This document shows positions 1 through 60,913 of a stretch of 60,913 nt of DNA, in pieces (positions within the stretch are counted from its first letter, which is position 1; each line of letters starts with the position of its first letter). The DNA lies in the NCBI GenBank assembly GCA_016210925.1, contig JACQTF010000179.1, forward strand, positions 1 through 60,913, in the 5' to 3' direction. The translations under genes were made by a program, and so were the position numbers. The notes under the pieces were generated by a model. That model did not search any database, was not told the DNA's origin, and saw nothing but the letters and a program-made list of their open reading frames with translations. Source of the DNA: Acidobacteriota bacterium. Lineage in GTDB: Bacteria > Acidobacteriota > UBA6911 > JACQTF01.

Positions 1-281
1 AGCGTGTTGCCCTCCAACAGCTCCATGACGATGAAGGGCTGCCCTTCGTGCTCGTCAATGTCGTAAATCGTGCAAATGTAAGGATGATTCAGGGCAGAAG
101 CAGCGCGGGCTCCGCGCTGGAATCGCTCCAAGGCCTGACGGTCCTTGGAGAACTCTTCCGGGAGGAACTTGAGGGCTACGCCGCGGCCCAGGCGGGTGTC
201 TTCGGCCTGATAGACCACACCCATGCCGCCGCCGCCCAGCTTCTCAAGAACGCGATAACGGGAAAGCGTCTTGCCAATCAC
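1..281 (-). CDS. Ser/Thr protein kinase, N-terminal part (gene continues beyond the left edge)
   Basis: Reverse translation from GTG at 281 gives [43 protein letters not shown]...[12 protein letters not shown]...[13 protein letters not shown]. This shows Hanks kinase subdomains I-V (Gly-rich loop, VALK lysine). It is absent from the ORF track because no stop lies inside the window. The start codon is uncertain. Confidence 0.75.
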
Positions 282-745
282 GTCTCTCCGAGACCACTCG
301 CGCCCCCCCAAAAAAGAGGCCGCTTATCCTGCGCCTGTGACCGAGACTTGTAAACACCGTCGGTGTGTGTGATGGGATTCTCCTACTTCTCCCACCGGCA
401 AGTCAACTGCAAAGTCAGCGGCCGCCCGGGACACGGCCCCCCTGCATGTTCATCCCATCAGGCGCTGCAGCAATTGGTTGGGCATCATGACGCCGCGCAA
501 GACGGGCCGGATGCTGGAGGCCATCGAATGTGGCACGGCCGGTTCGAAAGAAAGCTGAGGTGCGGGCCCGGCGGGCGTGTCTTGCCAGGCCTCGAGCGCC
601 GCCTCCACGTTTGCCACGCTTATTATCTGCAGGTTAAGGCGATGGCCGGGCAGAATGGAGCCGACGCGTCCTGAAGGCCTCCGCTGCGCCGGTGGGTGAC
701 CACCGCGTCGAAAAACCCATTTTCATCCGCCCTCTTCCCAACGGC

Positions 746-1348
746 TCAATGCATGTAAAAGAAACAGCCAAACAAAAGCTCATCCTCCAGCTTACGGGGA
801 GAGACGGGGATGGTGTCATCGGGGAACTTCACTGGGATCTCAACCGCTTTTCCTTCTCTTAGAGCAGTGGCCTTCGCTTGGTTTTTCAATGGGATTTTGG
901 CGCCCAGCGGCGTGGACGGATCGAGCTGGAGAGTCAGATGGAGGAGCAGGCCTTCCGGAATTCCACTTTGACCCGGCCCGGTGGACGTCAGTTGGAGAAG
1001 GAGCGATGATTCTTCGTCCTGGCCCGTCGTTTTCACTTCACTGCGGAGCTCGACTCCGGCACCCTGCAACAGGAACCCCTTCTCCGCCTGAACAAATTTC
1101 ACCAGCTTGGCCGGAAATCGAAGTTGCAGCGACAGGCTCTGGAGGTCGCGGGCCATTTTCCCTTCCAGGTACAACGGGTAGACCACCTTGGCGCCCGCAT
1201 TTCCCATGGAGGTGGTCAAGCCCACCTGAAGAGTCCCTTCACTCCCCGTCTGCGCCGCGACCGCGCGAGCGTGGCCCGTCGCGATGACCATCCACAAGGC
1301 GAGAGCGGAATAGCAGCCGGCAGCCCGCTTCAGGAAACGCGAAAACAC
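746..1348 (-). CDS. exported hypothetical protein (possibly a cohesin-like beta-sandwich)
   Basis: 200-aa ORF with signal peptide MFSRFLKRAAGCYSALALWMVIATGHARAVAAQ. It is the last gene of the co-directional TBDR/amidohydrolase string. The fold assignment is a guess. Confidence 0.5.
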   Translation of the reverse strand: MFSRFLKRAAGCYSALALWMVIATGHARAVAAQTGSEGTLQVGLTTSMGNAGAKVVYPLYLEGKMARDLQSLSLQLRFPAKLVKFVQAEKGFLLQGAGVELRSEVKTTGQDEESSLLLQLTSTGPGQSGIPEGLLLHLTLQLDPSTPLGAKIPLKNQAKATALREGKAVEIPVKFPDDTIPVSPRKLEDELLFGCFFYMH

Positions 1349-1397
1349 CTTCCCCTCCCTGCGATGGACACACAGGAACAGCCAATGCCGCCGCGCC

Positions 1398-2900
1398 TCA
1401 GCGTGGCTTCGTGGCTGAGTTTTTCTCGTGTTGTTCCACTTCGACCTTGATCCACCTCTCCGGATAAGACCCGTAGTCCTTCATGTAGTCGCCCTTGACA
1501 TTGATCCCGGGCACCGCCGGAATCCAGGCCTCCTGGAGCAGGTCGTCGGGATCGCCATATTGGGCGGCAATCCTGCGAACCTCCGGATCATCCAAAAAGG
1601 TGATGCGTCCCTTGTCCGCGACCTGGACCGTCTTGCCGTCGGCGGTCTCCACGTCGATGGTATTAAAGTACGTGTGGATATGGAAATGACCGCGTGTCAG
1701 ATTCTCAGCCTCGACCTTTTCCCTGTATGCCTTTGTGTGGCTGGCGGTCACGGGAATGCTGACTCCGAAGCCCCAGTGAATGACGCCGGAGCGGCCGCGC
1801 TCCCACGTCATGCCTTCGCCCTTGGTCACCGTGGTGACCCGGGCAATCTTGGGATTCGTGCCCAAGGCCGCCTCGATAAACCATCCCACGCCCTTTCCAG
1901 GAAAGCCGGGGTATTGGACGGTTTCATATTTCTTGAGGACCTGCTGGATCGCTTCGCCGTAACGCCCGCCCGCTTCCACACGCGCGATCTTACCGCCCTC
2001 CAGGTAGAGCTTCGTATAGGGGAACACGCCCGCGTGGTTGATCGTGCCCGCCACGGTTCCCTTCGCATCAATGTCCGGCATCGCGAGAAAGAGAGGGGTC
2101 AAGCTAATATGTCCCCGCTTCACGACGTCATAGGTGCCACGCGGATAAATGGGATCATCATATTCCTTCAGGAGCTTCTCAAGGTGTTCCGGCTTGACGG
2201 ACCACGTGAGATCCGTTCCCTCCGGGTCCGTAATGTGAATCCGCCGGGCGTTCTTGAACGCATCCCAGACTTTTCGGTCGATGATGTCCTGAACCTCCGC
2301 TGGAAAAGAGGCTGACAAAATAAACTTTTCTGCCGTGCTCCAGGGGATCCGTTCCCAGCGGAATGCGCTCACCGGCTGCGGGCCCCCGCTTCCTTCGATG
2401 AGCAAGTCGTAGCGATCGGCTTTTGCCAACGCCATGATCTTCTGGTAATACTGTCCTCCCCCCGCCTGAGGGTCCAGCATTCGGGTGGCTTCCACGGTTC
2501 CGTCCTGTGGCAACCCGCCGTGACCAGAGGCCTCACCCGGCTCCGAGCTTGACAAAAGCACAATGTCCAACCTGGCGCCGGCCTCGCGAATGGCCATGGC
2601 CAGGGCGTCACGCACCAGAGGGTCGAAGGTGCTGGGGATCACCATCATCACCTTTTCGCCCGGCTTGACGTTGTAACCTGGGCGGAGCGTTTCCCGACGG
2701 GAAGGCTTGCGAACGACCACCCTGGCAATTTCCAGCAAATCCGCCGCCGACTTCACCTCCCGCAGCTTGGGATATCGAGGCGCGGGGTACTCAAGACCTT
2801 GCGCCTTCTGCGCCCTCACAAGGCCGCCGAAGGTCAAGCCAAACAGAAAAGCCATCACGAGAACACACATACCTCTCAGTGACAAATGATGCTTGGACAT
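1398..2900 (-). CDS. exported protein of uncharacterised family, paralogue 1 (motif order recalls M29 aminopeptidase/NicX fold)
   Basis: 500-aa ORF with signal peptide (MCVLVMAFLFGLTFGGLVRAQ). Motifs are YPAPRYPK, ITDPEGTDLTW, EAALGTNP, SGVIHWGFG, HFHIHTYF and a C-terminal EAWIPAVPGINVKGDY. Paralogous to 14079..15794, 17925..20369 and 44151..45680. Confidence 0.8.
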   Translation of the reverse strand: MSKHHLSLRGMCVLVMAFLFGLTFGGLVRAQKAQGLEYPAPRYPKLREVKSAADLLEIARVVVRKPSRRETLRPGYNVKPGEKVMMVIPSTFDPLVRDALAMAIREAGARLDIVLLSSSEPGEASGHGGLPQDGTVEATRMLDPQAGGGQYYQKIMALAKADRYDLLIEGSGGPQPVSAFRWERIPWSTAEKFILSASFPAEVQDIIDRKVWDAFKNARRIHITDPEGTDLTWSVKPEHLEKLLKEYDDPIYPRGTYDVVKRGHISLTPLFLAMPDIDAKGTVAGTINHAGVFPYTKLYLEGGKIARVEAGGRYGEAIQQVLKKYETVQYPGFPGKGVGWFIEAALGTNPKIARVTTVTKGEGMTWERGRSGVIHWGFGVSIPVTASHTKAYREKVEAENLTRGHFHIHTYFNTIDVETADGKTVQVADKGRITFLDDPEVRRIAAQYGDPDDLLQEAWIPAVPGINVKGDYMKDYGSYPERWIKVEVEQHEKNSATKPR

Positions 2901-3001
2901 GTTGAACCTCCCACGAAGTCAATCGCCTGACATGGTCAGGTTCCTTTTTTGCTGTAAAAAGATCTGACCTCTCTACACTGAGAAATCGGGCTCATACGTT
3001 T

Positions 3002-4714
3002 CTAGTCTCGGTACTTTACCATAAGAAAGGCCGGCGCCGATGTCTCGCCTCCCGACGGGGAAGCGCTCACCCGAACGGGGAAGGTGCCTACCGCTTGAAG
3101 GGATATCTCCGTTACCTCTGCTTGTAATTCAGTGGTACTCATGTAGGTAGTCTTGAGACCGGTCCTATCGAACCAGACAATGGACTCCCGTGCAAAGCCG
3201 GTTCCCCTTATCGTCAGTGTGACCCTTGTGTCTCCCTGTACCACGACGTAGGGATGAACAGAGCGGATGGATGGAGCGGCACGATCGCCCGGATTGTCGC
3301 GAAACGGGCGTTGATAAGGGTTCGTGTACCAGGCATGGTAGCCCATGTTCATGACCTGCCCATCTATCATTACCAGCTCGATATTCCTGGTGTTCCGGAT
3401 GTCCTCTAACGGATCCCCCCGAACGACAATCAAGTCAGCCAATTGACCCGGTTCGAGTGTACCCAGTCCCTTTCCTCTCAGATAAAAGTCCGCCGGATTT
3501 TTGGTAGCCGTCTGAATCGCCTGCATCGGAGTGAGGCCCACGTCCTCCACAAAGACCTCCAGTTCCTGATGCAGGGTCGTACCGGGAGGTGAAGACCCCA
3601 CAAAGTCCGATCCCGCCAGGAGGAGACCCCCGGCTGCAACAAACCTCTTGAGGAATTCCAGCATCTTCTCATAGCCTGCTCGCCGCCTCGCCAGCTCCCT
3701 GGGCGTGGCTCCTTTCAGAAAGGACGTGCTGAACCACCTTTGACGCGCATCTTGTGGGAGGTAAGCCAGGTTGGGGTCGTCCAGAAGCCTGCGATTCTCC
3801 AAATCGAACCTGTCCCAGTCCCTGAGAATCCCCTTGGCGCTATGGACCAAGTCGGGCTGAATCATGACCCGTCGGTCGATCAATAAACGGATGAGATCAT
3901 CAAATTTGTTGGCATCCATCTGGTAGTGGAATACGCCCCCACCTGGGGTACCCCAGGGATTGCCTCCGGCGGTGGCCTTGATCACCCTTGCCTCAGACTC
4001 GGGGACGAGTGCCGCTGAGATTCCACCGGCATGGATCAACCCATCAATGCCAGCCAGGGCAGCTTCCCTGGCATCAACGATCCGCAAATGACCCACCACG
4101 GGTATTTCCACCGCGTGCGCTACCTCGGTCACAGCTCTCAATTGGTCGGCAGTGATGCCCTCGTAGACTTTGATGAAATCGACTTTTCTCCGGACATGTT
4201 CCTCCGCAGCCGCTTTTGCTTCCGTCGGGTTCTTCACGACGAACCTGTCCCGCATCAAACCGCCGTCCGACCCGGTAATGCCCGACCCCGTGGTAAACAC
4301 CCGTGGGCCCCAGAGCTTACCTGTTGCGGAGGCTTCCCTGACTGCCAGGACATAGTCCATGTAATTTCCCGTATCAATGAGCGTCGTCGTGCCGTGCGTG
4401 ATCAGCAGTTCCGGCAAATACTCCCAATAGTGCCCGTGTGCGTCGATGAACCCCGGCAGGATCGTTTTCCCTTGAGCATCGATTCTCTTCGCCCCGGCAG
4501 GCACCTCCGTACGAGCCTTCGGACCGACGGCCTTGATCCGGCTTCCCTCGACCACGACCACGGCATCCGCCAACGGCGGCCTACCCGTACCGTCGATTAA
4601 TGTTCCTCCTTCAATGACCGTCACCTGGCTCTGCCCCAGAGCCACCGTCCTGGCCTCAGCGGCAAAATAGAAAAGTATCGCGACCCATACAATCAAAAAT
4701 CTCACCGTTGTCAC
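3002..4714 (-). CDS. exported metal-dependent amidohydrolase with C-terminal IPT/TIG-like domain
   Basis: GTG start preceded by GGAGG with a 4-nt spacer. Signal peptide present. GFIDAHGHY metal-binding motif and an ...AGSDF... region. The C-terminal ~90 aa (VVVQGDTRVTLTIRGTGF...) look Ig-like. Confidence 0.85.
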   Translation of the reverse strand: MTTVRFLIVWVAILFYFAAEARTVALGQSQVTVIEGGTLIDGTGRPPLADAVVVVEGSRIKAVGPKARTEVPAGAKRIDAQGKTILPGFIDAHGHYWEYLPELLITHGTTTLIDTGNYMDYVLAVREASATGKLWGPRVFTTGSGITGSDGGLMRDRFVVKNPTEAKAAAEEHVRRKVDFIKVYEGITADQLRAVTEVAHAVEIPVVGHLRIVDAREAALAGIDGLIHAGGISAALVPESEARVIKATAGGNPWGTPGGGVFHYQMDANKFDDLIRLLIDRRVMIQPDLVHSAKGILRDWDRFDLENRRLLDDPNLAYLPQDARQRWFSTSFLKGATPRELARRRAGYEKMLEFLKRFVAAGGLLLAGSDFVGSSPPGTTLHQELEVFVEDVGLTPMQAIQTATKNPADFYLRGKGLGTLEPGQLADLIVVRGDPLEDIRNTRNIELVMIDGQVMNMGYHAWYTNPYQRPFRDNPGDRAAPSIRSVHPYVVVQGDTRVTLTIRGTGFARESIVWFDRTGLKTTYMSTTELQAEVTEISLQAVGTFPVRVSASPSGGETSAPAFLMVKYRD

Positions 4715-4724
4715 CAGGCCTCCT

Positions 4725-7700
4725 TCAAAAGGCGAATTTCAACCCAAATTGAATCTGTCGTGAGGTATTGACCGTGCCCGTGATTCTTCCCGCATTTCCT
4801 CTCACCGCTCCGGAAGGGAGAAACAGGTCTTGTACCGGCAAGCCAAAATTCGGAGTGTTGAATAGATTGAAGAATTCGGCCCGGAACTCGACGGTTTTCT
4901 TTTCTCCCAAGCCTGTCTTCTTCACCAGGGAAAAATCAAAATTCACAAATCCCGGACCTCGAATCGTATTTCTTCCCAGATTCCCTATGAATCCAGACCG
5001 CGATGGAGAAAACGCCGCCGGGTCGTAGTAGCGATCCGGACCGCCCAAGACCGGATTGTTGCTTCTGCCTGGAACGAGATCGGGATAAAAGGTTTGGTCG
5101 GAAGGTCCGAACACAAAATTCGGCGGGATGAACCCCAAGTACACGCTGAAGGGATATCCGGACGCCACCGTGGTGATTCCGCTCACTTGCCAGTCACCCA
5201 TGAGCTTGGCCACCGTCCCGGAGCTTTTGCCGCCCCAAGCCCGTTGCGGCCCGAAAGGCAAGTCATAGGTGTAGTTGGCCACAAAATTATGTTTGACGCT
5301 AAATGGAGCCGGTCCCACGTCCTTGGGGCAAAACAGACATCGGGGCACGGCATTATCGTTGCTAAAATCCCGATTTCCGGCAACCGATGCCCCGTCGTCC
5401 AAGACTTTAGAAAAAGTATAGGACGCCTGGAATCGAAGCCTCTGAACAGGACGCTTGCTGAGGCTAACCTCCAGAGCATGATATTTCGCAATGCCGTCCG
5501 TGACTTTCACGCGCATCGTCGAAAAGTTGGGATTTCTGAGAACCGGCGGGAAGGGGTAAAATCGTCTGCCGTCAGGCAATATCTGGTGGACCGGATGGTT
5601 GATTCCAAGATGATGCGGCAAGTGGATACTATGGGCGCCAGAGTATCCGATCTGCAAGACAACACTGGGAAGCACTTGCTGCTGGATGTTAAGCCCGTAG
5701 CGGCTTACGTAGGGCTGGTCAGGGCGAAAAACGAACCCGTCAATGCCCGGTTGTCCCGACGCAACCAGATTGTTTGCCGCAAAGTTCGGAAACACAACCG
5801 GTCCCAGAACGCTTGTAATGGTGGTGCTCAGAAGAAGAGGCGGGTTTTGGGTGAGCGCAGTTCGAGCATAGTGTGAAAAGAGGTGCTCGTAGAAGATTCC
5901 AAATCCCGCTCGAATAACCGTCTTTCCCTTTTGAAAGGGATCCCAGGCAAGTCCAATCCGCGGCGCGAAATTTTTCAGTCCAGGATTCTCGAAGAGCCTG
6001 CCCCCCACCACAAAATCCGACGGCCGCACCAGCGGATTGAACGGGTCCTCCAACTGGGAAATCCTGCCATGCGTTTCCCCCGGAACAGTGATGAACTCGT
6101 ATCGCAGTCCGAGATTCAAGGTGAAATTTTCCCTGACCCGGTAATCGTCTTGGAGGAAAAGCCCTAACAGCATCTGCCGCACGCTTCGGGTCGTGCTCGA
6201 CCCCGGAAGCTGCCCGCTGACGCTCCGGGGCCTGTTGGTCAAGAACTCTTGCAGGCTTTGAAATGCATACGAGCCGCCGGCCTGAAATTCGGTGCGGATG
6301 TTGTATTGAAGTCGTTCGACGTTGGCGCCCAGCCTCATCGAGTGACCGCCTCGATGCAGGACTAAGTCATCCGAGTACTGAAACATGTTGGTGACAAATA
6401 TTCGGGGTCGAAGAACATCTCCTCCGAGGGCGGTCAGCCCCCCGACACTCACACTGCCAATGGCGCCAGGAATCCCTGTGAAACGCAGTAACGATGTGTC
6501 TTTGTGCACTCCCACGTCAAAGTCAGACAGCAGGGAACGGTTCAAAGCAAAGCGGAATGTGTTCAAAGCGCTGCCAGTGATGATTCGTGTCTCCTGAAGG
6601 GTAAAGTACTGATTCCGGGAATCCAAACTTTGCTTCGTCAGCCCGACCCGATCCGGCCGCGTCAAGGTGGCGTCATCAAAAACGTAGCGGCCGAAAAAGG
6701 AATCGCTGTCACCGAACTGCCGGTCCACTCTTCCCATGAAGTAATGTTCATCGATGGCCTGGCCGGGGGAGCTTAAAAATTCTCCGGTCCCGTCGGGAAA
6801 AGTCCGGCTGTTCGGAAGAGGGTACAGCGCCACGTAGGGCCGGACCGCAGGGTCTGCTCCTTGACGCACCGCCGCTCCCGGCACGGTGGCAACGTTGGAC
6901 AAGCCCAATCTCTCGATGAGTGCTTCATAACTGGCGAAGAAAAACGTCCGGTTCCTCTGAACAGGACCTCCCGCAGTTGCGCCGAACTGGTTGCGCTTGA
7001 ACGGGGGAATCGGCTGCGTGGGTTGGTCGAAAAAATTCTTCGCATCCAGCGCGCTATTGCGCAAAAATTCAAAGGCCGACCCATGGAGCTCGTTCGTGCC
7101 TGATCTCGTCACGTAGGTGACCACCCCCGCAGAAGTCCTTCCGTATTCTGCGCTGAAAGGATTGGTAACGATCTTAAACTCCCTGATCGTATCCACGCCC
7201 AGCTGCACTCCCGCCGAGCTTCCCGGTGTCGTATTTGCCATCGCGTTGATGTCGGTCTCGTCGAGCAAGAAGCTGGTCGCTTGCGGCCGGGATCCTCCTA
7301 TACTCATCCGTTTTCCCGCACCCAAGGCGACGTTCGCTGTCGTTGAGAATTGCGATAAAGTCACCCCGGGTGTGAGGAGTGCCAACTGGGTTAGGTCGCG
7401 CCCGTTCAGGGCAAGTTCCCGCATCGTTGCCTGATCGATCAAGGAAGAAACTGCAGATGTGCTCGTCTCCACCAAGGGCGCTTCTTCAGTGACCACCACC
7501 TGCTCTGTCACTTCACCTACTTTGAGCACCATGTCCACCACCGCATGCCTTCCCACTGTCAACTCGATCCCTCGCCTGATTGCAGCCTGAAACCCGGGTA
7601 ACTCCGCTTTAACCTCGTAATTGCCCAACGCAAGGTTTGGAGCATGATAACGACCTTGGTCATCTGTGATCGCGGTTCTGGTGATCCCAGTGTCAAGATT

Positions 7701-7856
7701 CTTAATCATCACGGCAACCCCCGGAAGAACGGCGTCTGTCTCATCCTTTGCTGCTCCAGAGATGGTCGCCGCTGCCACCTGCGCCAGAACCATTTGGTTG
7801 GAAAAAGATAGGCCAAGCAAGACCACAGGATAATAGAATGATTTCTTGAACATCAT
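4725..7856 (-). CDS. TonB-dependent receptor with CarboxypepD_reg-like N-terminal domain
   Basis: 1043 aa with a signal peptide. N-terminal ISGAAKDETDAVLPGVAVMIKN...YEVKAELPGF. Plug and barrel regions present. C-terminus is TSRQIQFGLKFAF. Confidence 0.9.
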   Translation of the reverse strand: MMFKKSFYYPVVLLGLSFSNQMVLAQVAAATISGAAKDETDAVLPGVAVMIKNLDTGITRTAITDDQGRYHAPNLALGNYEVKAELPGFQAAIRRGIELTVGRHAVVDMVLKVGEVTEQVVVTEEAPLVETSTSAVSSLIDQATMRELALNGRDLTQLALLTPGVTLSQFSTTANVALGAGKRMSIGGSRPQATSFLLDETDINAMANTTPGSSAGVQLGVDTIREFKIVTNPFSAEYGRTSAGVVTYVTRSGTNELHGSAFEFLRNSALDAKNFFDQPTQPIPPFKRNQFGATAGGPVQRNRTFFFASYEALIERLGLSNVATVPGAAVRQGADPAVRPYVALYPLPNSRTFPDGTGEFLSSPGQAIDEHYFMGRVDRQFGDSDSFFGRYVFDDATLTRPDRVGLTKQSLDSRNQYFTLQETRIITGSALNTFRFALNRSLLSDFDVGVHKDTSLLRFTGIPGAIGSVSVGGLTALGGDVLRPRIFVTNMFQYSDDLVLHRGGHSMRLGANVERLQYNIRTEFQAGGSYAFQSLQEFLTNRPRSVSGQLPGSSTTRSVRQMLLGLFLQDDYRVRENFTLNLGLRYEFITVPGETHGRISQLEDPFNPLVRPSDFVVGGRLFENPGLKNFAPRIGLAWDPFQKGKTVIRAGFGIFYEHLFSHYARTALTQNPPLLLSTTITSVLGPVVFPNFAANNLVASGQPGIDGFVFRPDQPYVSRYGLNIQQQVLPSVVLQIGYSGAHSIHLPHHLGINHPVHQILPDGRRFYPFPPVLRNPNFSTMRVKVTDGIAKYHALEVSLSKRPVQRLRFQASYTFSKVLDDGASVAGNRDFSNDNAVPRCLFCPKDVGPAPFSVKHNFVANYTYDLPFGPQRAWGGKSSGTVAKLMGDWQVSGITTVASGYPFSVYLGFIPPNFVFGPSDQTFYPDLVPGRSNNPVLGGPDRYYDPAAFSPSRSGFIGNLGRNTIRGPGFVNFDFSLVKKTGLGEKKTVEFRAEFFNLFNTPNFGLPVQDLFLPSGAVRGNAGRITGTVNTSRQIQFGLKFAF

Positions 7857-7894
7857 CGCCTCTCTTTTTAGGAATTCGAAAGTAAATTCAGGTT

Positions 7895-10800
7895 CTAAAA
7901 CAGGAACTTCAGCCCAAACTGGATCTGGCGGGCGGTGGTGATGGTGCTGGTGATTCTACCCGACGTGGCAATCCTGGTAGCTTGGGGAGTGAAAAGGTTC
8001 AAAACCGCGGGAATATCGAAGTTGGCGCGGTTCAACAAGTTGAAAAATTCCGCGCGGAATTGAACGTTCTTGCTTTCAGCGATCCTGTTGTTTTTGACCA
8101 ACGAAAAGTCGAAGCTGGCCAGCCCGGGGCTGATGATCGTGTTTCTGCCCAGGTTGCCGTGAAACCCTGCCGCGGGGAGCTCGAAAGCTGTCGGATCGAA
8201 ATAGCCATTGGGGTCCCCGAGAACCGGGTTGTTGTCGCGCCCGGAGACCAGGTTCGGCCGGTCCATCAGCGACGGACCGGTGGCCCGATTGCGGGAACGG
8301 TTAAAACCGATCCTCACCGTAAAAGGCACGCCGGTGGAGAGCTTCGCAATTCCGTTGAGCTGCCACCCTCCCAGGAGCCTCCTGGCCACGCCGGCGAGGC
8401 CGGGCGCCGGCAGGTCGTAGGTGTAGTTGAACGAGAAGTTGTGCCGCAGGTCGAAGCTGGAAAGGCCGCGGCTACTTTTGTGGTCTTCCGGAAAGACCGG
8501 ATAGTCCACGGCGCCCCTGTTATCGACCGAACCTAGAACTCCCGAGCCATCATCGACGGAGTGGGAGTACGTGTAGGAAGCCTGGAACTGGAAGCCGCGG
8601 CCCGAACGGCGATTCACGCTGAACTGAAGCGAATTGTAGAAGGAACTCGCGTCGGTTCTGCGATTGCGGACGATGGCAAAGCGCGGGTTGCGCCGGGTCG
8701 CGGTCGCCGGGAAAAAGAACCTCTCCACCCCGCTCCGATCAGGAAGGATCTGGGGTATGGCGGTGTTCTCGTCCACCACCCGCAGCAACTTCACCCCGTG
8801 GGAACCCACGTAGCCGACGGTGAACACAGTCTCAGGGAAAACCTCCCTTTGGAGAACCAGATTGTATTGCAGCATGTAAGGATTCTGAGGCCTGAACGGC
8901 AAAGCCTGCACGTCATCTTGAATCCTCACCGTACCTCCTTCGAGAGGACGCGGCCAGGGAGGAAAATCGATGGCAAAGGACTTGTGAAACGGCGGCGACA
9001 GGAAACCAGCCGGCCGCACGTACTGGGTCCAGACCTGCTCGTGAAAGACGCCGAAGCCCCCTCGGAGGGAGGTCCGGCCGTTCTTCCACGGATCCCACGC
9101 GAACCCGATGCGCGGACCAAAATTGCGAAGCGAAGGATTGAGAAACATCGGATCGCCCAGCGTGGGCGCCGGGTCCATGACATCCCGCAGGTTGGCCACT
9201 TTCCCGTTGACTTCCGTCGGGATGGTAATGAACTCGTACCGGATACCCAGGTTCCAGGTGAAGTGCGATTTCCACTTGAAATCATCCTGAAAGTAAAAGC
9301 CGAACATGCTTTGGCGCCAACCGCGGTCTAAATCGACATCGGGCAGCCGTCCCTGAAGAAGCGCGGGCTGCCCAAGCAAGAAGTCGCGTAAGCTGCGGAA
9401 CGTGTAGAAACCGCCGGGTCGCTGATCGGCGAAACCGTTCAGTCGAACTCGCTTGATGTGGACGCCCGACTTGATCGAGTGGGATCCTTTCGCATAGGTG
9501 AGGTTGTCCGCATATTCGAAAAGGTTCGTCAGGTACATTTGGGGAAACAAGGACCCTTTGCCCGTCCCGGTGAACTCTGAGGAATCGATATTCCCGAAGG
9601 GCTGGCCGGGTATAAAGATCAGCGCCGGGTCCGCGTTGAAGTTCTGAAGATTATCCGACAAGGGCTTCGACCGATTGAAATTGAAGCGGAAAGTATTCAG
9701 AAGCGTGGACGAGAAGATCCGTTTTTCCTCCAGCGTCAGGTACTGGTTGCGGTGCAAATGAAGCGCTGAAAATAAGCCCAAAGCCGTCGGCACGATCTGC
9801 GAGGAGTCGTCAAACGTGTAGCGAGCAAAGAAGGAGTCCGAGGGGGACCATTGATGATCCACTTTGATCAAGAAATAATCTTCATCGGTCCTTTGGCTCT
9901 CGGATTTTATGAACTCACCGACGCCACCCCCGAGATCCTGGACGCCGCTGGGCAGAGGGTACAGGGAGAGATAGGGCACCACCGTGGGATTCACCGTCAC
10001 GGTCCCGGTGGGCAGAATGCCCCGCCGGGCCGACGCATTAGGGACAAAAGCTCTGGTGGTGATTCCCAGCCTCTCCCGCAGTCCTTCATAGCTTCCTAAG
10101 AAAATCGTTTGATCCCTGATGATTGGCCCGCCTGCAACAAATCCGAATTGATTTCTCTTGAACGGCGGCGGATCCGCTCCGACATCGAAAAAGTTTCGAG
10201 CGTCCAGGGCGCTGTTGCGGAGGAACTCGAAGACGGTTCCATGCAGTTCGTTGGTACCGGATTTGGTAACCGCATTGATCACGCCTCCGGAGGCGTTCCC
10301 CATTTCCGCGCTGAAATTGTTAATTTTCACCTCAAATTCCCTGATCGTCTCCACCCCCAAAAGGACTCCTGCGGCGCTCCCGGGGGTCTTTTGAAAGACG
10401 TCCATGATATCGCCGCTGTCGATGAGAAACTTGCTGGACTCCGGGCGCGCGCCGGAAATGGATACTTTCTGCATGGGAGTGCCGCCGGGCCCGCCTCCTC
10501 CCGCCCGATGGAAGGTGACGCCGGTTTGAAGAAAAGCGAGTTCGTGAAAGCTGCGGCCATTCAGCGGCAAATCGCGAATTTTTTTGTCATCCACCAAAGC
10601 CGCAAAGGCCGAGCTGGTCGTCTCGACCATGGAGGCTTCCCCTGTGACCACCACTCTCTCCGTGATTTCGCCCACCTTCAGCGTGAAATCCACAATGGCT
10701 TCTCGTCCGATCGTGAGGTTCAACCCACTTCGGACACCTGTCTGAAACCCGGCCAACTCGGCCTGCACTTCGTACTGACCGACTGCCAGATCGGGTGCAC

Positions 10801-11011
10801 GATACCTGCCCCGATCATCTGTGACGATCGTCCTCGTGATCTCGGTCGCCAGATTCTTGATCACGACAGTGACCGCAGGTAACACGGCACCCGTCTCATC
10901 CCTAATGGTCCCAGAGATGGTTGCCGTGGTGACTTGAGCCCAAGCCGCCTGGCTACAAACAGTGAGTGCCAACAAAAGTGCAAAAAGGTGAAATCGCTTT
11001 TTAGGCATCAT
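7895..11011 (-). CDS. TonB-dependent receptor with CarboxypepD_reg-like N-terminal domain
   Basis: Paralogue of 4725..7856. I trimmed the start to the ATG-ATG (11011/11008) after GGAGG, giving MMPKKRFHLFALLLALTVCSQAAWAQ. C-terminus is ARQIQFGLKFLF. Confidence 0.9.
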   Translation of the reverse strand: MMPKKRFHLFALLLALTVCSQAAWAQVTTATISGTIRDETGAVLPAVTVVIKNLATEITRTIVTDDRGRYRAPDLAVGQYEVQAELAGFQTGVRSGLNLTIGREAIVDFTLKVGEITERVVVTGEASMVETTSSAFAALVDDKKIRDLPLNGRSFHELAFLQTGVTFHRAGGGGPGGTPMQKVSISGARPESSKFLIDSGDIMDVFQKTPGSAAGVLLGVETIREFEVKINNFSAEMGNASGGVINAVTKSGTNELHGTVFEFLRNSALDARNFFDVGADPPPFKRNQFGFVAGGPIIRDQTIFLGSYEGLRERLGITTRAFVPNASARRGILPTGTVTVNPTVVPYLSLYPLPSGVQDLGGGVGEFIKSESQRTDEDYFLIKVDHQWSPSDSFFARYTFDDSSQIVPTALGLFSALHLHRNQYLTLEEKRIFSSTLLNTFRFNFNRSKPLSDNLQNFNADPALIFIPGQPFGNIDSSEFTGTGKGSLFPQMYLTNLFEYADNLTYAKGSHSIKSGVHIKRVRLNGFADQRPGGFYTFRSLRDFLLGQPALLQGRLPDVDLDRGWRQSMFGFYFQDDFKWKSHFTWNLGIRYEFITIPTEVNGKVANLRDVMDPAPTLGDPMFLNPSLRNFGPRIGFAWDPWKNGRTSLRGGFGVFHEQVWTQYVRPAGFLSPPFHKSFAIDFPPWPRPLEGGTVRIQDDVQALPFRPQNPYMLQYNLVLQREVFPETVFTVGYVGSHGVKLLRVVDENTAIPQILPDRSGVERFFFPATATRRNPRFAIVRNRRTDASSFYNSLQFSVNRRSGRGFQFQASYTYSHSVDDGSGVLGSVDNRGAVDYPVFPEDHKSSRGLSSFDLRHNFSFNYTYDLPAPGLAGVARRLLGGWQLNGIAKLSTGVPFTVRIGFNRSRNRATGPSLMDRPNLVSGRDNNPVLGDPNGYFDPTAFELPAAGFHGNLGRNTIISPGLASFDFSLVKNNRIAESKNVQFRAEFFNLLNRANFDIPAVLNLFTPQATRIATSGRITSTITTARQIQFGLKFLF

Positions 11012-11662
11012 GACCTCCACGCGCTGGACGGTCGACAGTCTCACAGCTCTCGGAGCCTCCAGAGGCCGCTGCCTCCTTACGGGACCGTCGCGTCCACCAT
11101 GTCCGGCCTGGCACGGTCATCCGCGTCCCAGGGGCGGGGACTCCTGGGCGGGCCCACCGGCTGAAGTCCCAATTCCTCTGCCTTGAAATAACGCCGGGCA
11201 CCCGGGTCGTCATTGCGAATTGCCACTCATAGATCCTCCTCTGGGGGCCCGGCACCGGCCGCGGGTCCAGGTACGGGATCAGCTGGCGCTATTGGTATCC
11301 CAGCCAAAACACTTTGTCAAGTGGATAGAAATCCTTGCCCACCCCCAGTAAAAGGAGGAGAATTCATCGGGCTTGAGATAGAGATGAGAAGGCCAGTCTC
11401 CCCGCAGTACCAGGTAAACTGGTCTGCAAAATTTTAATGAGCCGAGCTCTAAGGCTCAATCGACAAAGGAGACAGGCCACGACCAACTATAGCAGCAAGA
11501 CGGCGGATACAACAGTCGGTTTGGATTTAGCAACGCAGGGCGTTGACGCCACCTTCCACGTGCCCGAGATTTTCGATCCGAAGGCCACGGAGGGTCCCGA
11601 CGCAACCGTCCGAACGCCACCCTCGCGGAGGAGGCACCGGCAGCCCTGATGCACCCCCTGTC

Positions 11663-12493
11663 TCAGAAGATTTCAGGAAAGTGGAAGGTCAAGACCGCAT
11701 TGAGGAATTTGTCTGAGACGATCACGGCCTTGTTCTTGGAATCCAAAACCACCCCACGGGGTTTTTTCAAGGTGCCGTAAGGACCGCCAATCGTCCAGCG
11801 AGGAGGAACGTCGCCCCTGTCGTCGATGCTCCAGACGCCGACAAAGGCCGTTTCCGTGGCCATCTCCACTCCTGAGCCGGGGCCGGGAACGACTACAATA
11901 ATCTCCCCGCGGGGCGGGTAGACCTGGATCCGGGAGATCGAGTTGAGCCCTGTTTTCGGGCCACCGATGACACGCAGAGGCTTCACCTTGCCCTGATCTG
12001 TCCGGTTAAAGATCATCAGGTGGACAGCTCCCTCCTCGCCCTCGGATCCTGTGCCTGTCGCCACCACCATCAGGTTGCGCACAGGATCGACGGCGACCGG
12101 TCCGACACGACGGCCTAAGTCGGTATCAGGCTGCAGAGTTCGAATGGGCGCCACGTCTCCATCGGCTTCCCGTGGGAAAACGAGAACGGAACCGCTTTCA
12201 GGCACGAGAATTTCATTGTTGACGGGATCGATAGCCAGTGAACTCGAGCCTGCCAGTTTTGTCCGAGGACCCGAGATGACTCGAACGGGCGGTTCCTCCC
12301 CTCTCGCTCCTCCTCGAAATGTGAGGACGGCGCAGGCAAAAGGCTGCGGCACCACAATCTCGTCATGGATTTCGTCGTAGAAGATGGCATGCATGGTACG
12401 ACTCATCAGCGTCGCCTGTCCCTCGATCTTGCGAGTGGCCGTGGCATTTCCTTCCGCCAGCCTGGCGAAAACCGCAATCTGCGGATGGGCCAC
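11663..12493 (-). CDS. NHL/YVTN-like beta-propeller repeat protein, C-terminal portion (in frame with 12494..13741 across a single TGA)
   Basis: Repeats of the type GDVAPIRTL...G..VAVDP..N...V. The ORF begins at the codon immediately after the TGA of the upstream ORF, in the same frame. Confidence 0.6.
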   Translation of the reverse strand: MAHPQIAVFARLAEGNATATRKIEGQATLMSRTMHAIFYDEIHDEIVVPQPFACAVLTFRGGARGEEPPVRVISGPRTKLAGSSSLAIDPVNNEILVPESGSVLVFPREADGDVAPIRTLQPDTDLGRRVGPVAVDPVRNLMVVATGTGSEGEEGAVHLMIFNRTDQGKVKPLRVIGGPKTGLNSISRIQVYPPRGEIIVVVPGPGSGVEMATETAFVGVWSIDDRGDVPPRWTIGGPYGTLKKPRGVVLDSKNKAVIVSDKFLNAVLTFHFPEIF

Positions 12494-13741
12494 TCAGTTG
12501 GGCACCAGGATCTCCTCTCTTTTGCTGTCGTAAGCGACCGCACCCGGGTTCCCGATCATCAGCGCAGGTACCCCTGAAGGCCCGCTGCGGATGGTGCGCA
12601 GAGGTGCTGCATCCCCCTCGGCTGTCAACCGATACACTGTGAGGGAGTGACTGCCAAAGTTAGAGACCCAGAGTTCGTTGTTTTTGCCATCCAAAAAGAC
12701 ACCGGTCGGATTCTTGAGCCCCGTTCTGGGGCCTTTCACCACACGCGCGGGGGCCACATTGCCTTCATCCGTTTCATGGAACACCAGGATCGAGTTCGTC
12801 ATGTCGTTCGCGACAAAAAGCTCGCCCCGCTCCACGTCCACAGCCAGACCTGTCGGCCAGTTCAACTGGGTCTTGGGTCCCTGGATCACACGAAGAGGAG
12901 CCGCATCGCCGCTGGCGTCCAGAGCGTGCACCGTGATGGACGGAGGTAAGATCCGGCCTGAGCCTGGAACCTCTCTCTCCAGAGGCCAGTTGGACTTCAG
13001 GCGCCGCGAGACTTCGGCTTCGGGCATCTTGGAGTGCACACTTCCGTAGTTCGTCACGAACATCAGATTCTTCTTCGTATCAATGGCGATCCCGTGCGGG
13101 TCCGCCAACCCGGTGCGATCCCCCTGAATCAGGCGAGCAGGTGTTTCCTCTCCGGAGGCCATCTTGCGGAACACGATGACCGCATTGGCGTGCTGCGAGG
13201 TCAGGTACATCTCCTGCTTGCCCTCGTCCACAGCGATTCCAAAGGTCCCGTGGGGAGTCTTGAGAGCGCGATCGGGCGCAACATTGCCCCTGGCGTTTCG
13301 GGAAAAAATGACCAGGGTGTCAACGGTGTCGTTGTTCACCGCGTAAACATCCCCGCTTTGGGGGTCCACATAAAGTCCGCACTGAAACTCAATCTTGGTT
13401 TTTGGTCCCCCAATGGCGCGTTTCGGTTCAGTCATGGCGGCCGTTGGAGGAGTGTTATCCAGTCTGTTGTAAAACAGGAGTTGGAACAGATTCTCGTCTG
13501 TGGCAACAACTTCGTCGCGCGCAATGTCTACAGCGACAGAACTGGGCGATGAGTAGCTATCGCGAATGACCCGCAACGGAGGTCGCTTTGCCGCGGCGGT
13601 TTTCGGGTCGACTGAACTCTGTGCTCCTCCTAAGAGAATGTTTCGGGCTGCTTCGGCGGATGACAAAATAAAAGCGACCGCCGCCAGCGCCACCAGGGTT
13701 CCCAGAACACCCCAGGCTCGTTTCAGTTTGTAAATTCTCAT
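12494..13741 (-). CDS. exported NHL/YVTN-like beta-propeller repeat protein, N-terminal portion
   Basis: Start trimmed to ATG 13741 after GGGAGG (MRIYKLKRAWGVLGTLVALAAVAFILSSAEA). Repeated units such as GNVAPARVVKGPRTGLKNPTGVFLD..NELWVSN. Ends at TGA 12494..12496. Confidence 0.75.
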   Translation of the reverse strand: MRIYKLKRAWGVLGTLVALAAVAFILSSAEAARNILLGGAQSSVDPKTAAAKRPPLRVIRDSYSSPSSVAVDIARDEVVATDENLFQLLFYNRLDNTPPTAAMTEPKRAIGGPKTKIEFQCGLYVDPQSGDVYAVNNDTVDTLVIFSRNARGNVAPDRALKTPHGTFGIAVDEGKQEMYLTSQHANAVIVFRKMASGEETPARLIQGDRTGLADPHGIAIDTKKNLMFVTNYGSVHSKMPEAEVSRRLKSNWPLEREVPGSGRILPPSITVHALDASGDAAPLRVIQGPKTQLNWPTGLAVDVERGELFVANDMTNSILVFHETDEGNVAPARVVKGPRTGLKNPTGVFLDGKNNELWVSNFGSHSLTVYRLTAEGDAAPLRTIRSGPSGVPALMIGNPGAVAYDSKREEILVPN

Positions 13742-14078
13742 GTTGACCTCCCTTTCCGGGGCTGATTTGCCTTCGCTCATTGGATTCGTCTTCCGAATCG
13801 CCACTCGGGTCTGAGATGAGACGTGGCGAGAATACTATAGTCGTCTTCCTTGCTTGGGTCTACTGTGGATTTGCCGCTGCCGAGCTCAAAAAAGCCTAAG
13901 ATCGGCTTCGTCGTGACGAACTTGGGCTTGGATGAAGCTCTTGAAGGGCAGCATTTCAGCATTTGCGGAAAATCCTTGACATCTCCATTCAGGGGATGGT
14001 AGCAACGTTCTCAATTCTGTTTGCGCGCGCAAGTGTTTTCGGCCGTGGGTAATGGAATGACGGATGGAGGTAGACCCT

Positions 14079-15794
14079 ATGCGACGACGTTGGATAGCAC
14101 TGTCCATGAGTTTGGCGGCGCTGCTGGGTTGTTCCGCGCAAAGGCAGGAAGCGGAATTCCAATCCAAGTACATGGCGCCCCGTTTTCCTTCCTATTTTAA
14201 AGACATAAACTCGGTGGAAGACCTGATGCCTTACGTGCGGACCCTGGTCCGGGCCAAGGTGGGCTTTCAGGGAAAAGGCCTGGGGGAGGCCGGGCCGGGT
14301 GACACGGTCGCGTTGATCGTCCCGTCGACGGCGGAGGATATGGTCATCGAGGCCATTCATCGCGCCTACGACGAGCGGAAGGTCAAAGCGGAGATCGTCT
14401 GGTATCACGACCTGGTGGGGGTCACTCGGGAGCAGGCGCTGGCCCTGGACAAGGCCAGGCGCCCGTACACGGCGGAAAAAGGCTTCATGGAAGCGGCCAA
14501 TTGGATCAACGGCGTCTTCGCGGATCGCAACGTGCCGAAGCAGTGGCTCAAAGAAAGAAGGCCCGATCTGTACAGTGAACTCTTCCCTCCCTCCTCTGAG
14601 CTCTCGAAGGAGCTGGAAGAAGTGGCCAACAAGATGGAGCGGCGCGAGTTTGCCAGAAAGCTGCGGGAGTATATCGAGCGTCATCCCAACGTCAGGGGCA
14701 TTTTCTGGGGCCAGGGAGGAAGTACCGGGCTTCGCCGGAGCCTGTACCCGCACGACAAGAAACTTTTGGGGCTCTTCACTTACACCAACCGCTACGAGGT
14801 GATGAGCAAGATTTCCTCTTTTCCGGGTGACGTGTGGGCCCTGGTCGAGGAGCGGACCATCGAGCCTCTGGGCTGGATAGACCGATTCGAGGCGACCGAT
14901 CCCGAAGGAACCCAGCTGGTGACCGACCTGACTGAGGATCAAGCCGACCGGTGGAACAGGGGCTCTTACCAGCGCGGCCACCTTTACATGTTTCCCAATC
15001 AGGCGACGGGCCGGTTCCCCTACTCCTTTGTGGAGTACCCCGCCCAGGAAAGCAAATGGGTCTCCCGTTCGCCCATGGCTCTGCCGAGCGGTGTGATTGC
15101 GGGCACTCACAGCGGCAGCGGCCTGATCCCCCGGATCGAAGTGCACTTCAAGAATGGTTACATCACGGACGTCAAGGGCGGGGGAGTTTACGGCGAAGCC
15201 TGGAGGGAGTTCCTGAAGTATCCCAAATTGAACGAGCTGACCTTCCCCTTCCACCAGGAGCGCGGCTTTTGGTACCTCTACGAGTGCGCGTGGGGCAGTC
15301 GCCCGAAGGATTTCCGCAATCCCTTCTATCTGGAAAGGGGCAGTATTGGACCGGAGCGGATGCGCGCCGGTGTGATTCACTGGGGCTTTGGCCTTCGGCT
15401 CTGGCATGATCCGGATAAGCCCGTCGAGTCGCCGAGCTGGATCAAGTTTTCGAAGGACAATAACACCCCCGACGACCACGGCTGGCATATCAAGACCTAC
15501 TTCAGCACGTACAAGGTGAGGGTACGTGGGACCGATAAGTGGCTGACCCTGATGGACGGCGGTCATATGACCGCGCTGGACAGTCCGGAGGTCCGCGCAC
15601 TCGCCTCCCGCTACGGGGACGCCGATGCAGTCCTGGCGGAAGAATGGATCCCGCACATTCCTGGGATTAACGTCCCCGGAAAATACGAAGACTATGCCCG
15701 GGATCCCTGGAAGACCGTCAGCGCGGTGTTCGAGCGAATTAAGAACGGAACTTATGAGTACTTCTACCCGCCGGTCGCTAAGAAAACCGGTTAG
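14079..15794 (+). CDS. lipoprotein of the uncharacterised exported family, paralogue 2
   Basis: ATG 14079 lies 8 nt after GGAGG. Lipobox LAALLGCS. Motifs are MAPRFPSYFK, ATDPEGTQL, AGVIHWGFG, GWHIKTYF and EEWIPHIPGINVPGKY. The 555-aa antisense ORF 13989..15656 is an artefact. Confidence 0.85.
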   Translation: MRRRWIALSMSLAALLGCSAQRQEAEFQSKYMAPRFPSYFKDINSVEDLMPYVRTLVRAKVGFQGKGLGEAGPGDTVALIVPSTAEDMVIEAIHRAYDERKVKAEIVWYHDLVGVTREQALALDKARRPYTAEKGFMEAANWINGVFADRNVPKQWLKERRPDLYSELFPPSSELSKELEEVANKMERREFARKLREYIERHPNVRGIFWGQGGSTGLRRSLYPHDKKLLGLFTYTNRYEVMSKISSFPGDVWALVEERTIEPLGWIDRFEATDPEGTQLVTDLTEDQADRWNRGSYQRGHLYMFPNQATGRFPYSFVEYPAQESKWVSRSPMALPSGVIAGTHSGSGLIPRIEVHFKNGYITDVKGGGVYGEAWREFLKYPKLNELTFPFHQERGFWYLYECAWGSRPKDFRNPFYLERGSIGPERMRAGVIHWGFGLRLWHDPDKPVESPSWIKFSKDNNTPDDHGWHIKTYFSTYKVRVRGTDKWLTLMDGGHMTALDSPEVRALASRYGDADAVLAEEWIPHIPGINVPGKYEDYARDPWKTVSAVFERIKNGTYEYFYPPVAKKTG

Positions 15795-15800
15795 GAGGCC

Positions 15801-17834
15801 TTAGCCACTACAAGAGGAATCTGTGGTTTTCAGTTTCTCCACGTCAACCCGCGCATCGTTATAACACGCTCCCCCACCGACCTCGTTGACATCTGCCGGG
15901 CAGAGCGCTGTGGAAGTACGACCGTTCATGGATGATTTCCGCCACGCCCCTTTGGGCAGAGAGACAACGCTTTCCCGAACGCGCTCGCTCACTCTGGCAC
16001 GACAGATGACTTCTCCAAGCCCATTGAACACCCGCACAGTATCTCCCTCAGCAATCCCCCTCGCCGAAGCATCGCGCGGGTGCAACGTGAGCCAGAGCTC
16101 CGGGAAGTTAAACTCACCCAACGTGCTGGTGATCATCTTTGAGGTGGCCGGACTGATCATGGCCAGCGGGAATCCGTCGCTTTTGACCGGACGATAGTGA
16201 AATGGCGACGACCCGAGCGCCGGCGGGGTCAGGTGAATTTTCCCGTCCGGGGTCTGTGGAAAGGCTGTTTTGAACTGTATTGGCGTGGGTCCGGGAAAGT
16301 CATAGGGTTGAGTTTCTCCTGCGGTAAAGATGCCCGCGCTGGCGGGACGGCCATGCAACGTGAGGGCATCAGCCACTTTTTGCATGGAGGTGTGTGTATC
16401 CCAGAAAAACGGTTCATCCTGCCAACCCATGGCGCGTCCTAATGCGGCAAATACCTCGCCATTTGATTTCGCCTCACCGAGGGCCGGAATCACCGGCTGC
16501 ACGCCACCCACCACATAGCTCCCGTAGGCGCGCCGAATGTCCTGATGCTCCAAGAAAGTTGTTGCCGGCAGGAGAATGTCGGCATATTTTGCCGTGTCGG
16601 TCATCACCTGCTCAAATACGACCGTGAACAAGTCTTCTCGTGCCAACCCGCGCAGAATCGCGTTTTGATGGGGCGCGGTGACCGCCGGATTGCAATTGTA
16701 AACGAACAGCCCTTTGATGGGCGGCTGGAGATCGCCGTTGAGCACCTCGCCCAGTTGCGTCATATTGATCATGCGCGTTGGCCAGGCATAGTCGCCAAAG
16801 ATCTTTGTCGTGTCCAATTTTGCCGCCCCGCTGTTGCTCAAGGTGTAGCCACCCCCGCGGACGCCGAACTTCCCCAACAGCGCAGGCATGGCCAGGATAG
16901 CAGCAATGGCTTGACCACCGTTGCGATTTCGCTCCAGCCCCCACCCACACCGGATCACCGCCGGAGTTGATTCGGCGTAGACCTCGGCCAGGATGCGGAT
17001 ATCCTGAGGCGCAACACGTGCTTCTTGGGCAGCCCGCTCCACCGGCCACGCATGAGCCTCCTCCAGCAGGGGTCCAAGACCGTCGGCGTGTTGGCGCAAA
17101 AAATCCCTATCAAGCCGGCCAGCTTCTTTCCAGATGCGGATCATCGCCAGAGCCACTGGTAGGTCGGCGCCAGGGAAAACCGGCACGTGCAGATCGACAT
17201 CGTGAGAAGAGAAATTTTTTAACGGATCCACTACGGCGACAAACGCACCATTCCTCTTGGCCTGGCGTAAAAACGGAACCAGGTGAATATTCGAGACCTT
17301 CGGGTTGGCTCCGCAAATCAGGATGAACTTCGCGTATCGATAGTCTTCAAACGCCACGCCGGGCATTTTGCCGTACATGCCCATCGCCACCTCGGTCGTG
17401 GGTGCAGCGCAAAGGGTTCTGGCCAATCGCGAAGCGCCGAGTCTGGCGAAGTAAAAAGCATCTATCCATCCGTCACTGAGCAGGCCATTGGAGCCGCCAT
17501 AATGATACGGCAAAATGGCTTCGCTACCCCACCCGCGGATGATTTCCCGGAACCGGCTGGTGATCTCAGCCATTGCTTCAACCCAGGAGATGCGCACAAA
17601 TTCTCCAGCCCCTTTCGGGCCACGGCGACGCATGGGATACAGAAGGCGATCCCCATGATAAACTCTCCGGGCGAACCGAGACACTTTATCGCAGATAAAC
17701 CCGTTGGTCGTCGGGTGGTCTTGCGCCCCACCGATGCGTTGAATCCTGCCATCGTCCACGACGACCTCAAGCGCACAGGTATCGGGGCAATCCATGACGC
17801 AGGTTGTGTGGACGATTTTCGCAGTCCTAATCAT
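15801..17834 (-). CDS. cytoplasmic molybdopterin (bis-MGD) oxidoreductase, DMSO-reductase superfamily
   Basis: N-terminal 4Fe-4S motif HTTCVMDCPDTCALEV. No Tat signal. 677 aa with typical MopB and C-terminal molybdopterin dinucleotide-binding regions. Substrate unknown. Confidence 0.85.
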   Translation of the reverse strand: MIRTAKIVHTTCVMDCPDTCALEVVVDDGRIQRIGGAQDHPTTNGFICDKVSRFARRVYHGDRLLYPMRRRGPKGAGEFVRISWVEAMAEITSRFREIIRGWGSEAILPYHYGGSNGLLSDGWIDAFYFARLGASRLARTLCAAPTTEVAMGMYGKMPGVAFEDYRYAKFILICGANPKVSNIHLVPFLRQAKRNGAFVAVVDPLKNFSSHDVDLHVPVFPGADLPVALAMIRIWKEAGRLDRDFLRQHADGLGPLLEEAHAWPVERAAQEARVAPQDIRILAEVYAESTPAVIRCGWGLERNRNGGQAIAAILAMPALLGKFGVRGGGYTLSNSGAAKLDTTKIFGDYAWPTRMINMTQLGEVLNGDLQPPIKGLFVYNCNPAVTAPHQNAILRGLAREDLFTVVFEQVMTDTAKYADILLPATTFLEHQDIRRAYGSYVVGGVQPVIPALGEAKSNGEVFAALGRAMGWQDEPFFWDTHTSMQKVADALTLHGRPASAGIFTAGETQPYDFPGPTPIQFKTAFPQTPDGKIHLTPPALGSSPFHYRPVKSDGFPLAMISPATSKMITSTLGEFNFPELWLTLHPRDASARGIAEGDTVRVFNGLGEVICRARVSERVRESVVSLPKGAWRKSSMNGRTSTALCPADVNEVGGGACYNDARVDVEKLKTTDSSCSG

Positions 17835-17924
17835 CTTTCCAATCCGATCTTCTCCAGCAACTCGGTAAACCTGAGCATATCAAGAGGCTTCCATCAGCGA
17901 ACAGGTCCCTGATGCTCCGGGAGG

Positions 17925-20369
17925 CTATTGTTGCTGCTGAGCTTCGCCGCCCACCGGGGGGATCCAATCCTCCTTCAGAAGCTTCTCCGGGTCCCCAAAG
18001 CGTGCCACCGCAGCATGAATGTCCGGATCGTCCAGGTAGGCGACATGCCCGTTGACGATCACGTCTTTGACCAGTCCGGCTCCCTCCACGGTCAAAATGG
18101 GAAAATATTGCTGGTATTCCCAGGTACGAATCCCCTCCGAGGTTCCAAAGGTGAGGGTCAAAACCCCGGAGCGCTGGCCGCCTGCATACCACGACCACAA
18201 AAAGGCGGAGCCCTTGAGCTGGCCGGTCGCGGGAAGACGGAAGGCAGCGGGACTCATTCCCCAACTCAAGGAGAGCAGAGCGTCCCCTATCTGCTGCACG
18301 GAAGCTGAAGCCTCACCTTCGAAGCGCTGGACCCGGCCCTGTTCGATCGCCAATTTCAGTGGCGCGGTAGCACCTGTGAGAAGGTTGTTGGTGACCACCT
18401 GCCCTTTTGCGAAACCGTCGGGCTTCGGAAACAGAGTGACGGTCACCTGGGGCGGGAAGTGAAGCAGCCCGTGATCGGGGAGATCGAGTCCCTCCACGTT
18501 TTTGCGGTCCACGGGCTGAACGTCTAACATCAACTCGGTTCCCCGGCGGTCCAGCAGGGTCACGCTGTGGAGGCTCCGGACCTCTTCCAGCAGCTTCTCC
18601 ACCATGGCCCGGGGCACCTCGGTGCCCTGGAGGGCCCACCGGGAAGCAAAGATTTCAGGCAGCGCTACCACACTGACGAACCGGACCTGCTGCTCTGCCA
18701 GCCATTGAGCAAACGGTTTCTGATCCTGGCGCATCCCTCGGACAGGCAAGTAGGTGGTGCTCAGGACAAATTTCGTCCGCGCCACTTCCCCCCACAGGTC
18801 CGGCGGGAGGGTCCTGGATCGGAGCTGCTGCCAGGCCTGCAGCGGCGTACCGGAAAACGCGGGGGGCTCCACCTCGCGGGTCACTACGCGACACTTTTGT
18901 TCCCTCAACGCTTTGACCAGGGCTTCGTTGACCAGAGCGGGAACGGAGGCATCGGTGATGAGCAGCACGTCAGAACCCTCCGGCGCCCGCAAGGATCGGG
19001 TGACACACAGCCGGGCCGCCTCCATGAGCTCTTCCACGCTGCCGGGTTTCTTCACGGACGGAGCCCTGGGTTCCGGCAGTGGCACCTGTTCCGCGCCGAA
19101 CATGGTGCACTGCTCCACCAGCAGCACCGGATCACCGTAAGCAGAAGCCACCTTCAGCACGTCCGGCGCGTCCAGCGCCACCACGTGGCCGTCGCGGATG
19201 AAAGGACGTCCGGCCTGGAAGAGCGACGGAAAGAAGATCATCATCTCGAATTCCCGGCTCCCGCGCCGCTGCCGGAAGTGCAGGGTGACGACGCCGCTGC
19301 GCTGGTGCCCGCCCAGCTCGCCCAGCAGACGCGCCGGTCCCACGGAGGAAGGGCTCGCCACGCGGAAAGGTTTGGGATTCAGGTTCCAGGACAGGCCGGA
19401 GAATTCGTAGGGGGCCTCTCCCCGATTTTTCACGTATTCACCCCACGTTCCCCCGCCCTCCACCCGCAGTAGCCTTCCCTCGGAAAGGGAGAGCCGCGTT
19501 AACGGCACCATCCCTGCAGGGGCGCTGTGAGCCACCAGCGTGCCCGCTCCCGTCCCCTTCCGCGCCATCAGGCGCACGCGATAGTTGGGGGGGAAGAAGA
19601 GCAACGTTCCCGTGGGGGCAGGGTCAAACTCAGGTGCCGCCGCACTCGCTTCAAAGCGAAAAGAGGATCCAGCCGGGTCCTGCAGCAGGATCAGGCCGCC
19701 GCGCAGAAGTTGCCGGCTTTGCTCCTGGTAGGTGGCTTGCAGAACATCCTTGGGATACGCGGCCCACGGCGCCGCCAATACCTCCGGGACGGCGGTGACC
19801 AGGACCATTCGGAGCCCGTGCCTTCTGAGAAAGCCCTCCAGGTCCATTGCCTCCCGCTGGAAGGCGTGGGGGTTCAGGTATGAAAGCGAGACGATAACCC
19901 CGCTCTCCTTCGCAGCTCGCCAGATCTCCTCGGGCCACCAATCGCGGGCATGGTACGCCTCGTGAAGCCCCGTCAGCGACTCGCCCCGTTTCCATGCGGA
20001 ACGGGGCTCGCCCTTCGAGGTCGAAATCGGGATCCGAAATTCCCTCACTGAAACGCCCCGTTCCGACGCAGCCCGAAGGAAGGCCCGGCGCACCAGCTCG
20101 GAGGTGGTGGAGTCGGACACCAAAAGCATCCGATCCCCGGACCGCAGCTCCAACCAGTCCTCCAGCAGACGACGCGCCGGCCGCACGAGCTGGAGTTCGC
20201 TGAAAACGACCGGAGGCTTCACGGGCCGGATGTAGTCGGGCAGGTAATAGCCTCCGGGCATGCGGGGCCCCTGCTTCCCGTCCATCCCTTCCGCGCCCAA
20301 AACCAGCAAAAGCACTGAACCGAACCAAACGCACCCCCGAAGCACTTGTGACATGAATGGCTGCCTCAC
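17925..20369 (-). CDS. exported two-domain (tandem-duplicated) member of the uncharacterised family, paralogue 4, His motifs degenerate
   Basis: 814 aa with a signal peptide. Both halves align to paralogue 1 and end in ...GHVVALDAPDV..ASAYGDP and ...GHVAYLDDPDIHAAVARFGDPEKLLKEDWIPP. SGVIHWGFG is replaced by SGVVTLHFR/SGVLTLTFG, and HFHIH by EFEMM/WEYQQ. Confidence 0.8.
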   Translation of the reverse strand: MRQPFMSQVLRGCVWFGSVLLLVLGAEGMDGKQGPRMPGGYYLPDYIRPVKPPVVFSELQLVRPARRLLEDWLELRSGDRMLLVSDSTTSELVRRAFLRAASERGVSVREFRIPISTSKGEPRSAWKRGESLTGLHEAYHARDWWPEEIWRAAKESGVIVSLSYLNPHAFQREAMDLEGFLRRHGLRMVLVTAVPEVLAAPWAAYPKDVLQATYQEQSRQLLRGGLILLQDPAGSSFRFEASAAAPEFDPAPTGTLLFFPPNYRVRLMARKGTGAGTLVAHSAPAGMVPLTRLSLSEGRLLRVEGGGTWGEYVKNRGEAPYEFSGLSWNLNPKPFRVASPSSVGPARLLGELGGHQRSGVVTLHFRQRRGSREFEMMIFFPSLFQAGRPFIRDGHVVALDAPDVLKVASAYGDPVLLVEQCTMFGAEQVPLPEPRAPSVKKPGSVEELMEAARLCVTRSLRAPEGSDVLLITDASVPALVNEALVKALREQKCRVVTREVEPPAFSGTPLQAWQQLRSRTLPPDLWGEVARTKFVLSTTYLPVRGMRQDQKPFAQWLAEQQVRFVSVVALPEIFASRWALQGTEVPRAMVEKLLEEVRSLHSVTLLDRRGTELMLDVQPVDRKNVEGLDLPDHGLLHFPPQVTVTLFPKPDGFAKGQVVTNNLLTGATAPLKLAIEQGRVQRFEGEASASVQQIGDALLSLSWGMSPAAFRLPATGQLKGSAFLWSWYAGGQRSGVLTLTFGTSEGIRTWEYQQYFPILTVEGAGLVKDVIVNGHVAYLDDPDIHAAVARFGDPEKLLKEDWIPPVGGEAQQQQ

Positions 20370-20657
20370 TCTCGACTCCCTGTGGGTTTTCGTGCGGACC
20401 GAATCCAGGCTCCAAGGAGAACGCCTGCCTGGAGCCCTCTTGATTCACAAAAGACGGATTATATATGCTCCCTCGGGTGAAACGGCGGCCAAAATCAAAG
20501 AAGATCCAGGCCGTGCCGCTTAAGATGCGATCTCTTGCGGAAACGAGTTTACCTTTTCCGAAAGAGCAGTGACAAGCCCCGATCCGTCCGTAACGGGCCC
20601 GTATCCCCACGTCGGACCTTCCGCTATACTGAGGATGTCGACTGACTTACGGAGCTT

Positions 20658-20696
20658 TCACGAACGGAGCACCTTCCAGGTGCTCCTCGTTCGTGA
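20658..20696. promoter_or_regulatory. 16-bp interrupted palindrome in the divergent intergenic region upstream of the RND operon
   Basis: tcacgaacggagcacc-ttcca-ggtgctcc(tc)gttcgtga has 8+8 bp with a 2-nt bulge. A second 7-bp hairpin, ggattcg...cgaatcc, follows at about 20712..20738. No T-run on either side. Confidence 0.45.
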
Positions 20697-20903
20697 AGGA
20701 TGAAAACAGATGGATTCGGAGCGTTGGAGCACGAATCCGGTCCTGAGCTAACTTGCCAGCAGCTCTCGTCGACGGATCGGGGCCTGGTGTAAGGCCTTGA
20801 TTTTGCTGAAAGTTTTGTGAAACATGGGCCGAGGGAGACGCGTAACTGAGTATGGACGTTTTCCATGGTTTTTTCTGTTTGGCAACGGAGGGCATTCATT
20901 TCA

Positions 20904-22184
20904 ATGACAGGAACCGGGAAGAAAGCCGTGACGGCGAAGGGCGGATTCCTATGGGCGGGGCTCGCGGCGGTGGTCCTTCTGGCCGGCTGTTCGCAGAACT
21001 CAACGGAAGCGCGCGCGTCGCGAGGGAAAGGGCCCGGAGCGGTGGACCCGCCCCAGAACGTCCCGGTGATCGAGTTGGAGACGCGCGAGGTTCGCCGGGT
21101 CGTGAACGCGGTGGGCAGCTTGTGGCCTTTCGACCAGGTCACGGTCAGCTCGGAGGTGGAAGGGCATGTGCAGCAGATTCTTGCCGACGTGGGCGATCTG
21201 GTACGGGAAAGCCAGGTGCTCGTCAAACTGAGCCCTGAAGAACTCCAGTACGAGCTCGACCAGCAGACCGCCGCCTTGAGACAGGCTATGGTCCGGCTGG
21301 GACTGTCGAGCGAGGAAGCGTCGCCGGGCGATCCGGAGGAGCTTCCGGAGGTCAAAAGGGCTGCAGCCATCCTCATCGAAGCCGAACAGAAACTGGAAAG
21401 GGCCCGCGAATTGCATGAGCGTAACCTCATCTCCAAACAGCAACTGGATGAAGCCGAGGCCCGTTTCCGCGTAGCTCAGGCGGAGCGCGACGCGATTTTT
21501 CAGCAGGTGAGACACACGCAGGCTTTGGTGCAACAATACCGAGCGAGCGTCGCGCTGGCACGCAAGAAGCTTCGGGACACGGAGATCCGCGCGCCGTTCG
21601 CCGGGGCGGTCCGAGAGCGGCTGGTCTCGGTCGGACAGTCCCTGAACGTCCGGTCCCCGGTCATGACCCTGGTGAAACTCGATCCGTTGAAGCTGCGGGC
21701 CGATGTGCCCGAAAAAATGAGTCCCTGGGTTCGGATCGGCCAGGTCGTTGAGGTGGGGGTCGAGGCCTATCCGAACCAGGTTTTTTCGGGAAAGATCAGC
21801 CGCCTGGTGCCGGCCGTCAGCGAGGACTCACGCAGCTTGACGGTGGAAGCGCTCGTGGACAACAGGCAAGGCCTTCTGAAACCGGGTTTTTTCGCCAAGG
21901 TGAAACTGACCACCGAGAAAGCTGACTCGATTCACCTCTTACCGGAGTCCGCCACCGCCTACGCCTACGGCGTACACAAAGCGTTCGCGGTGGAAAACGG
22001 CCGCGTCAAGGAGCGCGATCTCAGCCTGGGAGAGCGGTTTGGCGACCAGGTGGAAATCCTTTCAGGAATCCGGCCGGGAGAGTGGGTGGCGCTTCAGCCG
22101 CAGGGGTTGAAAGACGGACAAGCCGTCACCATCCAAACCTCTAAGAGCGGAGTCCACGAGGAGGATCACGATGTACATCGCTGA
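20904..22184 (+). CDS. RND efflux membrane fusion protein (HlyD/AcrA family lipoprotein)
   Basis: Start trimmed to ATG 20904 (MTGTGKK...VVLLAGCSQ lipobox). Coiled-coil hairpin region and beta-barrel motifs present. 14-nt overlap with the RND permease gene. Confidence 0.85.
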   Translation: MTGTGKKAVTAKGGFLWAGLAAVVLLAGCSQNSTEARASRGKGPGAVDPPQNVPVIELETREVRRVVNAVGSLWPFDQVTVSSEVEGHVQQILADVGDLVRESQVLVKLSPEELQYELDQQTAALRQAMVRLGLSSEEASPGDPEELPEVKRAAAILIEAEQKLERARELHERNLISKQQLDEAEARFRVAQAERDAIFQQVRHTQALVQQYRASVALARKKLRDTEIRAPFAGAVRERLVSVGQSLNVRSPVMTLVKLDPLKLRADVPEKMSPWVRIGQVVEVGVEAYPNQVFSGKISRLVPAVSEDSRSLTVEALVDNRQGLLKPGFFAKVKLTTEKADSIHLLPESATAYAYGVHKAFAVENGRVKERDLSLGERFGDQVEILSGIRPGEWVALQPQGLKDGQAVTIQTSKSGVHEEDHDVHR

Positions 22185-25100
22185 TCTGTGTGTGCGGCGC
22201 CCGGTCTTCGCCACCATGTTGATCTCCTTCCTGGTGGTCCTTGGGGTCTTTTCCTTCCTGGACCTGGGAGTGGACCTGTTTCCCAAGGCTGAGTTCCCCA
22301 TGGTCATGGTGGTGGTCCGGCTGCCCGGGGCCAGCCCTGAGGAGGTGAACAGCCAGATCGTCCTGCCTTTAGAGGAACAGCTCAGCACCATCAGCGGGTT
22401 GGACGAGCTGAACTCCACGGCCCAAGAGGGCTCCGCGCGAGTCCACTGCAGGTTCGTTTTGGAAAGAGACATGGAGGACGCCGCGCAGGACGTTCGAGAA
22501 AAGGTCTCATTGGCCATATCGCGATTTCCTCCCGGGGTCCAGCCTCCGGTGATTCGCAAGATGGATCCGGACGCGGCGCCCATCCTCCAGCTCGTGGTGG
22601 CAGGTCAACGTGATCTGCGGGAGATCACGGAAATCGCCGAAAAGCAGGTCAAGCGGGCGTTGGAGACCGTAGACGGCGTGGCGGGCGTGGACGTGGTCGG
22701 GGGTCGCGCCCGCGAAATCATCGTCGAGTTGGACGCTGAGAAGCTCAACGCCCAGAGCCTCACCATTCAACAGGTCCGGGACGCCCTTCAGCGGGAAAAT
22801 GTGGACATTCCCGGCGGCCAGATCGTCCAGGGGAGCAACGAGCTTACCCTTCGCACCGAAGGCCGGGTGAACGCCGTCGGCGAGTTCTCGGACATCGTCG
22901 TGACCACCCGGCGGGGCTTTCCGCTCAAGATCTCCGACCTGGGCCAGGTCAAAGATTCATTCCAGCAGCCGCGCAGCTTCGCCCACCTGGATGGGAAGTC
23001 GGCGGTGACCTTGATGGTGCGGCGCCAGTCAGGAACCAACACCGTCAAAATCGTGGACCAGGTCCGGGAGAAACTCCGGCAAATCGAGCGCACGCTGCCT
23101 TCCGGTCTCAGCCTCCAGGTCATTCAGGACCAGTCCCAGTTTATCCGCGCCTCCGTTCAAGCTCTGGAAGAGCATCTCTTGCTGGGCAGCCTGTTCGCCA
23201 GCCTGGTGATCCTGCTGTTCATTCGCAATCTGCGGTCGGTGCTCATCGCCTCCGTTGCGATTCCGACCTCGATCATCGCCACTTTCACCGTCATGCGGGG
23301 TTTCGACTTCACCCTGAACAGCATGACCCTGCTGGCACTCACCCTGGCCGTCGGCATCGTCATCGATGACGCCATTGTGGTGCTGGAGAACATCTTCCGA
23401 TACGTGGAGGAGCTAAAGTACAAGCCCCGCCTGGCAGCCGTGGAAGCCACCCGAGAGATCGGGCTCGCGGTCATGGCCACCACACTCTCGCTGGTCATCA
23501 TTTTCGTTCCGGTCGCTTTCATGACCGGTTTCGCCGCCCGCTATTTGAATGCGTTTGGTTGGACCATGGCGTCCGCCATCCTGGTCTCACTGCTGGTCAG
23601 CTTCACGCTCACGCCCATGCTCAGCTCTCGATTTCTCCGGGAGATTCCCGAAGGCTCCGAAGGTCCTCACGGCGGCTCCAAGAAAACAGCTTTTTTTGCC
23701 TTCCTCGAACGTCGCTATCTGAAGGCCCTGGGCTGGGCATTGAATCACCGTCTGGCCATCGTTGCCCTGAGCCTGCTGGTCTTTCTTTCCACTTTTCCCC
23801 TGGCGCAGCGCGTCGGTCGCGATTGGATCCCGACGGATGACCGGGGCGAGTTTATGATCCACCTGGACGTCCCGGAGGGGACTTCCGTCGAAGGAACGCA
23901 GCAAGTATCTGCGCAGATCGAACCGCTGCTGTCCCGTCTGCCCGGTGTCGCCCACGTGTTGTCCTCCACCGGCGAGCGAGTCACGCACCTGCACATATCG
24001 GTCCAACTCGTGCCTCCGGAACAGCGGCCGGTCAACCAGTTTGAGGTCGCCGACCTGGCACGGGAGGCGCTGCAGAATTTTCCCAAGACCATCTACAGGA
24101 TCTCGTTCGTGTCGGCACTGGGAGGCGGAGAATTTGCAGGGTTCCCGATTAATTTGAATCTCCGGGGTCCGGACTTGCAGCGCCTGGGAACATTGGCCTT
24201 GCGCGCCGCCGACGAGATGCGAAAGCTGCCGGGCTTCGGCGAGGTTGAAGCTTCCTTCTACGTCAGCAGTCCCGAGTTGAAGGTCCGGGTGGACCGGGAG
24301 CGGGCTGCAGACCTCGGCGTGAGGATCTCGGATGTGGCAGGAGCCCTTCGGTTGATGATCAGTGGAGAAGACGAGATCACCACGTACCGGGAAGCAGGCG
24401 AGCAATACCCTGTCAAAATGAGGGTGCTGGAAGAGCAGCGCACAGATCCCAAACGCGTCGCCAGTCTCATGGTCCCTTCCTCGAGGTTGGGGCTCGTGCG
24501 GGTCGACAGCGTCGCGCAGATCGAACGCGGGCTGGGGCCGACCCGCATCCCTCGTTTCAATCGACAGTACGTCGTGGGCATCTCCGCGGCCCTGGCTCAG
24601 GGGACGCCTTTGGATCAAGCTGCCCGACAGACCCAAGCCATCCTGGATGGCTTGGAGCTTCCCGCGGGATATGACTATCGCTTCGGCGGACAGGTGAAGG
24701 CCCTGGAGGAAACGACTCGCAATTTGGTGCTTGCCTTCCTGCTGGCTTCCATCTTCATGTACATGGTGCTGGCCGCCCAGTTCGAGAGTTTTGTCCACCC
24801 ATTCATTATCATGCTCGCACTGCCCTTGAGCGTTCCGTTCGCCTTGCTGTCCCTCTACTTGACCGGCAGGACTTTGAACCTGTGGAGCACCCTGGGCGTT
24901 CTGCTCCTGCTGGGCATCGTCAAGAAGAACTCCATCCTCCAGGTGGACTACACCAACAGGCTTCGCGCCAGAGGGATGAACCTACGCGATGCCCTGATGG
25001 AAGCCAATCGGGCCCGTCTCCGGCCTATCCTGATGACCACCTTCGCGATTGTGGCCGGCTTGATTCCTACCGCACTGGGAGGCGGATCAGGCGCCGCCCA

Positions 25101-25287
25101 ACGGTCGGCCATCGCCATCACCATCATCGGGGGACAAATGCTGTGCCTCTTCTTGACCCTCCTGTTGACCCCGGTGGCCTATTCCCTACAGGCCAGCTTC
25201 GCTGTGAGCTCCCTGGCGGCGAGATTTCAGCTGGGGCTGATGCGCTTGCGCACCCAGGCGGGACGCGCCCTCAGCTCCCTCCTTTAG
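22171..25287 (+). CDS. RND efflux permease (AcrB/HAE family)
   Basis: 1038 aa. N-terminal MYIADLCVRRPVFATMLISFLVVLG. 12-TM architecture with two large periplasmic loops and typical AIVVLENI motifs. Confidence 0.92.
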   Translation: MYIADLCVRRPVFATMLISFLVVLGVFSFLDLGVDLFPKAEFPMVMVVVRLPGASPEEVNSQIVLPLEEQLSTISGLDELNSTAQEGSARVHCRFVLERDMEDAAQDVREKVSLAISRFPPGVQPPVIRKMDPDAAPILQLVVAGQRDLREITEIAEKQVKRALETVDGVAGVDVVGGRAREIIVELDAEKLNAQSLTIQQVRDALQRENVDIPGGQIVQGSNELTLRTEGRVNAVGEFSDIVVTTRRGFPLKISDLGQVKDSFQQPRSFAHLDGKSAVTLMVRRQSGTNTVKIVDQVREKLRQIERTLPSGLSLQVIQDQSQFIRASVQALEEHLLLGSLFASLVILLFIRNLRSVLIASVAIPTSIIATFTVMRGFDFTLNSMTLLALTLAVGIVIDDAIVVLENIFRYVEELKYKPRLAAVEATREIGLAVMATTLSLVIIFVPVAFMTGFAARYLNAFGWTMASAILVSLLVSFTLTPMLSSRFLREIPEGSEGPHGGSKKTAFFAFLERRYLKALGWALNHRLAIVALSLLVFLSTFPLAQRVGRDWIPTDDRGEFMIHLDVPEGTSVEGTQQVSAQIEPLLSRLPGVAHVLSSTGERVTHLHISVQLVPPEQRPVNQFEVADLAREALQNFPKTIYRISFVSALGGGEFAGFPINLNLRGPDLQRLGTLALRAADEMRKLPGFGEVEASFYVSSPELKVRVDRERAADLGVRISDVAGALRLMISGEDEITTYREAGEQYPVKMRVLEEQRTDPKRVASLMVPSSRLGLVRVDSVAQIERGLGPTRIPRFNRQYVVGISAALAQGTPLDQAARQTQAILDGLELPAGYDYRFGGQVKALEETTRNLVLAFLLASIFMYMVLAAQFESFVHPFIIMLALPLSVPFALLSLYLTGRTLNLWSTLGVLLLLGIVKKNSILQVDYTNRLRARGMNLRDALMEANRARLRPILMTTFAIVAGLIPTALGGGSGAAQRSAIAITIIGGQMLCLFLTLLLTPVAYSLQASFAVSSLAARFQLGLMRLRTQAGRALSSLL

Positions 25288-25643
25288 TAAAGCGTCCCTG
25301 CTTAATCCCGGGCAACGATCCCTGGCGTCTTGCCTGCGCCGGAGGTCTTTTTGAAAAAGGATTGAATTTGGCCGGCCACTCCGCCGTAATTAGGTAGGAC
25401 AAGGAACGGCAGGGCGCCGGTTCGAGGTCTTTTTTCCAGAAAAACGCCCGTTAAATTTCGAAACACCGCTGCAACTGGTCTTCACCCGCAGAATCGTGGA
25501 TCCCCGCCTGGGAGCCCGGACCACCGGGAAACTGGGAGAGTGGAACCTGGGCCTTCTCGTGGCGGACGATTCCCGGCCCCGGGACGGCTCCGGGGAACGC
25601 CTGCAGGGAAAACTCTTGACAGTCGGCTCCGTTGCGTGGGAAG

Positions 25644-26131
25644 GTGGCGGAGGTGTCCGAGCGACTGGTGGTGACGGGAGACGCGCCGCTGGTGAACACC
25701 ACCCACGCCACGGTTCCCACCGTGATCCCGGTGAAAAGCTTTCTCGATGTGGGAGTCAAGCCCTCTCTCGAATGGGGTGGCGGACAGCCCGAGGGCCTGT
25801 CCTCGGCCCCGTGGAATCTGGAGAAGCTCATTACCAGAAAGGACGAGGCAGGGAAGGTTTGGGGAGCCCACGAGAAGATTGATCGAAAGCAGGCCCTGTG
25901 CATGATGACCAATTGGTCCTCCTATTACACCAGCGAGCGGAAGATGCTGGGTACAATTGAGGTAAGGAACGTGGGCAGATTTCGTCGTGCTCAGCGGCGA
26001 CTACCTGACGGTCCCTGAAGATGAGATCGCTGAGATGACCGTTTTGATGAACGGTGACGGGCGGCAAGGTCATGTACGAGTGGAAGCCGCGGGACAAGCC
26101 CAGCCGGAGCCGAGACAGAGACGACATTTGA
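25644..26131 (+). pseudogene. chimeric remnant: TBDR N-terminal fragment fused to a frameshifted amidohydrolase C-terminal fragment
   Basis: VAEVSERLVVTGDAPLVNTT matches the TBDR segment GEITERVVVTGEASMVETT. It is followed directly by IPVKSFLDVGVKP...EKLITRKDEAGKVWGAHEKIDRKQALCMMTNW, which matches the C-terminus of 26763..28565. Reading on to ADFVVLSGDYLTVPEDEIAEM and TVTGGKVMYEW needs two frameshifts. Confidence 0.55.
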
Positions 26132-26162
26132 GGAAAGGAAAAAAACATGACCAGAACCCATC

Positions 26163-26522
26163 ATGATTTGTTTTTTCGGGATCGCTCTGCCGGTTTTGTG
26201 GCCCGCGTGGGCCGCGGACAATGCCGATGTCGCGGGGACGTGGAAGGTCACCACGGAGAGCCAATTCGGCAAGCAGGAAGGGCAACTGGCCTTACAGCAG
26301 GATGCGGCAGGCAAGCTGGAGGGTCGCTACCAGTATGACGGTAAGGAGACCGACGTGTCGGGCCAGGTGACGGGCGATCAGATTGAGCTGAAGATGACCG
26401 TCGAAACCCGCGGCGGGTCCGTCGAACGGACGCTGACCGGCACCGTCCAGGGCAACTCCATGACCGGCACTTTTAAGACGCGCGGCGGCCAGGGGAAGTG
26501 GTCGGCCACCAAGGCCGAGTGA
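26163..26522 (+). CDS. small exported hypothetical protein
   Basis: 119-aa ORF with a short signal peptide MICFFGIALPVLWPAWA. The mature part is beta-rich (GTWKVTTESQFGKQEG...GTVQGNSMTGTFKT). No family recognised. Confidence 0.55.
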   Translation: MICFFGIALPVLWPAWAADNADVAGTWKVTTESQFGKQEGQLALQQDAAGKLEGRYQYDGKETDVSGQVTGDQIELKMTVETRGGSVERTLTGTVQGNSMTGTFKTRGGQGKWSATKAE

Positions 26523-26611
26523 CTCCCAGCAGGCCAGCCTGGCAGCTCGGAAGCACCAAGATGATTCAGGCAGTGCCGGCCCAGGATGCCTTCCATCGTG
26601 CCCGGCGCTGA

Positions 26612-26716
26612 CGGCATTTGATCGGCGTGGCAGACCCATTGCGACTGCGGGTAAGCATCACGGACACCACGACCACTTCCCGACAGATTCAATTCGGCGT
26701 CAAGATCCTCTTTTAA
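26612..26716 (+). pseudogene. TonB-dependent receptor C-terminal remnant
   Basis: The frame ends ...VSITDTTTTSRQIQFGVKILF-TAA (stop 26714..26716). This matches the last ~20 aa of the intact TBDRs. An in-frame TGA lies at 26609. Confidence 0.6.
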
Positions 26717-26762
26717 ATCAGGTCCGGTAAGAATCCGGATTGGATTTTTTAAGGAAGGGACG

Positions 26763-28565
26763 ATGAAAACAAAAAATCTCGTTCGCGCGATTTCAGTGAG
26801 TGTCACCCTGGTTTCCTTGCCTTGGCTGGCGGCCCAAACGCCAGCCCCGTTGCCCGCTGAGGTCGTCCGGTATGCGGACACCGTCTTGTACAACGGTGCC
26901 ATTCTCACCGCGGATGACCGCTTTACCATCGCGGAAGGGGTCGCGATTCGCGACGGTAAAATTCTGGCCGTTGGGACCAGCCAGCGGGTCCTCTCGCTGG
27001 CGGGACCCGAGACGAAGAAGATCGACCTGGAAGGGAAAAGCCTGGTCCCGGGATTTTTCGACACGCACCTGCACGGGGCCTGGGTGGGCAACATCGCCAA
27101 GAGAGGGCGCGGGGGCAGGGTCAACTTCGAAGACAAAGATCGCGCGTTTGCGGAAATCAAGAAAATGGTGGAGGGCGCGTCTCCCGGGGAATGGATCGTG
27201 CTTTCCGGCCCCAGGACCAAGAATTTTTATTCCGTGACCCGCCGGGATCTGGACCCGATTTCACCGCAGAATCCGCTGGTCTTTATCACGCAAAGCCAGG
27301 AGGTACTGGCCAATAGCGTGGCCTTGAAGCTGGCGAATCTGCCTCCGGAGATGCCTGGTGTGCTCAAAGACGCCAAAACCGGTGAGCCTACAGGGCAGCT
27401 GTTCAGCTTCGCAGCCGGCGTCGTGACCTACGACGTCATGCCTCTGCCTCAGGTGACCGAGGAAATGCTGGCGAATCAAAAAACGGTCTTGAGAAGGCTG
27501 AATTCCCAGGGCCTCACCACCATCATCGGCCGGGGACAGGGGTTGACGACGAGCATCCTGAAGGAACTCTGGCAGCGCCAGGAGCTGACGGCGCGGGTCC
27601 GAATCACCCATGAGTTCACCCGCTTGAACCCCCAGCTGGAAAGTTACCTGAAGCGGATGGGCAATCTCAGCGGTTTTGGCGATGCATGGATGAAAATTGT
27701 GGGCGCGACGGTGCAACCGGTAGACGGCACCACCGGCGACGCGGCGGCACTGTCCGCGAAGCGAAAGATCCGCCGGCGGCCCGAGGATCCCTATGAGTGG
27801 GGCGCAAACAAGTGGCTCGCTTACGGGCCGATTCAGCAGGAGGATCCGAAAGAGCGAACCGAATGGAACAGCATCCTTCTCGCAAACCGTTACGGGTGGA
27901 ACGTGACATCGGTGCACAGCCAGGGAGATCTGGGAACCCAGATCCTGCTCGAGGCCTACGCGGAAGCGGACAAGGAGAAATCTCTCCAGGGAAGGCGGTT
28001 TGGTTTCGATCATGGCTTGATGCGCACCCCCGAAAACTTTAAATTGGCCAAGCAACTGGATGTCATCCCCAGCATTGGACCGAAATATATGTTCATGGGC
28101 TCGCCTTCGACCTTGATCTTTCTCTATGGGGCCGACGCTGTCCACGAGATGACTCCGGTCAAGAGCCTGATTCAGATGGGGATCAAGCCGGTGCTGGAGG
28201 CTGATATCGCCGGTGCCTATTCGGCCCCCTTATGGTTGATGGAAAAACTCATCACCCGGATGGACGAAAAAGGGACGGTGTGGGGACCGCAGGAGAAAAT
28301 CTCCCGGCAGGAAGCGCTCTGGATGAAAACGAACTGGGCAGCGCGCTACAGCGGAGATGAAAGGATCTCAGGGACCATCGAGGCTGGGAAATTGGCGGAT
28401 CTGGTGGTCCTGGACGGAGACTATATGAAGGTGCCGGAGCAGGAGATTTCCAAAATCCCGATTCTGCTCACCTATGTGGATGGGCGCGTTGTCTATGACC
28501 GGCAAAGAGACGGGGATGTGCGGACGCCGTTGTGGGACCGTCCCGGTGCCTTTGGAGTCGAGTAA
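26763..28565 (+). CDS. exported amidohydrolase (Amidohydro_3/YtcJ-like)
   Basis: 600 aa with signal peptide MKTKNLVRAISVSVTLVSLPWLAAQ. GFFDTHLHG motif. C-terminal GKLADLVVLDGDY...YVDGRVVYD. Paralogue of 41243..43105. Confidence 0.88.
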   Translation: MKTKNLVRAISVSVTLVSLPWLAAQTPAPLPAEVVRYADTVLYNGAILTADDRFTIAEGVAIRDGKILAVGTSQRVLSLAGPETKKIDLEGKSLVPGFFDTHLHGAWVGNIAKRGRGGRVNFEDKDRAFAEIKKMVEGASPGEWIVLSGPRTKNFYSVTRRDLDPISPQNPLVFITQSQEVLANSVALKLANLPPEMPGVLKDAKTGEPTGQLFSFAAGVVTYDVMPLPQVTEEMLANQKTVLRRLNSQGLTTIIGRGQGLTTSILKELWQRQELTARVRITHEFTRLNPQLESYLKRMGNLSGFGDAWMKIVGATVQPVDGTTGDAAALSAKRKIRRRPEDPYEWGANKWLAYGPIQQEDPKERTEWNSILLANRYGWNVTSVHSQGDLGTQILLEAYAEADKEKSLQGRRFGFDHGLMRTPENFKLAKQLDVIPSIGPKYMFMGSPSTLIFLYGADAVHEMTPVKSLIQMGIKPVLEADIAGAYSAPLWLMEKLITRMDEKGTVWGPQEKISRQEALWMKTNWAARYSGDERISGTIEAGKLADLVVLDGDYMKVPEQEISKIPILLTYVDGRVVYDRQRDGDVRTPLWDRPGAFGVE

Positions 28566-28576
28566 GGGGTGATTCG

Positions 28577-28936
28577 ATGTACCAAAGAAATGTTTTCCTT
28601 TTTGCGCTGTTCTGCTTTGGCCGGCTTTTTGCACAGAGTGGAAGCCTTCCCCCTGAGGTTTTGGCCTATCCTGAAACCATTCTTTACAACGGTCAGATCC
28701 TGACGGCAAACGATGACTTCGCGGTGGCCCAGGCGATGGCCATCAGGGGTAACCTGGTGGTCCTGGGCAGCAATTACATGAAAGTGCCGGAGAACCAAAT
28801 TGCTGAGCTTCCCATCGATCTGACGATCGTGGACGGCAAGATCGTTTACGACCGCGAGAAAGAAGAGGAAATCCGTTCCGATTACTGGGACCGGACGATG
28901 AGGGGGATGATGGCCGGCCAGTCGGAAGACCGATAG
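28577..28936 (+). pseudogene. in-frame internally deleted amidohydrolase paralogue (signal peptide and N-terminus fused to C-terminus)
   Basis: MYQRNVFLFALFCFGRLFAQSGSLPPEVLAYPETILYNGQILTANDDFAVAQAMAIRGN joins directly to LVVLGSNYMKVPENQIAELPIDLTIVDGKIVYDRE. Compare the N- and C-termini of 26763..28565. The catalytic barrel is absent. Confidence 0.6.
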
Positions 28937-29164
28937 TAAACATCCAAGCCCTGCAAACTAAAAATGCCGGAAAGGGGTGGGTGCGGAATCAGCTGATGGG
29001 ATGAATTCTCCAGCCCCGGGGCAGGCGCTCTAGTCGACAGTGACTCTCGACAAATGCGAGCGCAGCCTGGACCCCGGCCTCAAAGCCAGGATCGAGCTGG
29101 ATCATAATTCCCTCCGTGAAATGGCGTCTGCTCATGGCCAGCCAAAACGTATTTGCACAAGGTT

Positions 29165-30277
29165 CTAATGGTGGTGCCCGTGGGCGGGAGCGCTGCTGGG
29201 CTTGTGCTTCAAAAGTTCCTCGAGGTCCTTTCGATGGCGGGAGATCTTTTCGCTTTTCGGGTCGAAATTCTGATAGGCGCTGAGGAGCAGTTCCAGCACC
29301 TTTCCCTCCACCTCATTGTAATCGTCGATATCGTGGGAATGGCGGATGTCCACGTCGCGGACAAAGGGAAGGCTCTTCTCTAGATTCGCCGCGGCAAGTT
29401 CCCATTGCTGCCGCCGGTGGAAGACGATCCCGAGGTTATAAAACGCCCGGCCTTTTCCCAGGACATCGTTGGACCGCTCAAAAAGCTCCAGAGCGACGGT
29501 GAAGGCCCTGGTCGCCTGCTCGAAATCGCCGCTCATCAAAGAAGCGCTTCCCAGGTTCAGCCAGGCATTGCCCTCCCAGATGGTTTTTCCCACCTTCTTC
29601 GCCGCTTCCGCGGCGTCCCGCGAGTACGCCACCGAGTCCGCGTAGCGTCCCAAGTGAAGGTAGGCCGCCCCCACGTTGTAAAGACTGAGCGCTAACTTTT
29701 CTGCATCGTCCAGCCGCCGCGCCAGCTCCAGAGCTTTTTCACAGTCGCCGAGGGCCTTTTCCGATTGCTCCAAACCCAGGTAGGCGTAAGCTCTGCTGAT
29801 ATAGGTTGAGACTAAAAACGACGTGTCTTGCAGTTCCTCGGCCTTGGAACGGATGCCTTCAATGAGGTCCAATGCCTCGCGAAATCGCTTTTCATTGAGC
29901 CATTTTGTGGCCTGGATCCGGTCCTGTCGAATCTCGAACATCATCAAAAGGCTGCGGTCCCCCATCTCCTGGGCGTACAGCCGCCCGAGCTCAATGCCGA
30001 AGTTCAAGAGGTCTTCAGAATAACGCACGCGTCGTTGCTCCGGCTGATTCCTCATGGAGTGGATGGAACGATCGAAGTCATCCACCAGTCGCTTCAAAGA
30101 TTCCCTGACCTCCGCCGGTTCTTTTCGGATCGCCTCCCGTGCCGCAGCAGTGTCACCCTGCTTCAGATATTCTCGCAAGCGGTCGAGCAGTGAATCCTCC
30201 TGGGCACAAACGGAAGGCATCGCCAGCGCGAGCACCACCCAGAGGAGAGCCAATGGCCTGAAGTGAATGGCAAGCAT
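29165..30277 (-). CDS. exported TPR-repeat protein with His-rich C-terminal tail
   Basis: Start trimmed to MLAIHFRPLALLWVVLALAMPSVCAQ. Multiple TPR-like units (A..YL.LG....A......AL). Ends in APAHGHHH. Confidence 0.75.
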   Translation of the reverse strand: MLAIHFRPLALLWVVLALAMPSVCAQEDSLLDRLREYLKQGDTAAAREAIRKEPAEVRESLKRLVDDFDRSIHSMRNQPEQRRVRYSEDLLNFGIELGRLYAQEMGDRSLLMMFEIRQDRIQATKWLNEKRFREALDLIEGIRSKAEELQDTSFLVSTYISRAYAYLGLEQSEKALGDCEKALELARRLDDAEKLALSLYNVGAAYLHLGRYADSVAYSRDAAEAAKKVGKTIWEGNAWLNLGSASLMSGDFEQATRAFTVALELFERSNDVLGKGRAFYNLGIVFHRRQQWELAAANLEKSLPFVRDVDIRHSHDIDDYNEVEGKVLELLLSAYQNFDPKSEKISRHRKDLEELLKHKPSSAPAHGHHH

Positions 30278-30303
30278 AGCTCGAGTTTTTCTTGTTTCTC
30301 CCA

Positions 30304-30720
30304 CTACAGGGGAGCGCCTACGACTCGATCCACCTGCAAGGACCAAGTTGCACACAGATCACCTAGCCCTTCCTCGCCCTCAGGCCTGAGATAAACCTCC
30401 CATCGATAAAGACCGGGGCCAGGGAATATGAATCCGAAGAGAGCGTTGTCAATCCTATGCCGGGGCCGCTCGAAACGTATCTCCGCCACCAGCTGGTGCA
30501 ATTCCTTATCGTCAGGCCCAACAATTCGCACTGTTTGAACGAAGTTTGCTCCAGCCTCAGTTTCATCGCGCTTCCAAAGCGTTACGGCGTGTAACTGCGG
30601 AAAAGCTGCGGGAAAGCTTGTTGAGCCAACCTGTTCCAAAACCTCAAAAATGGAGAGCGTGTTCTGGCGAAAATCAATACTGGTGTTCTTGCAAAGAACG
30701 AAGAAAAAGAGGCTGGGCAT
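30304..30720 (-). CDS. hypothetical protein (small beta-sandwich-like)
   Basis: 138-aa ORF MPSLFFFVLCKNTSIDFRQNTLSIFEVLEQV...GLYRWEVYL. It lies 5 nt downstream of 30726..31256. AT-richer than its surroundings. Confidence 0.6.
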   Translation of the reverse strand: MPSLFFFVLCKNTSIDFRQNTLSIFEVLEQVGSTSFPAAFPQLHAVTLWKRDETEAGANFVQTVRIVGPDDKELHQLVAEIRFERPRHRIDNALFGFIFPGPGLYRWEVYLRPEGEEGLGDLCATWSLQVDRVVGAPL

Positions 30721-30725
30721 TTTCC

Positions 30726-31256
30726 TCAGGCACCAATGGAGCCCACGATCCGGATCTCAAGTCTTGAATCCATCCAAAATTCTTTGATCACATTCTCCGA
30801 GACATCTCCCGAAAGGATCGTCTGGGCAATTGAGAGCCCGACCGCCTGCCCCGCTTGGTAAGGCACCGAGACGGTCTCAGTGCGAATGTTTACCACGAAT
30901 CTCGCCACCTCAGTCGCGTAACGTACACTCGGCCGATCCTGAGTGGACAATTGATTCAGAAAGCTGTCAAAGCCCGGGACATTAGTTCTTGCCAGCGCCA
31001 CGATGCAGGCGCATAAGGCCATCTCGTTGTGGAACCGACTTCCCGCCTCAAATCGTGCTTGGCTGAATAACTCCTTCGCGTACCGAAGAACTTTTTTCGC
31101 GTCCGAGTCAGCCCCGAAAACAAATCGTCTCAAGTCCGCCACTGCGCGGGTGGCCTCAAGCCTTTTGAAAAGAGAGCGCCGGTGACTCGCGAGCGCTGCC
31201 TCGTAATAGAGTTCGTCTCCTTCAAGTGCGGACCTCAAGTCCTCCCATGAAATCAT
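30726..31256 (-). CDS. hypothetical protein
   Basis: Start at ATG 31256 (MISWEDLRSALEG...) overlaps the TGA of the upstream small ORF as ATGA. Mostly helical by composition. No family recognised. Confidence 0.6.
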   Translation of the reverse strand: MISWEDLRSALEGDELYYEAALASHRRSLFKRLEATRAVADLRRFVFGADSDAKKVLRYAKELFSQARFEAGSRFHNEMALCACIVALARTNVPGFDSFLNQLSTQDRPSVRYATEVARFVVNIRTETVSVPYQAGQAVGLSIAQTILSGDVSENVIKEFWMDSRLEIRIVGSIGA

Positions 31257-31447
31257 CCTGCCGCCTCCGTCCAAAACTCAATCTGCGAAGATCCGTGTTC
31301 GTAATAGGGGCAGTCGGCCATAGAGTGGATGTACTCCCCCAGAGATCCCCATTTGCTCAGCACCCTTGGAATATGAAATTCGCGGTCAAAACCGATGACG
31401 ATTCCAGAGTGGCAGATTTCTCCGTCCGGCTCTCGATAGATAATCAC
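31253..31447 (-). CDS. small ORF or truncated remnant with an NlpC/P60- or CHAP-like C-terminal His region
   Basis: The frame reads DDGYKTIVGNKIKEGDVIIYREPDGEICHSGIVIGFD...EFWTEAAG. There is no in-frame ATG after the upstream stop. The only plausible start is GTG 31447 after AAGAAGGGG. The catalytic-Cys region would be missing. Confidence 0.3.
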   Translation of the reverse strand: MIIYREPDGEICHSGIVIGFDREFHIPRVLSKWGSLGEYIHSMADCPYYEHGSSQIEFWTEAAG

Positions 31448-31512
31448 GTCCCCTTCTTTTATCTTGTTGCCGACGATCGTCTTATAACCATCATCGCGAC
31501 GGGGAGGGCTCC

Positions 31513-32379
31513 CTACCGGCCAGGGAAAGCGCAGGCGAAGGCGCGTTTCAGGAAGACGCTGATCAGGTGGCGCTTGTAGTCCGCTCCGCCCTCCAGGTCG
31601 TCGATCAGGTCGGCTTCGTCGGCCAAAACCTCCGCAGCCTGCGACAGGTTTCTCTCCACCTGCGGCCGGTCTCCCACCAACAGGCTCTCCGCCTGGCGGG
31701 ACCGTCGCGGAAAGGGGCACACGCATCCCACGGCGACTCGAGCGGTAGCGATGGCCTGGCCCCTGTCCTGGGTCTCCATCACCAGCGCCAATCCCAACGT
31801 GGGCCGCTCGTGGACCTGGAACTTCAGGTAGGAGGCACGCTGCCCATTTTTCGGGAGTGGGATCTCCACAGCGGTGAGGATCTCGTCGCTGGCCAGCGAG
31901 GTCTGGTACGCGCCGGGGATCAGCTCCTGGATCGTGAGGGTGCGCGGGCCGGAGCGCCCCTCCACCCGCACCCGCGCCTCCAGCGCCAGGAGCAGCGTCG
32001 CGGGATCCGAATGGGGCTCTGCGAAGCACAGGTTTCCCGCCAGGGTGCCGGTGGCGCGCACCCGCCCGTTGGCCACTTTTGCCTCCATCTCGGCGAACAG
32101 GGGAAGGCGCTGCCGCACCACCGGCGAGATCTCGATGGACCGATGGGTCGCCACCCCGCCGATCCGCAGCCAACCGCCGTTCGCCTCGATCCCGGCCAGG
32201 CCCGGCACCGTCTTAACATCCACCAGGTGCTCAAACCGAAGGACGTCGTGCTTCATCGCCAGCAGCAACTCGGTGCCTCCTGCATAGAGGCGCCCGCTCT
32301 CGCCAAAGTGAGCCAACATCTCAGCGGCTTCGGCGATGGTGCCGGGCTGATGGATCCGGAAGCGTCGCAAAGGCATCAT
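31513..32379 (-). CDS. molybdenum hydroxylase FAD-binding (medium) subunit, CoxM/XdhB-like
   Basis: Start trimmed to MMPLRRFRIHQP (GAGGA 7 nt upstream). AGGTELLLAMK FAD-binding motif. CO dehydrogenase flavoprotein C-terminal domain present. Confidence 0.88.
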   Translation of the reverse strand: MMPLRRFRIHQPGTIAEAAEMLAHFGESGRLYAGGTELLLAMKHDVLRFEHLVDVKTVPGLAGIEANGGWLRIGGVATHRSIEISPVVRQRLPLFAEMEAKVANGRVRATGTLAGNLCFAEPHSDPATLLLALEARVRVEGRSGPRTLTIQELIPGAYQTSLASDEILTAVEIPLPKNGQRASYLKFQVHERPTLGLALVMETQDRGQAIATARVAVGCVCPFPRRSRQAESLLVGDRPQVERNLSQAAEVLADEADLIDDLEGGADYKRHLISVFLKRAFACAFPGR

Positions 32380-32401
32380 GAGGCTGTCCTCAACCCCGCA
32401 C

Positions 32402-34738
32402 CTACCCAGCTTCCCTGCGACTCTTCGCATCTTGCTTGGTAGGTGCGGGGCAACTCTCTCTGCCGTGACGCGCGTCTCTGAGAGCGCGCCAGACCCGCTC
32501 CGGCAGCAGGGGAACGCGACGGAGGCGAACGCCTGTCGCACGGTAGAGGGCGTTGACCAGTGCGGAGGAGATCGGGTTGAGGGATCCTTCGCCGCCCCCT
32601 TTTGCCCCGTACGGCCCCACCCCGTCCTGGTTCTCAGTCAAGGCCAGGTGCAGCTCCTCCGGCAGGTCCGAGAAACGAGGCACCCGGTAGTCCAGCAGCG
32701 AATTATTCACCAGTTGCTCGCCGTCGTAGATCAGCTCCTCGTACAGCCCGATGCCCATGCCCATGGTGGCGGCGCCCAAGTCCTGGCCCTCCGCCAGCGC
32801 GGGGTTGATGGCCAGGCCCACGTCTCCCACGACGGCCAGCTTTTCCAGGTGGACCCGCCCCGTCTCTTCGTCCACCGATACCTGCACTCCCAGGCAACCG
32901 AGCTCCCAGAACACCGGCAACTGGGAAAGGTCACCCGCCTTGCGGAGATAGGCCCGCCCCAACACTTCCCCATCGGGCAGGCCGAAATAGCGGGCGAGGA
33001 CTTGAGACCAATCCAGGCGGTCCGCCCCGCGCTGGACGCCCCCCCGCATCAGAGTCACCTCTTCCACCGGGCACCGCAAGACGTCCGCCGCCATCGCGCG
33101 CATCTGTGAGACGGCATCCTGGCACGCTTCCAACACCGCGCGGCCCATCAGCGTCGTGGTGCGGCTGGCGCCGGTGGAACGATCGAAGGGAGTGATGGCG
33201 GTATCCGAACCGACGACCCGCACTTTCTCGAAGGGGACGCCGATCTCCTCGGCGGCGATCTGGGCCACAATGGTATGGCTTCCCTGCCCCAGCTCGGTGC
33301 TGCCCGTGAGCACCGACACCGATCCATCGCCGTGGACCCGGACCGCCGCGGACGTCACCGGGTACGCCCCGGCGTCGCTGGCCGTGCAACCCACCGCCCG
33401 CCCCTTCCCCTTCGGGAGCGGCTTGTCCCAACCCAGGAGGTCCGCCACTTTCTTCAGATCGCTCTTCAGGTCTCCATCCAGCGGACGACTTTTCGGGAAG
33501 AAGACCTCGCCCCGTTCCGCCACGTTCGCCAGACGAAACGCCAAGGGATCCTGGCCGATCTTTTCCGCAATCTCGTCGATCTGGGACTCCGCCGCCAGCG
33601 TCACCTGGGCGGATCCAAAGCCGCGGAAGGAGCTGGCCGGCGCCGTGTTGGTGTAGACGCCATAGCAGTCGATGCGCGCATTCGGAATCCGGTAGGGCCC
33701 CGCCGCCCGGTTGGCCGCCTTCTCGCAGACCAGCGGGCTGTTTTCCGCGTAGGCTCCCGTGTTCAGATAGATGGTGGCCTGACGCGCCAGCAACTTGCCC
33801 TGGGCGTCCACGGCGGTCCGCTCGCGAACCAGCGCATCATCGCTCCGGGTGGTGAGCACGGCCTCCTCGACGCTGAGCTGCAGCTTGACCGGCCTGCGTG
33901 CCTTCCAGGCGCACGCCGCGGTAAGGGGCTCGATCTTGGTGTAGGACTTGCTCCCGTAGCCACCCCCCACGAACGGCACCACCAGACGAACCTTGCTCAC
34001 AGGAAGGTTGAACACGCCCGCCACGTCGTGGCGCACAATGAACGGGTGCTGGCAGGACGAATAGCAGGTCACGCCGCTTTCATTGACCTCCGCCACGCAC
34101 ACGTACGGCTCCATCGCGTACGCGTAGGCCATGGGATAGTAGTACTCCCCTTCCACGACGGCGGCAGCCTCCGCGAAAGCTTTGTCCGCATCGCCCCAGG
34201 TCACGTGGGCTTCCTGGCAGATATTGGTCCCGCGACCGGCCGACACATCGGCCTCGAAGCCCCGAAACCCTCCCGCAGCGAAAGTGCGCTCGTGGAGGAT
34301 CGGTGCTCCCTTCGCCAGCGCCTGCTCCACAGACAGGACCGCCGGCATCTCCTCGTATTGCACTGTAATGTGGTCCAGCGCTTGGAAGGCGGTGCGCTCG
34401 TCCACCGCCACCACCGCCACCACCGGTTCGCCCACGTAACGGACCTTCCCCATGGCCAGCACCGGGTGGTCCTTGACCGCATGGCCGTAATAAGGGTTCA
34501 AGCCCTCCAAACGATCCCCCGTCAGGACTGCGAACACGCCCGGCTGGGCCTCGGCCTCGCCGACCTTGATGGACAGGATCCGGGCGTGAGCATAAGGGCT
34601 GCGCAGCAGCTTCGCGTACGCCATGCCCGGGAGCACCACATCGCTGGCATATTTGGCCTGGCCCGTGACCTTGGCCACCCCGTCCCCTCGCGGCACCGAA
34701 TGGTTGACGACGTAAAACTCTCGCTTCTTCTCGCTCAT
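32402..34738 (-). CDS. molybdenum hydroxylase large (MoCo-binding) subunit, xanthine dehydrogenase/aldehyde oxidase family
   Basis: Start ATG 34738 overlaps the small-subunit TGA (ATGA). VAKVTGQAKYASD, GGGYGSK and SSFRGFG motifs. No AYxCSFR CO-dehydrogenase signature was seen. Confidence 0.92.
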   Translation of the reverse strand: MSEKKREFYVVNHSVPRGDGVAKVTGQAKYASDVVLPGMAYAKLLRSPYAHARILSIKVGEAEAQPGVFAVLTGDRLEGLNPYYGHAVKDHPVLAMGKVRYVGEPVVAVVAVDERTAFQALDHITVQYEEMPAVLSVEQALAKGAPILHERTFAAGGFRGFEADVSAGRGTNICQEAHVTWGDADKAFAEAAAVVEGEYYYPMAYAYAMEPYVCVAEVNESGVTCYSSCQHPFIVRHDVAGVFNLPVSKVRLVVPFVGGGYGSKSYTKIEPLTAACAWKARRPVKLQLSVEEAVLTTRSDDALVRERTAVDAQGKLLARQATIYLNTGAYAENSPLVCEKAANRAAGPYRIPNARIDCYGVYTNTAPASSFRGFGSAQVTLAAESQIDEIAEKIGQDPLAFRLANVAERGEVFFPKSRPLDGDLKSDLKKVADLLGWDKPLPKGKGRAVGCTASDAGAYPVTSAAVRVHGDGSVSVLTGSTELGQGSHTIVAQIAAEEIGVPFEKVRVVGSDTAITPFDRSTGASRTTTLMGRAVLEACQDAVSQMRAMAADVLRCPVEEVTLMRGGVQRGADRLDWSQVLARYFGLPDGEVLGRAYLRKAGDLSQLPVFWELGCLGVQVSVDEETGRVHLEKLAVVGDVGLAINPALAEGQDLGAATMGMGIGLYEELIYDGEQLVNNSLLDYRVPRFSDLPEELHLALTENQDGVGPYGAKGGGEGSLNPISSALVNALYRATGVRLRRVPLLPERVWRALRDARHGRESCPAPTKQDAKSRREAG

Positions 34739-35229
34739 GACCGACTCCTGAGCGCCTGAGCCGCCTTCTGGATGGCATGGACGATAGGCAGGTAGCCCGT
34801 GCATCGGCAGATGTTCCCGTCCATGGAGGCGCGAATTTCCTCTTCAGTGGGGAGCGGCCGCTCCTCCAGCAGGGCCCGGGCGGCCAGGATCATGCCGGGG
34901 GTGCAAAACCCGCACTGAAACGCCGACTCGTCCACGAAAGCCTGCTGCAAGGGATGCAGCGTCCCGTCCGGGGCAGCCAGACCTTCGATGGTCAGAACCT
35001 TTTTGTTCCGGGCCTCGTACGCCAGAAACGTACAGGCGCTCACCGGCAGGCCGTCCACCAGCACCGTGCAGGCTCCGCAGACCTGCACCTCGCACGAGAC
35101 TTTCGTTCCCGTCAGGTTCAGCCGGTTTCGCAGGACCTCCGCCAGACTCTCCTGCGGTTCGATCTCCAGTTCCACCGCGCGGCCGTTGACCTCGAAACTC
35201 AAGGGAAAAAGTGGGATTCCTTCGCTCAT
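34735..35229 (-). CDS. molybdenum hydroxylase [2Fe-2S] small subunit, CoxS-like
   Basis: 164 aa with CEVQVCGACTV and CGFCTPG cluster motifs. Confidence 0.92.
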   Translation of the reverse strand: MSEGIPLFPLSFEVNGRAVELEIEPQESLAEVLRNRLNLTGTKVSCEVQVCGACTVLVDGLPVSACTFLAYEARNKKVLTIEGLAAPDGTLHPLQQAFVDESAFQCGFCTPGMILAARALLEERPLPTEEEIRASMDGNICRCTGYLPIVHAIQKAAQALRSRS

Positions 35230-35693
35230 CCTGTTCCTCGGACCTCCACCAGCTTCGTCTTGATATGTTGCACGAACTCCGAAAAGCGCTCGTTCGCCCG
35301 ACGGCGAATCGGCGTCGCCCCCAGGGAGACCAGCCGGCCCAGGATCTCAAAGTCGCCGGCCAGGTCGAGCCGGGTACCGCCCCCCTCACTGATCAGTTCC
35401 GCTGTCAGGACGCCCTTGATGCGGTTCTGACCCTTGCCGTCCACGCCGGTCACCCGAGCTTTCAAAAGACGCGGTTCCTCGATCTGCTCCACCTCCACCC
35501 TGAGCTCCAGCTCCAGCTTGAACGGGCCGACCCGGTCCGCCAGCGCAGCCACGTATTCCCGATCCTCTGCCACCGTCTTGAGGTTTGTGACGCCAGGCAG
35601 CAAGGCGCTGAGCTGGCCTACGTCCCGAAGCAGCCTCCAGACGTGCTGGAGCGGCTGGTCCAGCCTGGCTTCTTCTCGGAGTTCCAACCTCAT
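35226..35693 (-). CDS. SRPBCC-family CoxG-like protein
   Basis: 155 aa. 4-nt overlap with the small-subunit gene. Sequence pattern PFKLELELRVEVEQ...GQNRIKGVLTAEL is typical of CoxG-like subunits. Confidence 0.8.
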   Translation of the reverse strand: MRLELREEARLDQPLQHVWRLLRDVGQLSALLPGVTNLKTVAEDREYVAALADRVGPFKLELELRVEVEQIEEPRLLKARVTGVDGKGQNRIKGVLTAELISEGGGTRLDLAGDFEILGRLVSLGATPIRRRANERFSEFVQHIKTKLVEVRGTG

Positions 35694-35702
35694 CTTTAGA
35701 AA

Positions 35703-35775
35703 GCAAACCTAAAACTCTGAAACCTGAAACCCAGAACCGGCTTCTTACGTTTAAGGTTTCAGAGTTTTAGGCTTT
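35703..35775. repeat. GAAACCT/AGGTTTC-type short-period palindrome (locus A)
   Basis: Perfect 17-bp inverted repeat cctaaaactctgaaacc / ggtttcagagttttagg (35708..35724 and 35755..35771). The 30 nt at 35703..35732 are identical to 40973..41002. Confidence 0.85.
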
Positions 35776-35889
35776 GTTTATCGTCACACGCGGGCCGCAT
35801 CCAGTCAAGCCGAAATCGGCCTCGGCCTCGGTCTGACGACCATTAATTTGCCGTCAGACCTCGTCTACTCTAACCCAAAACAATTCGAA

Positions 35890-36191
35890 CCTTGCGCCGG
35901 TGGTGTCCTCAAGGGCGTGGAGACGGTCCGCGAATTTAAGGTCATCTCCAACGCGTACAGCGCCGAATACGGCCAACACACCGGGGGCGGGGAGCACTGG
36001 AATTCGTCGGGGTTGATCCCAGGGTCCAGCCATTTCTGGAGAAAATCTACCCGGCGGCTAACGGGCTGGACTTCCGCGACGGCCGGGCGGAATTCATCCG
36101 TGCGGTGAGCAAGACCACCGACGAGGACTTTTTGTCGGCGCGAATGGACCATGCCTTCTCCAACTCACCGGTCGGAGGGCACCGCCGATAA
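35890..36191 (+). pseudogene. TonB-dependent receptor internal remnants (two fragments, internal deletion and frameshift)
   Basis: GVETVREFKVISNAYSAEYGQHTGG matches GVDTIREFKIVTNPFSAEYGRTSAG. After a frame change, VQPFLEKIYPAANGLDFRDGRAEFIRAVSKTTDEDFLSARMDHAFSNS matches VRPYVALYPLPNSRTFPDGTGEFLSSPGQAIDEHYFMGRVDRQFGDS of 4725..7856. Confidence 0.55.
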
Positions 36192-36346
36192 GGCCGTCGC
36201 CGAGGTGTTACGCTACCCTGCTCGGCTCGCCTCTTTACTTGCTTTTCTTGCGTGCGCTGGTCCATCATCTTAGAGGTAAAATGCGTCTGACTGTCGCTCT
36301 CGGAGCGATGAGCGATGGTCTGAAAAGGTTTCTTTGGGAGGATTCT

Positions 36347-39300
36347 ATGAACAGGCGGCTCAGTGGTCTACTCATTTTCATCGAGTTCATCCTGGTTCTT
36401 TGTTCCGTGTCCTCCATGCTCTTCGCCCAGAGGACGACTGGGACCATCTCAGGGGTGGTCAAGGACGAAAGCGGAGCCGTCGTGCCGGGCGCCGGGGTGG
36501 TGGTGAAGAATACGGAGACCGGCGCCGTGCGGTCCACGGTGAGCAATGACGAAGGCGCCTACGCCGCTCCCAACCTCGCCCCCGGCAGTTATGAAGTCTC
36601 GGCGGAAGTGCCCGGCTTCAAGACCTCCATTCGCAGAGGCATCAAGCTCAGCGTGGGCGGGTCCGCAGTCGTGGACATCACCTTGAACCTGGGCGAGATC
36701 ACGGAAGAAGTCGTCATCACCAGCGAGGCGCCTCTCGTCGAAACCACCACCTCGGGACTCTCGGGCCTGGTGGAGAGCCAGCAGATTCGAGATCTCCCCC
36801 TCAACGGCCGCGATTTTATTCAGCTCAGCACGTTGCACGAGGGAGTGGTCAGCGTACGCACGGGCGACAGCAACCAGAGCCGAGGTTTTGGCACCAAGCT
36901 CTCGATTGGGGGCGCCCGCCCCAGCCAGAACCGGTTCCTCCTCGATGGCAGCGACATCAACGATACCGCCGGTGCCACACCCGGCAGTGCCGCTGGCGTG
37001 ATGCTGGGCGTGGACACCCTCCGAGAGTTCCGGGTGCTGACCAATGCTTACTCCGCCGAGTTCGGCAAGAGCGCCGGCGGTGCCATCATCGCAGTGACCA
37101 AATCCGGCACCAACGAGTATCACGGAACGATTTTTGAATTTTTGCGCAATGACAATCTCGACGCCCGAAATTTCTTCGACCGGGGTCCTGCCCCGGAGTT
37201 CAAGCGAAACCAGTTCGGCTTTTCCTTCGGGGGACCGATTCTGAAGGAGAAAACCTTCTTCTTCGGATCCTATGAAGGCCTGCGCGAGCGTCTGGGAGTC
37301 ACCCGAATCGCCCGCGTTCCCGATGTGAGCGTGCGTACCAGCGCCGGGATCAGCCCTGTCATCCTTCCCTATCTCAACCTGTACCCCCTGCCGAATGGAC
37401 GGGCCTTCGGCGGGGGCATCGCCGAATTCCTCAGCTCCGCATCGGACGCCACTGATGAAGACTTCGCGGCTCTCCGGATCGACCACCGATTCAGCGGCGC
37501 CGACAGCCTCTTCGGGAGGTACTCTTTCGACGATGCTTCCCGGAACAGTCCGAACCCCTTACAGCTTTTTACCGGGAGTCAGACCAGCCGGTACCACTAT
37601 CTCACGATCGAAGAGACCCACATCTTCTCTCCACGGTTACTGAACACGGCGCGCTTCGCCTATAACACCACGCGGACCGGAGATGTCAGCATCACCCTCA
37701 AAGAGATCGACCGGTCCCTGTTTTTCGTCCCCTCACACCCTCAGTTTGGAGGCATCGCGGTGGCAGGGTTGACAGAGCTATCCGGCGGAGCAGCCGGGTT
37801 TCAACCGCGCATCTTCAACAACGTCAACGTCGATACGCTGGAGGCCGTCACCTACGACCGAGGTTCACATTCCTTGAAGATGGGTCTGGGCGTGACGCGC
37901 TACCACAACAACAATAATGCCCCCTTCCGGCCCGGAGGGCGCTTCCAATTTGATTCCCTGCAGGATCTGCTTCAGGCCCGGGCCAGCCAGCTCGAGTCCA
38001 TGGTGCCCGGCGTATCGGATACGGTGCGCCGGTGGCGCCAGTGGCTCGTCGGCATGTACCTTCAGGATGATTGGAAAGCCACACCTCATCTCACGTTCAA
38101 TCTGGGCCTGCGCTATGAGTTCATCACGGTCCCCGAGGAAGCGGACGGCAAGAGCGCCAACTTGCGGAACGTTCCTTTCAGCAAGGAAAGCACGGTGGGA
38201 CCTCCCTTCAAGAATCCTTCCTTGAGAAATTTTGCCCCCCGGGTGGGCGTCGCCTGGGCTCCGGGCGACGATGGGACGCTGGCCATCCGGGCCGGCGTGG
38301 GCGTCTTTTACGACCAGATTCTGTCCCAATACATGATTTTGGCCGGAAGCCGGGTGCCGCCTTTCTGGCTTCAGGCCAATCCCAGGAATCCGTCTTTCCC
38401 TGACTACATCAGAACTGTTTCGATCAGAGACGTGGATCCCAGGGTGGATACTCTTCCTTACGACATTGACCAGCCCTACCGCATCCAATACAACCTCTCC
38501 ATCGAGAAGCAGATCTCCCGCAACCTGGCCGTCCATACGGCGTACGTGGGCTCCCGGGGCGTTCACTTGCCGAGAGCCGTCGCCGACGCGAATGCAAATG
38601 TGCCCCAAGGCTTTCTTGACGGGCGGCTCTTTTGGCCGGCAACGCGGAGCCGGCTCAATCCGGTCTGGAGCACCATCCGATATCGTCCCACGGATGGAAA
38701 TTCCTTTTATCACTCCTGGGTGGCAGGTCTGACAAAAAGATTCAGTGGCGGGCTCCAATTTCAGGCGAGCTATACGTTCGGAAGAAGCGTCGATGACAGC
38801 TCCGCCGTCTTTAACGAAAATGAATTCACCAACACCATACCGGTCGCCAACATTTTTGACCGCACCGCGGAGAGAGGACTTTCCGACTTCCACGTCGCGC
38901 ACAACTTTGTCGCCAACTATCTCTGGGAACTGCCGTTCGGCCGGGACCGTAAATGGGGCCATCAGCTTTCCGGCGCGCCTGCCTGGTTCATCTCCGGATG
39001 GCAAATCTCGGGCATCTTGAACCTGTCCTCCGGGACTCCTTTCACGCCCGTTCTAAGCTTTGACCGGGCCAGGGCGGGCGCCGGTCGCGGCGGCGGCGGG
39101 CAGCGGCCTGATCTGGTCTCCGGGTCCAATAACCCCGTCCTGGGAGGGCCGGATCGCTACTTCGATGCTTCCGGGTTTGCCCTCCCGCCGGTCGGCGTTC
39201 TCGGCAACCTGGGAAGGAACACGGTGATGGGCCCGGGACTGGCGAGCTTCGACTTCAGCTTGTTCAAGAACTCCCGAGTGGGAGAAAATAAGAATCTTCA

Positions 39301-39469
39301 GTTCCGTGCCGAAATGTTCAACGTGTTCAACCGGGCCAACTTCACCATTCCCGCCGAGGCGGCGCGACAGGTATTTTCCGCCACCGGGCCCATCGCCGGC
39401 GCGGGGCGGATCACCGGTACCTTGACCACCTCGCGACAGATTCAGTTCGGACTGAAGTTCATTTTTTAA
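36347..39469 (+). CDS. TonB-dependent receptor with CarboxypepD_reg-like N-terminal domain
   Basis: Start trimmed to ATG 36347, 5 nt after GGAGG (MNRRLSGLLIFIEFILVLCSVSSMLFAQ). C-terminus is TSRQIQFGLKFIF. Confidence 0.9.
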   Translation: MNRRLSGLLIFIEFILVLCSVSSMLFAQRTTGTISGVVKDESGAVVPGAGVVVKNTETGAVRSTVSNDEGAYAAPNLAPGSYEVSAEVPGFKTSIRRGIKLSVGGSAVVDITLNLGEITEEVVITSEAPLVETTTSGLSGLVESQQIRDLPLNGRDFIQLSTLHEGVVSVRTGDSNQSRGFGTKLSIGGARPSQNRFLLDGSDINDTAGATPGSAAGVMLGVDTLREFRVLTNAYSAEFGKSAGGAIIAVTKSGTNEYHGTIFEFLRNDNLDARNFFDRGPAPEFKRNQFGFSFGGPILKEKTFFFGSYEGLRERLGVTRIARVPDVSVRTSAGISPVILPYLNLYPLPNGRAFGGGIAEFLSSASDATDEDFAALRIDHRFSGADSLFGRYSFDDASRNSPNPLQLFTGSQTSRYHYLTIEETHIFSPRLLNTARFAYNTTRTGDVSITLKEIDRSLFFVPSHPQFGGIAVAGLTELSGGAAGFQPRIFNNVNVDTLEAVTYDRGSHSLKMGLGVTRYHNNNNAPFRPGGRFQFDSLQDLLQARASQLESMVPGVSDTVRRWRQWLVGMYLQDDWKATPHLTFNLGLRYEFITVPEEADGKSANLRNVPFSKESTVGPPFKNPSLRNFAPRVGVAWAPGDDGTLAIRAGVGVFYDQILSQYMILAGSRVPPFWLQANPRNPSFPDYIRTVSIRDVDPRVDTLPYDIDQPYRIQYNLSIEKQISRNLAVHTAYVGSRGVHLPRAVADANANVPQGFLDGRLFWPATRSRLNPVWSTIRYRPTDGNSFYHSWVAGLTKRFSGGLQFQASYTFGRSVDDSSAVFNENEFTNTIPVANIFDRTAERGLSDFHVAHNFVANYLWELPFGRDRKWGHQLSGAPAWFISGWQISGILNLSSGTPFTPVLSFDRARAGAGRGGGGQRPDLVSGSNNPVLGGPDRYFDASGFALPPVGVLGNLGRNTVMGPGLASFDFSLFKNSRVGENKNLQFRAEMFNVFNRANFTIPAEAARQVFSATGPIAGAGRITGTLTTSRQIQFGLKFIF

Positions 39470-39480
39470 GGGAGCTCAGC

Positions 39481-40965
39481 ATGCAAACCATAGCGAAGAT
39501 GGAGCAGGTCCAGGCAAAAGCCTTCAGTTTGAGGTCCTACCTCGAAACTTTGGAATCCTTGTACCCCGAAGAGATCGTCCGGGTCAGCAAAACGGTGAGG
39601 CCGGCGGAGTACGAAGTGACGGCGATCCTGAAGCACCTGGAAGACAGGAGCCGCTTTCCGGTGGTCTTTTTTGAAAACCCGCTGAACCTGAAGGGCAAAC
39701 CGTCTCCCGTCCCCTTGGTCAGCAACCTTTACGCCACGCGAGAGCGCTGCGCGCTGGCCTTGGGGACGGACCCGGCCGATTGCCAGCTCGGTTTGAGCCT
39801 GGAGTACGCCCGGCGCGTCGAAGAACCCGTTCCCCCGGTGGCCATCCAGCGCTCGGAGGCCCCGGTGAAAGAGGTGGTCAAGACGGGCGATGAGGTGGAC
39901 CTGGCGGAGTATCCCATCGTGCGCCACCACGAGATGGATCCGGCTCCTTACGTCAACATGACGCCTGTGATGAAAGACCCGGACGGCGGGTTTTACAACA
40001 GCGCCTTCTTGCGCAACATGTACAAAGGCCCGCGCAAGCTGGGCATTCATATGTCGCCCCGCCACAACTGGCAGATCCACAGAAAGTATGAAGAAAGAGG
40101 CCGGCCGACTCCGACTGCGATCATCGTCAGCCATCATCCGGCCTTCTACCTCGGCTGTCTGAACGTGGCGCCGTTCGGCCTGGATGACTACGCCGTCATT
40201 GGGGGAATCATGGGCCAGCCGCTGCGCCTGACGCCCTCGGAGACGCTGGGCGAGGAATTTCTCGTCCCGGCGGATGCGGATTTCATCATCGAAGGATTTG
40301 TCGTTCCGAAAGCCCGGGAAGTGGAGGCTCCCTTCGGCGAGTTCACCGGCTACTACGGCCCCCAGAGGCTCCGCCCGGTCATCGAGGTGACCGCAGTCAC
40401 CCATCGGAAGGACGCGATCTTCCAGCATACCTTTGTGGGACATCGGGATAACTGGGTGATGGGCGGGCTTCCCAAAGAAGGCGCCGTTTACAACGTCATC
40501 CGGGGAGTGATCCCGACGGTGAAAAGTGTCCACTTCGCCCTGTCCGGGAGCTGCCGGTTCAACTGCTACATTTCCATCGACAAAAAGGTGGAGGGGGAAC
40601 CCAAGCAGGCGGCCCTGGCCGCCCTCGGCGCGGTGGACTTCATCAAGAATGTGATCGTCGTGGACAGCGACATCAATGTCTACAACGAACAGGAAGTGAT
40701 GTTTGCGGTGGCCACTCGCGTGCAGGCGGACCGGGACATCGAGTTCATTAAGAACGTCAAAGGCAATACCCTGGACCCCTCTCAGCTGGACGACATCACC
40801 ACCACCAAAATGTTGGTGGACGCCACCAGGCCGGTCAACCGGGCTTTCCCCGAACGGGTGCGGGTCCCCCAGGAGGTTCTCGACCGGCTGCGGTTGGAAG
40901 ATTACATCCCGGCAAAAAAGCTGGAGAAGCTGCCCGTCTTCTCAGATTCGGTGCGGAGCGTCTGA
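39481..40965 (+). CDS. UbiD-family (prenyl-FMN-dependent) decarboxylase
   Basis: 494 aa with the family-typical N-terminus ...LRSYLETLES...IVRVSKTVRPAEYEVTAILKHLE and a length typical of UbiD. Starts 12 nt after the TBDR stop. Confidence 0.85.
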   Translation: MQTIAKMEQVQAKAFSLRSYLETLESLYPEEIVRVSKTVRPAEYEVTAILKHLEDRSRFPVVFFENPLNLKGKPSPVPLVSNLYATRERCALALGTDPADCQLGLSLEYARRVEEPVPPVAIQRSEAPVKEVVKTGDEVDLAEYPIVRHHEMDPAPYVNMTPVMKDPDGGFYNSAFLRNMYKGPRKLGIHMSPRHNWQIHRKYEERGRPTPTAIIVSHHPAFYLGCLNVAPFGLDDYAVIGGIMGQPLRLTPSETLGEEFLVPADADFIIEGFVVPKAREVEAPFGEFTGYYGPQRLRPVIEVTAVTHRKDAIFQHTFVGHRDNWVMGGLPKEGAVYNVIRGVIPTVKSVHFALSGSCRFNCYISIDKKVEGEPKQAALAALGAVDFIKNVIVVDSDINVYNEQEVMFAVATRVQADRDIEFIKNVKGNTLDPSQLDDITTTKMLVDATRPVNRAFPERVRVPQEVLDRLRLEDYIPAKKLEKLPVFSDSVRSV

Positions 40966-40969
40966 CTGA

Positions 40970-41080
40970 AAGGCAAACCTAAAACTCTGAAACCTGAAAC
41001 CCCAGCGACCGCGCAACCATTCTCTTGTCCGGGTCTCAGGTTTCAGGTTTCAAGTCTTAGGTTTCAGGTTTCAGGTTTTT
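40970..41080. repeat. GAAACCT/AGGTTTC-type short-period palindrome (locus B)
   Basis: Left arm gcaaacctaaaactctgaaacctgaaaccc. Right arm caggtttcaggtttcaagtcttaggtttcaggtttcagg. Lies between the UbiD stop and the zinc-ribbon ORF. Confidence 0.85.
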
Positions 41081-41089
41081 GGAGGTACT

Positions 41090-41239
41090 ATGGCTAGGAT
41101 TTTTTGGGTGACTTGTCCCAAGTGCAACAAGCGGTTCTATTGTCATTCCGAGGAGCTGTTGCACAAAAAGATTGACTTGCTGTGCCCCTATTGTGGAATT
41201 TATTTTCCCCAGGAACAGAGCCCGAAAATTCAGGAGTAG
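41090..41239 (+). CDS. small zinc-ribbon protein (49 aa), absent from the ORF track
   Basis: GGAGG lies 4 nt upstream of the ATG. Translation is MARIFWVTCPKCNKRFYCHSEELLHKKIDLLCPYCGIYFPQEQSPKIQE, with two CxxC pairs. The stop TAG is 3 nt before the amidohydrolase ATG. Confidence 0.5.
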   Translation: MARIFWVTCPKCNKRFYCHSEELLHKKIDLLCPYCGIYFPQEQSPKIQE

Positions 41240-41242
41240 AAC

Positions 41243-43105
41243 ATGACCAAACTGGCTGCATTCATCGCCGGCGTCGTCCTGCTCTTCAGCATGTCGACCG
41301 CCCAGGCCCAAAAGGTGACGGTCCCCGAACAGATCGTTCTGTATCCGGACCTGATTGTCTACAACGCCAACATCGCGACCATGGATGACAAGGGTTACAA
41401 CACCCAGGTGGGAACCGTGGTTCAGGCCATGGCCATCCGGGCCGGCCGGATTCTCGCATTGGGCAAGAACGACGAGATGCTGGGCCTCGCGGGCTCCCAG
41501 ACCGAGAAGATCGATGTCAAAGGAAAGACCATCATCCCCGGCATCGTGAACGCCCACACCCATATTCATGACAAGGCTTTCACGGACTGGCTCCGCGAAC
41601 ATCCGGAGGAATCGCGGGCCGCAGCTGCGGTCTTCCGCGCGCGGGGAGCGACCTATGAAGAACTGCGACACGCCGTGGAGGTGGCCCTCAAGGAGCGGCT
41701 GCCCGGCGTCGAGAAAGGCAAATGGGTGTTTATGAACCTGCCCACTGCCCCCGATGGTTCCGGCAAGGGAATCGGAACCAACTTCGTCCTGGACCGGGCG
41801 ATGACGATGTCCGATCTGGACAAGCTGGCGCCGGATCATCCGCTGCTGGTGAATGCCCATCCCGGCTACCTGGTGAACACGGCAGCCATCGAGGCTCTCA
41901 AAAAGATCTATGGCTTCGATCCGTCCAACGAGCTTCGCCCTGGGGGGGTGGCGGAGCAAGGGGTCTACTACCGGCGCGGCGTGGTCATTGACAGCTACTT
42001 CAGGGGGAGACGAGAGGAGCTGGCCGAAATTATCTTGAAGGAATTGGAGAGGTGGGCTGCGGGTGGCGTGACGGCTTTTTCATCCCACATCATGGGCTTT
42101 GAGAACTTCGACGCTTACATGACCTTGCGCCGGCAGAACCGAATGCCCATTCGTTTTGGGTACAGCCACTTTGCCGGCCTCATGGTGAACCCCTATTCAG
42201 CCTCCTTCTACCGCCGGATGGGAGACATGGCCGGCTTCGGAGACGACTGGCTCTGGCAGATCGGGGTTGGAGCAGGAAGCATCGATTCCGGGCCGCCTGT
42301 GATTTGTACCTCCATTGACATTCCGAAGGAGCTGAAAGAGCGGGAAGTGTGCCGCATCGGGCCCGGCGAGACCCAGGGGGAAGGGCTCTATGCCGCGCTG
42401 TCGTCCGGGCAGCGGGTTGCCGTGGGGCACGCCTATGGGGATAAAGGCGTGGACATGTTCATGGACATGATCGAAAAAGCCATCGAAGAAGCTCCGGGCG
42501 TGACGTTGGAGACCGTGCGCGCCCAGAGGCTGAGCACGGACCACTGCGGCCTGTATCCCCGTCCGGACCAGATCCCGCGCATGAAGAAGTTGGGCATCCT
42601 GTTGAGTTGCGGCGCCAACATGCTGGATCGAACCCAGCCCTGGCTGGACCTCTATGGCCAGGACAAAGCGAAGTGGATCGTTCCGGTCAAGAGCGCCCTG
42701 GACGGCGGGCTCCGGGTCGTTTACGAAATGGAACAGGCTCCCACTCAGGTCTTCTCGGAAATGGTCCCCTTCATCACCCGGAAGAACAAGAAAGGCATTA
42801 CGATCGCCCCCGAGGAAGCTGTGGACCGGGTCACCGTCCTGAAGATGGCCACCTCGTGGTGCGCCGAATTCATGCTCAGAGAAAACGTCATTGGAAGCCT
42901 GGAGAAGGGGAAAGCAGCGGATTTTCTCGTCCTCAACAAGGACTACTTTACAGTCCCCGTGGAGGAAATCGCCACGGTTCGGCCGTTGATGACGGTGGTG
43001 GACGGCAGGACCGTTTTCCTGGAGACGCAGTTTGCCACGGAGCTGGGTCGGAAAGCTACGGGTCCCCAGCTCGACTACAGCAAAAAAGAGAGCAGCGTCG
43101 AATAA
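41243..43105 (+). CDS. exported amidohydrolase (Amidohydro_3/YtcJ-like)
   Basis: 620 aa with signal peptide MTKLAAFIAGVVLLFSMSTAQAQ. GIVNAHTHIHD motif. C-terminal GKAADFLVLNKDY...VVDGRTVF. Confidence 0.88.
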   Translation: MTKLAAFIAGVVLLFSMSTAQAQKVTVPEQIVLYPDLIVYNANIATMDDKGYNTQVGTVVQAMAIRAGRILALGKNDEMLGLAGSQTEKIDVKGKTIIPGIVNAHTHIHDKAFTDWLREHPEESRAAAAVFRARGATYEELRHAVEVALKERLPGVEKGKWVFMNLPTAPDGSGKGIGTNFVLDRAMTMSDLDKLAPDHPLLVNAHPGYLVNTAAIEALKKIYGFDPSNELRPGGVAEQGVYYRRGVVIDSYFRGRREELAEIILKELERWAAGGVTAFSSHIMGFENFDAYMTLRRQNRMPIRFGYSHFAGLMVNPYSASFYRRMGDMAGFGDDWLWQIGVGAGSIDSGPPVICTSIDIPKELKEREVCRIGPGETQGEGLYAALSSGQRVAVGHAYGDKGVDMFMDMIEKAIEEAPGVTLETVRAQRLSTDHCGLYPRPDQIPRMKKLGILLSCGANMLDRTQPWLDLYGQDKAKWIVPVKSALDGGLRVVYEMEQAPTQVFSEMVPFITRKNKKGITIAPEEAVDRVTVLKMATSWCAEFMLRENVIGSLEKGKAADFLVLNKDYFTVPVEEIATVRPLMTVVDGRTVFLETQFATELGRKATGPQLDYSKKESSVE

Positions 43106-43109
43106 GAAC

Positions 43110-43220
43110 CGGAAGGCTGGAAAGCTGGAAACCTGAAACCCAAAACCTGAAACCTAAGACCTGAAAACCCCGAGTTGCTTCGTCGGGTTTTAGATTTCAG
43201 GTTTCAAAGTTTCAGGTCAG
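43110..43220. repeat. hybrid GGCTGGAA plus GAAACCT-type palindrome (locus C)
   Basis: ggaaggctggaaagctggaaacctgaaacccaaaacctgaaacctaagacctgaaaaccccgag ... cgggttttagatttcaggtttcaaagtttcagg. Follows the amidohydrolase stop directly, between convergent genes. Confidence 0.85.
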
Positions 43221-43404
43221 TCAAAAGATCTTCTCATGACTTCCCTTCCCGCACGACGGATCAGCGGAAAGAATGACAGGATGAAGGACTGGAACATTTG
43301 GCGGAAAGGAGGTTCTCAATCCAGCACCCGCCGGAATGCCTTTCCACCAGGCGTTCGGTAGGTCGAGAAACCCCGTCGATCCAAAGTCAGGACTTCGTCG
43401 ATCT

Positions 43405-43731
43405 TTAATTGCTCGCCAGAAGGACAAGGGTCGCGTCGGCGAAATCCATTGGCGTGTCTGCGTATTTCTTCATGAGCCTGGCGGCCTGCCTGAGCTGCGA
43501 CGCCTGGGTACTTTCGTGGATCAGCAAACCGCTCGCTTCCACAAGATCGACCAAAAGTCCAGGCCCATCGCGATCCGCCGCGACGAAGTGCATCGCCTCC
43601 ACGAGGACCGCACTGGTGGTGCAGAGCTGTCCTGAAAACTGGGCCAGGCAGGTCGCCACTGGTTCGTGCTCCGGATCATCGCGGTCAAGGTAGGCAACGA
43701 GGGGCCCCGTGTCGATCAGCCAGGTTCTCAT
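43405..43731 (-). CDS. vapC: PIN-domain toxin VapC
   Basis: 108 aa, MRTWLIDTGPLVAYLDRDDPEH...DFADATLVLLASN (acidic PIN residues). ATGA overlap with the upstream antitoxin. The rest of the 429-aa ORF 43405..44694 is an artefact. Confidence 0.8.
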   Translation of the reverse strand: MRTWLIDTGPLVAYLDRDDPEHEPVATCLAQFSGQLCTTSAVLVEAMHFVAADRDGPGLLVDLVEASGLLIHESTQASQLRQAARLMKKYADTPMDFADATLVLLASN

Positions 43732-43970
43732 CGCCGCCAGTTGCGGGCCCTCAGTTCCTTGCGCCAGGGGTCGCCCGACGCACGCTTCAGGGATAGGCGA
43801 CCCATGAGGTGGCCGGCGCGGGTCTCCAAACGCCTCTCCGCGAGTGCGTTCTCCAGGATCTCCCGCACCAGCTCCGAATCGGTCTTGCCGAGCTGCCGGG
43901 CTCTCCGCCCCAGCCGCTCCCGCAGTTTGACATCCAAACGGACTGTAAAGCTCCCCCTCATGTCTTGCAT
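43728..43970 (-). CDS. vapB: ribbon-helix-helix antitoxin VapB
   Basis: MQDMRGSFTVRLDVKLRERLGRRARQLGKTDSELVREILENAL is a CopG/RHH motif. The start is ATG 43970 or 43961. Confidence 0.75.
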   Translation of the reverse strand: MQDMRGSFTVRLDVKLRERLGRRARQLGKTDSELVREILENALAERRLETRAGHLMGRLSLKRASGDPWRKELRARNWRR

Positions 43971-44057
43971 TGTAAAACGTTGTCCGACATAAGTCAAGCA
44001 CGTGGGAGGGACGGGGTTGACTACAGTAAGGCCGAGGGCAACGTCGAATAAAACACC

Positions 44058-44146
44058 GGAAGGCTGGAAGGCTGGAAGGCTGGAAGAATGGAAGATTGGT
44101 GAGAGCCGCTTCCAGCCTTCCAATGTTCCAGTCTTCCAGTCTTCCT
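44058..44146. repeat. GGCTGGAA-type tandem repeat palindrome (locus D)
   Basis: (ggaaggct)x3 ggaagaatggaagattgg ... cttccagccttccaatgttccagtcttccagtcttcc. Lies between vapB upstream DNA and the stop of 44151..45680. Confidence 0.85.
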
Positions 44147-44150
44147 GCTC

Positions 44151-45680
44151 TTACGGATAGGGTTTGAAGTCCAGGATGGAGCCGTAGGCTTGGCGGTGTT
44201 CCTGGCGGATCCACTTCACCGGGTCGTTGGCGTAGTCCTTGAAGTAGTCGCCGGGCACGTTGATGCCGGGGATCGCGGGAATCCATGCCTCCCGGAGCAG
44301 CTCGTCCGGATTGCCGTATTTGGCCGCCAGCGTGCGAACCTCCGGATGATCCAGCGCCACCAGGCGCCCCTTGTCGATGACCTTCTGCTCCCCCCCGTCC
44401 CGCGTTTTGACCACATAGGTAGGGAAATAAAGATGGACATGGAAGTGGCTTCCCGGCAGGCCGCGGGAGGAGGCCCAGGCCGCGGATAACAACTGGCCGA
44501 TCCCCACGTGAATGACGCCCGACCGGTTGCGCTCGTAAATCCAGCCGCGACGTGCGATCTGAGACTCGAACACGTTGTGCGGTCTGACGATCCAGGGATG
44601 GGTCCCGATGGCGCTTTCCATCAGATACTTGCTTCCCGGCTCCGGGTAGTGGGGATACTGGATGTCCTTGGTCAGCTCCAGGAACTCCCGCCACAGCTCC
44701 CCGAAGCGGCCGCCCCCCTCGATGGAAACCACCTGATTGCGCTTGATCGCGATCTTCAGGTGGGGATAAGGCCCCATGTGGTCCGAGGCCCCCTGGATGA
44801 CGCCCTCCCCATCGGATTTGTCCAGAATGACGCCCTGGGGATGGCCCATGAGGTGGCTCTGAATCAGCGGAATTTCCGACCGGCCCGGACCATAGATGTG
44901 GGTGCCGCTCCCGGCCACCTTCAAAGTGGGGTGCAGGCCCTCGACCACCTGCCAGTACTCGTCCAGCCAGGTGAATCGATAGTCGGTCCCTTCGGGGTCC
45001 GTGAGGTGGACCTGGCGGGCCTGCCGCAGTCTCTCCCAGCCTTTCTCGTCCACCACCTTCAAGAGATCCATGGGATATTTCACGGACGCGTCCGCCAGCA
45101 TTTCCCGGGTGACCCAGTCCAGCCCGTATCCAATTTCCAGGTCATTCTCAGGCTGGCGGTAGGTGATCCCGATCACCTTGTCGTATCCCTGGGCTTTGGA
45201 CGTGTCCATCAGCCACTTGGACGAACGAAACAGCGGGGGCTCGCTGCCCGGACCCTTTCGTCGCGCTCTGGCCACGACCCGCTCCATCATGTCCACGGCC
45301 CCTTCGATCTTTGTCAGGGTCGCGTCAGTGATCAGGGTATCGACGGTGCAATTCAGCTCCTTGAATCCCCTCTCGAACGCCTCGATCACCAGAGGGTCCA
45401 ACGCCCTGGATACGACGAAGAGAATCTTCTCGCCCCCTTTGACCTCGTATCCGGGAAACTGGTTACCCGAATAGGGCATGGGCCGCTGGATGATGATCTT
45501 GGCGTTGGGGAGCAGCTCCTCGACGGAGGTGATCCGAGGTATCTTGGGATACCTCGGAGCGGGATAGCCCAAGGTATCCGGCTCGGGACTTGCAGCCGTC
45601 CTAAGCTCGAGCCAGAGAACCCCCGCCAAAAGGGATCCCAATAGAATAAAGACCGTGAGGATCTTTGCCATGAAGCTCAT
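44151..45680 (-). CDS. membrane-anchored/exported protein of the uncharacterised family, paralogue 3
   Basis: 509 aa. AGGAG precedes the ATG. N-terminal hydrophobic segment. Motifs are YPAPRYPK, LTDPEGTDYRF, ESAIGTHP, SGVIHVGIG, HFHVHLYF and EAWIPAIPGINVPGDY. Lies 13 nt downstream of the TRAP permease gene. Confidence 0.85.
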   Translation of the reverse strand: MSFMAKILTVFILLGSLLAGVLWLELRTAASPEPDTLGYPAPRYPKIPRITSVEELLPNAKIIIQRPMPYSGNQFPGYEVKGGEKILFVVSRALDPLVIEAFERGFKELNCTVDTLITDATLTKIEGAVDMMERVVARARRKGPGSEPPLFRSSKWLMDTSKAQGYDKVIGITYRQPENDLEIGYGLDWVTREMLADASVKYPMDLLKVVDEKGWERLRQARQVHLTDPEGTDYRFTWLDEYWQVVEGLHPTLKVAGSGTHIYGPGRSEIPLIQSHLMGHPQGVILDKSDGEGVIQGASDHMGPYPHLKIAIKRNQVVSIEGGGRFGELWREFLELTKDIQYPHYPEPGSKYLMESAIGTHPWIVRPHNVFESQIARRGWIYERNRSGVIHVGIGQLLSAAWASSRGLPGSHFHVHLYFPTYVVKTRDGGEQKVIDKGRLVALDHPEVRTLAAKYGNPDELLREAWIPAIPGINVPGDYFKDYANDPVKWIRQEHRQAYGSILDFKPYP

Positions 45681-45693
45681 CGTGATTCTCCTA

Positions 45694-47682
45694 TCAGTCC
45701 TCCTCCGGGGTGGTGAGGGCCTCCTTCCCCGCCAGGGCGAACCCGGCTGCGGCAGCAGAGGGTTCGGCGACGGTTCGGGGTTGAACGCGCTTCCATTCCA
45801 GGCCCTGGAGGATCAAAAGCAGAGCGAGCAAGGCCAGTCCGATCAGGTCAGCGACCAGGTGGGGGAAAATCAGGGCGACGCCCGCTACAACCGCCAAGGC
45901 TCTCATGGCGATCGTGAGAACGGTCAGAAGATAGCCCATCATGCCCGCGGCCAGAGCTATGACGCCGACGATGGAGAGGACGACCCTCCAGACCGTCTCC
46001 AGGCTGAAGCTCTGAAGCAGGAGCACAGGCTGGTAGACGAAGAAATAAGGAACCAGGAAGGCGACGATCCCCAGGCGACAGGCGGTCCAGCCGGTCTTCC
46101 ACGGACTGGCCTCCGCGATTCCAGCCGCCGCGTAGGCAGCCAGGGCTACCGGAGGAGTAATGGCCGCGATCCCTGCAAAATAGACTGCGAAGAGATGGGC
46201 CGGAAGAGGCTCGACCCCCAGCCGGATGACGGCGGGCACGGCGAGGACGGCGGTCAAAATGTAGGAAGCGGAGATCGTCATACCCATTCCCAGCAGAAGG
46301 CAGATCAGCATGACAAGGACGAGAGCAGGAAGGAGCATGCCCCCGCTGAGGCCCACCACCAGGCTGCTGACCTTGCCCGCCAAGCCGGTCGTAGAAATGG
46401 AGCCGGTGATGATCCCCGCGCCAGCGCAAACAGCCGAAATCACCACCGCGTTTTTAGCACCGCCTTCCAGAGCCTCGAGAATCTTCTTGGGACCCATCCG
46501 TGTCCTGCCCCTCAACGCCGCCATCCCCACGATGGCCACGATTCCCCAGACCGCTGAAAGAGAAGGGGTGTAGCCCCAGTAAAGCAACCCAACAATCAAT
46601 CCGACGGGGAGAAGATGCTGAGCCCCATCCCGCAACACGGAGCCGAGGCGCGGCATCTGATCGACCTGCATGGGCTTCAGGTTCCGTTTCAAGGCCCGAA
46701 AATGGATCATCATGAAGAGGGAGAGATAGTAGAGAAAGGCCGGAAACGCCGCCGCAATGGCGATCTTCAGGTAGGGAATGCCCGTCATCTCCGACATGAG
46801 AAAGGCCACCGCTCCCATGATGGGCGGAGCGATGGTACCGCCGGTAGATGCCACGGCCTCCACCGCGGCCGCAAAGTGTGGCATAAAACCTGCGCGACGC
46901 ATCATGGGGATGGTGAAAGCTCCCGTGGTGACCACGTTCGCCACCGGTGCCCCCGAGATCATCCCGAACAGCGCGCTGGCGAAGATCGCGATCTTGGCGG
47001 GCCCGCCCCGCAGCCGGCCCGCGCAAATTAAAGAGAACTCGTAGAAGAACTTGCTGGCACCTGCCTTGTCCAGAAAGACCCCGAAAAGCACAAACAGGAA
47101 AATGTAAGTCGCTGCCACCCCCAGCGGAATGCCGAAAATCCCCCCCTCTCGAGCAAGAAATTGGGCGTCCACCATACGCTCGACGGAAATGCCGCCATGG
47201 TAGAAAAGGCCCGGTAGCAGCGGCCCGGCAAACATGTACGCCAGGAAGCACATCACCACGCAGACGAAGCTAAAGCCCACCGTGCGCCGCGTCCCTTCCA
47301 AAATCAAGAAGATCAATGCGAGCCCGAAAAAGAAATCTCCCGCAGTCACGACGTCCGCCATCGCCCACCGGGAGAGGATTCGCTCAGAGTTCAGGAGGGT
47401 GTAGACCCCAGTTGTCAGGCTCACCGCGGCAAGAACCAGGTCGATGAGGGGGACACGGTCCAGAGAGCGCCGTCTCGAAAACGAATGGGTGAGAAACAGC
47501 AGCGGTAAGATGAAGGCCAGGTGAATCGCGCGAATCAGGTGAGGATCCAGCCTGCTCAGAGCCGCCACCCAAAGCTGATACAGCGATAAGCCGATGCCCA
47601 GGACCGAGCAGACGACCTTCAGCCAGCCGGTCAGGTTTCGCTTCTTACCCGTCCCCAGAAGATCGCTCAAGAACTGCTTCAT
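45694..47682 (-). CDS. TRAP transporter fused 4TM/12TM permease (TAXI-type system)
   Basis: 662-aa polytopic membrane protein. GGAGG precedes the ATG. Composition and length are typical of TAXI-associated fused DctQM-like permeases. Confidence 0.88.
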   Translation of the reverse strand: MKQFLSDLLGTGKKRNLTGWLKVVCSVLGIGLSLYQLWVAALSRLDPHLIRAIHLAFILPLLFLTHSFSRRRSLDRVPLIDLVLAAVSLTTGVYTLLNSERILSRWAMADVVTAGDFFFGLALIFLILEGTRRTVGFSFVCVVMCFLAYMFAGPLLPGLFYHGGISVERMVDAQFLAREGGIFGIPLGVAATYIFLFVLFGVFLDKAGASKFFYEFSLICAGRLRGGPAKIAIFASALFGMISGAPVANVVTTGAFTIPMMRRAGFMPHFAAAVEAVASTGGTIAPPIMGAVAFLMSEMTGIPYLKIAIAAAFPAFLYYLSLFMMIHFRALKRNLKPMQVDQMPRLGSVLRDGAQHLLPVGLIVGLLYWGYTPSLSAVWGIVAIVGMAALRGRTRMGPKKILEALEGGAKNAVVISAVCAGAGIITGSISTTGLAGKVSSLVVGLSGGMLLPALVLVMLICLLLGMGMTISASYILTAVLAVPAVIRLGVEPLPAHLFAVYFAGIAAITPPVALAAYAAAGIAEASPWKTGWTACRLGIVAFLVPYFFVYQPVLLLQSFSLETVWRVVLSIVGVIALAAGMMGYLLTVLTIAMRALAVVAGVALIFPHLVADLIGLALLALLLILQGLEWKRVQPRTVAEPSAAAAGFALAGKEALTTPEED

Positions 47683-47720
47683 TCACGAAACCTCCACTTC
47701 CAGGTCGATCCGGCGATACG

Positions 47721-48710
47721 TCAGAGCACTCCCTGTTCTCGGAAGAACCTTTCGGCTCCGGGGTGCAAAGGGACTCCGCCCACTTCCCTCATCCGCTTCG
47801 CCGTCAAACCCTTCAAAGAAACGTGCACGGTCCCGAGATAGTCCCGGTTGTCGTAAATGGACTTCAGCATCTCGTAAGCGAGGGCCTCCGGAGTTGCCTC
47901 ATGGATCACCAGGACGTCCGGGAACCCGATGGTCACGACTTCGCCCTCCTGGAACGGGTACGTCTTGGGAGGAATCCTTACCTCCAACACGCCAAATTCC
48001 TCAATGATTTTTTTTCGCACCGGCTCCTCGAGGGAAAGCAGCTTGAGATGATGGGTGGTAGATAGATCCAGGAACTGAGGCACGGGGATGGCTATATAAC
48101 TGAAAAGGGCGTTCGCCTTACCATCCCGAATCAGTTCCGAGACCGGGTTGATCGGCAGGAACAAGACCTGTCCGCCCCAGGACTCGATGTCCTTCAGCCT
48201 GACACCGTAGGCATCCAGGATCGCCTCGCTGATGATCGCCATGGATGAGCCACGAACGTTCAGCGAAACCAGCAAGGGGTACTTTTTCTCTTTGACTTCC
48301 GCCAGAGAGTTCAGTCCGGTTTTTTCGAGGACCACCGCCTGGCAGACCGCCGTCCGCAGGCCGCACAGCGCCCGAAGGGTGGGATAGGCCTCCTTGAAAG
48401 GCTCTTTGCCCACCCGCGCGCTGCGTACCGTGGGCGAATAGGCCATCGCGAGCTGGCCCTCCTGCCGGGCGATCCGCACCACGTTGGGGGCATCTTCACC
48501 CGGTTGCATCGTGACCTCGACGCCGGGAAGACCTTTGCGAATGCTCTCAGCGACTCCCTCCATGGTCGCCGCCCACCCCCCGCCCGGTGCTCCTCCGATC
48601 AAGGTCAGGTGCTTGGGATTCGAAAGATCCTCGCGGGACTTGCTGCACTGGAGGGCCACGACACCCAGAAGCGCCGCCGCGCCGAGAAAAAGAGATTTGG
48701 AATGCATCAT
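47721..48710 (-). CDS. TAXI-family TRAP solute-binding lipoprotein
   Basis: Start trimmed to MMHSKSLFLGAAALLGVVALQCS (lipobox). The LTLIGGAPGGGWAA motif is typical of TAXI receptors. Confidence 0.85.
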   Translation of the reverse strand: MMHSKSLFLGAAALLGVVALQCSKSREDLSNPKHLTLIGGAPGGGWAATMEGVAESIRKGLPGVEVTMQPGEDAPNVVRIARQEGQLAMAYSPTVRSARVGKEPFKEAYPTLRALCGLRTAVCQAVVLEKTGLNSLAEVKEKKYPLLVSLNVRGSSMAIISEAILDAYGVRLKDIESWGGQVLFLPINPVSELIRDGKANALFSYIAIPVPQFLDLSTTHHLKLLSLEEPVRKKIIEEFGVLEVRIPPKTYPFQEGEVVTIGFPDVLVIHEATPEALAYEMLKSIYDNRDYLGTVHVSLKGLTAKRMREVGGVPLHPGAERFFREQGVL

Positions 48711-48961
48711 AAGTTTCCTACTCCCCTGACAATTCATGGCCAGAGTGCGTCAAAAGGCTAAGCCATCTTATGCAAAACGGGTTCGCCTTGGCAAGCGCCG
48801 CAGACCGATTCACGCCAGCCTTGCTCGACGCTGCGGCCGGCCGAAATAAAAGAAAACCAAGCATATCATGACGGCCAATGATCCTGGAACGGCATTGAAC
48901 CGGAACCCGTTCAGGGGTCCGGCCTTTTTGTCCTGAGGCGCGGCACCCAGGGGAAAAGTAT

Positions 48962-49168
48962 CTAAGAACCGTCTTCAGTGGTGAGATATCTTTGAATGTC
49001 AGACACCAGCGAGGCGAGATCCAAGTTCTTCTTCGAAGCAACTGCTTCGAGGGTTTGATCCCCGGCGCATCATATGTCTGGCACGCGGCGGAGAAGGAAG
49101 CGCGTGACCTCCGGTTTGAGGGAGAGCAACTGGCGGACTGTCATTCCACGGATTTGTTCCGCAGTCAT
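48962..49168 (-). CDS. DUF1858-like small redox protein with in-frame TGA (candidate selenoprotein, U-C dyad)
   Basis: MTAEQIRGMTVRQLLSLKPEVTRFLLRRVPDI-TGA-CAGDQTLEAVASKKNLDLASLVSDIQRYLTTEDGS. The TGA is at 49070..49072, where family members carry the Cys-containing motif before ETLEEAA. A hairpin follows 19 nt downstream. Confidence 0.45.
49033..49050 (-). promoter_or_regulatory. SECIS-like hairpin downstream of the DUF1858-like TGA
   Basis: RNA UCGAAGC-AGUU-GCUUCGA has a perfect 7-bp stem and a loop containing GU. It starts 19 nt after the UGA. A possible GAUC/GAUC lower stem flanks it. Confidence 0.4.
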
Positions 49169-49198
49169 CGGCGCAGATCCTCCACTCCGTCCACTCCC

Positions 49199-49330
49199 CT
49201 ACAGCGTAATGACCTGATCCACACCCACCTTGCCCAGCGCCGCGTAAAGATCGGGAAAACAGCCGATTTGTGCCCCATCAATGAGATTCTTATCTATTTC
49301 TCGCTCGTAAGCGCACTGGTCACAAGCCAT
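49199..49330 (-). CDS. 43-codon CxxC mini-ORF with glutaredoxin-like ends
   Basis: MACDQCAYEREIDKNLIDGAQIGCFPDLYAALGKVGVDQVITL. CDQC and LIDGAQIGCFPDLYAAL resemble the Grx CPYC and FIxGxxIGGxDDLxAL motifs, but the middle is missing. Overlaps the IscU-like stop by 11 nt. Confidence 0.3.
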   Translation of the reverse strand: MACDQCAYEREIDKNLIDGAQIGCFPDLYAALGKVGVDQVITL

Positions 49331-49637
49331 AGCAGTGCATCTTCTCGGGCGGAATCGTGCCGAGAGCGTCGGAAAGCTCTTGCTCCGTCACGGACAGAGC
49401 ATCTTCCACGTCCTTGCCTTGGACCATTTCCGTGAGCGCGCTGGAACACGCCACGGAGGTGATGCAACCCTGTGTTTTGAATTTCACCTCCTGAATCCGG
49501 CCGTCTTCCACGCTCAAGGTGAGGAGGATGCGGATACTCCAGGGATTGTCTTGCTCCAGGTAAGAGCGGTTGGGCTGATCGACAACTCCAAGATTGCGTG
49601 GATGATGGAAATGGTCCAAAACGGGGCTGCGGAACAT
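49320..49637 (-). CDS. IscU/NifU N-terminal-like protein (atypical, first Cys ligand absent)
   Basis: MFRSPVLDHFHHPRNLGVV..., FKTQGCITSVACSSALTEMVQGK and PPEKMHC match IscU motifs. The NPxCGD motif reads NPWSIR. Confidence 0.7.
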   Translation of the reverse strand: MFRSPVLDHFHHPRNLGVVDQPNRSYLEQDNPWSIRILLTLSVEDGRIQEVKFKTQGCITSVACSSALTEMVQGKDVEDALSVTEQELSDALGTIPPEKMHCYGL

Positions 49638-49719
49638 TCCAACATCACCGGTGGGCGTCGCAGTCTACTTAGGGTTTCCGCACCCCGACCCTAAGCCTTC
49701 CCCGATTCCTATCCGCATC

Positions 49720-50196
49720 TCACCGTTTCGGAATCTTGAATTCCGCCACCTTCAGTTCAAGCGGATCGCCGGAATCATCGATGGTGCCAAGGATCCAGAT
49801 CGGATGGCCCGAGGGGACCTTTGGAGAATCTACCAGGAGAAGCTTATCCTTGCCGGCAACGAAGAATCGCTTCGATCCCTCTTCCTGGACACGCCCGCGG
49901 GCGGCAATTTGGAACCGGACAATCTCAACCTCCGCTCTTGCCACGGCAGCGCGAATGTCCTCCGGTTGGAAGCTGGTTCCCGGCTCATAGGTGATCTGCA
50001 CGGTCTGCTTTTGCAGGCTAATGGAAACATCGGCGACACCGTCCAGGCGTCGTAGGGCGACCTCCATGATCGCCGCGCAGGCCGCTCAGGTGATTCCTCT
50101 TGCATCGGCCAGCACCCTTTCCACCTGAGCCAGTGCCGGTGTGCTCGCCGCCGGTGCCAGTAGGGCCAGAAGTAACAACCGCGTCAGGCGCTTCAT
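49720..50196 (-). CDS. periplasmic HMA/MerP-like protein with TGA at the first Cys of the CxxC metal site (candidate selenoprotein)
   Basis: ATG 50196: MKRLTRLLLLALLAPAASTPALAQVERVLADARGIT-TGA-AACAAIMEVALRRLDGVADVSISLQKQTVQITYEPG... The TGA is at 50086..50088. The ORF track sees only 49720..50067. Confidence 0.7.
50056..50074 (-). promoter_or_regulatory. SECIS-like hairpin downstream of the HMA-protein TGA
   Basis: RNA GGCGAU-CAUGGAG-GUCGCC has a 6-bp stem (one G-U pair) and a 7-nt loop with GG. It starts 11 nt after the UGA. Confidence 0.4.
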
Positions 50197-50233
50197 CTCC
50201 TTGTCCCTTGAAGAAGACTGTGGGAGAAACCCG

Positions 50234-50554
50234 TTAACGATAGCGGAACCAAAGCGTCATCCACGCGCTGAGAACCAACAGGTTTACCCCAATGCTCGCC
50301 CCCAGAATTGCCTTCATGCCCCTGGTCCGAAGAGAGGGAGGACGGCGATAGACGAGCGAACCCTGGTAGGCGAGTGCGCCCAGCGCTACCCCGATAAACA
50401 CCGGCTGCAAACGTTCCAGCCAGAAGAGGCAAGTGACGTTGAGGAGCGAAAAGAGGCCAAGTCCTGCCAGGACTTGCGGAAGCACTCATCAGCTCGGCGT
50501 GAGGAGGGCAGCCGCAATCGCCAGCAGTCCCATGCGTTTCGGATCCGATTTCAT
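50234..50554 (-). CDS. MerT-like membrane protein with tandem in-frame TGA-TGA at the vicinal Cys-Cys position (candidate di-selenocysteine protein)
   Basis: ATG 50554: MKSDPKRMGLLAIAAALLTPS-TGA-TGA-VLPQVLAGLGLFSLL...LERLQPVFIGVALGALAYQGSLVYRR... TGA codons are at 50489..50491 and 50486..50488. The ORF track sees only 50234..50485. Confidence 0.7.
50458..50476 (-). promoter_or_regulatory. SECIS-like hairpin downstream of the MerT-like TGA-TGA
   Basis: RNA CAAGUCC-UGGCA-GGACUUG has a perfect 7-bp stem and a 5-nt loop containing GG. It starts 9 nt after the second UGA. Confidence 0.5.
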
Positions 50555-50594
50555 GTGACCCGACTACCACTATACGGACCGGCCACTCCACCTG

Positions 50595-52106
50595 TCAAGG
50601 CTGGTTACGCTGGTTGACCATCCGGAACGCGGCTTTTACCCGGGGAACGACGAAGGGTAGAAGGATCAGAACGAGCGCCGAGAGGAGAAAGGCGCCCGAG
50701 AGGGGGCGCCAGAGAAAGATCATCAGGCTTCCCCGGGAGAGCAGGAGGGACTGCCGGAGGGATTCCTCCGCCATGCGGCCCAGGACGAAAGCCAGCAGGA
50801 GGGGGACCGGGTCGTACTGGAACTTTTTCATGAGGTAGCCCACCACGCCGAAGGCCAGCATGGTGATGATGTCCCAGATGTTGCCCGACACGCTGTAAGC
50901 GCCGATGACGCAAAACAGCAGGATCAACGGGAAAAGAATGCCGTAGGGAACCTTGAGGAGCTGGACCCATAGTCCGATCAGGGGGAGGTTCAGGACCAGG
51001 AGCATGGCGTTGCCGACGTACATGCTGGTGATGACGCCCCAGAAGATCTCCGGATGCTCCTTCATCAAGAGGGGGCCCGGCTGAACCCCGTGAACCAGAA
51101 AGGCTCCCAGCAGCACGGCCATGACCACGTTGGGGGGAATGCCCAGGGTCAGCAGCGGGATCATGGATCCTGCCGTGGCGGCGTTGTTGGCCGATTCCGG
51201 CCCGGCGACTCCCTCGATGGCGCCCGCGCCGAACTTCTCGGGGTGTTTGGAGATGCGCCGCTCGACCCCGTAGGAGATGAAGGACGGGATGATCGTGCCC
51301 ATCCCGGGGAGGATTCCCAGAAAGAAGCCCAACAGGCTTCCCCGGGCGACGGGGCCGGCGGAATCCTTCCAGTCCTGCCGGGTGGGCAGCAGGCCTTTGA
51401 TCCGGGTCTCGAAGACTCCCTGCTGGAGGCCTTGCTCGATGTTGAGGAGGACCTCTGCGACGCCGAACAGGCCCATGATGAGAGGCACCAGCCCCAACCC
51501 GTCCATCAGCGTGACACTGCGGAACGTGAAGCGCGGTGTGCCCACGATGGGGTCCAGCCCGACGGTGCCCAGAAACAACCCCAGAATGGCCATGGCCGCG
51601 GCCTTGAGCTTCGAGCCGCGCGCCAGGAAGGTCACCATGGTGAAACCCAGTATCAGGAGGCCGAAGATCTCCGGAGGCCCGAATCGGAGGGCGATGGAGG
51701 CGAGGGGAGGCGCCAGCAACATGATTCCCACCACGCCGAAGGTCCCGGCGATGAAGGAGCCGAAGGCTGCAATCCCAAGGGCCGGGCCCGCCCGGCCCCG
51801 GCGCGCCATCTGGTGACCATCCAGACACGTCACGACGGAAGCAGCCTCGCCGGGGACGTTGACCAGGATGGAGGTGGTGGAACCTCCGTACATGGCCCCG
51901 TAGTAGATGCCCGCCAGCATGATGAGGGAGGTGGTGGCGCTCATCGTGTAGGTGACCGGAAAGAGGAGGGACATGGTCACCACAGACCCGATGCCGGGCA
52001 GGACGCCCACCAGCGTTCCGATCAAGACGCCCGCGAAGCACGCCGCCAGGTTGGTAGGCTCTAGGCTCACGGAAAAGCCGTAAAGTACGCTCTGGACGAG
52101 GTCCAT
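50595..52106 (-). CDS. tctA: tripartite tricarboxylate transporter large permease TctA
   Basis: About 500-aa polytopic protein, [20 protein letters not shown]... Start trimmed to ATG 52106, downstream of the tctB stop. The same-strand overlapping 478-aa ORF is an artefact. Confidence 0.9.
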
Positions 52107-52120
52107 CTTGTCGCCGCCCT

Positions 52121-52597
52121 TCACGGACCCCAAATGCCCGGCGGGAGCCGTATCTGCAACAGTTTGAAGAGGCCGTACGCCAGCAGCGACGTGGCCAGGG
52201 AGCCGGCGACCGCCGCCGGCCAGCGCCGCAGTTCGACGACTCTGAAGAGAATCAACATGAGGAGGAAGGTCGCCACGAGAAACCCGAGGTGGTCCAGGGC
52301 GAAGGTGTAACCGAACAGCGCGAGGAGGGTCCAGATGATCTTGTTCCCGCCTGATTGCTCACCCGATCCTTGAGCGGCCGTTCCTTCCAATCCCGCGTGG
52401 TGGAACGATCGGACCAGCAGCGCGACGGAGACGATCGAAAGAGCCACGGCCAGGTAAAACGGGAAGAACCCGGGCCCTGGTCTTCCCAGCTCTCCCACGG
52501 TGAGACCCCGCGCCTCGAAGGCGGACAGAAGGCCGACAAGCAGCAGAAAGCCAGCGACCCATCGATCGTGTTGTCCCGGTCGTCCTCGTCCTCGCAT
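52121..52597 (-). CDS. tctB: tripartite tricarboxylate transporter small permease TctB
   Basis: 158-aa protein with 4 TM segments, located between tctC and tctA. ATGA overlap with the tctC stop. Confidence 0.8.
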   Translation of the reverse strand: MRGRGRPGQHDRWVAGFLLLVGLLSAFEARGLTVGELGRPGPGFFPFYLAVALSIVSVALLVRSFHHAGLEGTAAQGSGEQSGGNKIIWTLLALFGYTFALDHLGFLVATFLLMLILFRVVELRRWPAAVAGSLATSLLAYGLFKLLQIRLPPGIWGP

Positions 52598-53568
52598 CAG
52601 CCTCGAATACCCAGCTTCTTGACCGCCTGTTTGACGGCCTCGTGCTCGCTCTCCAGGAGCTTTCGGGTCGCCTTGGGATCGCGATAATCCACGAGCATTC
52701 CCGCTTTTTCAACCGCCGAGGCGACGGCTGCGTCTTGCATGGTCTTCTCCAGCGCTTTGGTCAGCTTGTCGATAGTCTCGTTCGGCGTTTTGGCGGGGAC
52801 GAACAGGCCCATCCAGATGTTCACGGAGGCTTCCGGGAAACCCTTCTCTGCCATGGTCGGCACGTTTGGGAAAGCCGCCACTCTTTTGGGCGCTGTCGTG
52901 ACCAACGGAATGAGCTGGCCGGCCCTGATGGACGGGGCCAGGGAGGCAAAGCCGCTGGACGCGAGATCCACATGCCCGCCCAGGACGGCAGTTTTCGCAG
53001 GCGCGGTCCCCTGGAAGGGCACGTGAGCGATGTCGAGCCCGTAGGAGAGCTTGAAAAGCTCCATGGTAAAAAACGAGACGGTCCCCTGGCCTGCCGAACC
53101 GTAGGTGAGCTTGCCGGGATTTTTCTTGGCGTAGTCCACGAGCTGCTCCAGCGTTTTCCAGGAGCTCCCGGGTCGGGCGGTGATCACTCCCAGGTCCACG
53201 ATGTAACTGCCGACGGAGGCGAAATTGTTGAGCTGATAGGGCAGATCGGGTTGCGTCGCCGTGATGATCGTCAGCGTGGAATTCGTGGTCGCGAACACCC
53301 GGTATCCGTCCGGCTTTCCCCTGGCCACAAAGTCCGCCCCCAGCGCGCCCCCGCCGCCGGGCTTGTTGATGAGAACAATGGGCACGCCCAGGATCGCCGA
53401 GAGCCTGGGCTGGATGATTCTAGCCGCAGTGTCGGCGGGCCCCGCTGGCGGGAAGGGGATGATGAACTCGATCTCGCGGTTGGGATAGTCGCTCTGGTCG
53501 GAGGCCCAGCTTCCGCCCAGTGCTAAGAGCAGCAACACGATCAGACTGACGAGGGTCATCTGACGCAT
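52597..53568 (-). CDS. tctC: tripartite tricarboxylate transporter substrate-binding protein TctC (Bug family)
   Basis: Start trimmed to ATG 53568, 5 nt after AGGAGG (MRQMTLVSLIVLLLLALGG). YPNREIEFIIPFPPAGPADT and NKPGGGGALG are typical Bug/TctC motifs. Confidence 0.88.
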   Translation of the reverse strand: MRQMTLVSLIVLLLLALGGSWASDQSDYPNREIEFIIPFPPAGPADTAARIIQPRLSAILGVPIVLINKPGGGGALGADFVARGKPDGYRVFATTNSTLTIITATQPDLPYQLNNFASVGSYIVDLGVITARPGSSWKTLEQLVDYAKKNPGKLTYGSAGQGTVSFFTMELFKLSYGLDIAHVPFQGTAPAKTAVLGGHVDLASSGFASLAPSIRAGQLIPLVTTAPKRVAAFPNVPTMAEKGFPEASVNIWMGLFVPAKTPNETIDKLTKALEKTMQDAAVASAVEKAGMLVDYRDPKATRKLLESEHEAVKQAVKKLGIRG

Positions 53569-53591
53569 GATAGCCTCCTTTCTCACGTCTC

Positions 53592-53687
53592 CGTCAATGG
53601 TCAACCGTCAATGGTCAATGGTCGTCAATGGTCAATCGTCAATGGTCATTCGGTCATTCGTCATTCTTCCAGTCTTCCACTCTTCCG
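53592..53687. repeat. GTCAATG/GTCATTC heptamer tandem array grading into CTTCCAG units (locus E)
   Basis: gtcaatggtcaaccgtcaatggtcaatggtcgtcaatggtcaatcgtcaatggtcattcggtcattcgtcattcttccagtcttccactcttcc. Lies between the livF stop and the tctC start. Confidence 0.85.
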
Positions 53688-53689
53688 CA

Positions 53690-54415
53690 TCACACCCCGA
53701 GGTAGGAAAGACGTACGTGGGGATTGCCGAGCAGCTCGCTTCCCTTCCCCTCCAGCACGACCCTTCCGTGCTCCAGGACATAGCCCCGATGGCTCATGCG
53801 GAGCGAAAAGTGGATGTTCTGCTCGATCAGAAACACGGTGATCCCACGCTCGTTGATCCGGCGGATCGTGTCCATGATTCCCTTGACGAGCGTGGGCTGG
53901 AGGCCCAGGGAAGGCTCGTCCAGGAGCAGGAGGTCAGGGCACGCCATGAGGGCCCGGCCGATGGCCAGCATCTGGCGCTCGCCGCCGGAGAGCGTCCGCG
54001 CCGGCTGGGCGATGCGCTCCTCCAGCCGGGGGAACAGAGCGAACACCTCCGCAAGGCTCCGGGCCTGCCGTGTCCGGGCCCGCGGGACTGCCGCACCTAT
54101 TTTCAGGTTGTCCAGCACGGTCATCTCGGGAAAGACCCGGGCCCCCTCGGGCACCACCGCAATCCCCTGCCGGACGATCTTCTCCGGGGCAAGGCCGTCG
54201 ATCCGCCGTCCCCGGAAGGTGATGCGCCCGCCCCCCCTGCTTCCATGGTTCGCCCGGGGCCGGAGCAGGCCGACGATGGTCTTGATGAGAGTGGTCTTGC
54301 CCGCGCCGTTGGGGCCGATCACGCTCACCAGCTCTCCCTCGCCTACCTCCACGGACACCTCCCACAGCACCTGGAGCGCCCCGTAACCGACGTTGATCGC
54401 CTCGACCTTAAGCAT
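53690..54415 (-). CDS. livF: branched-chain amino acid-type ABC transporter ATPase (LivF-like)
   Basis: MLKVEAINVGYGALQVLWEVS... Walker A GPNGAGKTT, signature LSGGERQ and Walker B LLLLDEPS. Confidence 0.9.
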   Translation of the reverse strand: MLKVEAINVGYGALQVLWEVSVEVGEGELVSVIGPNGAGKTTLIKTIVGLLRPRANHGSRGGGRITFRGRRIDGLAPEKIVRQGIAVVPEGARVFPEMTVLDNLKIGAAVPRARTRQARSLAEVFALFPRLEERIAQPARTLSGGERQMLAIGRALMACPDLLLLDEPSLGLQPTLVKGIMDTIRRINERGITVFLIEQNIHFSLRMSHRGYVLEHGRVVLEGKGSELLGNPHVRLSYLGV

Positions 54416-54426
54416 CGCGATCTCGC

Positions 54427-54504
54427 AAAACCCGAAACTTTGAAACTCGAAACCTAAAACCCACGGAATTCCCAAAGTTTCAGGTTTCAAGTTTCAGGTT
54501 TCAC
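54427..54504. repeat. GAAAC(C/T)T-type palindrome (locus F) between livG and livF
   Basis: aaaacccgaaactttgaaactcgaaacctaaaaccc ... cccaaagtttcaggtttcaagtttcaggtttcacc. Fills the 90-nt livG-livF spacer. Confidence 0.85.
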
Positions 54505-54505
54505 C

Positions 54506-55240
54506 TTATGCGTAAGCCTCACCAAGGTACGCGTTGATCACCGCGGGGTCCCTCATGACCTCGCCGGGGCTTCCTTCGGCGATTTTCTCGCCGTAGTTGA
54601 GAACCACGACGCGGTCAGCGACCCCCACGATCGCCCGCATGACGTGCTCGATCACCATCAGGCTTTTCCCGCGATCCCTTACGGACCGGACCAGGGAAAC
54701 AGCAGCCTCCATCTCGTTGTGGCTCAGCCCGGCCATGTTCTCGTCGAGCAGGATCACCTGAGCGCCCGTGGCCAGGACCCGGGCCAGGTCGAGGCGCCGG
54801 CGTTCGGAGATCGAGAGCTTGGCAGCCGGACTGCCCGCCTTGTCCACCAGGCCAACGAAATTCAGCCACTCTTCGGCCTCCCGCTGGGCCTCCCTCAATC
54901 CCGCGCCCTTCCCGTAGAGGCCGGCGACCAGGACATTCTCGAGCACGGTCAGCCGGGGGAAAAAACGGGGGATCTGAAAGGTCTTGGCGATCCCCATGCG
55001 GCAGACCGCGTGGGTTGGGAGCCCGGACATGGAACAGCCGCGATAATACACCGTTCCCGAGGTCGGCCGTTCCAGGCCCGCGATGACGTTGAACAGCGTG
55101 CTCTTCCCTGCCCCATTGGGACCAATGATTCCCAGGATCTCCCCCTCCCGGAGGGCGAGATCCACGCCATTCAGCGCCAGGAGGGCGCCAAAGGACTTCG
55201 ACACCGCCCGGCATTCCAGAACGGCCACGATGCCGGTCAC
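54506..55240 (-). CDS. livG: branched-chain amino acid-type ABC transporter ATPase (LivG-like)
   Basis: GTG 55240 overlaps the livM TGA (GTGA). Walker A GPNGAGKST, signature LSISERRR and Walker B ILLDENMAGL. The N-terminal 280 aa of ORF 54506..56080 are an overlap artefact. Confidence 0.9.
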   Translation of the reverse strand: MTGIVAVLECRAVSKSFGALLALNGVDLALREGEILGIIGPNGAGKSTLFNVIAGLERPTSGTVYYRGCSMSGLPTHAVCRMGIAKTFQIPRFFPRLTVLENVLVAGLYGKGAGLREAQREAEEWLNFVGLVDKAGSPAAKLSISERRRLDLARVLATGAQVILLDENMAGLSHNEMEAAVSLVRSVRDRGKSLMVIEHVMRAIVGVADRVVVLNYGEKIAEGSPGEVMRDPAVINAYLGEAYA

Positions 55241-56172
55241 GACGCCGTCTCCGCTCGTTTGCCGCCTCGATGAATGGCCATCCTGGCTATGCCCATCAGC
55301 CCGGAGGGCATGAACAAGGAGACCGCCACGATGATGGACCCGATGGCGATCAGGTAATGGTACACGAACCGCGTTCCCAGCAGCTCGGAAACGAGGCAGA
55401 GAAAGCCGGCGCCGGCGAGCGGCCCCAAGGGGGTGCCCAGTCCCCCCAGAAGGGCCATGACCACCATCTGAAAAGTGGTGGCGGCGCCGAAGGCCTCCGT
55501 GGCGTTGATGTAAGAAAGCCAGTAACCTGCCGTCCCTCCCGTCCAGGCAATGAAGAGGGCGCTCATCATGTAGACGCGGCGCTTGAGCCGGTGCAGGTCC
55601 ACCCCCGAGGCTTCGGCGAGGAGGTCGTTCTCGCCGACCGCGCGGAGACCGTAGCCGAACTTCGAGCGCTCGAGCCAGAACGCGGTCGCCGTCACCAGGA
55701 CCATCACCGTGAGCATCACGTAATAAAAAGGGAGATAGCCGGCGCTCAACGGCAGGGAAATGCCGGCGCTGCCGCCGGTCAACGGAATCCCGGTGAGCCG
55801 ATCCCAAGCCAGAGCCAGTTGTTTGGCCGACTCGGCCAGAGCCAAAGTCCCGATGGCGAAATAAGCGCCTCGAAGCCTCAGCGTGGGGGTCCCTAGGAGG
55901 AAGGCGATGGCCATGGCGATCAACCCGGCCAGGCCCAGACTCACCAGGAACGGCAAATGGGCCTTCATCATGAGATTTGCGGTGGCGAAGGTCCCGATCC
56001 CGTAATAGACGACCGGACCGAGGTCCACGGCTCCGCCGTAGCCCGCCAGCAGATTCCAGCTCCCGGCCAGGGCCGCCCACATGAAGATGAGGGTGGCCAG
56101 CCGAATCGCGTAGGCTCCTGCTCCCAGCGGGAGCAGGACCAGCGCGGCAAGGGTAACGAGGGCGATACGCAA
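55237..56172 (-). CDS. livM: branched-chain amino acid-type ABC transporter permease (LivM-like)
   Basis: 311-aa polytopic protein located between the livH-like and livG-like genes. Confidence 0.88.
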   Translation of the reverse strand: MRIALVTLAALVLLPLGAGAYAIRLATLIFMWAALAGSWNLLAGYGGAVDLGPVVYYGIGTFATANLMMKAHLPFLVSLGLAGLIAMAIAFLLGTPTLRLRGAYFAIGTLALAESAKQLALAWDRLTGIPLTGGSAGISLPLSAGYLPFYYVMLTVMVLVTATAFWLERSKFGYGLRAVGENDLLAEASGVDLHRLKRRVYMMSALFIAWTGGTAGYWLSYINATEAFGAATTFQMVVMALLGGLGTPLGPLAGAGFLCLVSELLGTRFVYHYLIAIGSIIVAVSLFMPSGLMGIARMAIHRGGKRAETAS

Positions 56173-57075
56173 TTATTCAATCCGCCCTTTCCCCAGGATC
56201 CCGGCTGGCATGAACTGCAAGACCAGGTAGAGCAGGAAGAACACCACCAGCAGCGAGAGTCCGGTCTCAATGTACGTCTCGGTGAGAGCCTGGGCGATCC
56301 CCAGCGCAAACCCGCCCCACAGGACCCCCGGGATGTACCCCATCCCTCCCAGGACGACGACGGAGAAGGCGAAGAGCGTATACGTCAAACCCATGTTGGG
56401 CTCCACTGGAGAGTAGAAGGCCACCAGCGACCCCGCCACCCCCGAGATTCCCGATCCCAGCCCAAAGGCGAGGGCATAGACGAGCCGCGGGTTCACCCCC
56501 ACCAGGCTTGCCATCTCCCGATCCTGCGCGGTGGCGCGGATCATCCTCCCCAGCTCGGTCCGCTGCAGAAGCCAGTAAAGCCCCGCCACAGCACCGACGC
56601 CGACGGCAAAGGCAGCGAGGCGCGAGAGCGGAACAATGAACGGTCCCAGGGTGAGACTCCGGTCGAGATAGGGAACGGTCATCATCCGGTAATCGGCGCT
56701 CCAGACCCTGAGCGCGGCGTTCACCAGGATCAGCGAGATGCCGAAGGTGACCAGGAGCGAGACGAGCAGAGGAGATCCCAGCGTCCGATTGAGGACCAGG
56801 TACTGGAGGGCGTAACCGAGGAGGAAGAGAAGCGCGAATGAAATCGGCAGCGTCAGGAGCGGATCCACCCGGTAGAGCTTGAAAAGCCAATAGGTGCCGA
56901 AGGCCCCCAGCATCACCAGCTCGCCGTGCGCCGCATTCAAAATGCCGCTCACACCAAAAATCAGCGAGAGGCCAACGGCCGCGGCCGCGTAGACTCCTCC
57001 CTGGAGGATTCCATTCAGGATCGTCTGCCCCGCGACGGTGAGTTGCTCCACTGACCGAACCGAGTCATTCGTCAT
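56173..57075 (-). CDS. livH: branched-chain amino acid-type ABC transporter permease (LivH-like)
   Basis: 300-aa polytopic protein. The first codons (ATG ACG AAT GAC) lie inside the heptamer repeat array. Confidence 0.88.
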   Translation of the reverse strand: MTNDSVRSVEQLTVAGQTILNGILQGGVYAAAAVGLSLIFGVSGILNAAHGELVMLGAFGTYWLFKLYRVDPLLTLPISFALLFLLGYALQYLVLNRTLGSPLLVSLLVTFGISLILVNAALRVWSADYRMMTVPYLDRSLTLGPFIVPLSRLAAFAVGVGAVAGLYWLLQRTELGRMIRATAQDREMASLVGVNPRLVYALAFGLGSGISGVAGSLVAFYSPVEPNMGLTYTLFAFSVVVLGGMGYIPGVLWGGFALGIAQALTETYIETGLSLLVVFFLLYLVLQFMPAGILGKGRIE

Positions 57076-57228
57076 TCGTCATCAGTCATTCGTCATTCGT
57101 CAATAGTCAATAGTCAATAGTCAATCGTGAATAGTCATTCGTCCCGACAACTGGTGACTATTGACTATCGACTATTGACCATTGACTATTAACCAGTGAC
57201 TATTGACCATTGACTATTGACTTCGTCC
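57062..57228. repeat. GTCAATA/GTCATTC heptamer array forming a long imperfect palindrome (locus G)
   Basis: The left arm gtcaatagtcaatagtcaatagtcaatcg is mirrored by gactattgactatcgactattgaccattgactatt. The centre is near 57145. The array overlaps the livK-like 3' end and the livH 5' end. Confidence 0.85.
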
Positions 57229-58450
57229 ACGGATAGAGGAGTTTGCCCGCTTTCACCCCTCCGATTTCGGTCGGGTACACCAGGACAAATTTCCCGTCCT
57301 GAATCTGGACCGCGATCGGCGGTTTCAGGACGATGGCCCCATCGGCTCCGAACTTGACCCGGCCATACAGCGTCTCGACATCCTGCTTATGGAGCTGCTG
57401 CATCACCGCTTCGCGGTCTTTTTCCGACAGCGGCGGCGCAAGTCCCAGCGCTTCGACGGCTTTCTGCTGGGCGACGGCGCCGGCAGCGGCCCCGGCCTGG
57501 ACGTAGTCAGGCTCTTTCCCCCATCGCCTGAACATCCGATCGCGCCACTCCCGGGCCGACCCGAACACCGGATCTCTGTGCGGCAGCGTCGGCAACCATT
57601 CCGAAACAGCGACGACTCCTTCGGCGCCTTTCCCCAGTTCCTTGATGAAATCGGGAACCGTGGGACCGTAGCTGAAGGCAATCCCCTTAGGCGTATAGCC
57701 CACCTCCCTAGCGGCCCTCATGACCCGCAGCGAGTGGGCGAAGAGCGATCCGACCAGCAGGATGTCGGGATTCCGTCGTTTGACCTTCAGGAGGAGGGAG
57801 TTGTAGTCGGTGAGGTCCACAGGAAAGATCTCGAAGTGGACCACCCGGACCCCCATCTCCCCCATGAATTTCTTGAACCCATCGGCCGAGAGCTTGGCGA
57901 AGAGGTGGTCGGCTCCGATGACGGCGGCGGTCTTGGGTTTGGGCTGGGCGAGGCTGAAGACCCTGGCGGCGCCCTCCACCTCATAGAAAGTCTTGTTCAG
58001 CGTGCCGAAAACGTACTTGAACCCCCTCTGGAAGATCGGGTCCGCGCTGGCCGACCCGGAAATGTACGGGTACTTATACTTCTCCGCCACCGCGCTTGCG
58101 GCGAACACGATACTGCTGCCGAAGCCTCCGAGTAACAGGTCCACCCGGTCCGCGGTGGCCAGCCGCTCGACGAGCTGAGCGCTCTTGACCGGGTTGCTCT
58201 CATCGTCATAGTAGATCAGTTTGACCGGATAGCCGGTCCCCGTGACTCTGATTCCTCCCTGGCGGTTGACCGTCTCGGCCCAGAGGTCGTAAGCCTCCTT
58301 GAGAAGCGCGGTGTCCCGGCTGTAGATGCCGCTCAACGAGAGCGGGATCCCGACGCGAAACTCTTTGGCTTGGGCACCACGGGCGCTCGGCCACGAATTT
58401 CCAGCAAAGGTCAAGAGGAGGAGAATCGCGATAATCCGGTGGCCTTCCAT
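57200..58450 (-). CDS. ABC transporter periplasmic substrate-binding protein (LivK/amide-urea type, Peripla_BP_6-like)
   Basis: 416 aa with a signal peptide. FRVGIPLSLSGIYSRD is typical of the type I PBP N-terminus. The last six codons (S-I-V-N-G-Q) are encoded by the heptamer repeat. Confidence 0.85.
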   Translation of the reverse strand: MEGHRIIAILLLLTFAGNSWPSARGAQAKEFRVGIPLSLSGIYSRDTALLKEAYDLWAETVNRQGGIRVTGTGYPVKLIYYDDESNPVKSAQLVERLATADRVDLLLGGFGSSIVFAASAVAEKYKYPYISGSASADPIFQRGFKYVFGTLNKTFYEVEGAARVFSLAQPKPKTAAVIGADHLFAKLSADGFKKFMGEMGVRVVHFEIFPVDLTDYNSLLLKVKRRNPDILLVGSLFAHSLRVMRAAREVGYTPKGIAFSYGPTVPDFIKELGKGAEGVVAVSEWLPTLPHRDPVFGSAREWRDRMFRRWGKEPDYVQAGAAAGAVAQQKAVEALGLAPPLSEKDREAVMQQLHKQDVETLYGRVKFGADGAIVLKPPIAVQIQDGKFVLVYPTEIGGVKAGKLLYPWTKSIVNGQ

Positions 58451-58473
58451 TCTTCCAGCCTTCCAGCCTTCCG
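58443..58473. repeat. GGCTGGAA-type repeat (locus H) covering the RBS and start codon of the substrate-binding protein gene
   Basis: The minus strand reads ccggaaggctggaaggctggaagaATGGAAGGCC. The stretch ccggaaggctggaaggctggaagaatggaag matches locus D apart from one extra GGCTGGAA unit in D. Confidence 0.8.
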
Positions 58474-58486
58474 GTTCTTGCCGTCT

Positions 58487-59320
58487 TCAACCCAATTCGC
58501 TGTTCGCCTCGACGCGCTCGAGAAATCTCAGGACTGCCTCGTTGAATTTTTCCGGCTCCTCCAGGTTCAGCGTGTGGCCGGTCCCGGGAAATATGACCAG
58601 CCTGGCATTCGGGAGGACTCTGCTCATGAAGCGGCTGGGTTCGAGCGCCGGCCCATCCTCGTCGCCAACGAGGATCATGGTCGGGACCCGCAGCTCCTTC
58701 ATCCGGGCCTCCAAGGCGTAGATGGTCGGGCGCTTGAACTGAACCCCACGCAGGGTGCGGGCCAGCCCGCGCCCGGAGAGACTGGCGAACTCCTCAGCAA
58801 ACTCCTGCCATGTCGCGGCGCTTTTGCGCAGAAGCGGAATCCGGGTGGCCATCCGCGGGTAGTACCCGTCAAATACCGCCCGGGGGCCGTCCGATTCCAG
58901 GCGGTCGGCGATGGGCGAGTACTCCCGGACCATCTGCTCACGGTTGTCGGAGCCGGTTCCGGTCCCGGCGAGCACGAGCGCCCGGACGCGTTCCGGATGC
59001 TCCAGCGCGAAGCTCAGAGCGATGGCGCCTCCCATGGACAACCCACCGACGTGAGCGCGGCCGATCTTCAGGTGGTCCAGGAGCGCCAGGAGGTCCCTGA
59101 CCGAGTGCTCCTGGGAATACTGGGAGGGGTCCTCGGGCACGCCGGAAGGGGGATACCCGCGGCAGTTATAAACGAGGACTGAGTACTGCTTGCGGAACGC
59201 CTCGACCTGCCGGCTCCAGCTCCTGCAGCTCCCGGAGAACTCGTGTACCAGGACGATCGGAGGCCCGGAGCCGACTTGCTCGTAATACAGCTCTACCTCT
59301 GGGAGGGCAACTTTAGGCAT
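58487..59320 (-). CDS. alpha/beta-fold hydrolase
   Basis: Start trimmed to MPKVALPEVELYYEQVGSGPPIVLVHEF. Nucleophile elbow GGLSMGG. C-terminal GTGHTLNLEEPEKFN. Confidence 0.8.
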   Translation of the reverse strand: MPKVALPEVELYYEQVGSGPPIVLVHEFSGSCRSWSRQVEAFRKQYSVLVYNCRGYPPSGVPEDPSQYSQEHSVRDLLALLDHLKIGRAHVGGLSMGGAIALSFALEHPERVRALVLAGTGTGSDNREQMVREYSPIADRLESDGPRAVFDGYYPRMATRIPLLRKSAATWQEFAEEFASLSGRGLARTLRGVQFKRPTIYALEARMKELRVPTMILVGDEDGPALEPSRFMSRVLPNARLVIFPGTGHTLNLEEPEKFNEAVLRFLERVEANSELG

Positions 59321-59394
59321 AGACCTGCCCGGTGAATGCAAGAACCCCCGACCTTAAATGAAGAAGACTTTGCGAGTCAAGGGGAAAACGTCAT

Positions 59395-59520
59395 GTCATC
59401 GGGGATGGCTTGCTGGAGGAGCTCGATTACGACCGAGCGGGAGAGTTGCTGTCCTGCAGCCCCACAGATTACCCGCTGCCGACCTGCAGCAACATCCCCC
59501 GCCGTTGAACTCCCTTGAAC
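59395..59520 (+). pseudogene. remnant of a molybdenum hydroxylase large-subunit C-terminal region
   Basis: VIGDGLLEELDYDRAGELLSCSPTDYPLPTCSNIP resembles GIGLYEELIYDGEQLVNNSLLDYRVPRFSDLP of 32402..34738. It is short, with no start and a broken frame. Confidence 0.35.
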
Positions 59521-59706
59521 GGACTCGGCTGTTTCTCGTCGCGGCCAGGATCACCTGGATGGGCTTCATCCGGCCAGCGAGTCATTACGACCGCGGGCAG
59601 CTTCCGGCAGCTTCCCCTGAAGCTGACTTCGGCTCCAGGTCGTGAACTACTTGCGCGAGTGCTCTAAACTTGACCCGGCTGGCAAGCCATAAAAAACAAC
59701 GGCAAT

Positions 59707-60913
59707 TCAGAACAGCAGCTTGAGCCCAAATTGGATTTGCCGCGAAGTACCGGCCGTTTGGGTAATTATTCCTGCCGCGGAAAGTGGGCTCTCGACATCC
59801 TGACGACCTGCGTAAACGCTTCGCTGGGGGGCGCTAAAATTCGGCCGGTTCAGGATGTTGAAGAATTCCCCACGGAACTCCAGCTTGCCACTCTCGCCCA
59901 GGAACTTCAGCGGAGTATCCTTTGCCAGCGAGAAGTCGAAACTGGCGAAACCAGGGGCTCGGAGAATGTTCCGACCTGCCGTCCCCAAAAATCCAGCGGG
60001 TTGGATTGCAAAGGCACACGGATCAAAATACAGCTCTGGCCCGCCCAACTTGCGGCCTGCTGGGACTCCTAAGCAGCCGGAGGTAACGCCTCGGGTGATG
60101 TTATCGTTGTGGCGACCGGCTACCAAATCTGGCCGGTCAGCTTGCGCCCCCGCCACTCTCGAGCGGGAGCGATTGGTCGTGAGGTTCGGGGTAAATGGAT
60201 AACCAGTATTCGTACTCAGAATGCCGCTCACCCACCAGCCGTTTAACAGCGTGCCTGGAGCGCCGCTTCGCGAAACTCCCGGCAAGCGATAGATTGCATT
60301 GAACCGCCAGTTGTGGCGGATGTCGAAGCCAGCCGGTCCCTTATCCACCTTGCGGTTGGTCGGATCGGTGCCCGTGTTCTGGTCAGCGGTGTCGTCGCTT
60401 CCGAGCTGACCTTGTGTTTCATCAATTATTTTCGACCATGTGTAGGAACTCTGAAATTGCAGTCCGTGGCTCAAACGCTTGACCAGACCCCACTGCAACG
60501 AGTTGTACCAGGAGTTTCCTGCTGCTGTTTTGAGTTCCATTGTGTCCCAGTTAGGATTGGTCCGCGATTCGCGACCGGTCCAGAACTGCCGGCCATCCGG
60601 AAGGATCTCCGGCACGGTGGGGTTTCCTTCTTTGGTTTGAATGATATTGAGGCCACGAGAACCTGCGTAAGCGACCGTCGAAACCATATTGAAGGGCAAC
60701 TGCCGCTCCACCGTCAGGTTGTACTGGAGCAAGTGAGGCTGCTGGAGGCCATAGTCTATGAGGCGAATCGATTTACCGACAGCCCCCGATGGGAATACGA
60801 GTGGGAGAGTCAACCCCGGAGGGCTCACCACCGTGCTGAGGCTAGCGAAGGGCGGCATGCCATTGGCGACCACAAGGAAAGAACTGCCGAGGTTACCAAG
60901 GTCATACAGCAGG
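59707..60913 (-). CDS. TonB-dependent receptor, C-terminal part (gene continues beyond the right edge)
   Basis: The C-terminus TSRQIQFGLKLLF and barrel motifs align with the other TBDRs. The frame stays open to the window end. Confidence 0.85.
   Translation of the reverse strand, partial: LLYDLGNLGSSFLVVANGMPPFASLSTVVSPPGLTLPLVFPSGAVGKSIRLIDYGLQQPHLLQYNLTVERQLPFNMVSTVAYAGSRGLNIIQTKEGNPTVPEILPDGRQFWTGRESRTNPNWDTMELKTAAGNSWYNSLQWGLVKRLSHGLQFQSSYTWSKIIDETQGQLGSDDTADQNTGTDPTNRKVDKGPAGFDIRHNWRFNAIYRLPGVSRSGAPGTLLNGWWVSGILSTNTGYPFTPNLTTNRSRSRVAGAQADRPDLVAGRHNDNITRGVTSGCLGVPAGRKLGGPELYFDPCAFAIQPAGFLGTAGRNILRAPGFASFDFSLAKDTPLKFLGESGKLEFRGEFFNILNRPNFSAPQRSVYAGRQDVESPLSAAGIITQTAGTSRQIQFGLKLLF

What the first reader, a model, noticed from the sequence alone, without database searches (positions are those of the whole stretch)
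49720..50196. Signal-peptide HMA/MerP-like protein with TGA replacing the first Cys of the GMTCxxC metal-binding motif
Seen in sequence: minus-strand translation from ATG 50196 gives MKRLTRLLLLALLAPAASTPALAQVERVLADARGIT, then TGA (50086..50088), then AACAAIMEVALRRLDGVADVSISLQKQTVQITYEPGTSFQPEDIRAAVARAEVEIV...
Established knowledge: heavy-metal-associated domains, including periplasmic MerP, carry G-M-T-C-x-x-C-x-x-x-(I/V)-E-x-A-L...GV at the start of helix 1.
Here the pattern is G-I-T-[TGA]-A-A-C-A-A-I-M-E-V-A-L-R-R-L-D-G-V. This makes a UxxC site if the TGA is decoded as selenocysteine.
The ORF track starts the gene at the internal Met just after the motif, which would delete both the signal peptide and the metal site.
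Eleven nt after the TGA lies the hairpin GGCGAU-CAUGGAG-GUCGCC, with GG in the loop. As I recall it, the E. coli fdhF SECIS also starts 11 nt after the UGA.
The gene begins 37 nt downstream of the MerT-like gene, reproducing the merT-merP order.
Basis: partly seen in the sequence, partly recalled or inferred. Interest (0 to 1): 0.88.

Follow-up and report, generated by a model that had tools for sequence, protein, structure and literature searches.

The report
Secreted metal-binding selenoprotein gene, mis-annotated
This gene almost certainly encodes an exported heavy-metal-binding protein in which one of the two metal-holding cysteines is replaced by selenocysteine (encoded by an in-frame TGA), so gene callers cut the protein short; the protein family is not in curated selenoprotein lists, but selenium at this type of metal site is already known.

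Summary
The minus-strand ORF 50196..49720 reads signal peptide, then GIT-[TGA]-AAC-AAIMEVAL, then the rest of an HMA domain, then an unassigned beta module.

Across 102 related loci the same column is TGA in 62 and TGC/TGT in 40. The frame upstream of the TGA evolves like coding sequence. Every TGA form is annotated in databases as a ~115-aa stump starting at the internal Met.

A 7-bp hairpin starts 11 nt after the UGA. It pairs fully in 29 of 34 distinct TGA forms and reaches at most 5 of 7 pairs in any Cys form. TGA is an ordinary stop elsewhere in the window, including for this gene.

The upstream MerT-like gene has a tandem TGATGA at MerT's Cys-Cys position in every locus where it was found (no CC form among 136 homologues), with its own SECIS-like hairpin.

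I read this as a real selenoprotein gene: a periplasmic U-x-x-C metal-binding protein working with a U-U membrane partner.

Three things remain unproven: Sec machinery (none in the window), strict fit to the consensus bacterial SECIS, and which metal is bound. It is not a MerP by curated score. Sec in HMA sites is known, so this is a new member of a known kind.

The parts
50569..50598 (-). Promoter-like site TTGACA-18 nt-TATAGT upstream of the two-gene unit
   Evidence: 11 of 12 consensus matches. The -35, the -10 and much of the spacer are conserved in most Sec-form loci.
50234..50554 (-). MerT-like partner gene: 106 codons plus stop, about 3 TM segments, with tandem in-frame TGATGA
   Evidence: Pfam MerT scores 27.4 bits, below the 32.9 cut-off, when UU is written as CC. 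The reading frame is conserved on both sides of TGATGA in 69 loci.
50486..50491 (-). Tandem UGA-UGA (putative Sec-Sec) at the position of MerT's TM1 Cys-Cys
   Evidence: TGATGA occurs in all 69 loci where the partner was found by motif search, and in L019/L022 found by tblastn. That includes 23 loci whose HMA gene has Cys. No CC form appears among 136 homologues; two 'WW' entries are code-4 translations of the same codons.
50458..50476 (-). SECIS-like hairpin of the partner gene: CAAGUCCU-GGC-AGGACUUG
   Evidence: It is near-invariant in 42 distinct sequences and starts 12 nt after UGA1 and 9 nt after UGA2. The UGA-to-loop distances are 20 and 17 nt, and the loop fits the N1-G-G-N-N2 pattern. 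L019 and L022 carry a compensatory A-U to C-G change.
49720..50196 (-). Full-length HMA selenoprotein gene (158 codons including UGA-37; terminal stop TGA)
50128..50196 (-). Signal peptide, residues 1-23 (MKRLTR / LLLLALLAPAA / STPALA, then QV)
   Evidence: It has a basic n-region, a hydrophobic core and an A-x-A cleavage motif. Q24-V25 are invariant in the 13-sequence family alignment. The modelled N-terminal helix has low confidence, as signal peptides usually do. No SignalP run was possible, so this is by inspection.
50086..50088 (-). In-frame UGA, putative Sec-37, first ligand of the metal site
   Evidence: It aligns to the first Cys of GMTCxxC in solved HMA domains and to Cys in 40 related loci.
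50077..50079 (-). Cys-40 codon (TGC), second ligand of the U-x-x-C site
   Evidence: Invariant column in the 13-sequence family alignment.
50056..50074 (-). Hairpin 1 (GGCGAUC-AUGGA-GGUCGCC), the best SECIS candidate, 11 nt after the UGA
   Evidence: All 7 pairs form in 29 of 34 distinct Sec forms, against at most 5 in 31 Cys forms. Mean local MFE is -9.8 versus -1.9 kcal/mol. In the alignment 93% of cells are paired, and the IMEV/VMEI swap keeps pairing. Codon choice is better than synonymous resampling at P<=0.03 in 11 of 12 lineages.
50034..50052 (-). Hairpin 2 (CGACGCC-UGGAC-GGUGUCG), a second conserved stem-loop that may be part of an extended SECIS
   Evidence: 6-7 of 7 pairs form in 33 of 34 Sec forms, against mostly 3-4 in Cys forms. 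The loop has G at position 2, but the UGA-to-loop distance is 40 nt, outside the 16-37 nt consensus range.
49927..50127 (-). HMA (ferredoxin-like beta-alpha-beta-beta-alpha-beta) metal-binding domain, mature residues 24-90
   Evidence: Pfam HMA 2.3e-9. The model of Cys homologue P0003 superposes on Atx1, CopZ, the ZntA N-terminal domain and MerP at TM 0.77-0.86.
49723..49926 (-). C-terminal five-stranded all-beta module (residues 91-158), no family assignment
   Evidence: It is confidently modelled and has only weak OB-fold-like matches. It is rare: 43 representative clusters among 1.84 billion proteins, almost all from this same family.
49320..49637 (-). NifU_N-like gene immediately downstream; possible third operon member (uncertain)
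   Evidence: Pfam NifU_N 3.3e-27. The same arrangement occurs in L008, followed by a DsrE-like gene.

Best explanation
The gene at 50196..49720 (minus strand) encodes a 158-residue exported selenoprotein. A Sec-pathway signal peptide (cleaved after Ala23) is followed by an HMA-fold metal-binding domain. Its canonical G-M-T-C-x-x-C site reads G-I-T-U-A-A-C, so the first ligand is selenocysteine encoded by UGA-37. A small family-specific beta module follows.

SelB/tRNA-Sec would decode the UGA, directed by the stem-loop that begins 11 nt downstream, possibly helped by a second conserved stem-loop. The same gene's terminal UGA has no such element and terminates normally.

The gene is co-transcribed from a conserved promoter with an upstream MerT-like three-helix membrane protein. 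That partner carries an apparently obligate Sec-Sec pair where MerT has its Cys-Cys pair.

By analogy with MerP and MerT, the periplasmic U-x-x-C site captures a thiophilic metal ion (Hg(II), Cu(I), Ag(I) or Cd(II) are candidates) and hands it to the U-U pair in the membrane for transfer inward.

What is shown: the conserved in-frame UGA, its alignment to Cys, coding conservation upstream, a hairpin specific to UGA forms, the HMA fold, and the gene pairing.

What is inferred: actual Sec insertion, export, the identity of the metal, and the direction of transfer.
For: - Cys/Sec pairing. The TGA column is TGA in 62 loci and TGC/TGT in 40. Full-length Cys homologues read S-C-G-V-C-A there. P0058 reads GIT-C-PSCAA, with flanks almost identical to the Sec forms.
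- Coding conservation upstream. All ten Sec-form sequences inspected directly (nine fetched loci plus the window) keep signal peptide + AQVxKVxADAKGIT in frame before the TGA. Pairwise differences at codon positions 1/2/3 are 0.16/0.17/0.46 upstream, against 0.21/0.16/0.42 downstream.
- Domain integrity. HMA scores 37.9 bits across the TGA but only 24.9 bits for the annotated stump. The TGA aligns to the first Cys of GMTCAACAA in B. subtilis CopA. The fold model has pLDDT 88.8 and matches Atx1, CopZ and MerP.
- RNA element. Hairpin 1 pairs fully in 29 of 34 Sec forms and never in Cys forms. 92% of cells are paired, against 28-58% when partners are slid. Synonymous-codon resampling gives P<=0.03 in 11 of 12 lineages. 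The 11-nt spacing matches E. coli fdhF.
- TGA is not reassigned. It ends 11 of 26 long ORFs in the window and ends this gene too.
- Stable trait. A single U/C change explains the neighbour-joining tree.
- Partner gene. It has a conserved TGATGA and its own consensus-fitting hairpin.
- Transcription. The promoter is conserved.
- Mis-annotation. Database entries for Sec forms are all truncated to ~115 aa.
Against: - No selA, selB, selD or tRNA-Sec lies in the 61-kb window, so Sec competence of this organism is unproven.
- Hairpin 1 has its G residues at loop positions 3-4 rather than 1-2. Hairpin 2 is 40 nt from the UGA rather than 37 nt or less. Neither satisfies all four consensus bSECIS criteria.
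- No Rfam SECIS model matches, even permissively.
- The single-sequence folding z-score is only -0.91.
- Much of hairpin 1's pairing potential is fixed by the amino-acid sequence AA[IV]ME[VI]A (5.0-5.5 of 7 pairs expected), so per-lineage pair-count P values are only 0.04-0.11.
- The functional model rests on analogy. MerP and MerT scores are below their curated cut-offs. No MerA was found among the 20 large ORFs scanned, and MerR was not searched for. Some homologues (the L007/L020 group, L058, L017 and others) lack the MerT-like partner.
Confidence: 0.82

Rival explanations
1. The UGA is read through or recoded, but the U-x-x-C site works as a redox centre (a selenylsulfide/selenol couple) rather than a metal ligand. 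For example, it could act in a periplasm-to-membrane reductive relay for sulfur, selenium or tellurium species, feeding the neighbouring NifU-like and DsrE-like proteins.
For: UxxC is the commonest motif of redox selenoproteins in the published family tables. A NifU_N-like gene follows the HMA gene in the window and in L008, where a DsrE-like gene comes next. No MerA was found among the 20 large ORFs scanned.
Against: The fold and local sequence are those of metal-binding HMA domains, not thioredoxin-like folds. The conserved partner resembles the metal transporter MerT at its metal-binding CC position. The NifU/DsrE neighbours are present in only a few loci.
Confidence: 0.1
2. The UGA is decoded by near-cognate read-through (Trp, Cys or Arg) without the Sec machinery, and the downstream hairpins merely stimulate read-through.
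For: Sec machinery was not found in the window. The hairpins do not fully match the bSECIS consensus or any Rfam SECIS model.
Against: The UGA alternates only with Cys codons at a metal-ligand position, which is the signature of Sec. The partner gene has two adjacent UGAs, and simple read-through would be very inefficient there. Its hairpin fits the bSECIS pattern and spacing. The 11-nt spacing of hairpin 1 equals that of fdhF.
Confidence: 0.05
3. The TGA is a true stop. The real gene is the annotated 115-aa ORF starting at Met44, and the upstream 36 codons are a separate small ORF or non-coding leader.
For: This is what automated gene calling gives and how all database homologues are annotated.
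Against: The stump would lack strand 1, the metal loop and half of helix 1 of the HMA fold, and would have no signal peptide. Upstream codons show coding-type conservation in the same frame in ten divergent Sec-form sequences. Full-length Cys forms exist. No Shine-Dalgarno-like sequence precedes Met44.
Confidence: 0.02
4. The TGA is an artefact: a pseudogene, a sequencing error, or a lineage-wide reassignment of TGA.
For: Two JGI entries translate the partner's TGATGA as WW, showing that some pipelines assumed genetic code 4.
Against: 34 distinct sequences from independent assemblies share the TGA. TGA terminates 11 of 26 long ORFs in the window, and this gene too. The TGA aligns only with Cys, never with Trp or Gly.
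Confidence: 0.01

Closest known systems
MerP / MerT of bacterial mer operons (TIGR02052; PF02411)
   Same: Both have an exported HMA-fold protein with a two-ligand x-x motif at the start of helix 1. In both it is encoded directly after a small membrane protein that carries an adjacent ligand pair in its first transmembrane helix. The merT-then-merP gene order is the same.
   Different: Both proteins score below the curated cut-offs: MerP 39.5 against 92.55 bits, and MerT 27.4 against 32.9 bits. The ligands are U-x-x-C and U-U instead of C-x-x-C and C-C. The HMA protein has an extra ~68-residue beta module. No MerA was found among the large ORFs scanned and MerR was not searched for, so mercury detoxification is not the evident purpose.
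NF041115 'UxxU_metal_bind' metal-binding (seleno)protein (the 'putative mercuric reductase' of the Olavius symbiont study)
   Same: It is a stand-alone HMA-like protein with Sec at the metal site, and it is the best NCBIfam hit (8.9e-12).
   Different: The score is 45 bits against a cut-off of 95. That family has two Sec residues (UxxU), is 74 residues long, and has no beta module. The window's protein has UxxC.
Cation-transporting P-type ATPase selenoprotein (E1-E2 family, UxxC; ABB15669.1)
   Same: It has the same UxxC motif. The tables list only the motif; that it lies in the ATPase's HMA metal-binding domain is my inference. It shows that this exact substitution is already documented.
   Different: There the site is part of a large cytoplasmic ATPase. 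Here it is in a small secreted protein with a different partner.
MerT-type selenoproteins (PF02411, motif C/SxxU or CU; NF045683 MerT/CopZ fusion-like selenoprotein)
   Same: These also place Sec in MerT/CopZ-type heavy-metal handling proteins. The combination of a MerT part and a CopZ/HMA part is the same.
   Different: NF045683 is a single fused protein. Scores here are 19.5 and 17.1 bits against a cut-off of 375. The listed MerT selenoproteins have one Sec, whereas this partner has an apparently obligate adjacent UU.
CopZ / Atx1 copper metallochaperones
   Same: These are the best structural matches to the HMA domain (TM 0.77-0.86, rmsd about 2 Å).
   Different: They are cytoplasmic, single-domain, all-Cys proteins.

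Membership tests
Bacterial selenoprotein gene (UGA recoded as Sec) | In-frame UGA that aligns with Cys in homologues (a Cys/Sec pair) | tested here: met
   62 loci have TGA and 40 have TGC/TGT at one column. See also the alignments, and P0058 GIT-C-PSCAA.
Bacterial selenoprotein gene (UGA recoded as Sec) | Protein-coding conservation on both sides of the UGA in several species | tested here: met
   Codon-position differences are 0.16/0.17/0.46 upstream.
Bacterial selenoprotein gene (UGA recoded as Sec) | Downstream bSECIS fitting the consensus model: loop 3-9 nt, stem 4-16 bp, G in the first two loop positions, 16-37 nt from UGA to loop, MFE <= -7.5 kcal/mol (PMC13188914) | tested here: inconclusive
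   Hairpin 1 has a 7-bp stem, a 5-nt loop, 18-nt spacing and MFE -11.3, but the loop is AUGGA with G at positions 3-4. Hairpin 2 has loop UGGAC, which is acceptable, but 40-nt spacing. No Rfam SECIS model matches.
Bacterial selenoprotein gene (UGA recoded as Sec) | The RNA structure is present in UGA forms and absent from Cys forms | tested here: met
   29 of 34 Sec forms pair fully, against none of 31 Cys forms. Mean MFE is -9.8 versus -1.9 kcal/mol.
Bacterial selenoprotein gene (UGA recoded as Sec) | selA, selB, selC (tRNA-Sec) and selD present in the same genome | not testable with these tools
   None is in the window.
Bacterial selenoprotein gene (UGA recoded as Sec) | Selenium demonstrated in the protein | not testable with these tools
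   This needs 75Se labelling or mass spectrometry.
HMA domain (PF00403) | Score at or above the Pfam gathering threshold | tested here: met
   37.9 bits against 24.8, with U written as C.
HMA domain (PF00403) | Beta-alpha-beta-beta-alpha-beta ferredoxin-like fold | tested here: met
   The model of Cys-form homologue P0003 has pLDDT 88.8 and TM 0.77-0.86 to Atx1, CopZ and MerP. The window protein itself could not be submitted.
HMA domain (PF00403) | Two-ligand C-x-x-C motif at the loop 1 / helix 1 junction | tested here: met
   It is present as U-x-x-C and aligns to GMTCAAC of CopA.
MerP (TIGR02052) | Score at or above the curated cut-off (92.55 bits) | tested here: not met
   39.5 bits.
MerP (TIGR02052) | N-terminal signal peptide (periplasmic location) | tested here: inconclusive
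   A typical n/h/c-region with an A-x-A site is seen by inspection and is conserved. No signal-peptide predictor was available.
MerP (TIGR02052) | Single-domain mature protein of about 72 residues | tested here: not met
   The mature protein is about 135 residues and has an additional beta module.
MerP (TIGR02052) | Encoded in a mer operon with merR, merT and merA | tested here: not met
   Only a sub-threshold MerT-like gene is present. No MerA was found among the 20 large ORFs scanned. MerR was not searched for.
NF041115 UxxU_metal_bind | Score at or above the cut-off (95 bits), and a UxxU motif | tested here: not met
   45 bits, and the motif is UxxC.
NF045683 MerT/CopZ fusion-like selenoprotein | Score at or above the cut-off (375 bits), and one fused polypeptide | tested here: not met
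   19.5 and 17.1 bits, and two separate genes 37 nt apart.

The most novel reading that the evidence does not exclude
The two genes form a previously undescribed, soil-wide 'three-selenol' metal relay. A secreted U-x-x-C HMA protein with a private beta module passes a thiophilic ion to an apparently obligate adjacent Sec-Sec pair inside the first helix of a mini-MerT. The system is run from its own conserved promoter and is not tied to mercury detoxification (no MerA was found among the large ORFs scanned; MerR was not searched for).

The partner would be a natural protein whose function strictly needs two consecutive selenocysteines, since no CC form exists among 136 homologues. The HMA component, in contrast, can switch between U and C. 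That would point to selenium-specific chemistry in membrane metal transfer, such as very high-affinity scavenging or fast ligand exchange at low pH, rather than simple Cys replacement.
Probability: 0.35. Interest if true: 0.72.

Novelty: new member of a known kind. Interest (0 to 1): 0.55.

Why it matters
- **Annotation.** Every Sec-form member of this family in a 5.8-billion-cluster protein database is truncated to a ~115-aa stump without its signal peptide or metal site. Its partner is called as an 83-aa fragment. Curated selenoprotein models, reviews and the BSepDB family set do not list either protein.
- **Biology.** The pair adds a secreted HMA selenoprotein and an adjacent-UU membrane protein to the small set of selenoproteins where Sec is a metal ligand rather than a redox catalyst. 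It occurs in abundant soil lineages (MAGs labelled Acidobacteria/Terriglobia, Deltaproteobacteria and Verrucomicrobiia), where selenium use is little studied.
- **A natural experiment.** The HMA gene exists in Sec and Cys versions with the same UU partner. This makes the question of what Sec buys at a metal site directly testable by swapping one codon.

Tried and rejected
- tRNA/tmRNA scan and Rfam at gathering thresholds over the whole window found nothing. A permissive Rfam scan of the operon gave one chance hit and no SECIS model.
- NCBIfam scans of 20 large window ORFs for SelA, SelB, SelD or MerA found none.
- The single-sequence folding z-score for the 61 nt after the UGA was not significant (-0.91), so I relied on the Sec-versus-Cys comparison and codon resampling instead.
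- RNAalifold on its own recovered only part of hairpin 1. The full 7-bp helix was then tested by explicit pair counting.
- I asked whether the NifU-like ORF's terminal TGA might also be Sec. It aligns with Val in the L008 homologue, not Cys, so it is probably a real stop.
- The long proteins that hit the C-terminal module (P0049, P0056, P0065) turned out to be Ig-like or low-complexity repeats and gave no functional clue.
- The 'WW' full-length partner homologues are code-4 translations of TGATGA, not real Trp forms.
- The Haft & Tolstoy 2025 paper (PMC12013261) is not held, and BSepDB supplements are not held. I therefore cannot exclude that this family appears in their supplementary material.
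- A global TGA reassignment was rejected on stop-codon usage.
Full report
**1. The observation**

Reading the minus strand confirms every sequence statement in the finding.
- ATG lies at 50196..50194, an in-frame TGA at 50088..50086, and the terminal stop (also TGA) at 49722..49720.
- The translation is MKRLTRLLLLALLAPAASTPALAQVERVLADARGIT*AACAAIMEVALRRLDGV...
- The mechanical ORF list begins the gene at the internal Met (49720..50067, 115 aa).
- The stem-loop GGCGAUC-AUGGA-GGUCGCC (50074..50056) begins 11 nt after the UGA.
- The upstream MerT-like gene stops at 50236..50234, 37 nt before the ATG.

**2. Is the full-length reading frame real?**

With Sec written as Cys, the Pfam HMA model aligns across the TGA (residues 33-87, 37.9 bits, cut-off 24.8). 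The annotated stump only just reaches threshold at 24.9 bits. Against solved structures, the TGA falls on the first Cys of GMTCxxC; B. subtilis CopA reads GMTCAACAA.

A search of 5.8 billion protein clusters returned two length classes.
- Proteins of about 160 aa cover the whole query and read S-C-G-V-C-A at the site.
- Proteins of about 115 aa all start at MEVALRRLDGV.

I fetched the DNA for the short class. All nine fetched Sec-form loci, like the window itself, have an in-frame TGA at the same position, preceded by a conserved signal peptide and AQVxKVxADAKGIT.

Scans of genome and metagenome collections added 92 loci. Over all 102 classifiable loci the column is TGA in 62, TGC in 33 and TGT in 7.

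The 14 codons before the TGA differ between Sec-form sequences at rates of 0.16/0.17/0.46 for codon positions 1/2/3. This is the same coding signature as the undisputed downstream region, 0.21/0.16/0.42.

TGA terminates 11 of 26 long ORFs in the window, and this gene itself, so the codon is not reassigned.

On a neighbour-joining tree of 76 distinct mature proteins, one U/C change explains the distribution. The representative-library search later found Cys forms with Sec-type flanks, such as P0058 with GIT-C-PSCAA.

**3. The RNA element**

Two stem-loops follow the UGA in the Sec forms. Hairpin 1 starts 11 nt downstream and hairpin 2 starts 33 nt downstream.
- **Specificity to UGA forms.** Hairpin 1 forms all 7 pairs in 29 of 34 distinct Sec-form sequences, but at most 5 in any of the 31 distinct Cys-form sequences. 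Mean local MFE is -9.8 versus -1.9 kcal/mol.
- **Pair counting.** 92% of cells are paired, against 28-58% when partners are slid. Four pairs show changes on both sides. A recurrent IMEV/VMEI codon swap converts A-U/U-G into G-U/U-A.
- **Control for protein sequence.** The Sec and Cys clades differ in amino-acid sequence here, so I resampled synonymous codons with each protein held fixed. The observed codons fold better than resampled ones (MFE P<=0.03) in 11 of 12 divergent lineages. However, 5.0-5.5 of the 7 pairs are already dictated by the amino-acid sequence.
- **Fit to the published bSECIS consensus (PMC13188914).** Hairpin 1 meets the stem, loop-length, spacing (18 nt) and energy criteria, but its G residues sit at loop positions 3-4. 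Hairpin 2 has G at position 2 but lies 40 nt from the UGA. The fit is therefore partial.
- **Other RNA checks.** No Rfam SECIS model matches. The single-sequence z-score is not significant.

**4. The protein**

A model of a natural Cys-form homologue, built with the family alignment (pLDDT 88.8), shows three parts: an N-terminal signal helix, a canonical beta-alpha-beta-beta-alpha-beta HMA fold, and a five-stranded all-beta C-terminal module.
- The HMA part superposes on Atx1, CopZ, the ZntA N-terminal domain and MerP (TM 0.77-0.86). The C-terminal part gives only weak OB-fold-like matches.
- The C-terminal module is rare and essentially private to this family: 43 representative clusters among 1.84 billion proteins.
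- The signal peptide has a basic n-region, a hydrophobic core and an A-L-A cleavage site followed by the invariant Q-V. It is judged by inspection only.

**5. Context**

- **Partner gene.** The upstream gene (50554..50234) resembles MerT (27.4 bits, cut-off 32.9). At MerT's TM1 Cys-Cys position it carries a tandem TGATGA (50491..50486).
- **Conservation of UU.** TGATGA occurs in all 69 loci where the motif search found the partner, and in L019/L022 found by tblastn. That includes 23 loci whose HMA gene has Cys. Of the 120 best partner homologues listed (136 hits in all), nearly all are annotated as 83-aa fragments starting just after TGATGA. No CC form appears. Two 'WW' entries are code-4 translations of the same codons.
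- **Partner hairpin.** A near-invariant hairpin, CAAGUCCU-GGC-AGGACUUG (50476..50458), follows. Its UGA-to-loop distances are 20 and 17 nt and its loop fits the consensus pattern. Two lineages carry a compensatory change.
- **Promoter.** A near-consensus promoter (50598..50569) precedes the pair and is conserved, spacer included, in most Sec-form loci.
- **Neighbours.** Only the MerT-like gene is a consistent neighbour. Some HMA genes stand alone. A NifU_N-like gene follows in the window and in L008.
- **What is absent.** No SelA, SelB, SelD, tRNA-Sec or MerA is in the window.

**6. Most likely mechanism**

*Shown:* a conserved UGA at a metal-ligand Cys position of an HMA domain, coding conservation on both sides, a hairpin at fdhF-like spacing that is specific to UGA forms, and conserved pairing with a UGA-UGA membrane protein.

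*Inferred:* SelB-dependent insertion of Sec at U37, export and cleavage after Ala23, capture of a thiophilic metal by the selenolate/thiolate pair, and hand-over to the U-U pair of the membrane partner, by analogy with MerP and MerT. No MerA was found among the large ORFs scanned, and MerR was not searched for. The purpose is therefore more likely acquisition or handling of a soft metal than classical mercury detoxification. The metal is unknown.

*Rivals:* a redox (selenylsulfide) role, Sec-independent read-through, a true stop, and an artefact. These are scored in the report sections.

**7. Comparison with what is known**

The 2022 and 2026 reviews of prokaryotic selenoproteins list three related families:
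- a MerT-type selenoprotein (C/SxxU, one Sec);
- a P-type ATPase with UxxC;
- the UxxU metal-binding protein NF041115.

Haft and Gwadz mention MerT-family selenoproteins with a CU motif. NCBIfam also holds a MerT/CopZ fusion-like selenoprotein, NF045683.

The window's proteins score far below all these cut-offs, and none of the listed families has this architecture or an adjacent UU. I could not read Haft & Tolstoy 2025 or the BSepDB supplements, so prior description in supplementary lists cannot be excluded.

**8. Verdict**

This is a real, systematically mis-annotated selenoprotein gene. Its kind, Sec replacing a Cys ligand in HMA/MerT-type metal proteins, is already known. The family and its two-gene, three-Sec arrangement appear to be new members of that kind.

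Confidence that the UGA is decoded as Sec in a full-length secreted HMA protein is about 0.8. Confidence in the MerP-to-MerT-style relay is about 0.5. Interest is moderate at 0.55.

Noticed in passing
window 50486-50491 (minus), within gene 50554-50234: The MerT-like partner has a tandem TGATGA (putative Sec-Sec) at MerT's Cys-Cys position. It occurs in every locus where the partner was found, including lineages whose HMA gene uses Cys. No CC form exists among 136 homologues. Databases annotate the gene as an 83-aa fragment starting at the GTG right after TGATGA.
   Followed up: yes
window 50569-50598 (minus): A near-consensus promoter TTGACA-18-TATAGT precedes the gene pair. The -35, the -10 and most of the spacer (TTGACAGTCGGAACAGCCGGCTCGTATA) are conserved across Sec-form loci. 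This hints at a regulator site inside the spacer, although no regulator gene is adjacent.
   Followed up: partly
window 50458-50476 (minus) and the following ~10 nt: The partner's SECIS-like hairpin is followed by a U-rich tract, and the terminator scan flagged it. It might double as an attenuator when Sec decoding stalls, but this is purely speculative.
   Followed up: no
window 49320-49637 (minus); L008 1952-2422 and 2419-2757: A NifU_N-like gene lies directly after the HMA gene. It lacks the first IscU Cys (NPWSIRI where IscU has NPxCGD). The same arrangement occurs in L008, followed by a DsrE-like gene. Its terminal TGA aligns with Val in L008, so it is probably a real stop.
   Followed up: partly
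window 49668-49695 (minus): An 8-bp inverted repeat, CTTAGGGT...ACCCTAAG, lies between the HMA stop codon and the NifU-like gene. It has no T-run after it.
   Followed up: no
L001 2215-5198; L005 2248-5174: In many Sec-form loci a divergently oriented cluster sits upstream of the MerT-like gene: an NHL/SGL beta-propeller protein (~452 aa), an unknown ~240-aa protein and a SAM methyltransferase (~224 aa). One conserved ORF cluster from this region recurs in 21 loci. The cluster is absent from the window, where TctCBA precedes the pair instead.
   Followed up: partly
L007 1838-3969; L009, L020, L095: A divergent Sec-form subclade (G-D/E-F-U-A-S-C, or G-Q-L-U-G-P-C in L020) lacks the MerT-like partner. 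In L007 it is preceded by a radical SAM / B12-binding-domain gene.
   Followed up: no
P0068, P0142 (JGI proteins): Two database entries translate the partner's TGATGA as Trp-Trp, meaning the source pipeline applied genetic code 4 to those contigs. This is an annotation artefact that could mislead homology-based calls.
   Followed up: yes
window 15804-17834 (minus); 32405-34804 (minus): The window holds a molybdopterin oxidoreductase of the DMSO reductase / formate dehydrogenase superfamily and a xanthine-dehydrogenase / 4-hydroxybenzoyl-CoA-reductase-like large subunit. Both families have Sec- or Se-dependent members. Neither was examined for in-frame TGA.
   Followed up: no

What the first reader, a model, noticed from the sequence alone, without database searches (positions are those of the whole stretch)
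50234..50554. MerT-like membrane protein with two consecutive in-frame TGA codons where MerT has its vicinal Cys-Cys pair
Seen in sequence: minus-strand translation from ATG 50554 gives MKSDPKRMGLLAIAAALLTPS, then TGA (50489..50491), TGA (50486..50488), then VLPQVLAGLGLFSLLNVTCLFWLERLQPVFIGVALGALAYQGSLVYRR...WFRYR. The supplied ORF track reports only the part after the second TGA, as a GTG start abutting the stops.
Established knowledge, from my recollection of Tn501/Tn21 MerT: ...LAAILAS(A/T)CCLGPLVL(I/V)ALGFSGAW...LEPYRP(I/L)FIGAALVALFF..RIYRP. The first-helix Cys-Cys captures Hg(II).
The window protein aligns on both sides of the stops (S-xx-VLPQVLAGLG versus T-CC-LGPLVLVALG; LERLQPVFIGVALGALAY versus LEPYRPLFIGAALVALFF; VYRR versus IYRP). 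The two TGA codons therefore fall exactly on the CC pair.
Nine nt after the second TGA there is a perfect 7-bp hairpin, CAAGUCC-UGGCA-GGACUUG, with GG in the loop. That is the geometry expected for a bacterial SECIS element.
Two independent TGC-to-TGA changes at exactly the functional pair are unlikely as random decay. A Sec-Sec dyad in a transporter helix would be very unusual, and I know of no characterised example.
Basis: partly seen in the sequence, partly recalled or inferred. Interest (0 to 1): 0.92.

Follow-up and report, generated by a model that had tools for sequence, protein, structure and literature searches.

The report
MerT-like membrane protein with Sec-Sec pair
A small soil-bacterial membrane protein related to the mercury transporter MerT almost certainly carries two adjacent selenocysteines, encoded by UGA-UGA and served by one RNA hairpin, where MerT has its metal-binding Cys-Cys pair; no inventory I could search lists this arrangement, and databases cut the gene short.

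Summary
Minus-strand ORF 50554..50234 has TGA-TGA at 50491..50486, followed 9 nt later by the hairpin CAAGUCC-UGGCA-GGACUUG.

It is not decay and not two genes:
- All 82 related loci, and two more divergent ones, keep TGATGA in frame.
- They also keep a protein-conserved 21-codon leader and an almost invariant hairpin.
- Synonymous variation collapses only over the hairpin.
- Real terminators of the same gene are mostly TAA or TAG.
- Three distant relatives have TGC/TGT-TGC (Cys-Cys) there and lack the hairpin.
- A profile comparison puts the dyad exactly on MerT's Cys-Cys.

The downstream gene (50196..49720) is a secreted HMA/MerP-like protein with its own UGA (50088..50086) at the first Cys of CxxC. 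Across loci it alternates UxxC (with a SECIS hairpin) and CxxC (without one).

In a related genome, tRNA-Sec, selB and selA flank the module. TGA is the commonest normal stop in the window.

MerT-family selenoproteins are already known, but with one Sec (CU or C/SxxU). A 2026 inventory of 119 families lists no adjacent-Sec motif.

Verdict: a real, conserved two-gene, three-Sec module, and a new variant of a known kind. Metal transport is inferred, not shown.

The parts
50569..50598 (-). Sigma-70-like promoter TTGACA-N18-TATAGT. Its -35 box overlaps the tctA stop codon, and the -10 box ends 14 nt before the ATG.
   Evidence: Scanner match of 11/12 positions, against 0.3 expected in shuffles. 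The same TTGACA-N17/18-TATA(G/T)(T/A) lies 7-18 nt upstream of the leader ATG in many related loci.
50234..50554 (-). Complete MerT-like gene of 106 codons including two UGA (Sec22, Sec23), ending in TAA.
   Evidence: 50 of 61 unique conceptual orthologues are exactly 106 aa. Pfam MerT hits 28/30 members. hhalign gives 93.5% against a canonical MerT.
50492..50554 (-). Codons 1-21: a short basic N-terminus plus the first half of membrane helix 1 (MKSDPKRMGLLAIAAALLTPS).
   Evidence: Conserved as M-x-x-DPKR-x-G-(L/M)-L-S-I-x-A-A-L-L-x-P-S, using 2-6 synonymous codons per position.
50486..50491 (-). UGA-UGA dyad, read as Sec22-Sec23.
   Evidence: TGATGA in 82/82 loci and in L097/L098. It aligns with CC of P0134, P0138, L096 and canonical MerT. 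True terminators of this gene are TAA 44, TAG 19, TGA 11.
50458..50476 (-). SECIS hairpin CAAGUCC-UGGCA-GGACUUG, 16 nt from the second UGA to the loop and 19 nt from the first.
   Evidence: Synonymous entropy is 0-0.36 bits over its codons, against 1.2-2.3 bits in the flanks. It fits the published bSECIS consensus quoted in PMC13188914.
50448..50457 (-). Conserved T-rich tract following the hairpin (GCCTCTTTTC). Its role is unexplained.
   Evidence: Flagged as terminator-like. Phe13 is TTT in 56/59, against about 32% TTT at other Phe codons. GC3 is 0.48 against 0.73. 61/73 unique genes pass the T-tract rule.
50429..50431 (-). Codon for Cys42, a near-invariant Cys between helices 1 and 2.
   Evidence: Invariant in A1 and A5 and at least 90% conserved in A4. 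It is missing in the divergent L097/L098.
49720..50196 (-). Partner gene of 158 codons: signal-peptide-like N-terminus, an HMA domain with Sec37 in G-I-T-U-A-A-C, and a roughly 70-aa C-terminal extension. It ends in TGA.
   Evidence: Pfam HMA scores 37.9 bits, above the cut-off of 24.8. A homologue follows the MerT-like gene in 83 loci.
50086..50088 (-). UGA read as Sec37, at the first Cys of the HMA CxxC motif.
   Evidence: 35 unique loci have TGA-x-x-TGY and 30 have TGY-x-x-TGY at this position.
50056..50074 (-). Partner SECIS hairpin GGCGAUC-AUGGA-GGUCGCC, starting 11 nt after the UGA.
   Evidence: A hairpin with a GG loop is present in all 25 unique TGA forms. In 23 it is 7 bp at 11 nt, with compensatory stem variants. 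The hairpin is absent from all 26 Cys forms.

Best explanation
Window 50554..50234 (minus strand) is one gene for a 106-residue inner-membrane protein distantly homologous to MerT. Both residues of the vicinal pair in the first membrane helix are selenocysteine.

How it is made (inferred from comparative evidence):
- The pair is encoded by UGA-UGA.
- A single SelB-binding hairpin just downstream recodes both codons. It lies 19 nt from the first UGA and 16 nt from the second, so both fall inside the 16-37 nt bSECIS range.
- After the first insertion the ribosome moves 3 nt. A second SelB-GTP-Sec-tRNA complex must then use the same hairpin.

The module (shown):
- The gene forms a self-contained two-gene unit with its own promoter.
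- The downstream gene (50196..49720) encodes a secreted HMA/MerP-like protein whose first metal-binding Cys is also Sec, with its own SECIS.
- That makes three Sec residues per module.

Proposed function (by analogy with the MerP to MerT relay, not shown):
- The periplasmic U/CxxC protein captures a soft metal ion, such as Hg(II) or Cu(I).
- It passes the ion by ligand exchange to the Sec-Sec site at a break in helix 1.
- That site passes the ion inward.
- Sec in place of Cys would give fully ionised ligands that exchange faster.

Shown: gene structure, conservation, Sec/Cys alternation, the SECIS tracking UGA, and MerT homology. Inferred: actual Sec insertion at both codons, membrane topology, the metal and the direction of transport.
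For: Dyad and reading frame
- TGATGA is in frame in 82/82 loci and 73/73 unique genes. It is also present in the most divergent members, L097 and L098.
- TGA is used at 146/146 dyad codons. The same genes terminate on TAA 44, TAG 19 and TGA 11.
- The leader is conserved as protein with synonymous variation.
- Nearly all of the 136 database homologues are truncated at exactly 83 aa. P0003 and P0077 read 'PSWWVLPQ', meaning TGA was read as Trp by the caller.

Sec/Cys pairing
- The Cys forms P0134 and P0138, and the P0135 gene read through its upstream ORF in L096, have TGC/TGT-TGC at the dyad. None has the hairpin.
- One Cys form keeps the same gene neighbourhood: a TonB-type outer-membrane protein, then the MerT-like gene, then the 161-aa HMA protein.

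SECIS
- The stem is 100% paired in 60 distinct sequences, with U-A to C-G and G-U variants.
- Codon entropy collapses only over the hairpin.
- The hairpin meets the published bSECIS rules.

Internal control
- In the partner gene, the SECIS hairpin co-occurs strictly with TGA, in 25/25 TGA forms against 0/26 Cys forms.

Machinery
- tRNA-Sec, selB and selA flank the module in L002/L003.
- TGA is the commonest normal stop in the window, at 12/23 ORFs.

Homology and start site
- hhalign gives 93.5% with the dyad on MerT's CC. Pfam MerT hits 28/30 members.
- The promoter lies directly upstream of the leader ATG.
- The MerP Cys33/36 to MerT Cys24/25 relay is the accepted model (PMC5715351).
Against: - There is no direct evidence of selenium incorporation.
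- No Sec machinery lies inside the 60.9-kb window, so it rests on related genomes.
- The hairpin's stability is not above shuffled controls, and no Rfam model matches it.
- Covariation is thin: one compensatory pair and two wobble types, because the stem is almost invariant.
- When the codon after the dyad is Val it is always GTG (61/61). That is also what a conserved alternative start codon would look like.
- Two successive SelB-dependent events at adjacent codons should be inefficient. From memory, E. coli work found a strict UGA-to-SECIS spacing.
- On function, there is no MerA, no cytoplasmic Cys pair, and only occasional MerR. The window protein scores below the Pfam MerT cut-off (27.4 against 32.9 bits).
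Confidence: 0.8

Rival explanations
1. Mixed or partial decoding. Only one of the two UGAs is read as Sec through SelB, and the other is read by a near-cognate tRNA (Trp or Cys). Alternatively the product is heterogeneous: U-U, U-W, U-C and truncated forms.
For: One hairpin cannot sit at the ideal distance from both codons. The GG of the loop is 20 nt from the first UGA, identical to the partner gene's geometry, but only 17 nt from the second. Sec insertion competes with RF2 (general knowledge).
Against: Both codons are TGA in 146/146 cases, and both are Cys in the Cys forms. If one position were habitually read as Trp or Cys, TGG or TGC should appear there in some lineages. No CU or UC intermediate was seen. 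Both spacings, 16 and 19 nt, lie within the published 16-37 nt range.
Confidence: 0.08
2. Two separate cistrons. A 21-codon leader peptide ends in a tandem stop, and an 83-aa protein is re-initiated at the abutting GTG by translational coupling. The hairpin would act as a coupling or regulatory structure.
For: Gene callers report the 83-aa GTG ORF. GTG is the only Val codon used at that position, 61/61. ATG, CTG or GTG occupies it in most loci.
Against: - The codon is GCG, GCA or ATC in about 7 unique loci.
- An 83-aa product would begin in the middle of a membrane helix.
- MerT homology runs through the stops, with CC on the dyad.
- The Cys forms are continuous ORFs with the same leader.
- A tandem terminator would not be TGA in 146/146 cases when real terminators are 85% TAA or TAG.
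- In the partner gene the same kind of hairpin tracks TGA against TGC.
Confidence: 0.04
3. The gene structure is the same but the function differs. The Sec-Sec dyad would be a membrane-embedded redox centre (a vicinal diselenide/diselenol) that relays reducing equivalents to the periplasmic U/CxxC partner, as in CcdA/DsbD, rather than a metal-translocation site.
For: No MerA and no cytoplasmic Cys pair is present. A thioredoxin-like gene lies nearby in L003. U/CxxC motifs are typical of redox selenoproteins (PMC13188914).
Against: - The partner is an HMA-fold protein. Its best matches are MerP, CopZ and the UxxU metal-binding family, not a thioredoxin fold.
- The membrane protein is homologous to MerT.
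- Some loci pair the module with a TonB-type outer-membrane receptor and a second, TAT-signal HMA protein. That layout looks like a metal-uptake route.
Confidence: 0.12
4. The gene is a pseudogene or carries a sequencing artefact, or TGA is reassigned as a sense codon in this organism (genetic code 4 or 25).
For: Two gene calls translate the dyad as WW.
Against: The feature is conserved across 80+ independent metagenome and MAG contigs, with purifying selection on both sides. TGA terminates 12 of 23 well-supported ORFs in the window, including tctA and the partner gene.
Confidence: 0.01

Closest known systems
MerT mercuric ion transporter (Tn501/Tn21; Pfam PF02411)
   Same: It is a small multi-helix inner-membrane protein with a vicinal pair in the middle of helix 1. 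That pair aligns residue for residue with the dyad here. It is encoded next to a periplasmic HMA protein, MerP. The accepted relay runs from the MerP CxxC to the MerT CC (PMC5715351).
   Different: - The pair here is Sec-Sec, not Cys-Cys.
- The cytoplasmic Cys76/Cys82 pair is absent, and a near-invariant Cys42 sits between helices 1 and 2 instead.
- No MerA is present, and MerR appears only occasionally.
- Homology covers helices 1-2 only.
- The window protein scores below Pfam's cut-off.
- The family is a compact separate clade: 36 clusters at 50% identity among 1.84 billion proteins.
Known MerT-family selenoproteins: 'putative mercuric transport protein' (C/SxxU, 1 Sec, ABB16073.1), the CU-motif MerT selenoproteins such as WP_250634603.1, and NCBIfam NF045683 'MerT/CopZ fusion-like heavy metal transport selenoprotein'
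   Same: These are MerT-related membrane proteins that use Sec as a metal ligand. They establish that Sec in a MerT-type transporter is a known kind (PMC13188914 Table 1; preprint 10.1101/2022.07.06.499078).
   Different: They are described with a single Sec (CU or C/SxxU), whereas both vicinal positions are Sec here. This protein is not fused to its HMA partner. It scores 17 bits against NF045683's cut-off of 375. No NCBIfam model reaches its cut-off on it.
UxxU metal-binding (seleno)protein NF041115, and MerP/CopZ (for the partner gene)
   Same: The partner has an HMA fold with Sec in the metal-binding motif. NF041115 is its best NCBIfam hit (45 bits), followed by MerP at 39.5 bits.
   Different: The motif is UxxC, alternating with CxxC across loci, rather than UxxU. 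The scores are below the cut-offs of 95 and 92.55 bits. The partner has a signal peptide and a roughly 70-residue C-terminal extension, giving 158-161 aa against about 74-92.
Bacterial SECIS consensus (bSECISearch model; E. coli fdhF as prototype)
   Same: The hairpin lies inside the coding sequence directly after UGA. It has a 7-8 bp stem, a 3-5 nt loop with GG in the pattern N1-G-G-N-N2, 16-19 nt from UGA to the loop, and an MFE of -8.3 to -9.2 kcal/mol.
   Different: One hairpin must serve two adjacent UGA codons. It is followed by a conserved U-rich tract that the partner's SECIS lacks. No lower stem is conserved.
Multi-Sec proteins served by one SECIS (eukaryotic SELENOP, archaeal VhuD/FrhD) and bacterial UxxU or UxxxxU selenoproteins
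   Same: More than one UGA in a single mRNA is recoded. The bacterial UxxU families show that closely spaced UGAs can be decoded (PMC13188914 Table 1).
   Different: In eukaryotes and archaea the SECIS is in the 3' UTR and acts at a distance. In the listed bacterial families the Sec residues are at least 3 residues apart. No entry among the 119 listed families or subfamilies has adjacent Sec residues.

Membership tests
Bacterial selenoprotein gene (SelB/SECIS-dependent UGA recoding) | The in-frame UGA aligns with Cys in homologues (a Sec/Cys pair). | tested here: met
   Both UGAs align with CC in P0134, P0138, L096 and canonical MerT. The partner gene has 35 UxxC and 30 CxxC loci.
Bacterial selenoprotein gene (SelB/SECIS-dependent UGA recoding) | [quoted passage not shown] | tested here: met
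   The stem is 7 bp and the loop is U-GG-C-A. Spacing is 19 nt from the first UGA and 16 nt from the second. MFE is -8.3 or -9.2 kcal/mol (rules from PMC13188914). The partner loop AUGGA has its GG at positions 3-4, which departs slightly from the G-position rule.
Bacterial selenoprotein gene (SelB/SECIS-dependent UGA recoding) | Protein-level conservation on both sides of the UGA, and RNA-level conservation of the hairpin. | tested here: met
Bacterial selenoprotein gene (SelB/SECIS-dependent UGA recoding) | selA, selB, selC and selD are present in the same genome. | tested here: inconclusive
   None was found in the 60.9-kb window. The rest of the genome is not available. In the related L002/L003, tRNA-Sec, selB and selA surround the module. 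selD was not looked for.
Bacterial selenoprotein gene (SelB/SECIS-dependent UGA recoding) | Selenium is demonstrably incorporated into the polypeptide. | not testable with these tools
   This needs 75Se labelling or mass spectrometry.
MerT (PF02411 / NF010314) | Profile score at or above the curated cut-off. | tested here: not met
   The window protein with CC substituted scores 27.4 bits against 32.9 for Pfam, and 28.9 against 150 for NF010314. Homology is nevertheless supported: 28/30 members hit PF02411 with a best E-value of 9.2e-9, and hhalign gives 93.5%.
MerT (PF02411 / NF010314) | A vicinal thiol pair sits in the first transmembrane helix. | tested here: met
   It is present as Sec-Sec at the aligned positions.
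MerT (PF02411 / NF010314) | A second Cys pair (Cys76/Cys82) lies on the cytoplasmic loop and hands Hg(II) to MerA. | tested here: not met
   There is no Cys in the loop RRPPSLRTRGMK. The only other conserved Cys is Cys42.
MerT (PF02411 / NF010314) | The gene sits in a mer operon with merR, merP and merA. | tested here: not met
   Only an HMA partner is constant, in 83 loci. MerR is found near 2 UU loci. No reductase appears in any annotated neighbourhood. The window neighbours are tctCBA and a NifU-like gene.
MerT/CopZ fusion-like heavy metal transport selenoprotein (NF045683) | A single polypeptide fuses MerT-like and CopZ-like parts, and the score reaches the cut-off. | tested here: not met
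   Here there are two separate genes. The scores are 17.1 and 19.5 bits against a cut-off of 375.
HMA domain (PF00403), for the partner gene | Profile score at or above the cut-off, with a CxxC-type motif in the first loop. | tested here: met
   It scores 37.9 bits against a cut-off of 24.8. The motif is G-I-T-U-A-A-C.
UxxU metal-binding (seleno)protein (NF041115), for the partner gene | A UxxU motif and a score at or above the cut-off. | tested here: not met
   The motif is UxxC and the score is 45 bits against a cut-off of 95.

The most novel reading that the evidence does not exclude
The hairpin could do two jobs. It would be the SECIS that programmes two consecutive Sec insertions. Together with its conserved U-rich tail, it would also act as an intrinsic-terminator-like attenuator. 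When SelB-Sec-tRNA is scarce, the ribosome stalls or terminates at UGA-UGA 9-12 nt upstream, leaving the hairpin free to form and abort transcription. Expression of the three-Sec operon would then be coupled to selenium supply. The partner gene's SECIS lacks the U tract, which fits a control point placed only at the start of the operon.
Probability: 0.1. Interest if true: 0.85.

Novelty: new variant of a known kind. Interest (0 to 1): 0.72.

Why it matters
1. Recoding mechanism. Bacterial Sec insertion is thought to need a hairpin at a set distance from each UGA. A conserved natural UGA-UGA served by one hairpin means the SelB/SECIS system tolerates a 3-nt shift and immediate re-use. This can be tested with a simple reporter. 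It also bears on engineering proteins with vicinal Sec or diselenide sites in bacteria.

2. Chemistry. A membrane-embedded vicinal diselenol(ate) would be a ligand set not yet described for a metal-translocation or redox site.

3. Annotation. More than 130 database entries of this family are truncated to 83 aa and named 'hypothetical'. No NCBIfam model captures them, so a family model with two Sec positions is needed. About half of the partner genes are also split by their UGA.

4. Ecology. The module is widespread in soil metagenomes. The few source-named homologues are mostly Acidobacteria/Terriglobia MAGs, plus one labelled Deltaproteobacteria. This links selenium availability to the handling of soft metals, possibly mercury or copper, in soils.

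Tried and rejected
- Genome-contig scan with the single protein.
- Rfam at gathering and at a permissive threshold. There was no SECIS match, which says little because Rfam's SECIS models are narrow.
- Thermodynamic significance of both hairpin regions. The z-scores of -0.65 and -0.21 are not above chance, so the case rests on comparative data.
- Extended or lower SECIS stem. RNAalifold finds only the apical hairpin.
- Sequence search of the PDB with the family profile. No hit.
- AlphaFold model of P0003. Mean pLDDT is 82.9, with a helix break at the dyad. It was built with Trp at the dyad positions, so local geometry is only indicative. The Foldseek search of the PDB gave nothing below E = 3.
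- Search for CU or UC intermediates in 85 UU loci and 3 Cys-form loci. None was found.
- Search for MerA. No usable MerA query could be extracted from L001. I relied on the Pfam annotations of neighbouring genes, none of which is a reductase.
- Sec machinery in the window. No tRNA and no selA/selB, and the Pfam scan of 20 large ORFs found none.
- Literature searches for tandem, adjacent or vicinal Sec, or for UGAUGA. Nothing relevant turned up. The primary paper behind the 'double selenoprotein' families is not in the library, so an earlier mention of a UU MerT cannot be fully excluded.
- Reassigned genetic code. Rejected, because TGA ends 12/23 ORFs.
- Pseudogene. Rejected.
Full report
**1. 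The observation**

On the minus strand an ATG at 50554 opens a frame that runs to TAA at 50236..50234. It is interrupted only by TGA 50491..50489 and TGA 50488..50486. The mechanical ORF list shows just the 83-aa part, starting at the GTG that abuts the second TGA.

Nine nt after the second TGA lies CAAGTCC (50476..50470), TGGCA (50469..50465) and GGACTTG (50464..50458). This folds as a 7-bp stem with a 5-nt loop (-8.3 kcal/mol) or an 8-bp stem with a GGC triloop (-9.2 kcal/mol). The finding is literally correct.

The fold alone is not above chance for this G+C-rich region (z = -0.65). Everything therefore depends on comparative evidence.

**2. It is one gene, and the dyad is conserved**

A protein search with CC substituted for the stops found 136 homologues. 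Nearly all were called at exactly 83 aa, so they are truncated at the same point. Two full-length calls read '...LTPSWWVLPQVLAGLG...', meaning the caller translated TGA-TGA as Trp-Trp.

I fetched DNA for 8 loci by exact protein look-up and for 80 loci from a metagenome scan. Every one of the 82 loci with enough upstream sequence has TGATGA directly before the V/A/I/M/L-LPQVLAGLG codons. So do the two most divergent members found later, L097 and L098.

Among 73 unique genes:
- Both dyad codons are TGA in 73/73.
- The 21 upstream codons are conserved as protein (M-x-x-DPKR-x-G-L/M-L-S-I-x-A-A-L-L-x-P-S). Each conserved position uses 2-6 synonymous codons, so that frame is translated and under purifying selection.
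- The true stop is always in register.
- 50 of 61 unique conceptual proteins are exactly 106 aa.

The genuine terminators of these genes are TAA 44, TAG 19 and TGA 11. A tandem terminator that is TGA 146 times out of 146 is therefore not credible.

The codon after the dyad is usually GTG. It is GCG, GCA or ATC in about seven unique loci, where an 83-aa protein could not initiate.

A near-consensus promoter (TTGACA-N18-TATAGT, 50598..50569, 11/12 matches against 0.3 expected) lies just upstream of the leader ATG. The same arrangement, 7-18 nt from the ATG, recurs in many loci. Transcription and translation therefore start at the leader, not at the GTG.

One caveat applies. The scan patterns (LPQVLAGLG, WL[EQ][RK]LQP[VL]F) select the UU clade, so '82/82' describes that clade only.

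**3. Cys forms exist and lack the hairpin**

An exhaustive profile search of 1.84 billion representatives returned only 36 clusters, so this is a compact family. Three of them are Cys forms:
- P0134: '...ALLTPSCCIGLPQL...'
- P0138: '...ALLIPSCCIGLPQL...'
- P0135, whose upstream ORF in L096 reads '...ALLIPSCCVGVPQVL...'

Their DNA reads TGC-TGC or TGT-TGC, and the CAAGUCC...GGACUUG hairpin is absent.

The P0138 locus keeps the gene order seen in several UU loci: a TonB-type outer-membrane barrel, then the MerT-like gene, then a 161-aa HMA protein. No CU or UC intermediate was seen.

In UU forms the peptide PQVLAGLG, which is the translation of the hairpin, is almost frozen. In Cys forms the same segment varies. 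The RNA evidently constrains the protein.

**4. The hairpin behaves as a SECIS**
- Codon entropy within the majority amino acid is 0-0.36 bits at the six hairpin codons (CAA GTC CTG GCA GGA CTT). It is 1.2-2.3 bits for Leu, Pro, Gly and Ala codons on either side.
- In 60 distinct sequences the 7 pairs are 100% paired, against 5-58% when the 3' arm is slid. There is one compensatory change (U-A to C-G) and two G-U variants.
- RNAalifold finds the same helix and nothing beyond it.
- This element has 7 bp and loop U-GG-C-A. It lies 19 nt from the first UGA and 16 nt from the second, and folds at -8.3 or -9.2 kcal/mol.

**5. The downstream gene is a second selenoprotein and an internal control**

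ATG 50196 to TGA 49722..49720 encodes a signal-peptide-like N-terminus and an HMA domain (Pfam 37.9 bits against a cut-off of 24.8). Its best NCBIfam hits are the UxxU metal-binding (seleno)protein and MerP, both below cut-off. An in-frame TGA (50088..50086) falls on the first Cys of GMTCxxC, giving G-I-T-U-A-A-C.

Across unique loci the motif is TGA-x-x-TGY in 35 and TGY-x-x-TGY in 30.

All 25 unique TGA versions carry a hairpin soon after the UGA with a GG-containing loop. In 23 of them it is 7 bp, starts 11 nt after the UGA and has loop AUGGA. Stem variants include GGCGGUC/GAUCGCU, CGCGGUC/GACCGCG and GGCAACC/GGUUGCC. None of the 26 Cys versions has this hairpin.

In the window the hairpin is GGCGAUC-AUGGA-GGUCGCC at 50074..50056 (-10.2 kcal/mol). 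So in these organisms and this operon, UGA plus hairpin alternates with Cys and no hairpin. That is the standard signature of Sec.

The partner's UGA lies 20 nt from the loop GG. The same is true of the first UGA of the dyad, while the second is 17 nt away. The hairpin therefore looks positioned for the first UGA, and the second is read 3 nt closer.

**6. Machinery and genetic code**

The window has no tRNA gene and no selA or selB. Its 20 largest ORFs are unrelated to Sec decoding: TonB-type barrels, amidohydrolases, AcrB, molybdoenzymes, UbiD and transporters.

In L002/L003 (contigs of 2.9 Mb and 294 kb) the orthologous gene pair is followed directly by selB and selA, and tRNA-Sec (anticodon TCA) lies 8.6 kb upstream. 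selA is also near the gene in L060.

TGA is the commonest ordinary stop in the window, ending 12 of 23 well-supported ORFs, including tctA and the partner gene. A reassigned code is excluded.

**7. What the protein is**
- With CC substituted, Pfam MerT aligns residues 13-71 to profile positions 15-72. It scores 27.4 bits (cut-off 32.9), against 15.1 bits for the 83-aa part.
- 28 of 30 family members hit PF02411, with a best E-value of 9.2e-9.
- hhalign of the family against a canonical MerT (L001, Aromatoleum evansii) gives 93.5% probability and E = 2.2e-7 over helices 1-2. 'ALLTPS-CC-VLPQVL' lies on 'AILAST-CC-LGPLLL'.
- An AlphaFold model (pLDDT 82.9) has helices 5-17, 24-70 and 78-105 with an unwound stretch at 18-23, that is at P-S-U-U. 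It was built on a sequence with Trp at the dyad, so it is only indicative.
- By the positive-inside rule (my inference), the basic N-terminus and the loop RRPPSLRTRGMK face the cytoplasm. The near-invariant Cys42 would then face the periplasm.
- MerT's cytoplasmic Cys76/Cys82 pair is absent.
- The only universal neighbour is the HMA partner, in 83 loci. TonB-type receptors, MerR, selAB, tctA and nifU-like genes recur only sporadically. No MerA-type reductase appears in any annotated neighbourhood.

**8. Mechanism**

*Shown.* A two-gene transcription unit with three conserved UGA codons, each at a metal-ligand Cys position, and two SECIS hairpins.

*Inferred.*
- SelB-GTP-Sec-tRNA bound to the first hairpin decodes UGA1.
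- The ribosome translocates 3 nt, and a second SelB complex uses the same hairpin for UGA2.
- The product is a 106-aa protein with a Sec-Sec site at a break in helix 1.

By analogy with the accepted relay from MerP Cys33/36 to MerT Cys24/25 (PMC5715351), the secreted U/CxxC protein would capture a soft metal ion. It would hand the ion to the dyad, possibly through Cys42. Release to the cytoplasm would then occur without a MerT-type second pair.

Selenolates are ionised at neutral pH and exchange ligands faster than thiolates (general chemistry, my knowledge). That could be the advantage. The metal is unknown. A redox-relay function cannot be excluded.

**9. Comparison with what is known**

Sec in MerT-type proteins is already established:
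- The 'putative mercuric transport protein' family (C/SxxU, one Sec).
- 'A small group of MerT family selenoproteins' with a CU motif.
- NCBIfam NF045683, a MerT/CopZ fusion-like selenoprotein.

The most complete inventory I could read (May 2026, 119 families or subfamilies, giving the number of Sec per family) lists UxxU, UxxxxU and CU motifs. It has no family with adjacent Sec residues. Full-text searches for tandem or adjacent Sec found nothing relevant.

No NCBIfam model reaches its cut-off on either protein. All named database entries are 'hypothetical' or 'uncharacterized membrane protein'.

I therefore rate this a new variant of a known kind. The primary paper behind some recent 'double selenoprotein' families is not in the library, so prior mention cannot be fully excluded.

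**10. Unexplained**
- When the codon after the dyad is Val it is always GTG (61/61).
- The first hairpin is followed by a conserved T-rich tract. Phe13 is TTT in 56/59, against about 32% at other Phe codons. GC3 is 0.48 against 0.73. 61/73 genes satisfy a terminator-like rule. The partner's SECIS has no such tract.

This tract could keep the 3' flank unstructured for a hairpin that must work at two ribosome positions. It could instead form a selenium-sensing attenuator. Neither was tested.

**11. Verdict**

Confidence that this is a genuine Sec-Sec selenoprotein gene is about 0.8, and about 0.5 that it moves a soft metal ion. Interest is 0.72. The arrangement is conserved and widespread, and it raises a testable question about how one SECIS serves adjacent UGA codons. 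It is also currently mis-annotated everywhere. However, it sits inside a protein and selenoprotein class that is already known.

Noticed in passing
window 49720..50196 (-), UGA at 50086..50088, hairpin 50056..50074: The gene just downstream of the finding is itself a selenoprotein candidate. It is a secreted HMA/MerP-like protein with UGA at the first Cys of CxxC and its own SECIS. Across loci it alternates between UxxC with the hairpin and CxxC without it.
   Followed up: yes
window 50448..50457 (-) and the same position in L002-L098: A conserved T-rich tract follows the SECIS hairpin of the MerT-like gene, with TTT strongly preferred at Phe13 and low GC3 at codons +11 to +16. Together with the hairpin it meets a terminator-like rule in 61/73 unique genes. 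The partner gene's SECIS has no such tract.
   Followed up: partly
window 50483..50485 (-): When the codon right after the dyad encodes Val it is always GTG (61/61), although GTC, GTA and GTT are synonymous. This could reflect the 3' context of UGA or a fallback start codon.
   Followed up: partly
window 50569..50598 (-); many loci of L002-L089: A near-consensus promoter TTGACA-N17/18-TATA(G/T)(T/A) sits only 7-18 nt upstream of the leader ATG, giving a nearly leaderless mRNA. The spacer motif ...CGG-YTCG-TATA... is conserved. In the window the -35 box overlaps the tctA stop codon.
   Followed up: partly
L002 and L003: 1289..1383 (+), 10001..10778 (+), 10785..14091 (-): In a related genome (contigs of 2.9 Mb and 294 kb) the UU MerT-like/HMA pair sits inside a Sec-machinery neighbourhood. 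tRNA-Sec lies 8.6 kb upstream, and selB and selA follow immediately downstream. A MerR-family gene and thioredoxin-like genes lie in between.
   Followed up: partly
L004-L009 (2363..5815), L093-L095 (263..3610), also L054, L073-L076: A TonB-dependent-type outer-membrane barrel (CarboxypepD_reg + OMP_b-brl_4) lies directly upstream of the module in several UU loci and in a Cys-form locus. The Cys-form locus L093 also has a TAT-signal HMA protein and a 271-aa unknown protein. This hints at a two-membrane metal-uptake route.
   Followed up: partly
window 49320..49637 (-): A NifU/IscU-like ORF (NifU_N, 95.6 bits) follows the module. It reads 'NPWSIR' where, from my memory of IscU, 'NPxCGD' is expected, so it seems to lack the first cluster-ligand Cys. 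It also ends about 20 residues early ('...HCYGL*'). A homologue is also near the module in L064.
   Followed up: no
window 15801..17834 (-): A molybdopterin oxidoreductase with an N-terminal Fe4S4 domain (677 aa, continuous ORF). This enzyme class includes the commonest bacterial selenoprotein, FdhA. No in-frame TGA was noticed, but its Sec/Cys position was not examined.
   Followed up: no
window 4725..7856 (-), 36239..39469 (+), 59707..60873 (-): Several TonB-type outer-membrane barrels (CarboxypepD_reg + OMP_b-brl_4) are present, a type I associate from memory with Acidobacteria. Together with the source names of homologues (Acidobacteria, Terriglobia, Bryobacteraceae), they suggest the window comes from an Acidobacteriota genome with 59.8% G+C.
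   Followed up: partly
P0124, P0127, P0148 (database proteins): P0124 and P0127 join a Ser/Thr-kinase-like N-terminus to the part after the dyad at '...RRTVA|LPQVLAGLG', so they are probably assembly chimeras. P0148 reads 'RRCCPVDDCCLN' across the dyad region, which looks like a frameshifted reading of AALLLPS-TGA-TGA-VLPQV.
   Followed up: no
L093 5070..5100 (approx.): The Cys-Cys form P0138 has a different strong hairpin (UUGCCGCAA-CUGU-UUGCGGCA) at roughly the position where the UU forms carry their SECIS. It has no GG in the loop. It could be chance or a relic.
   Followed up: no
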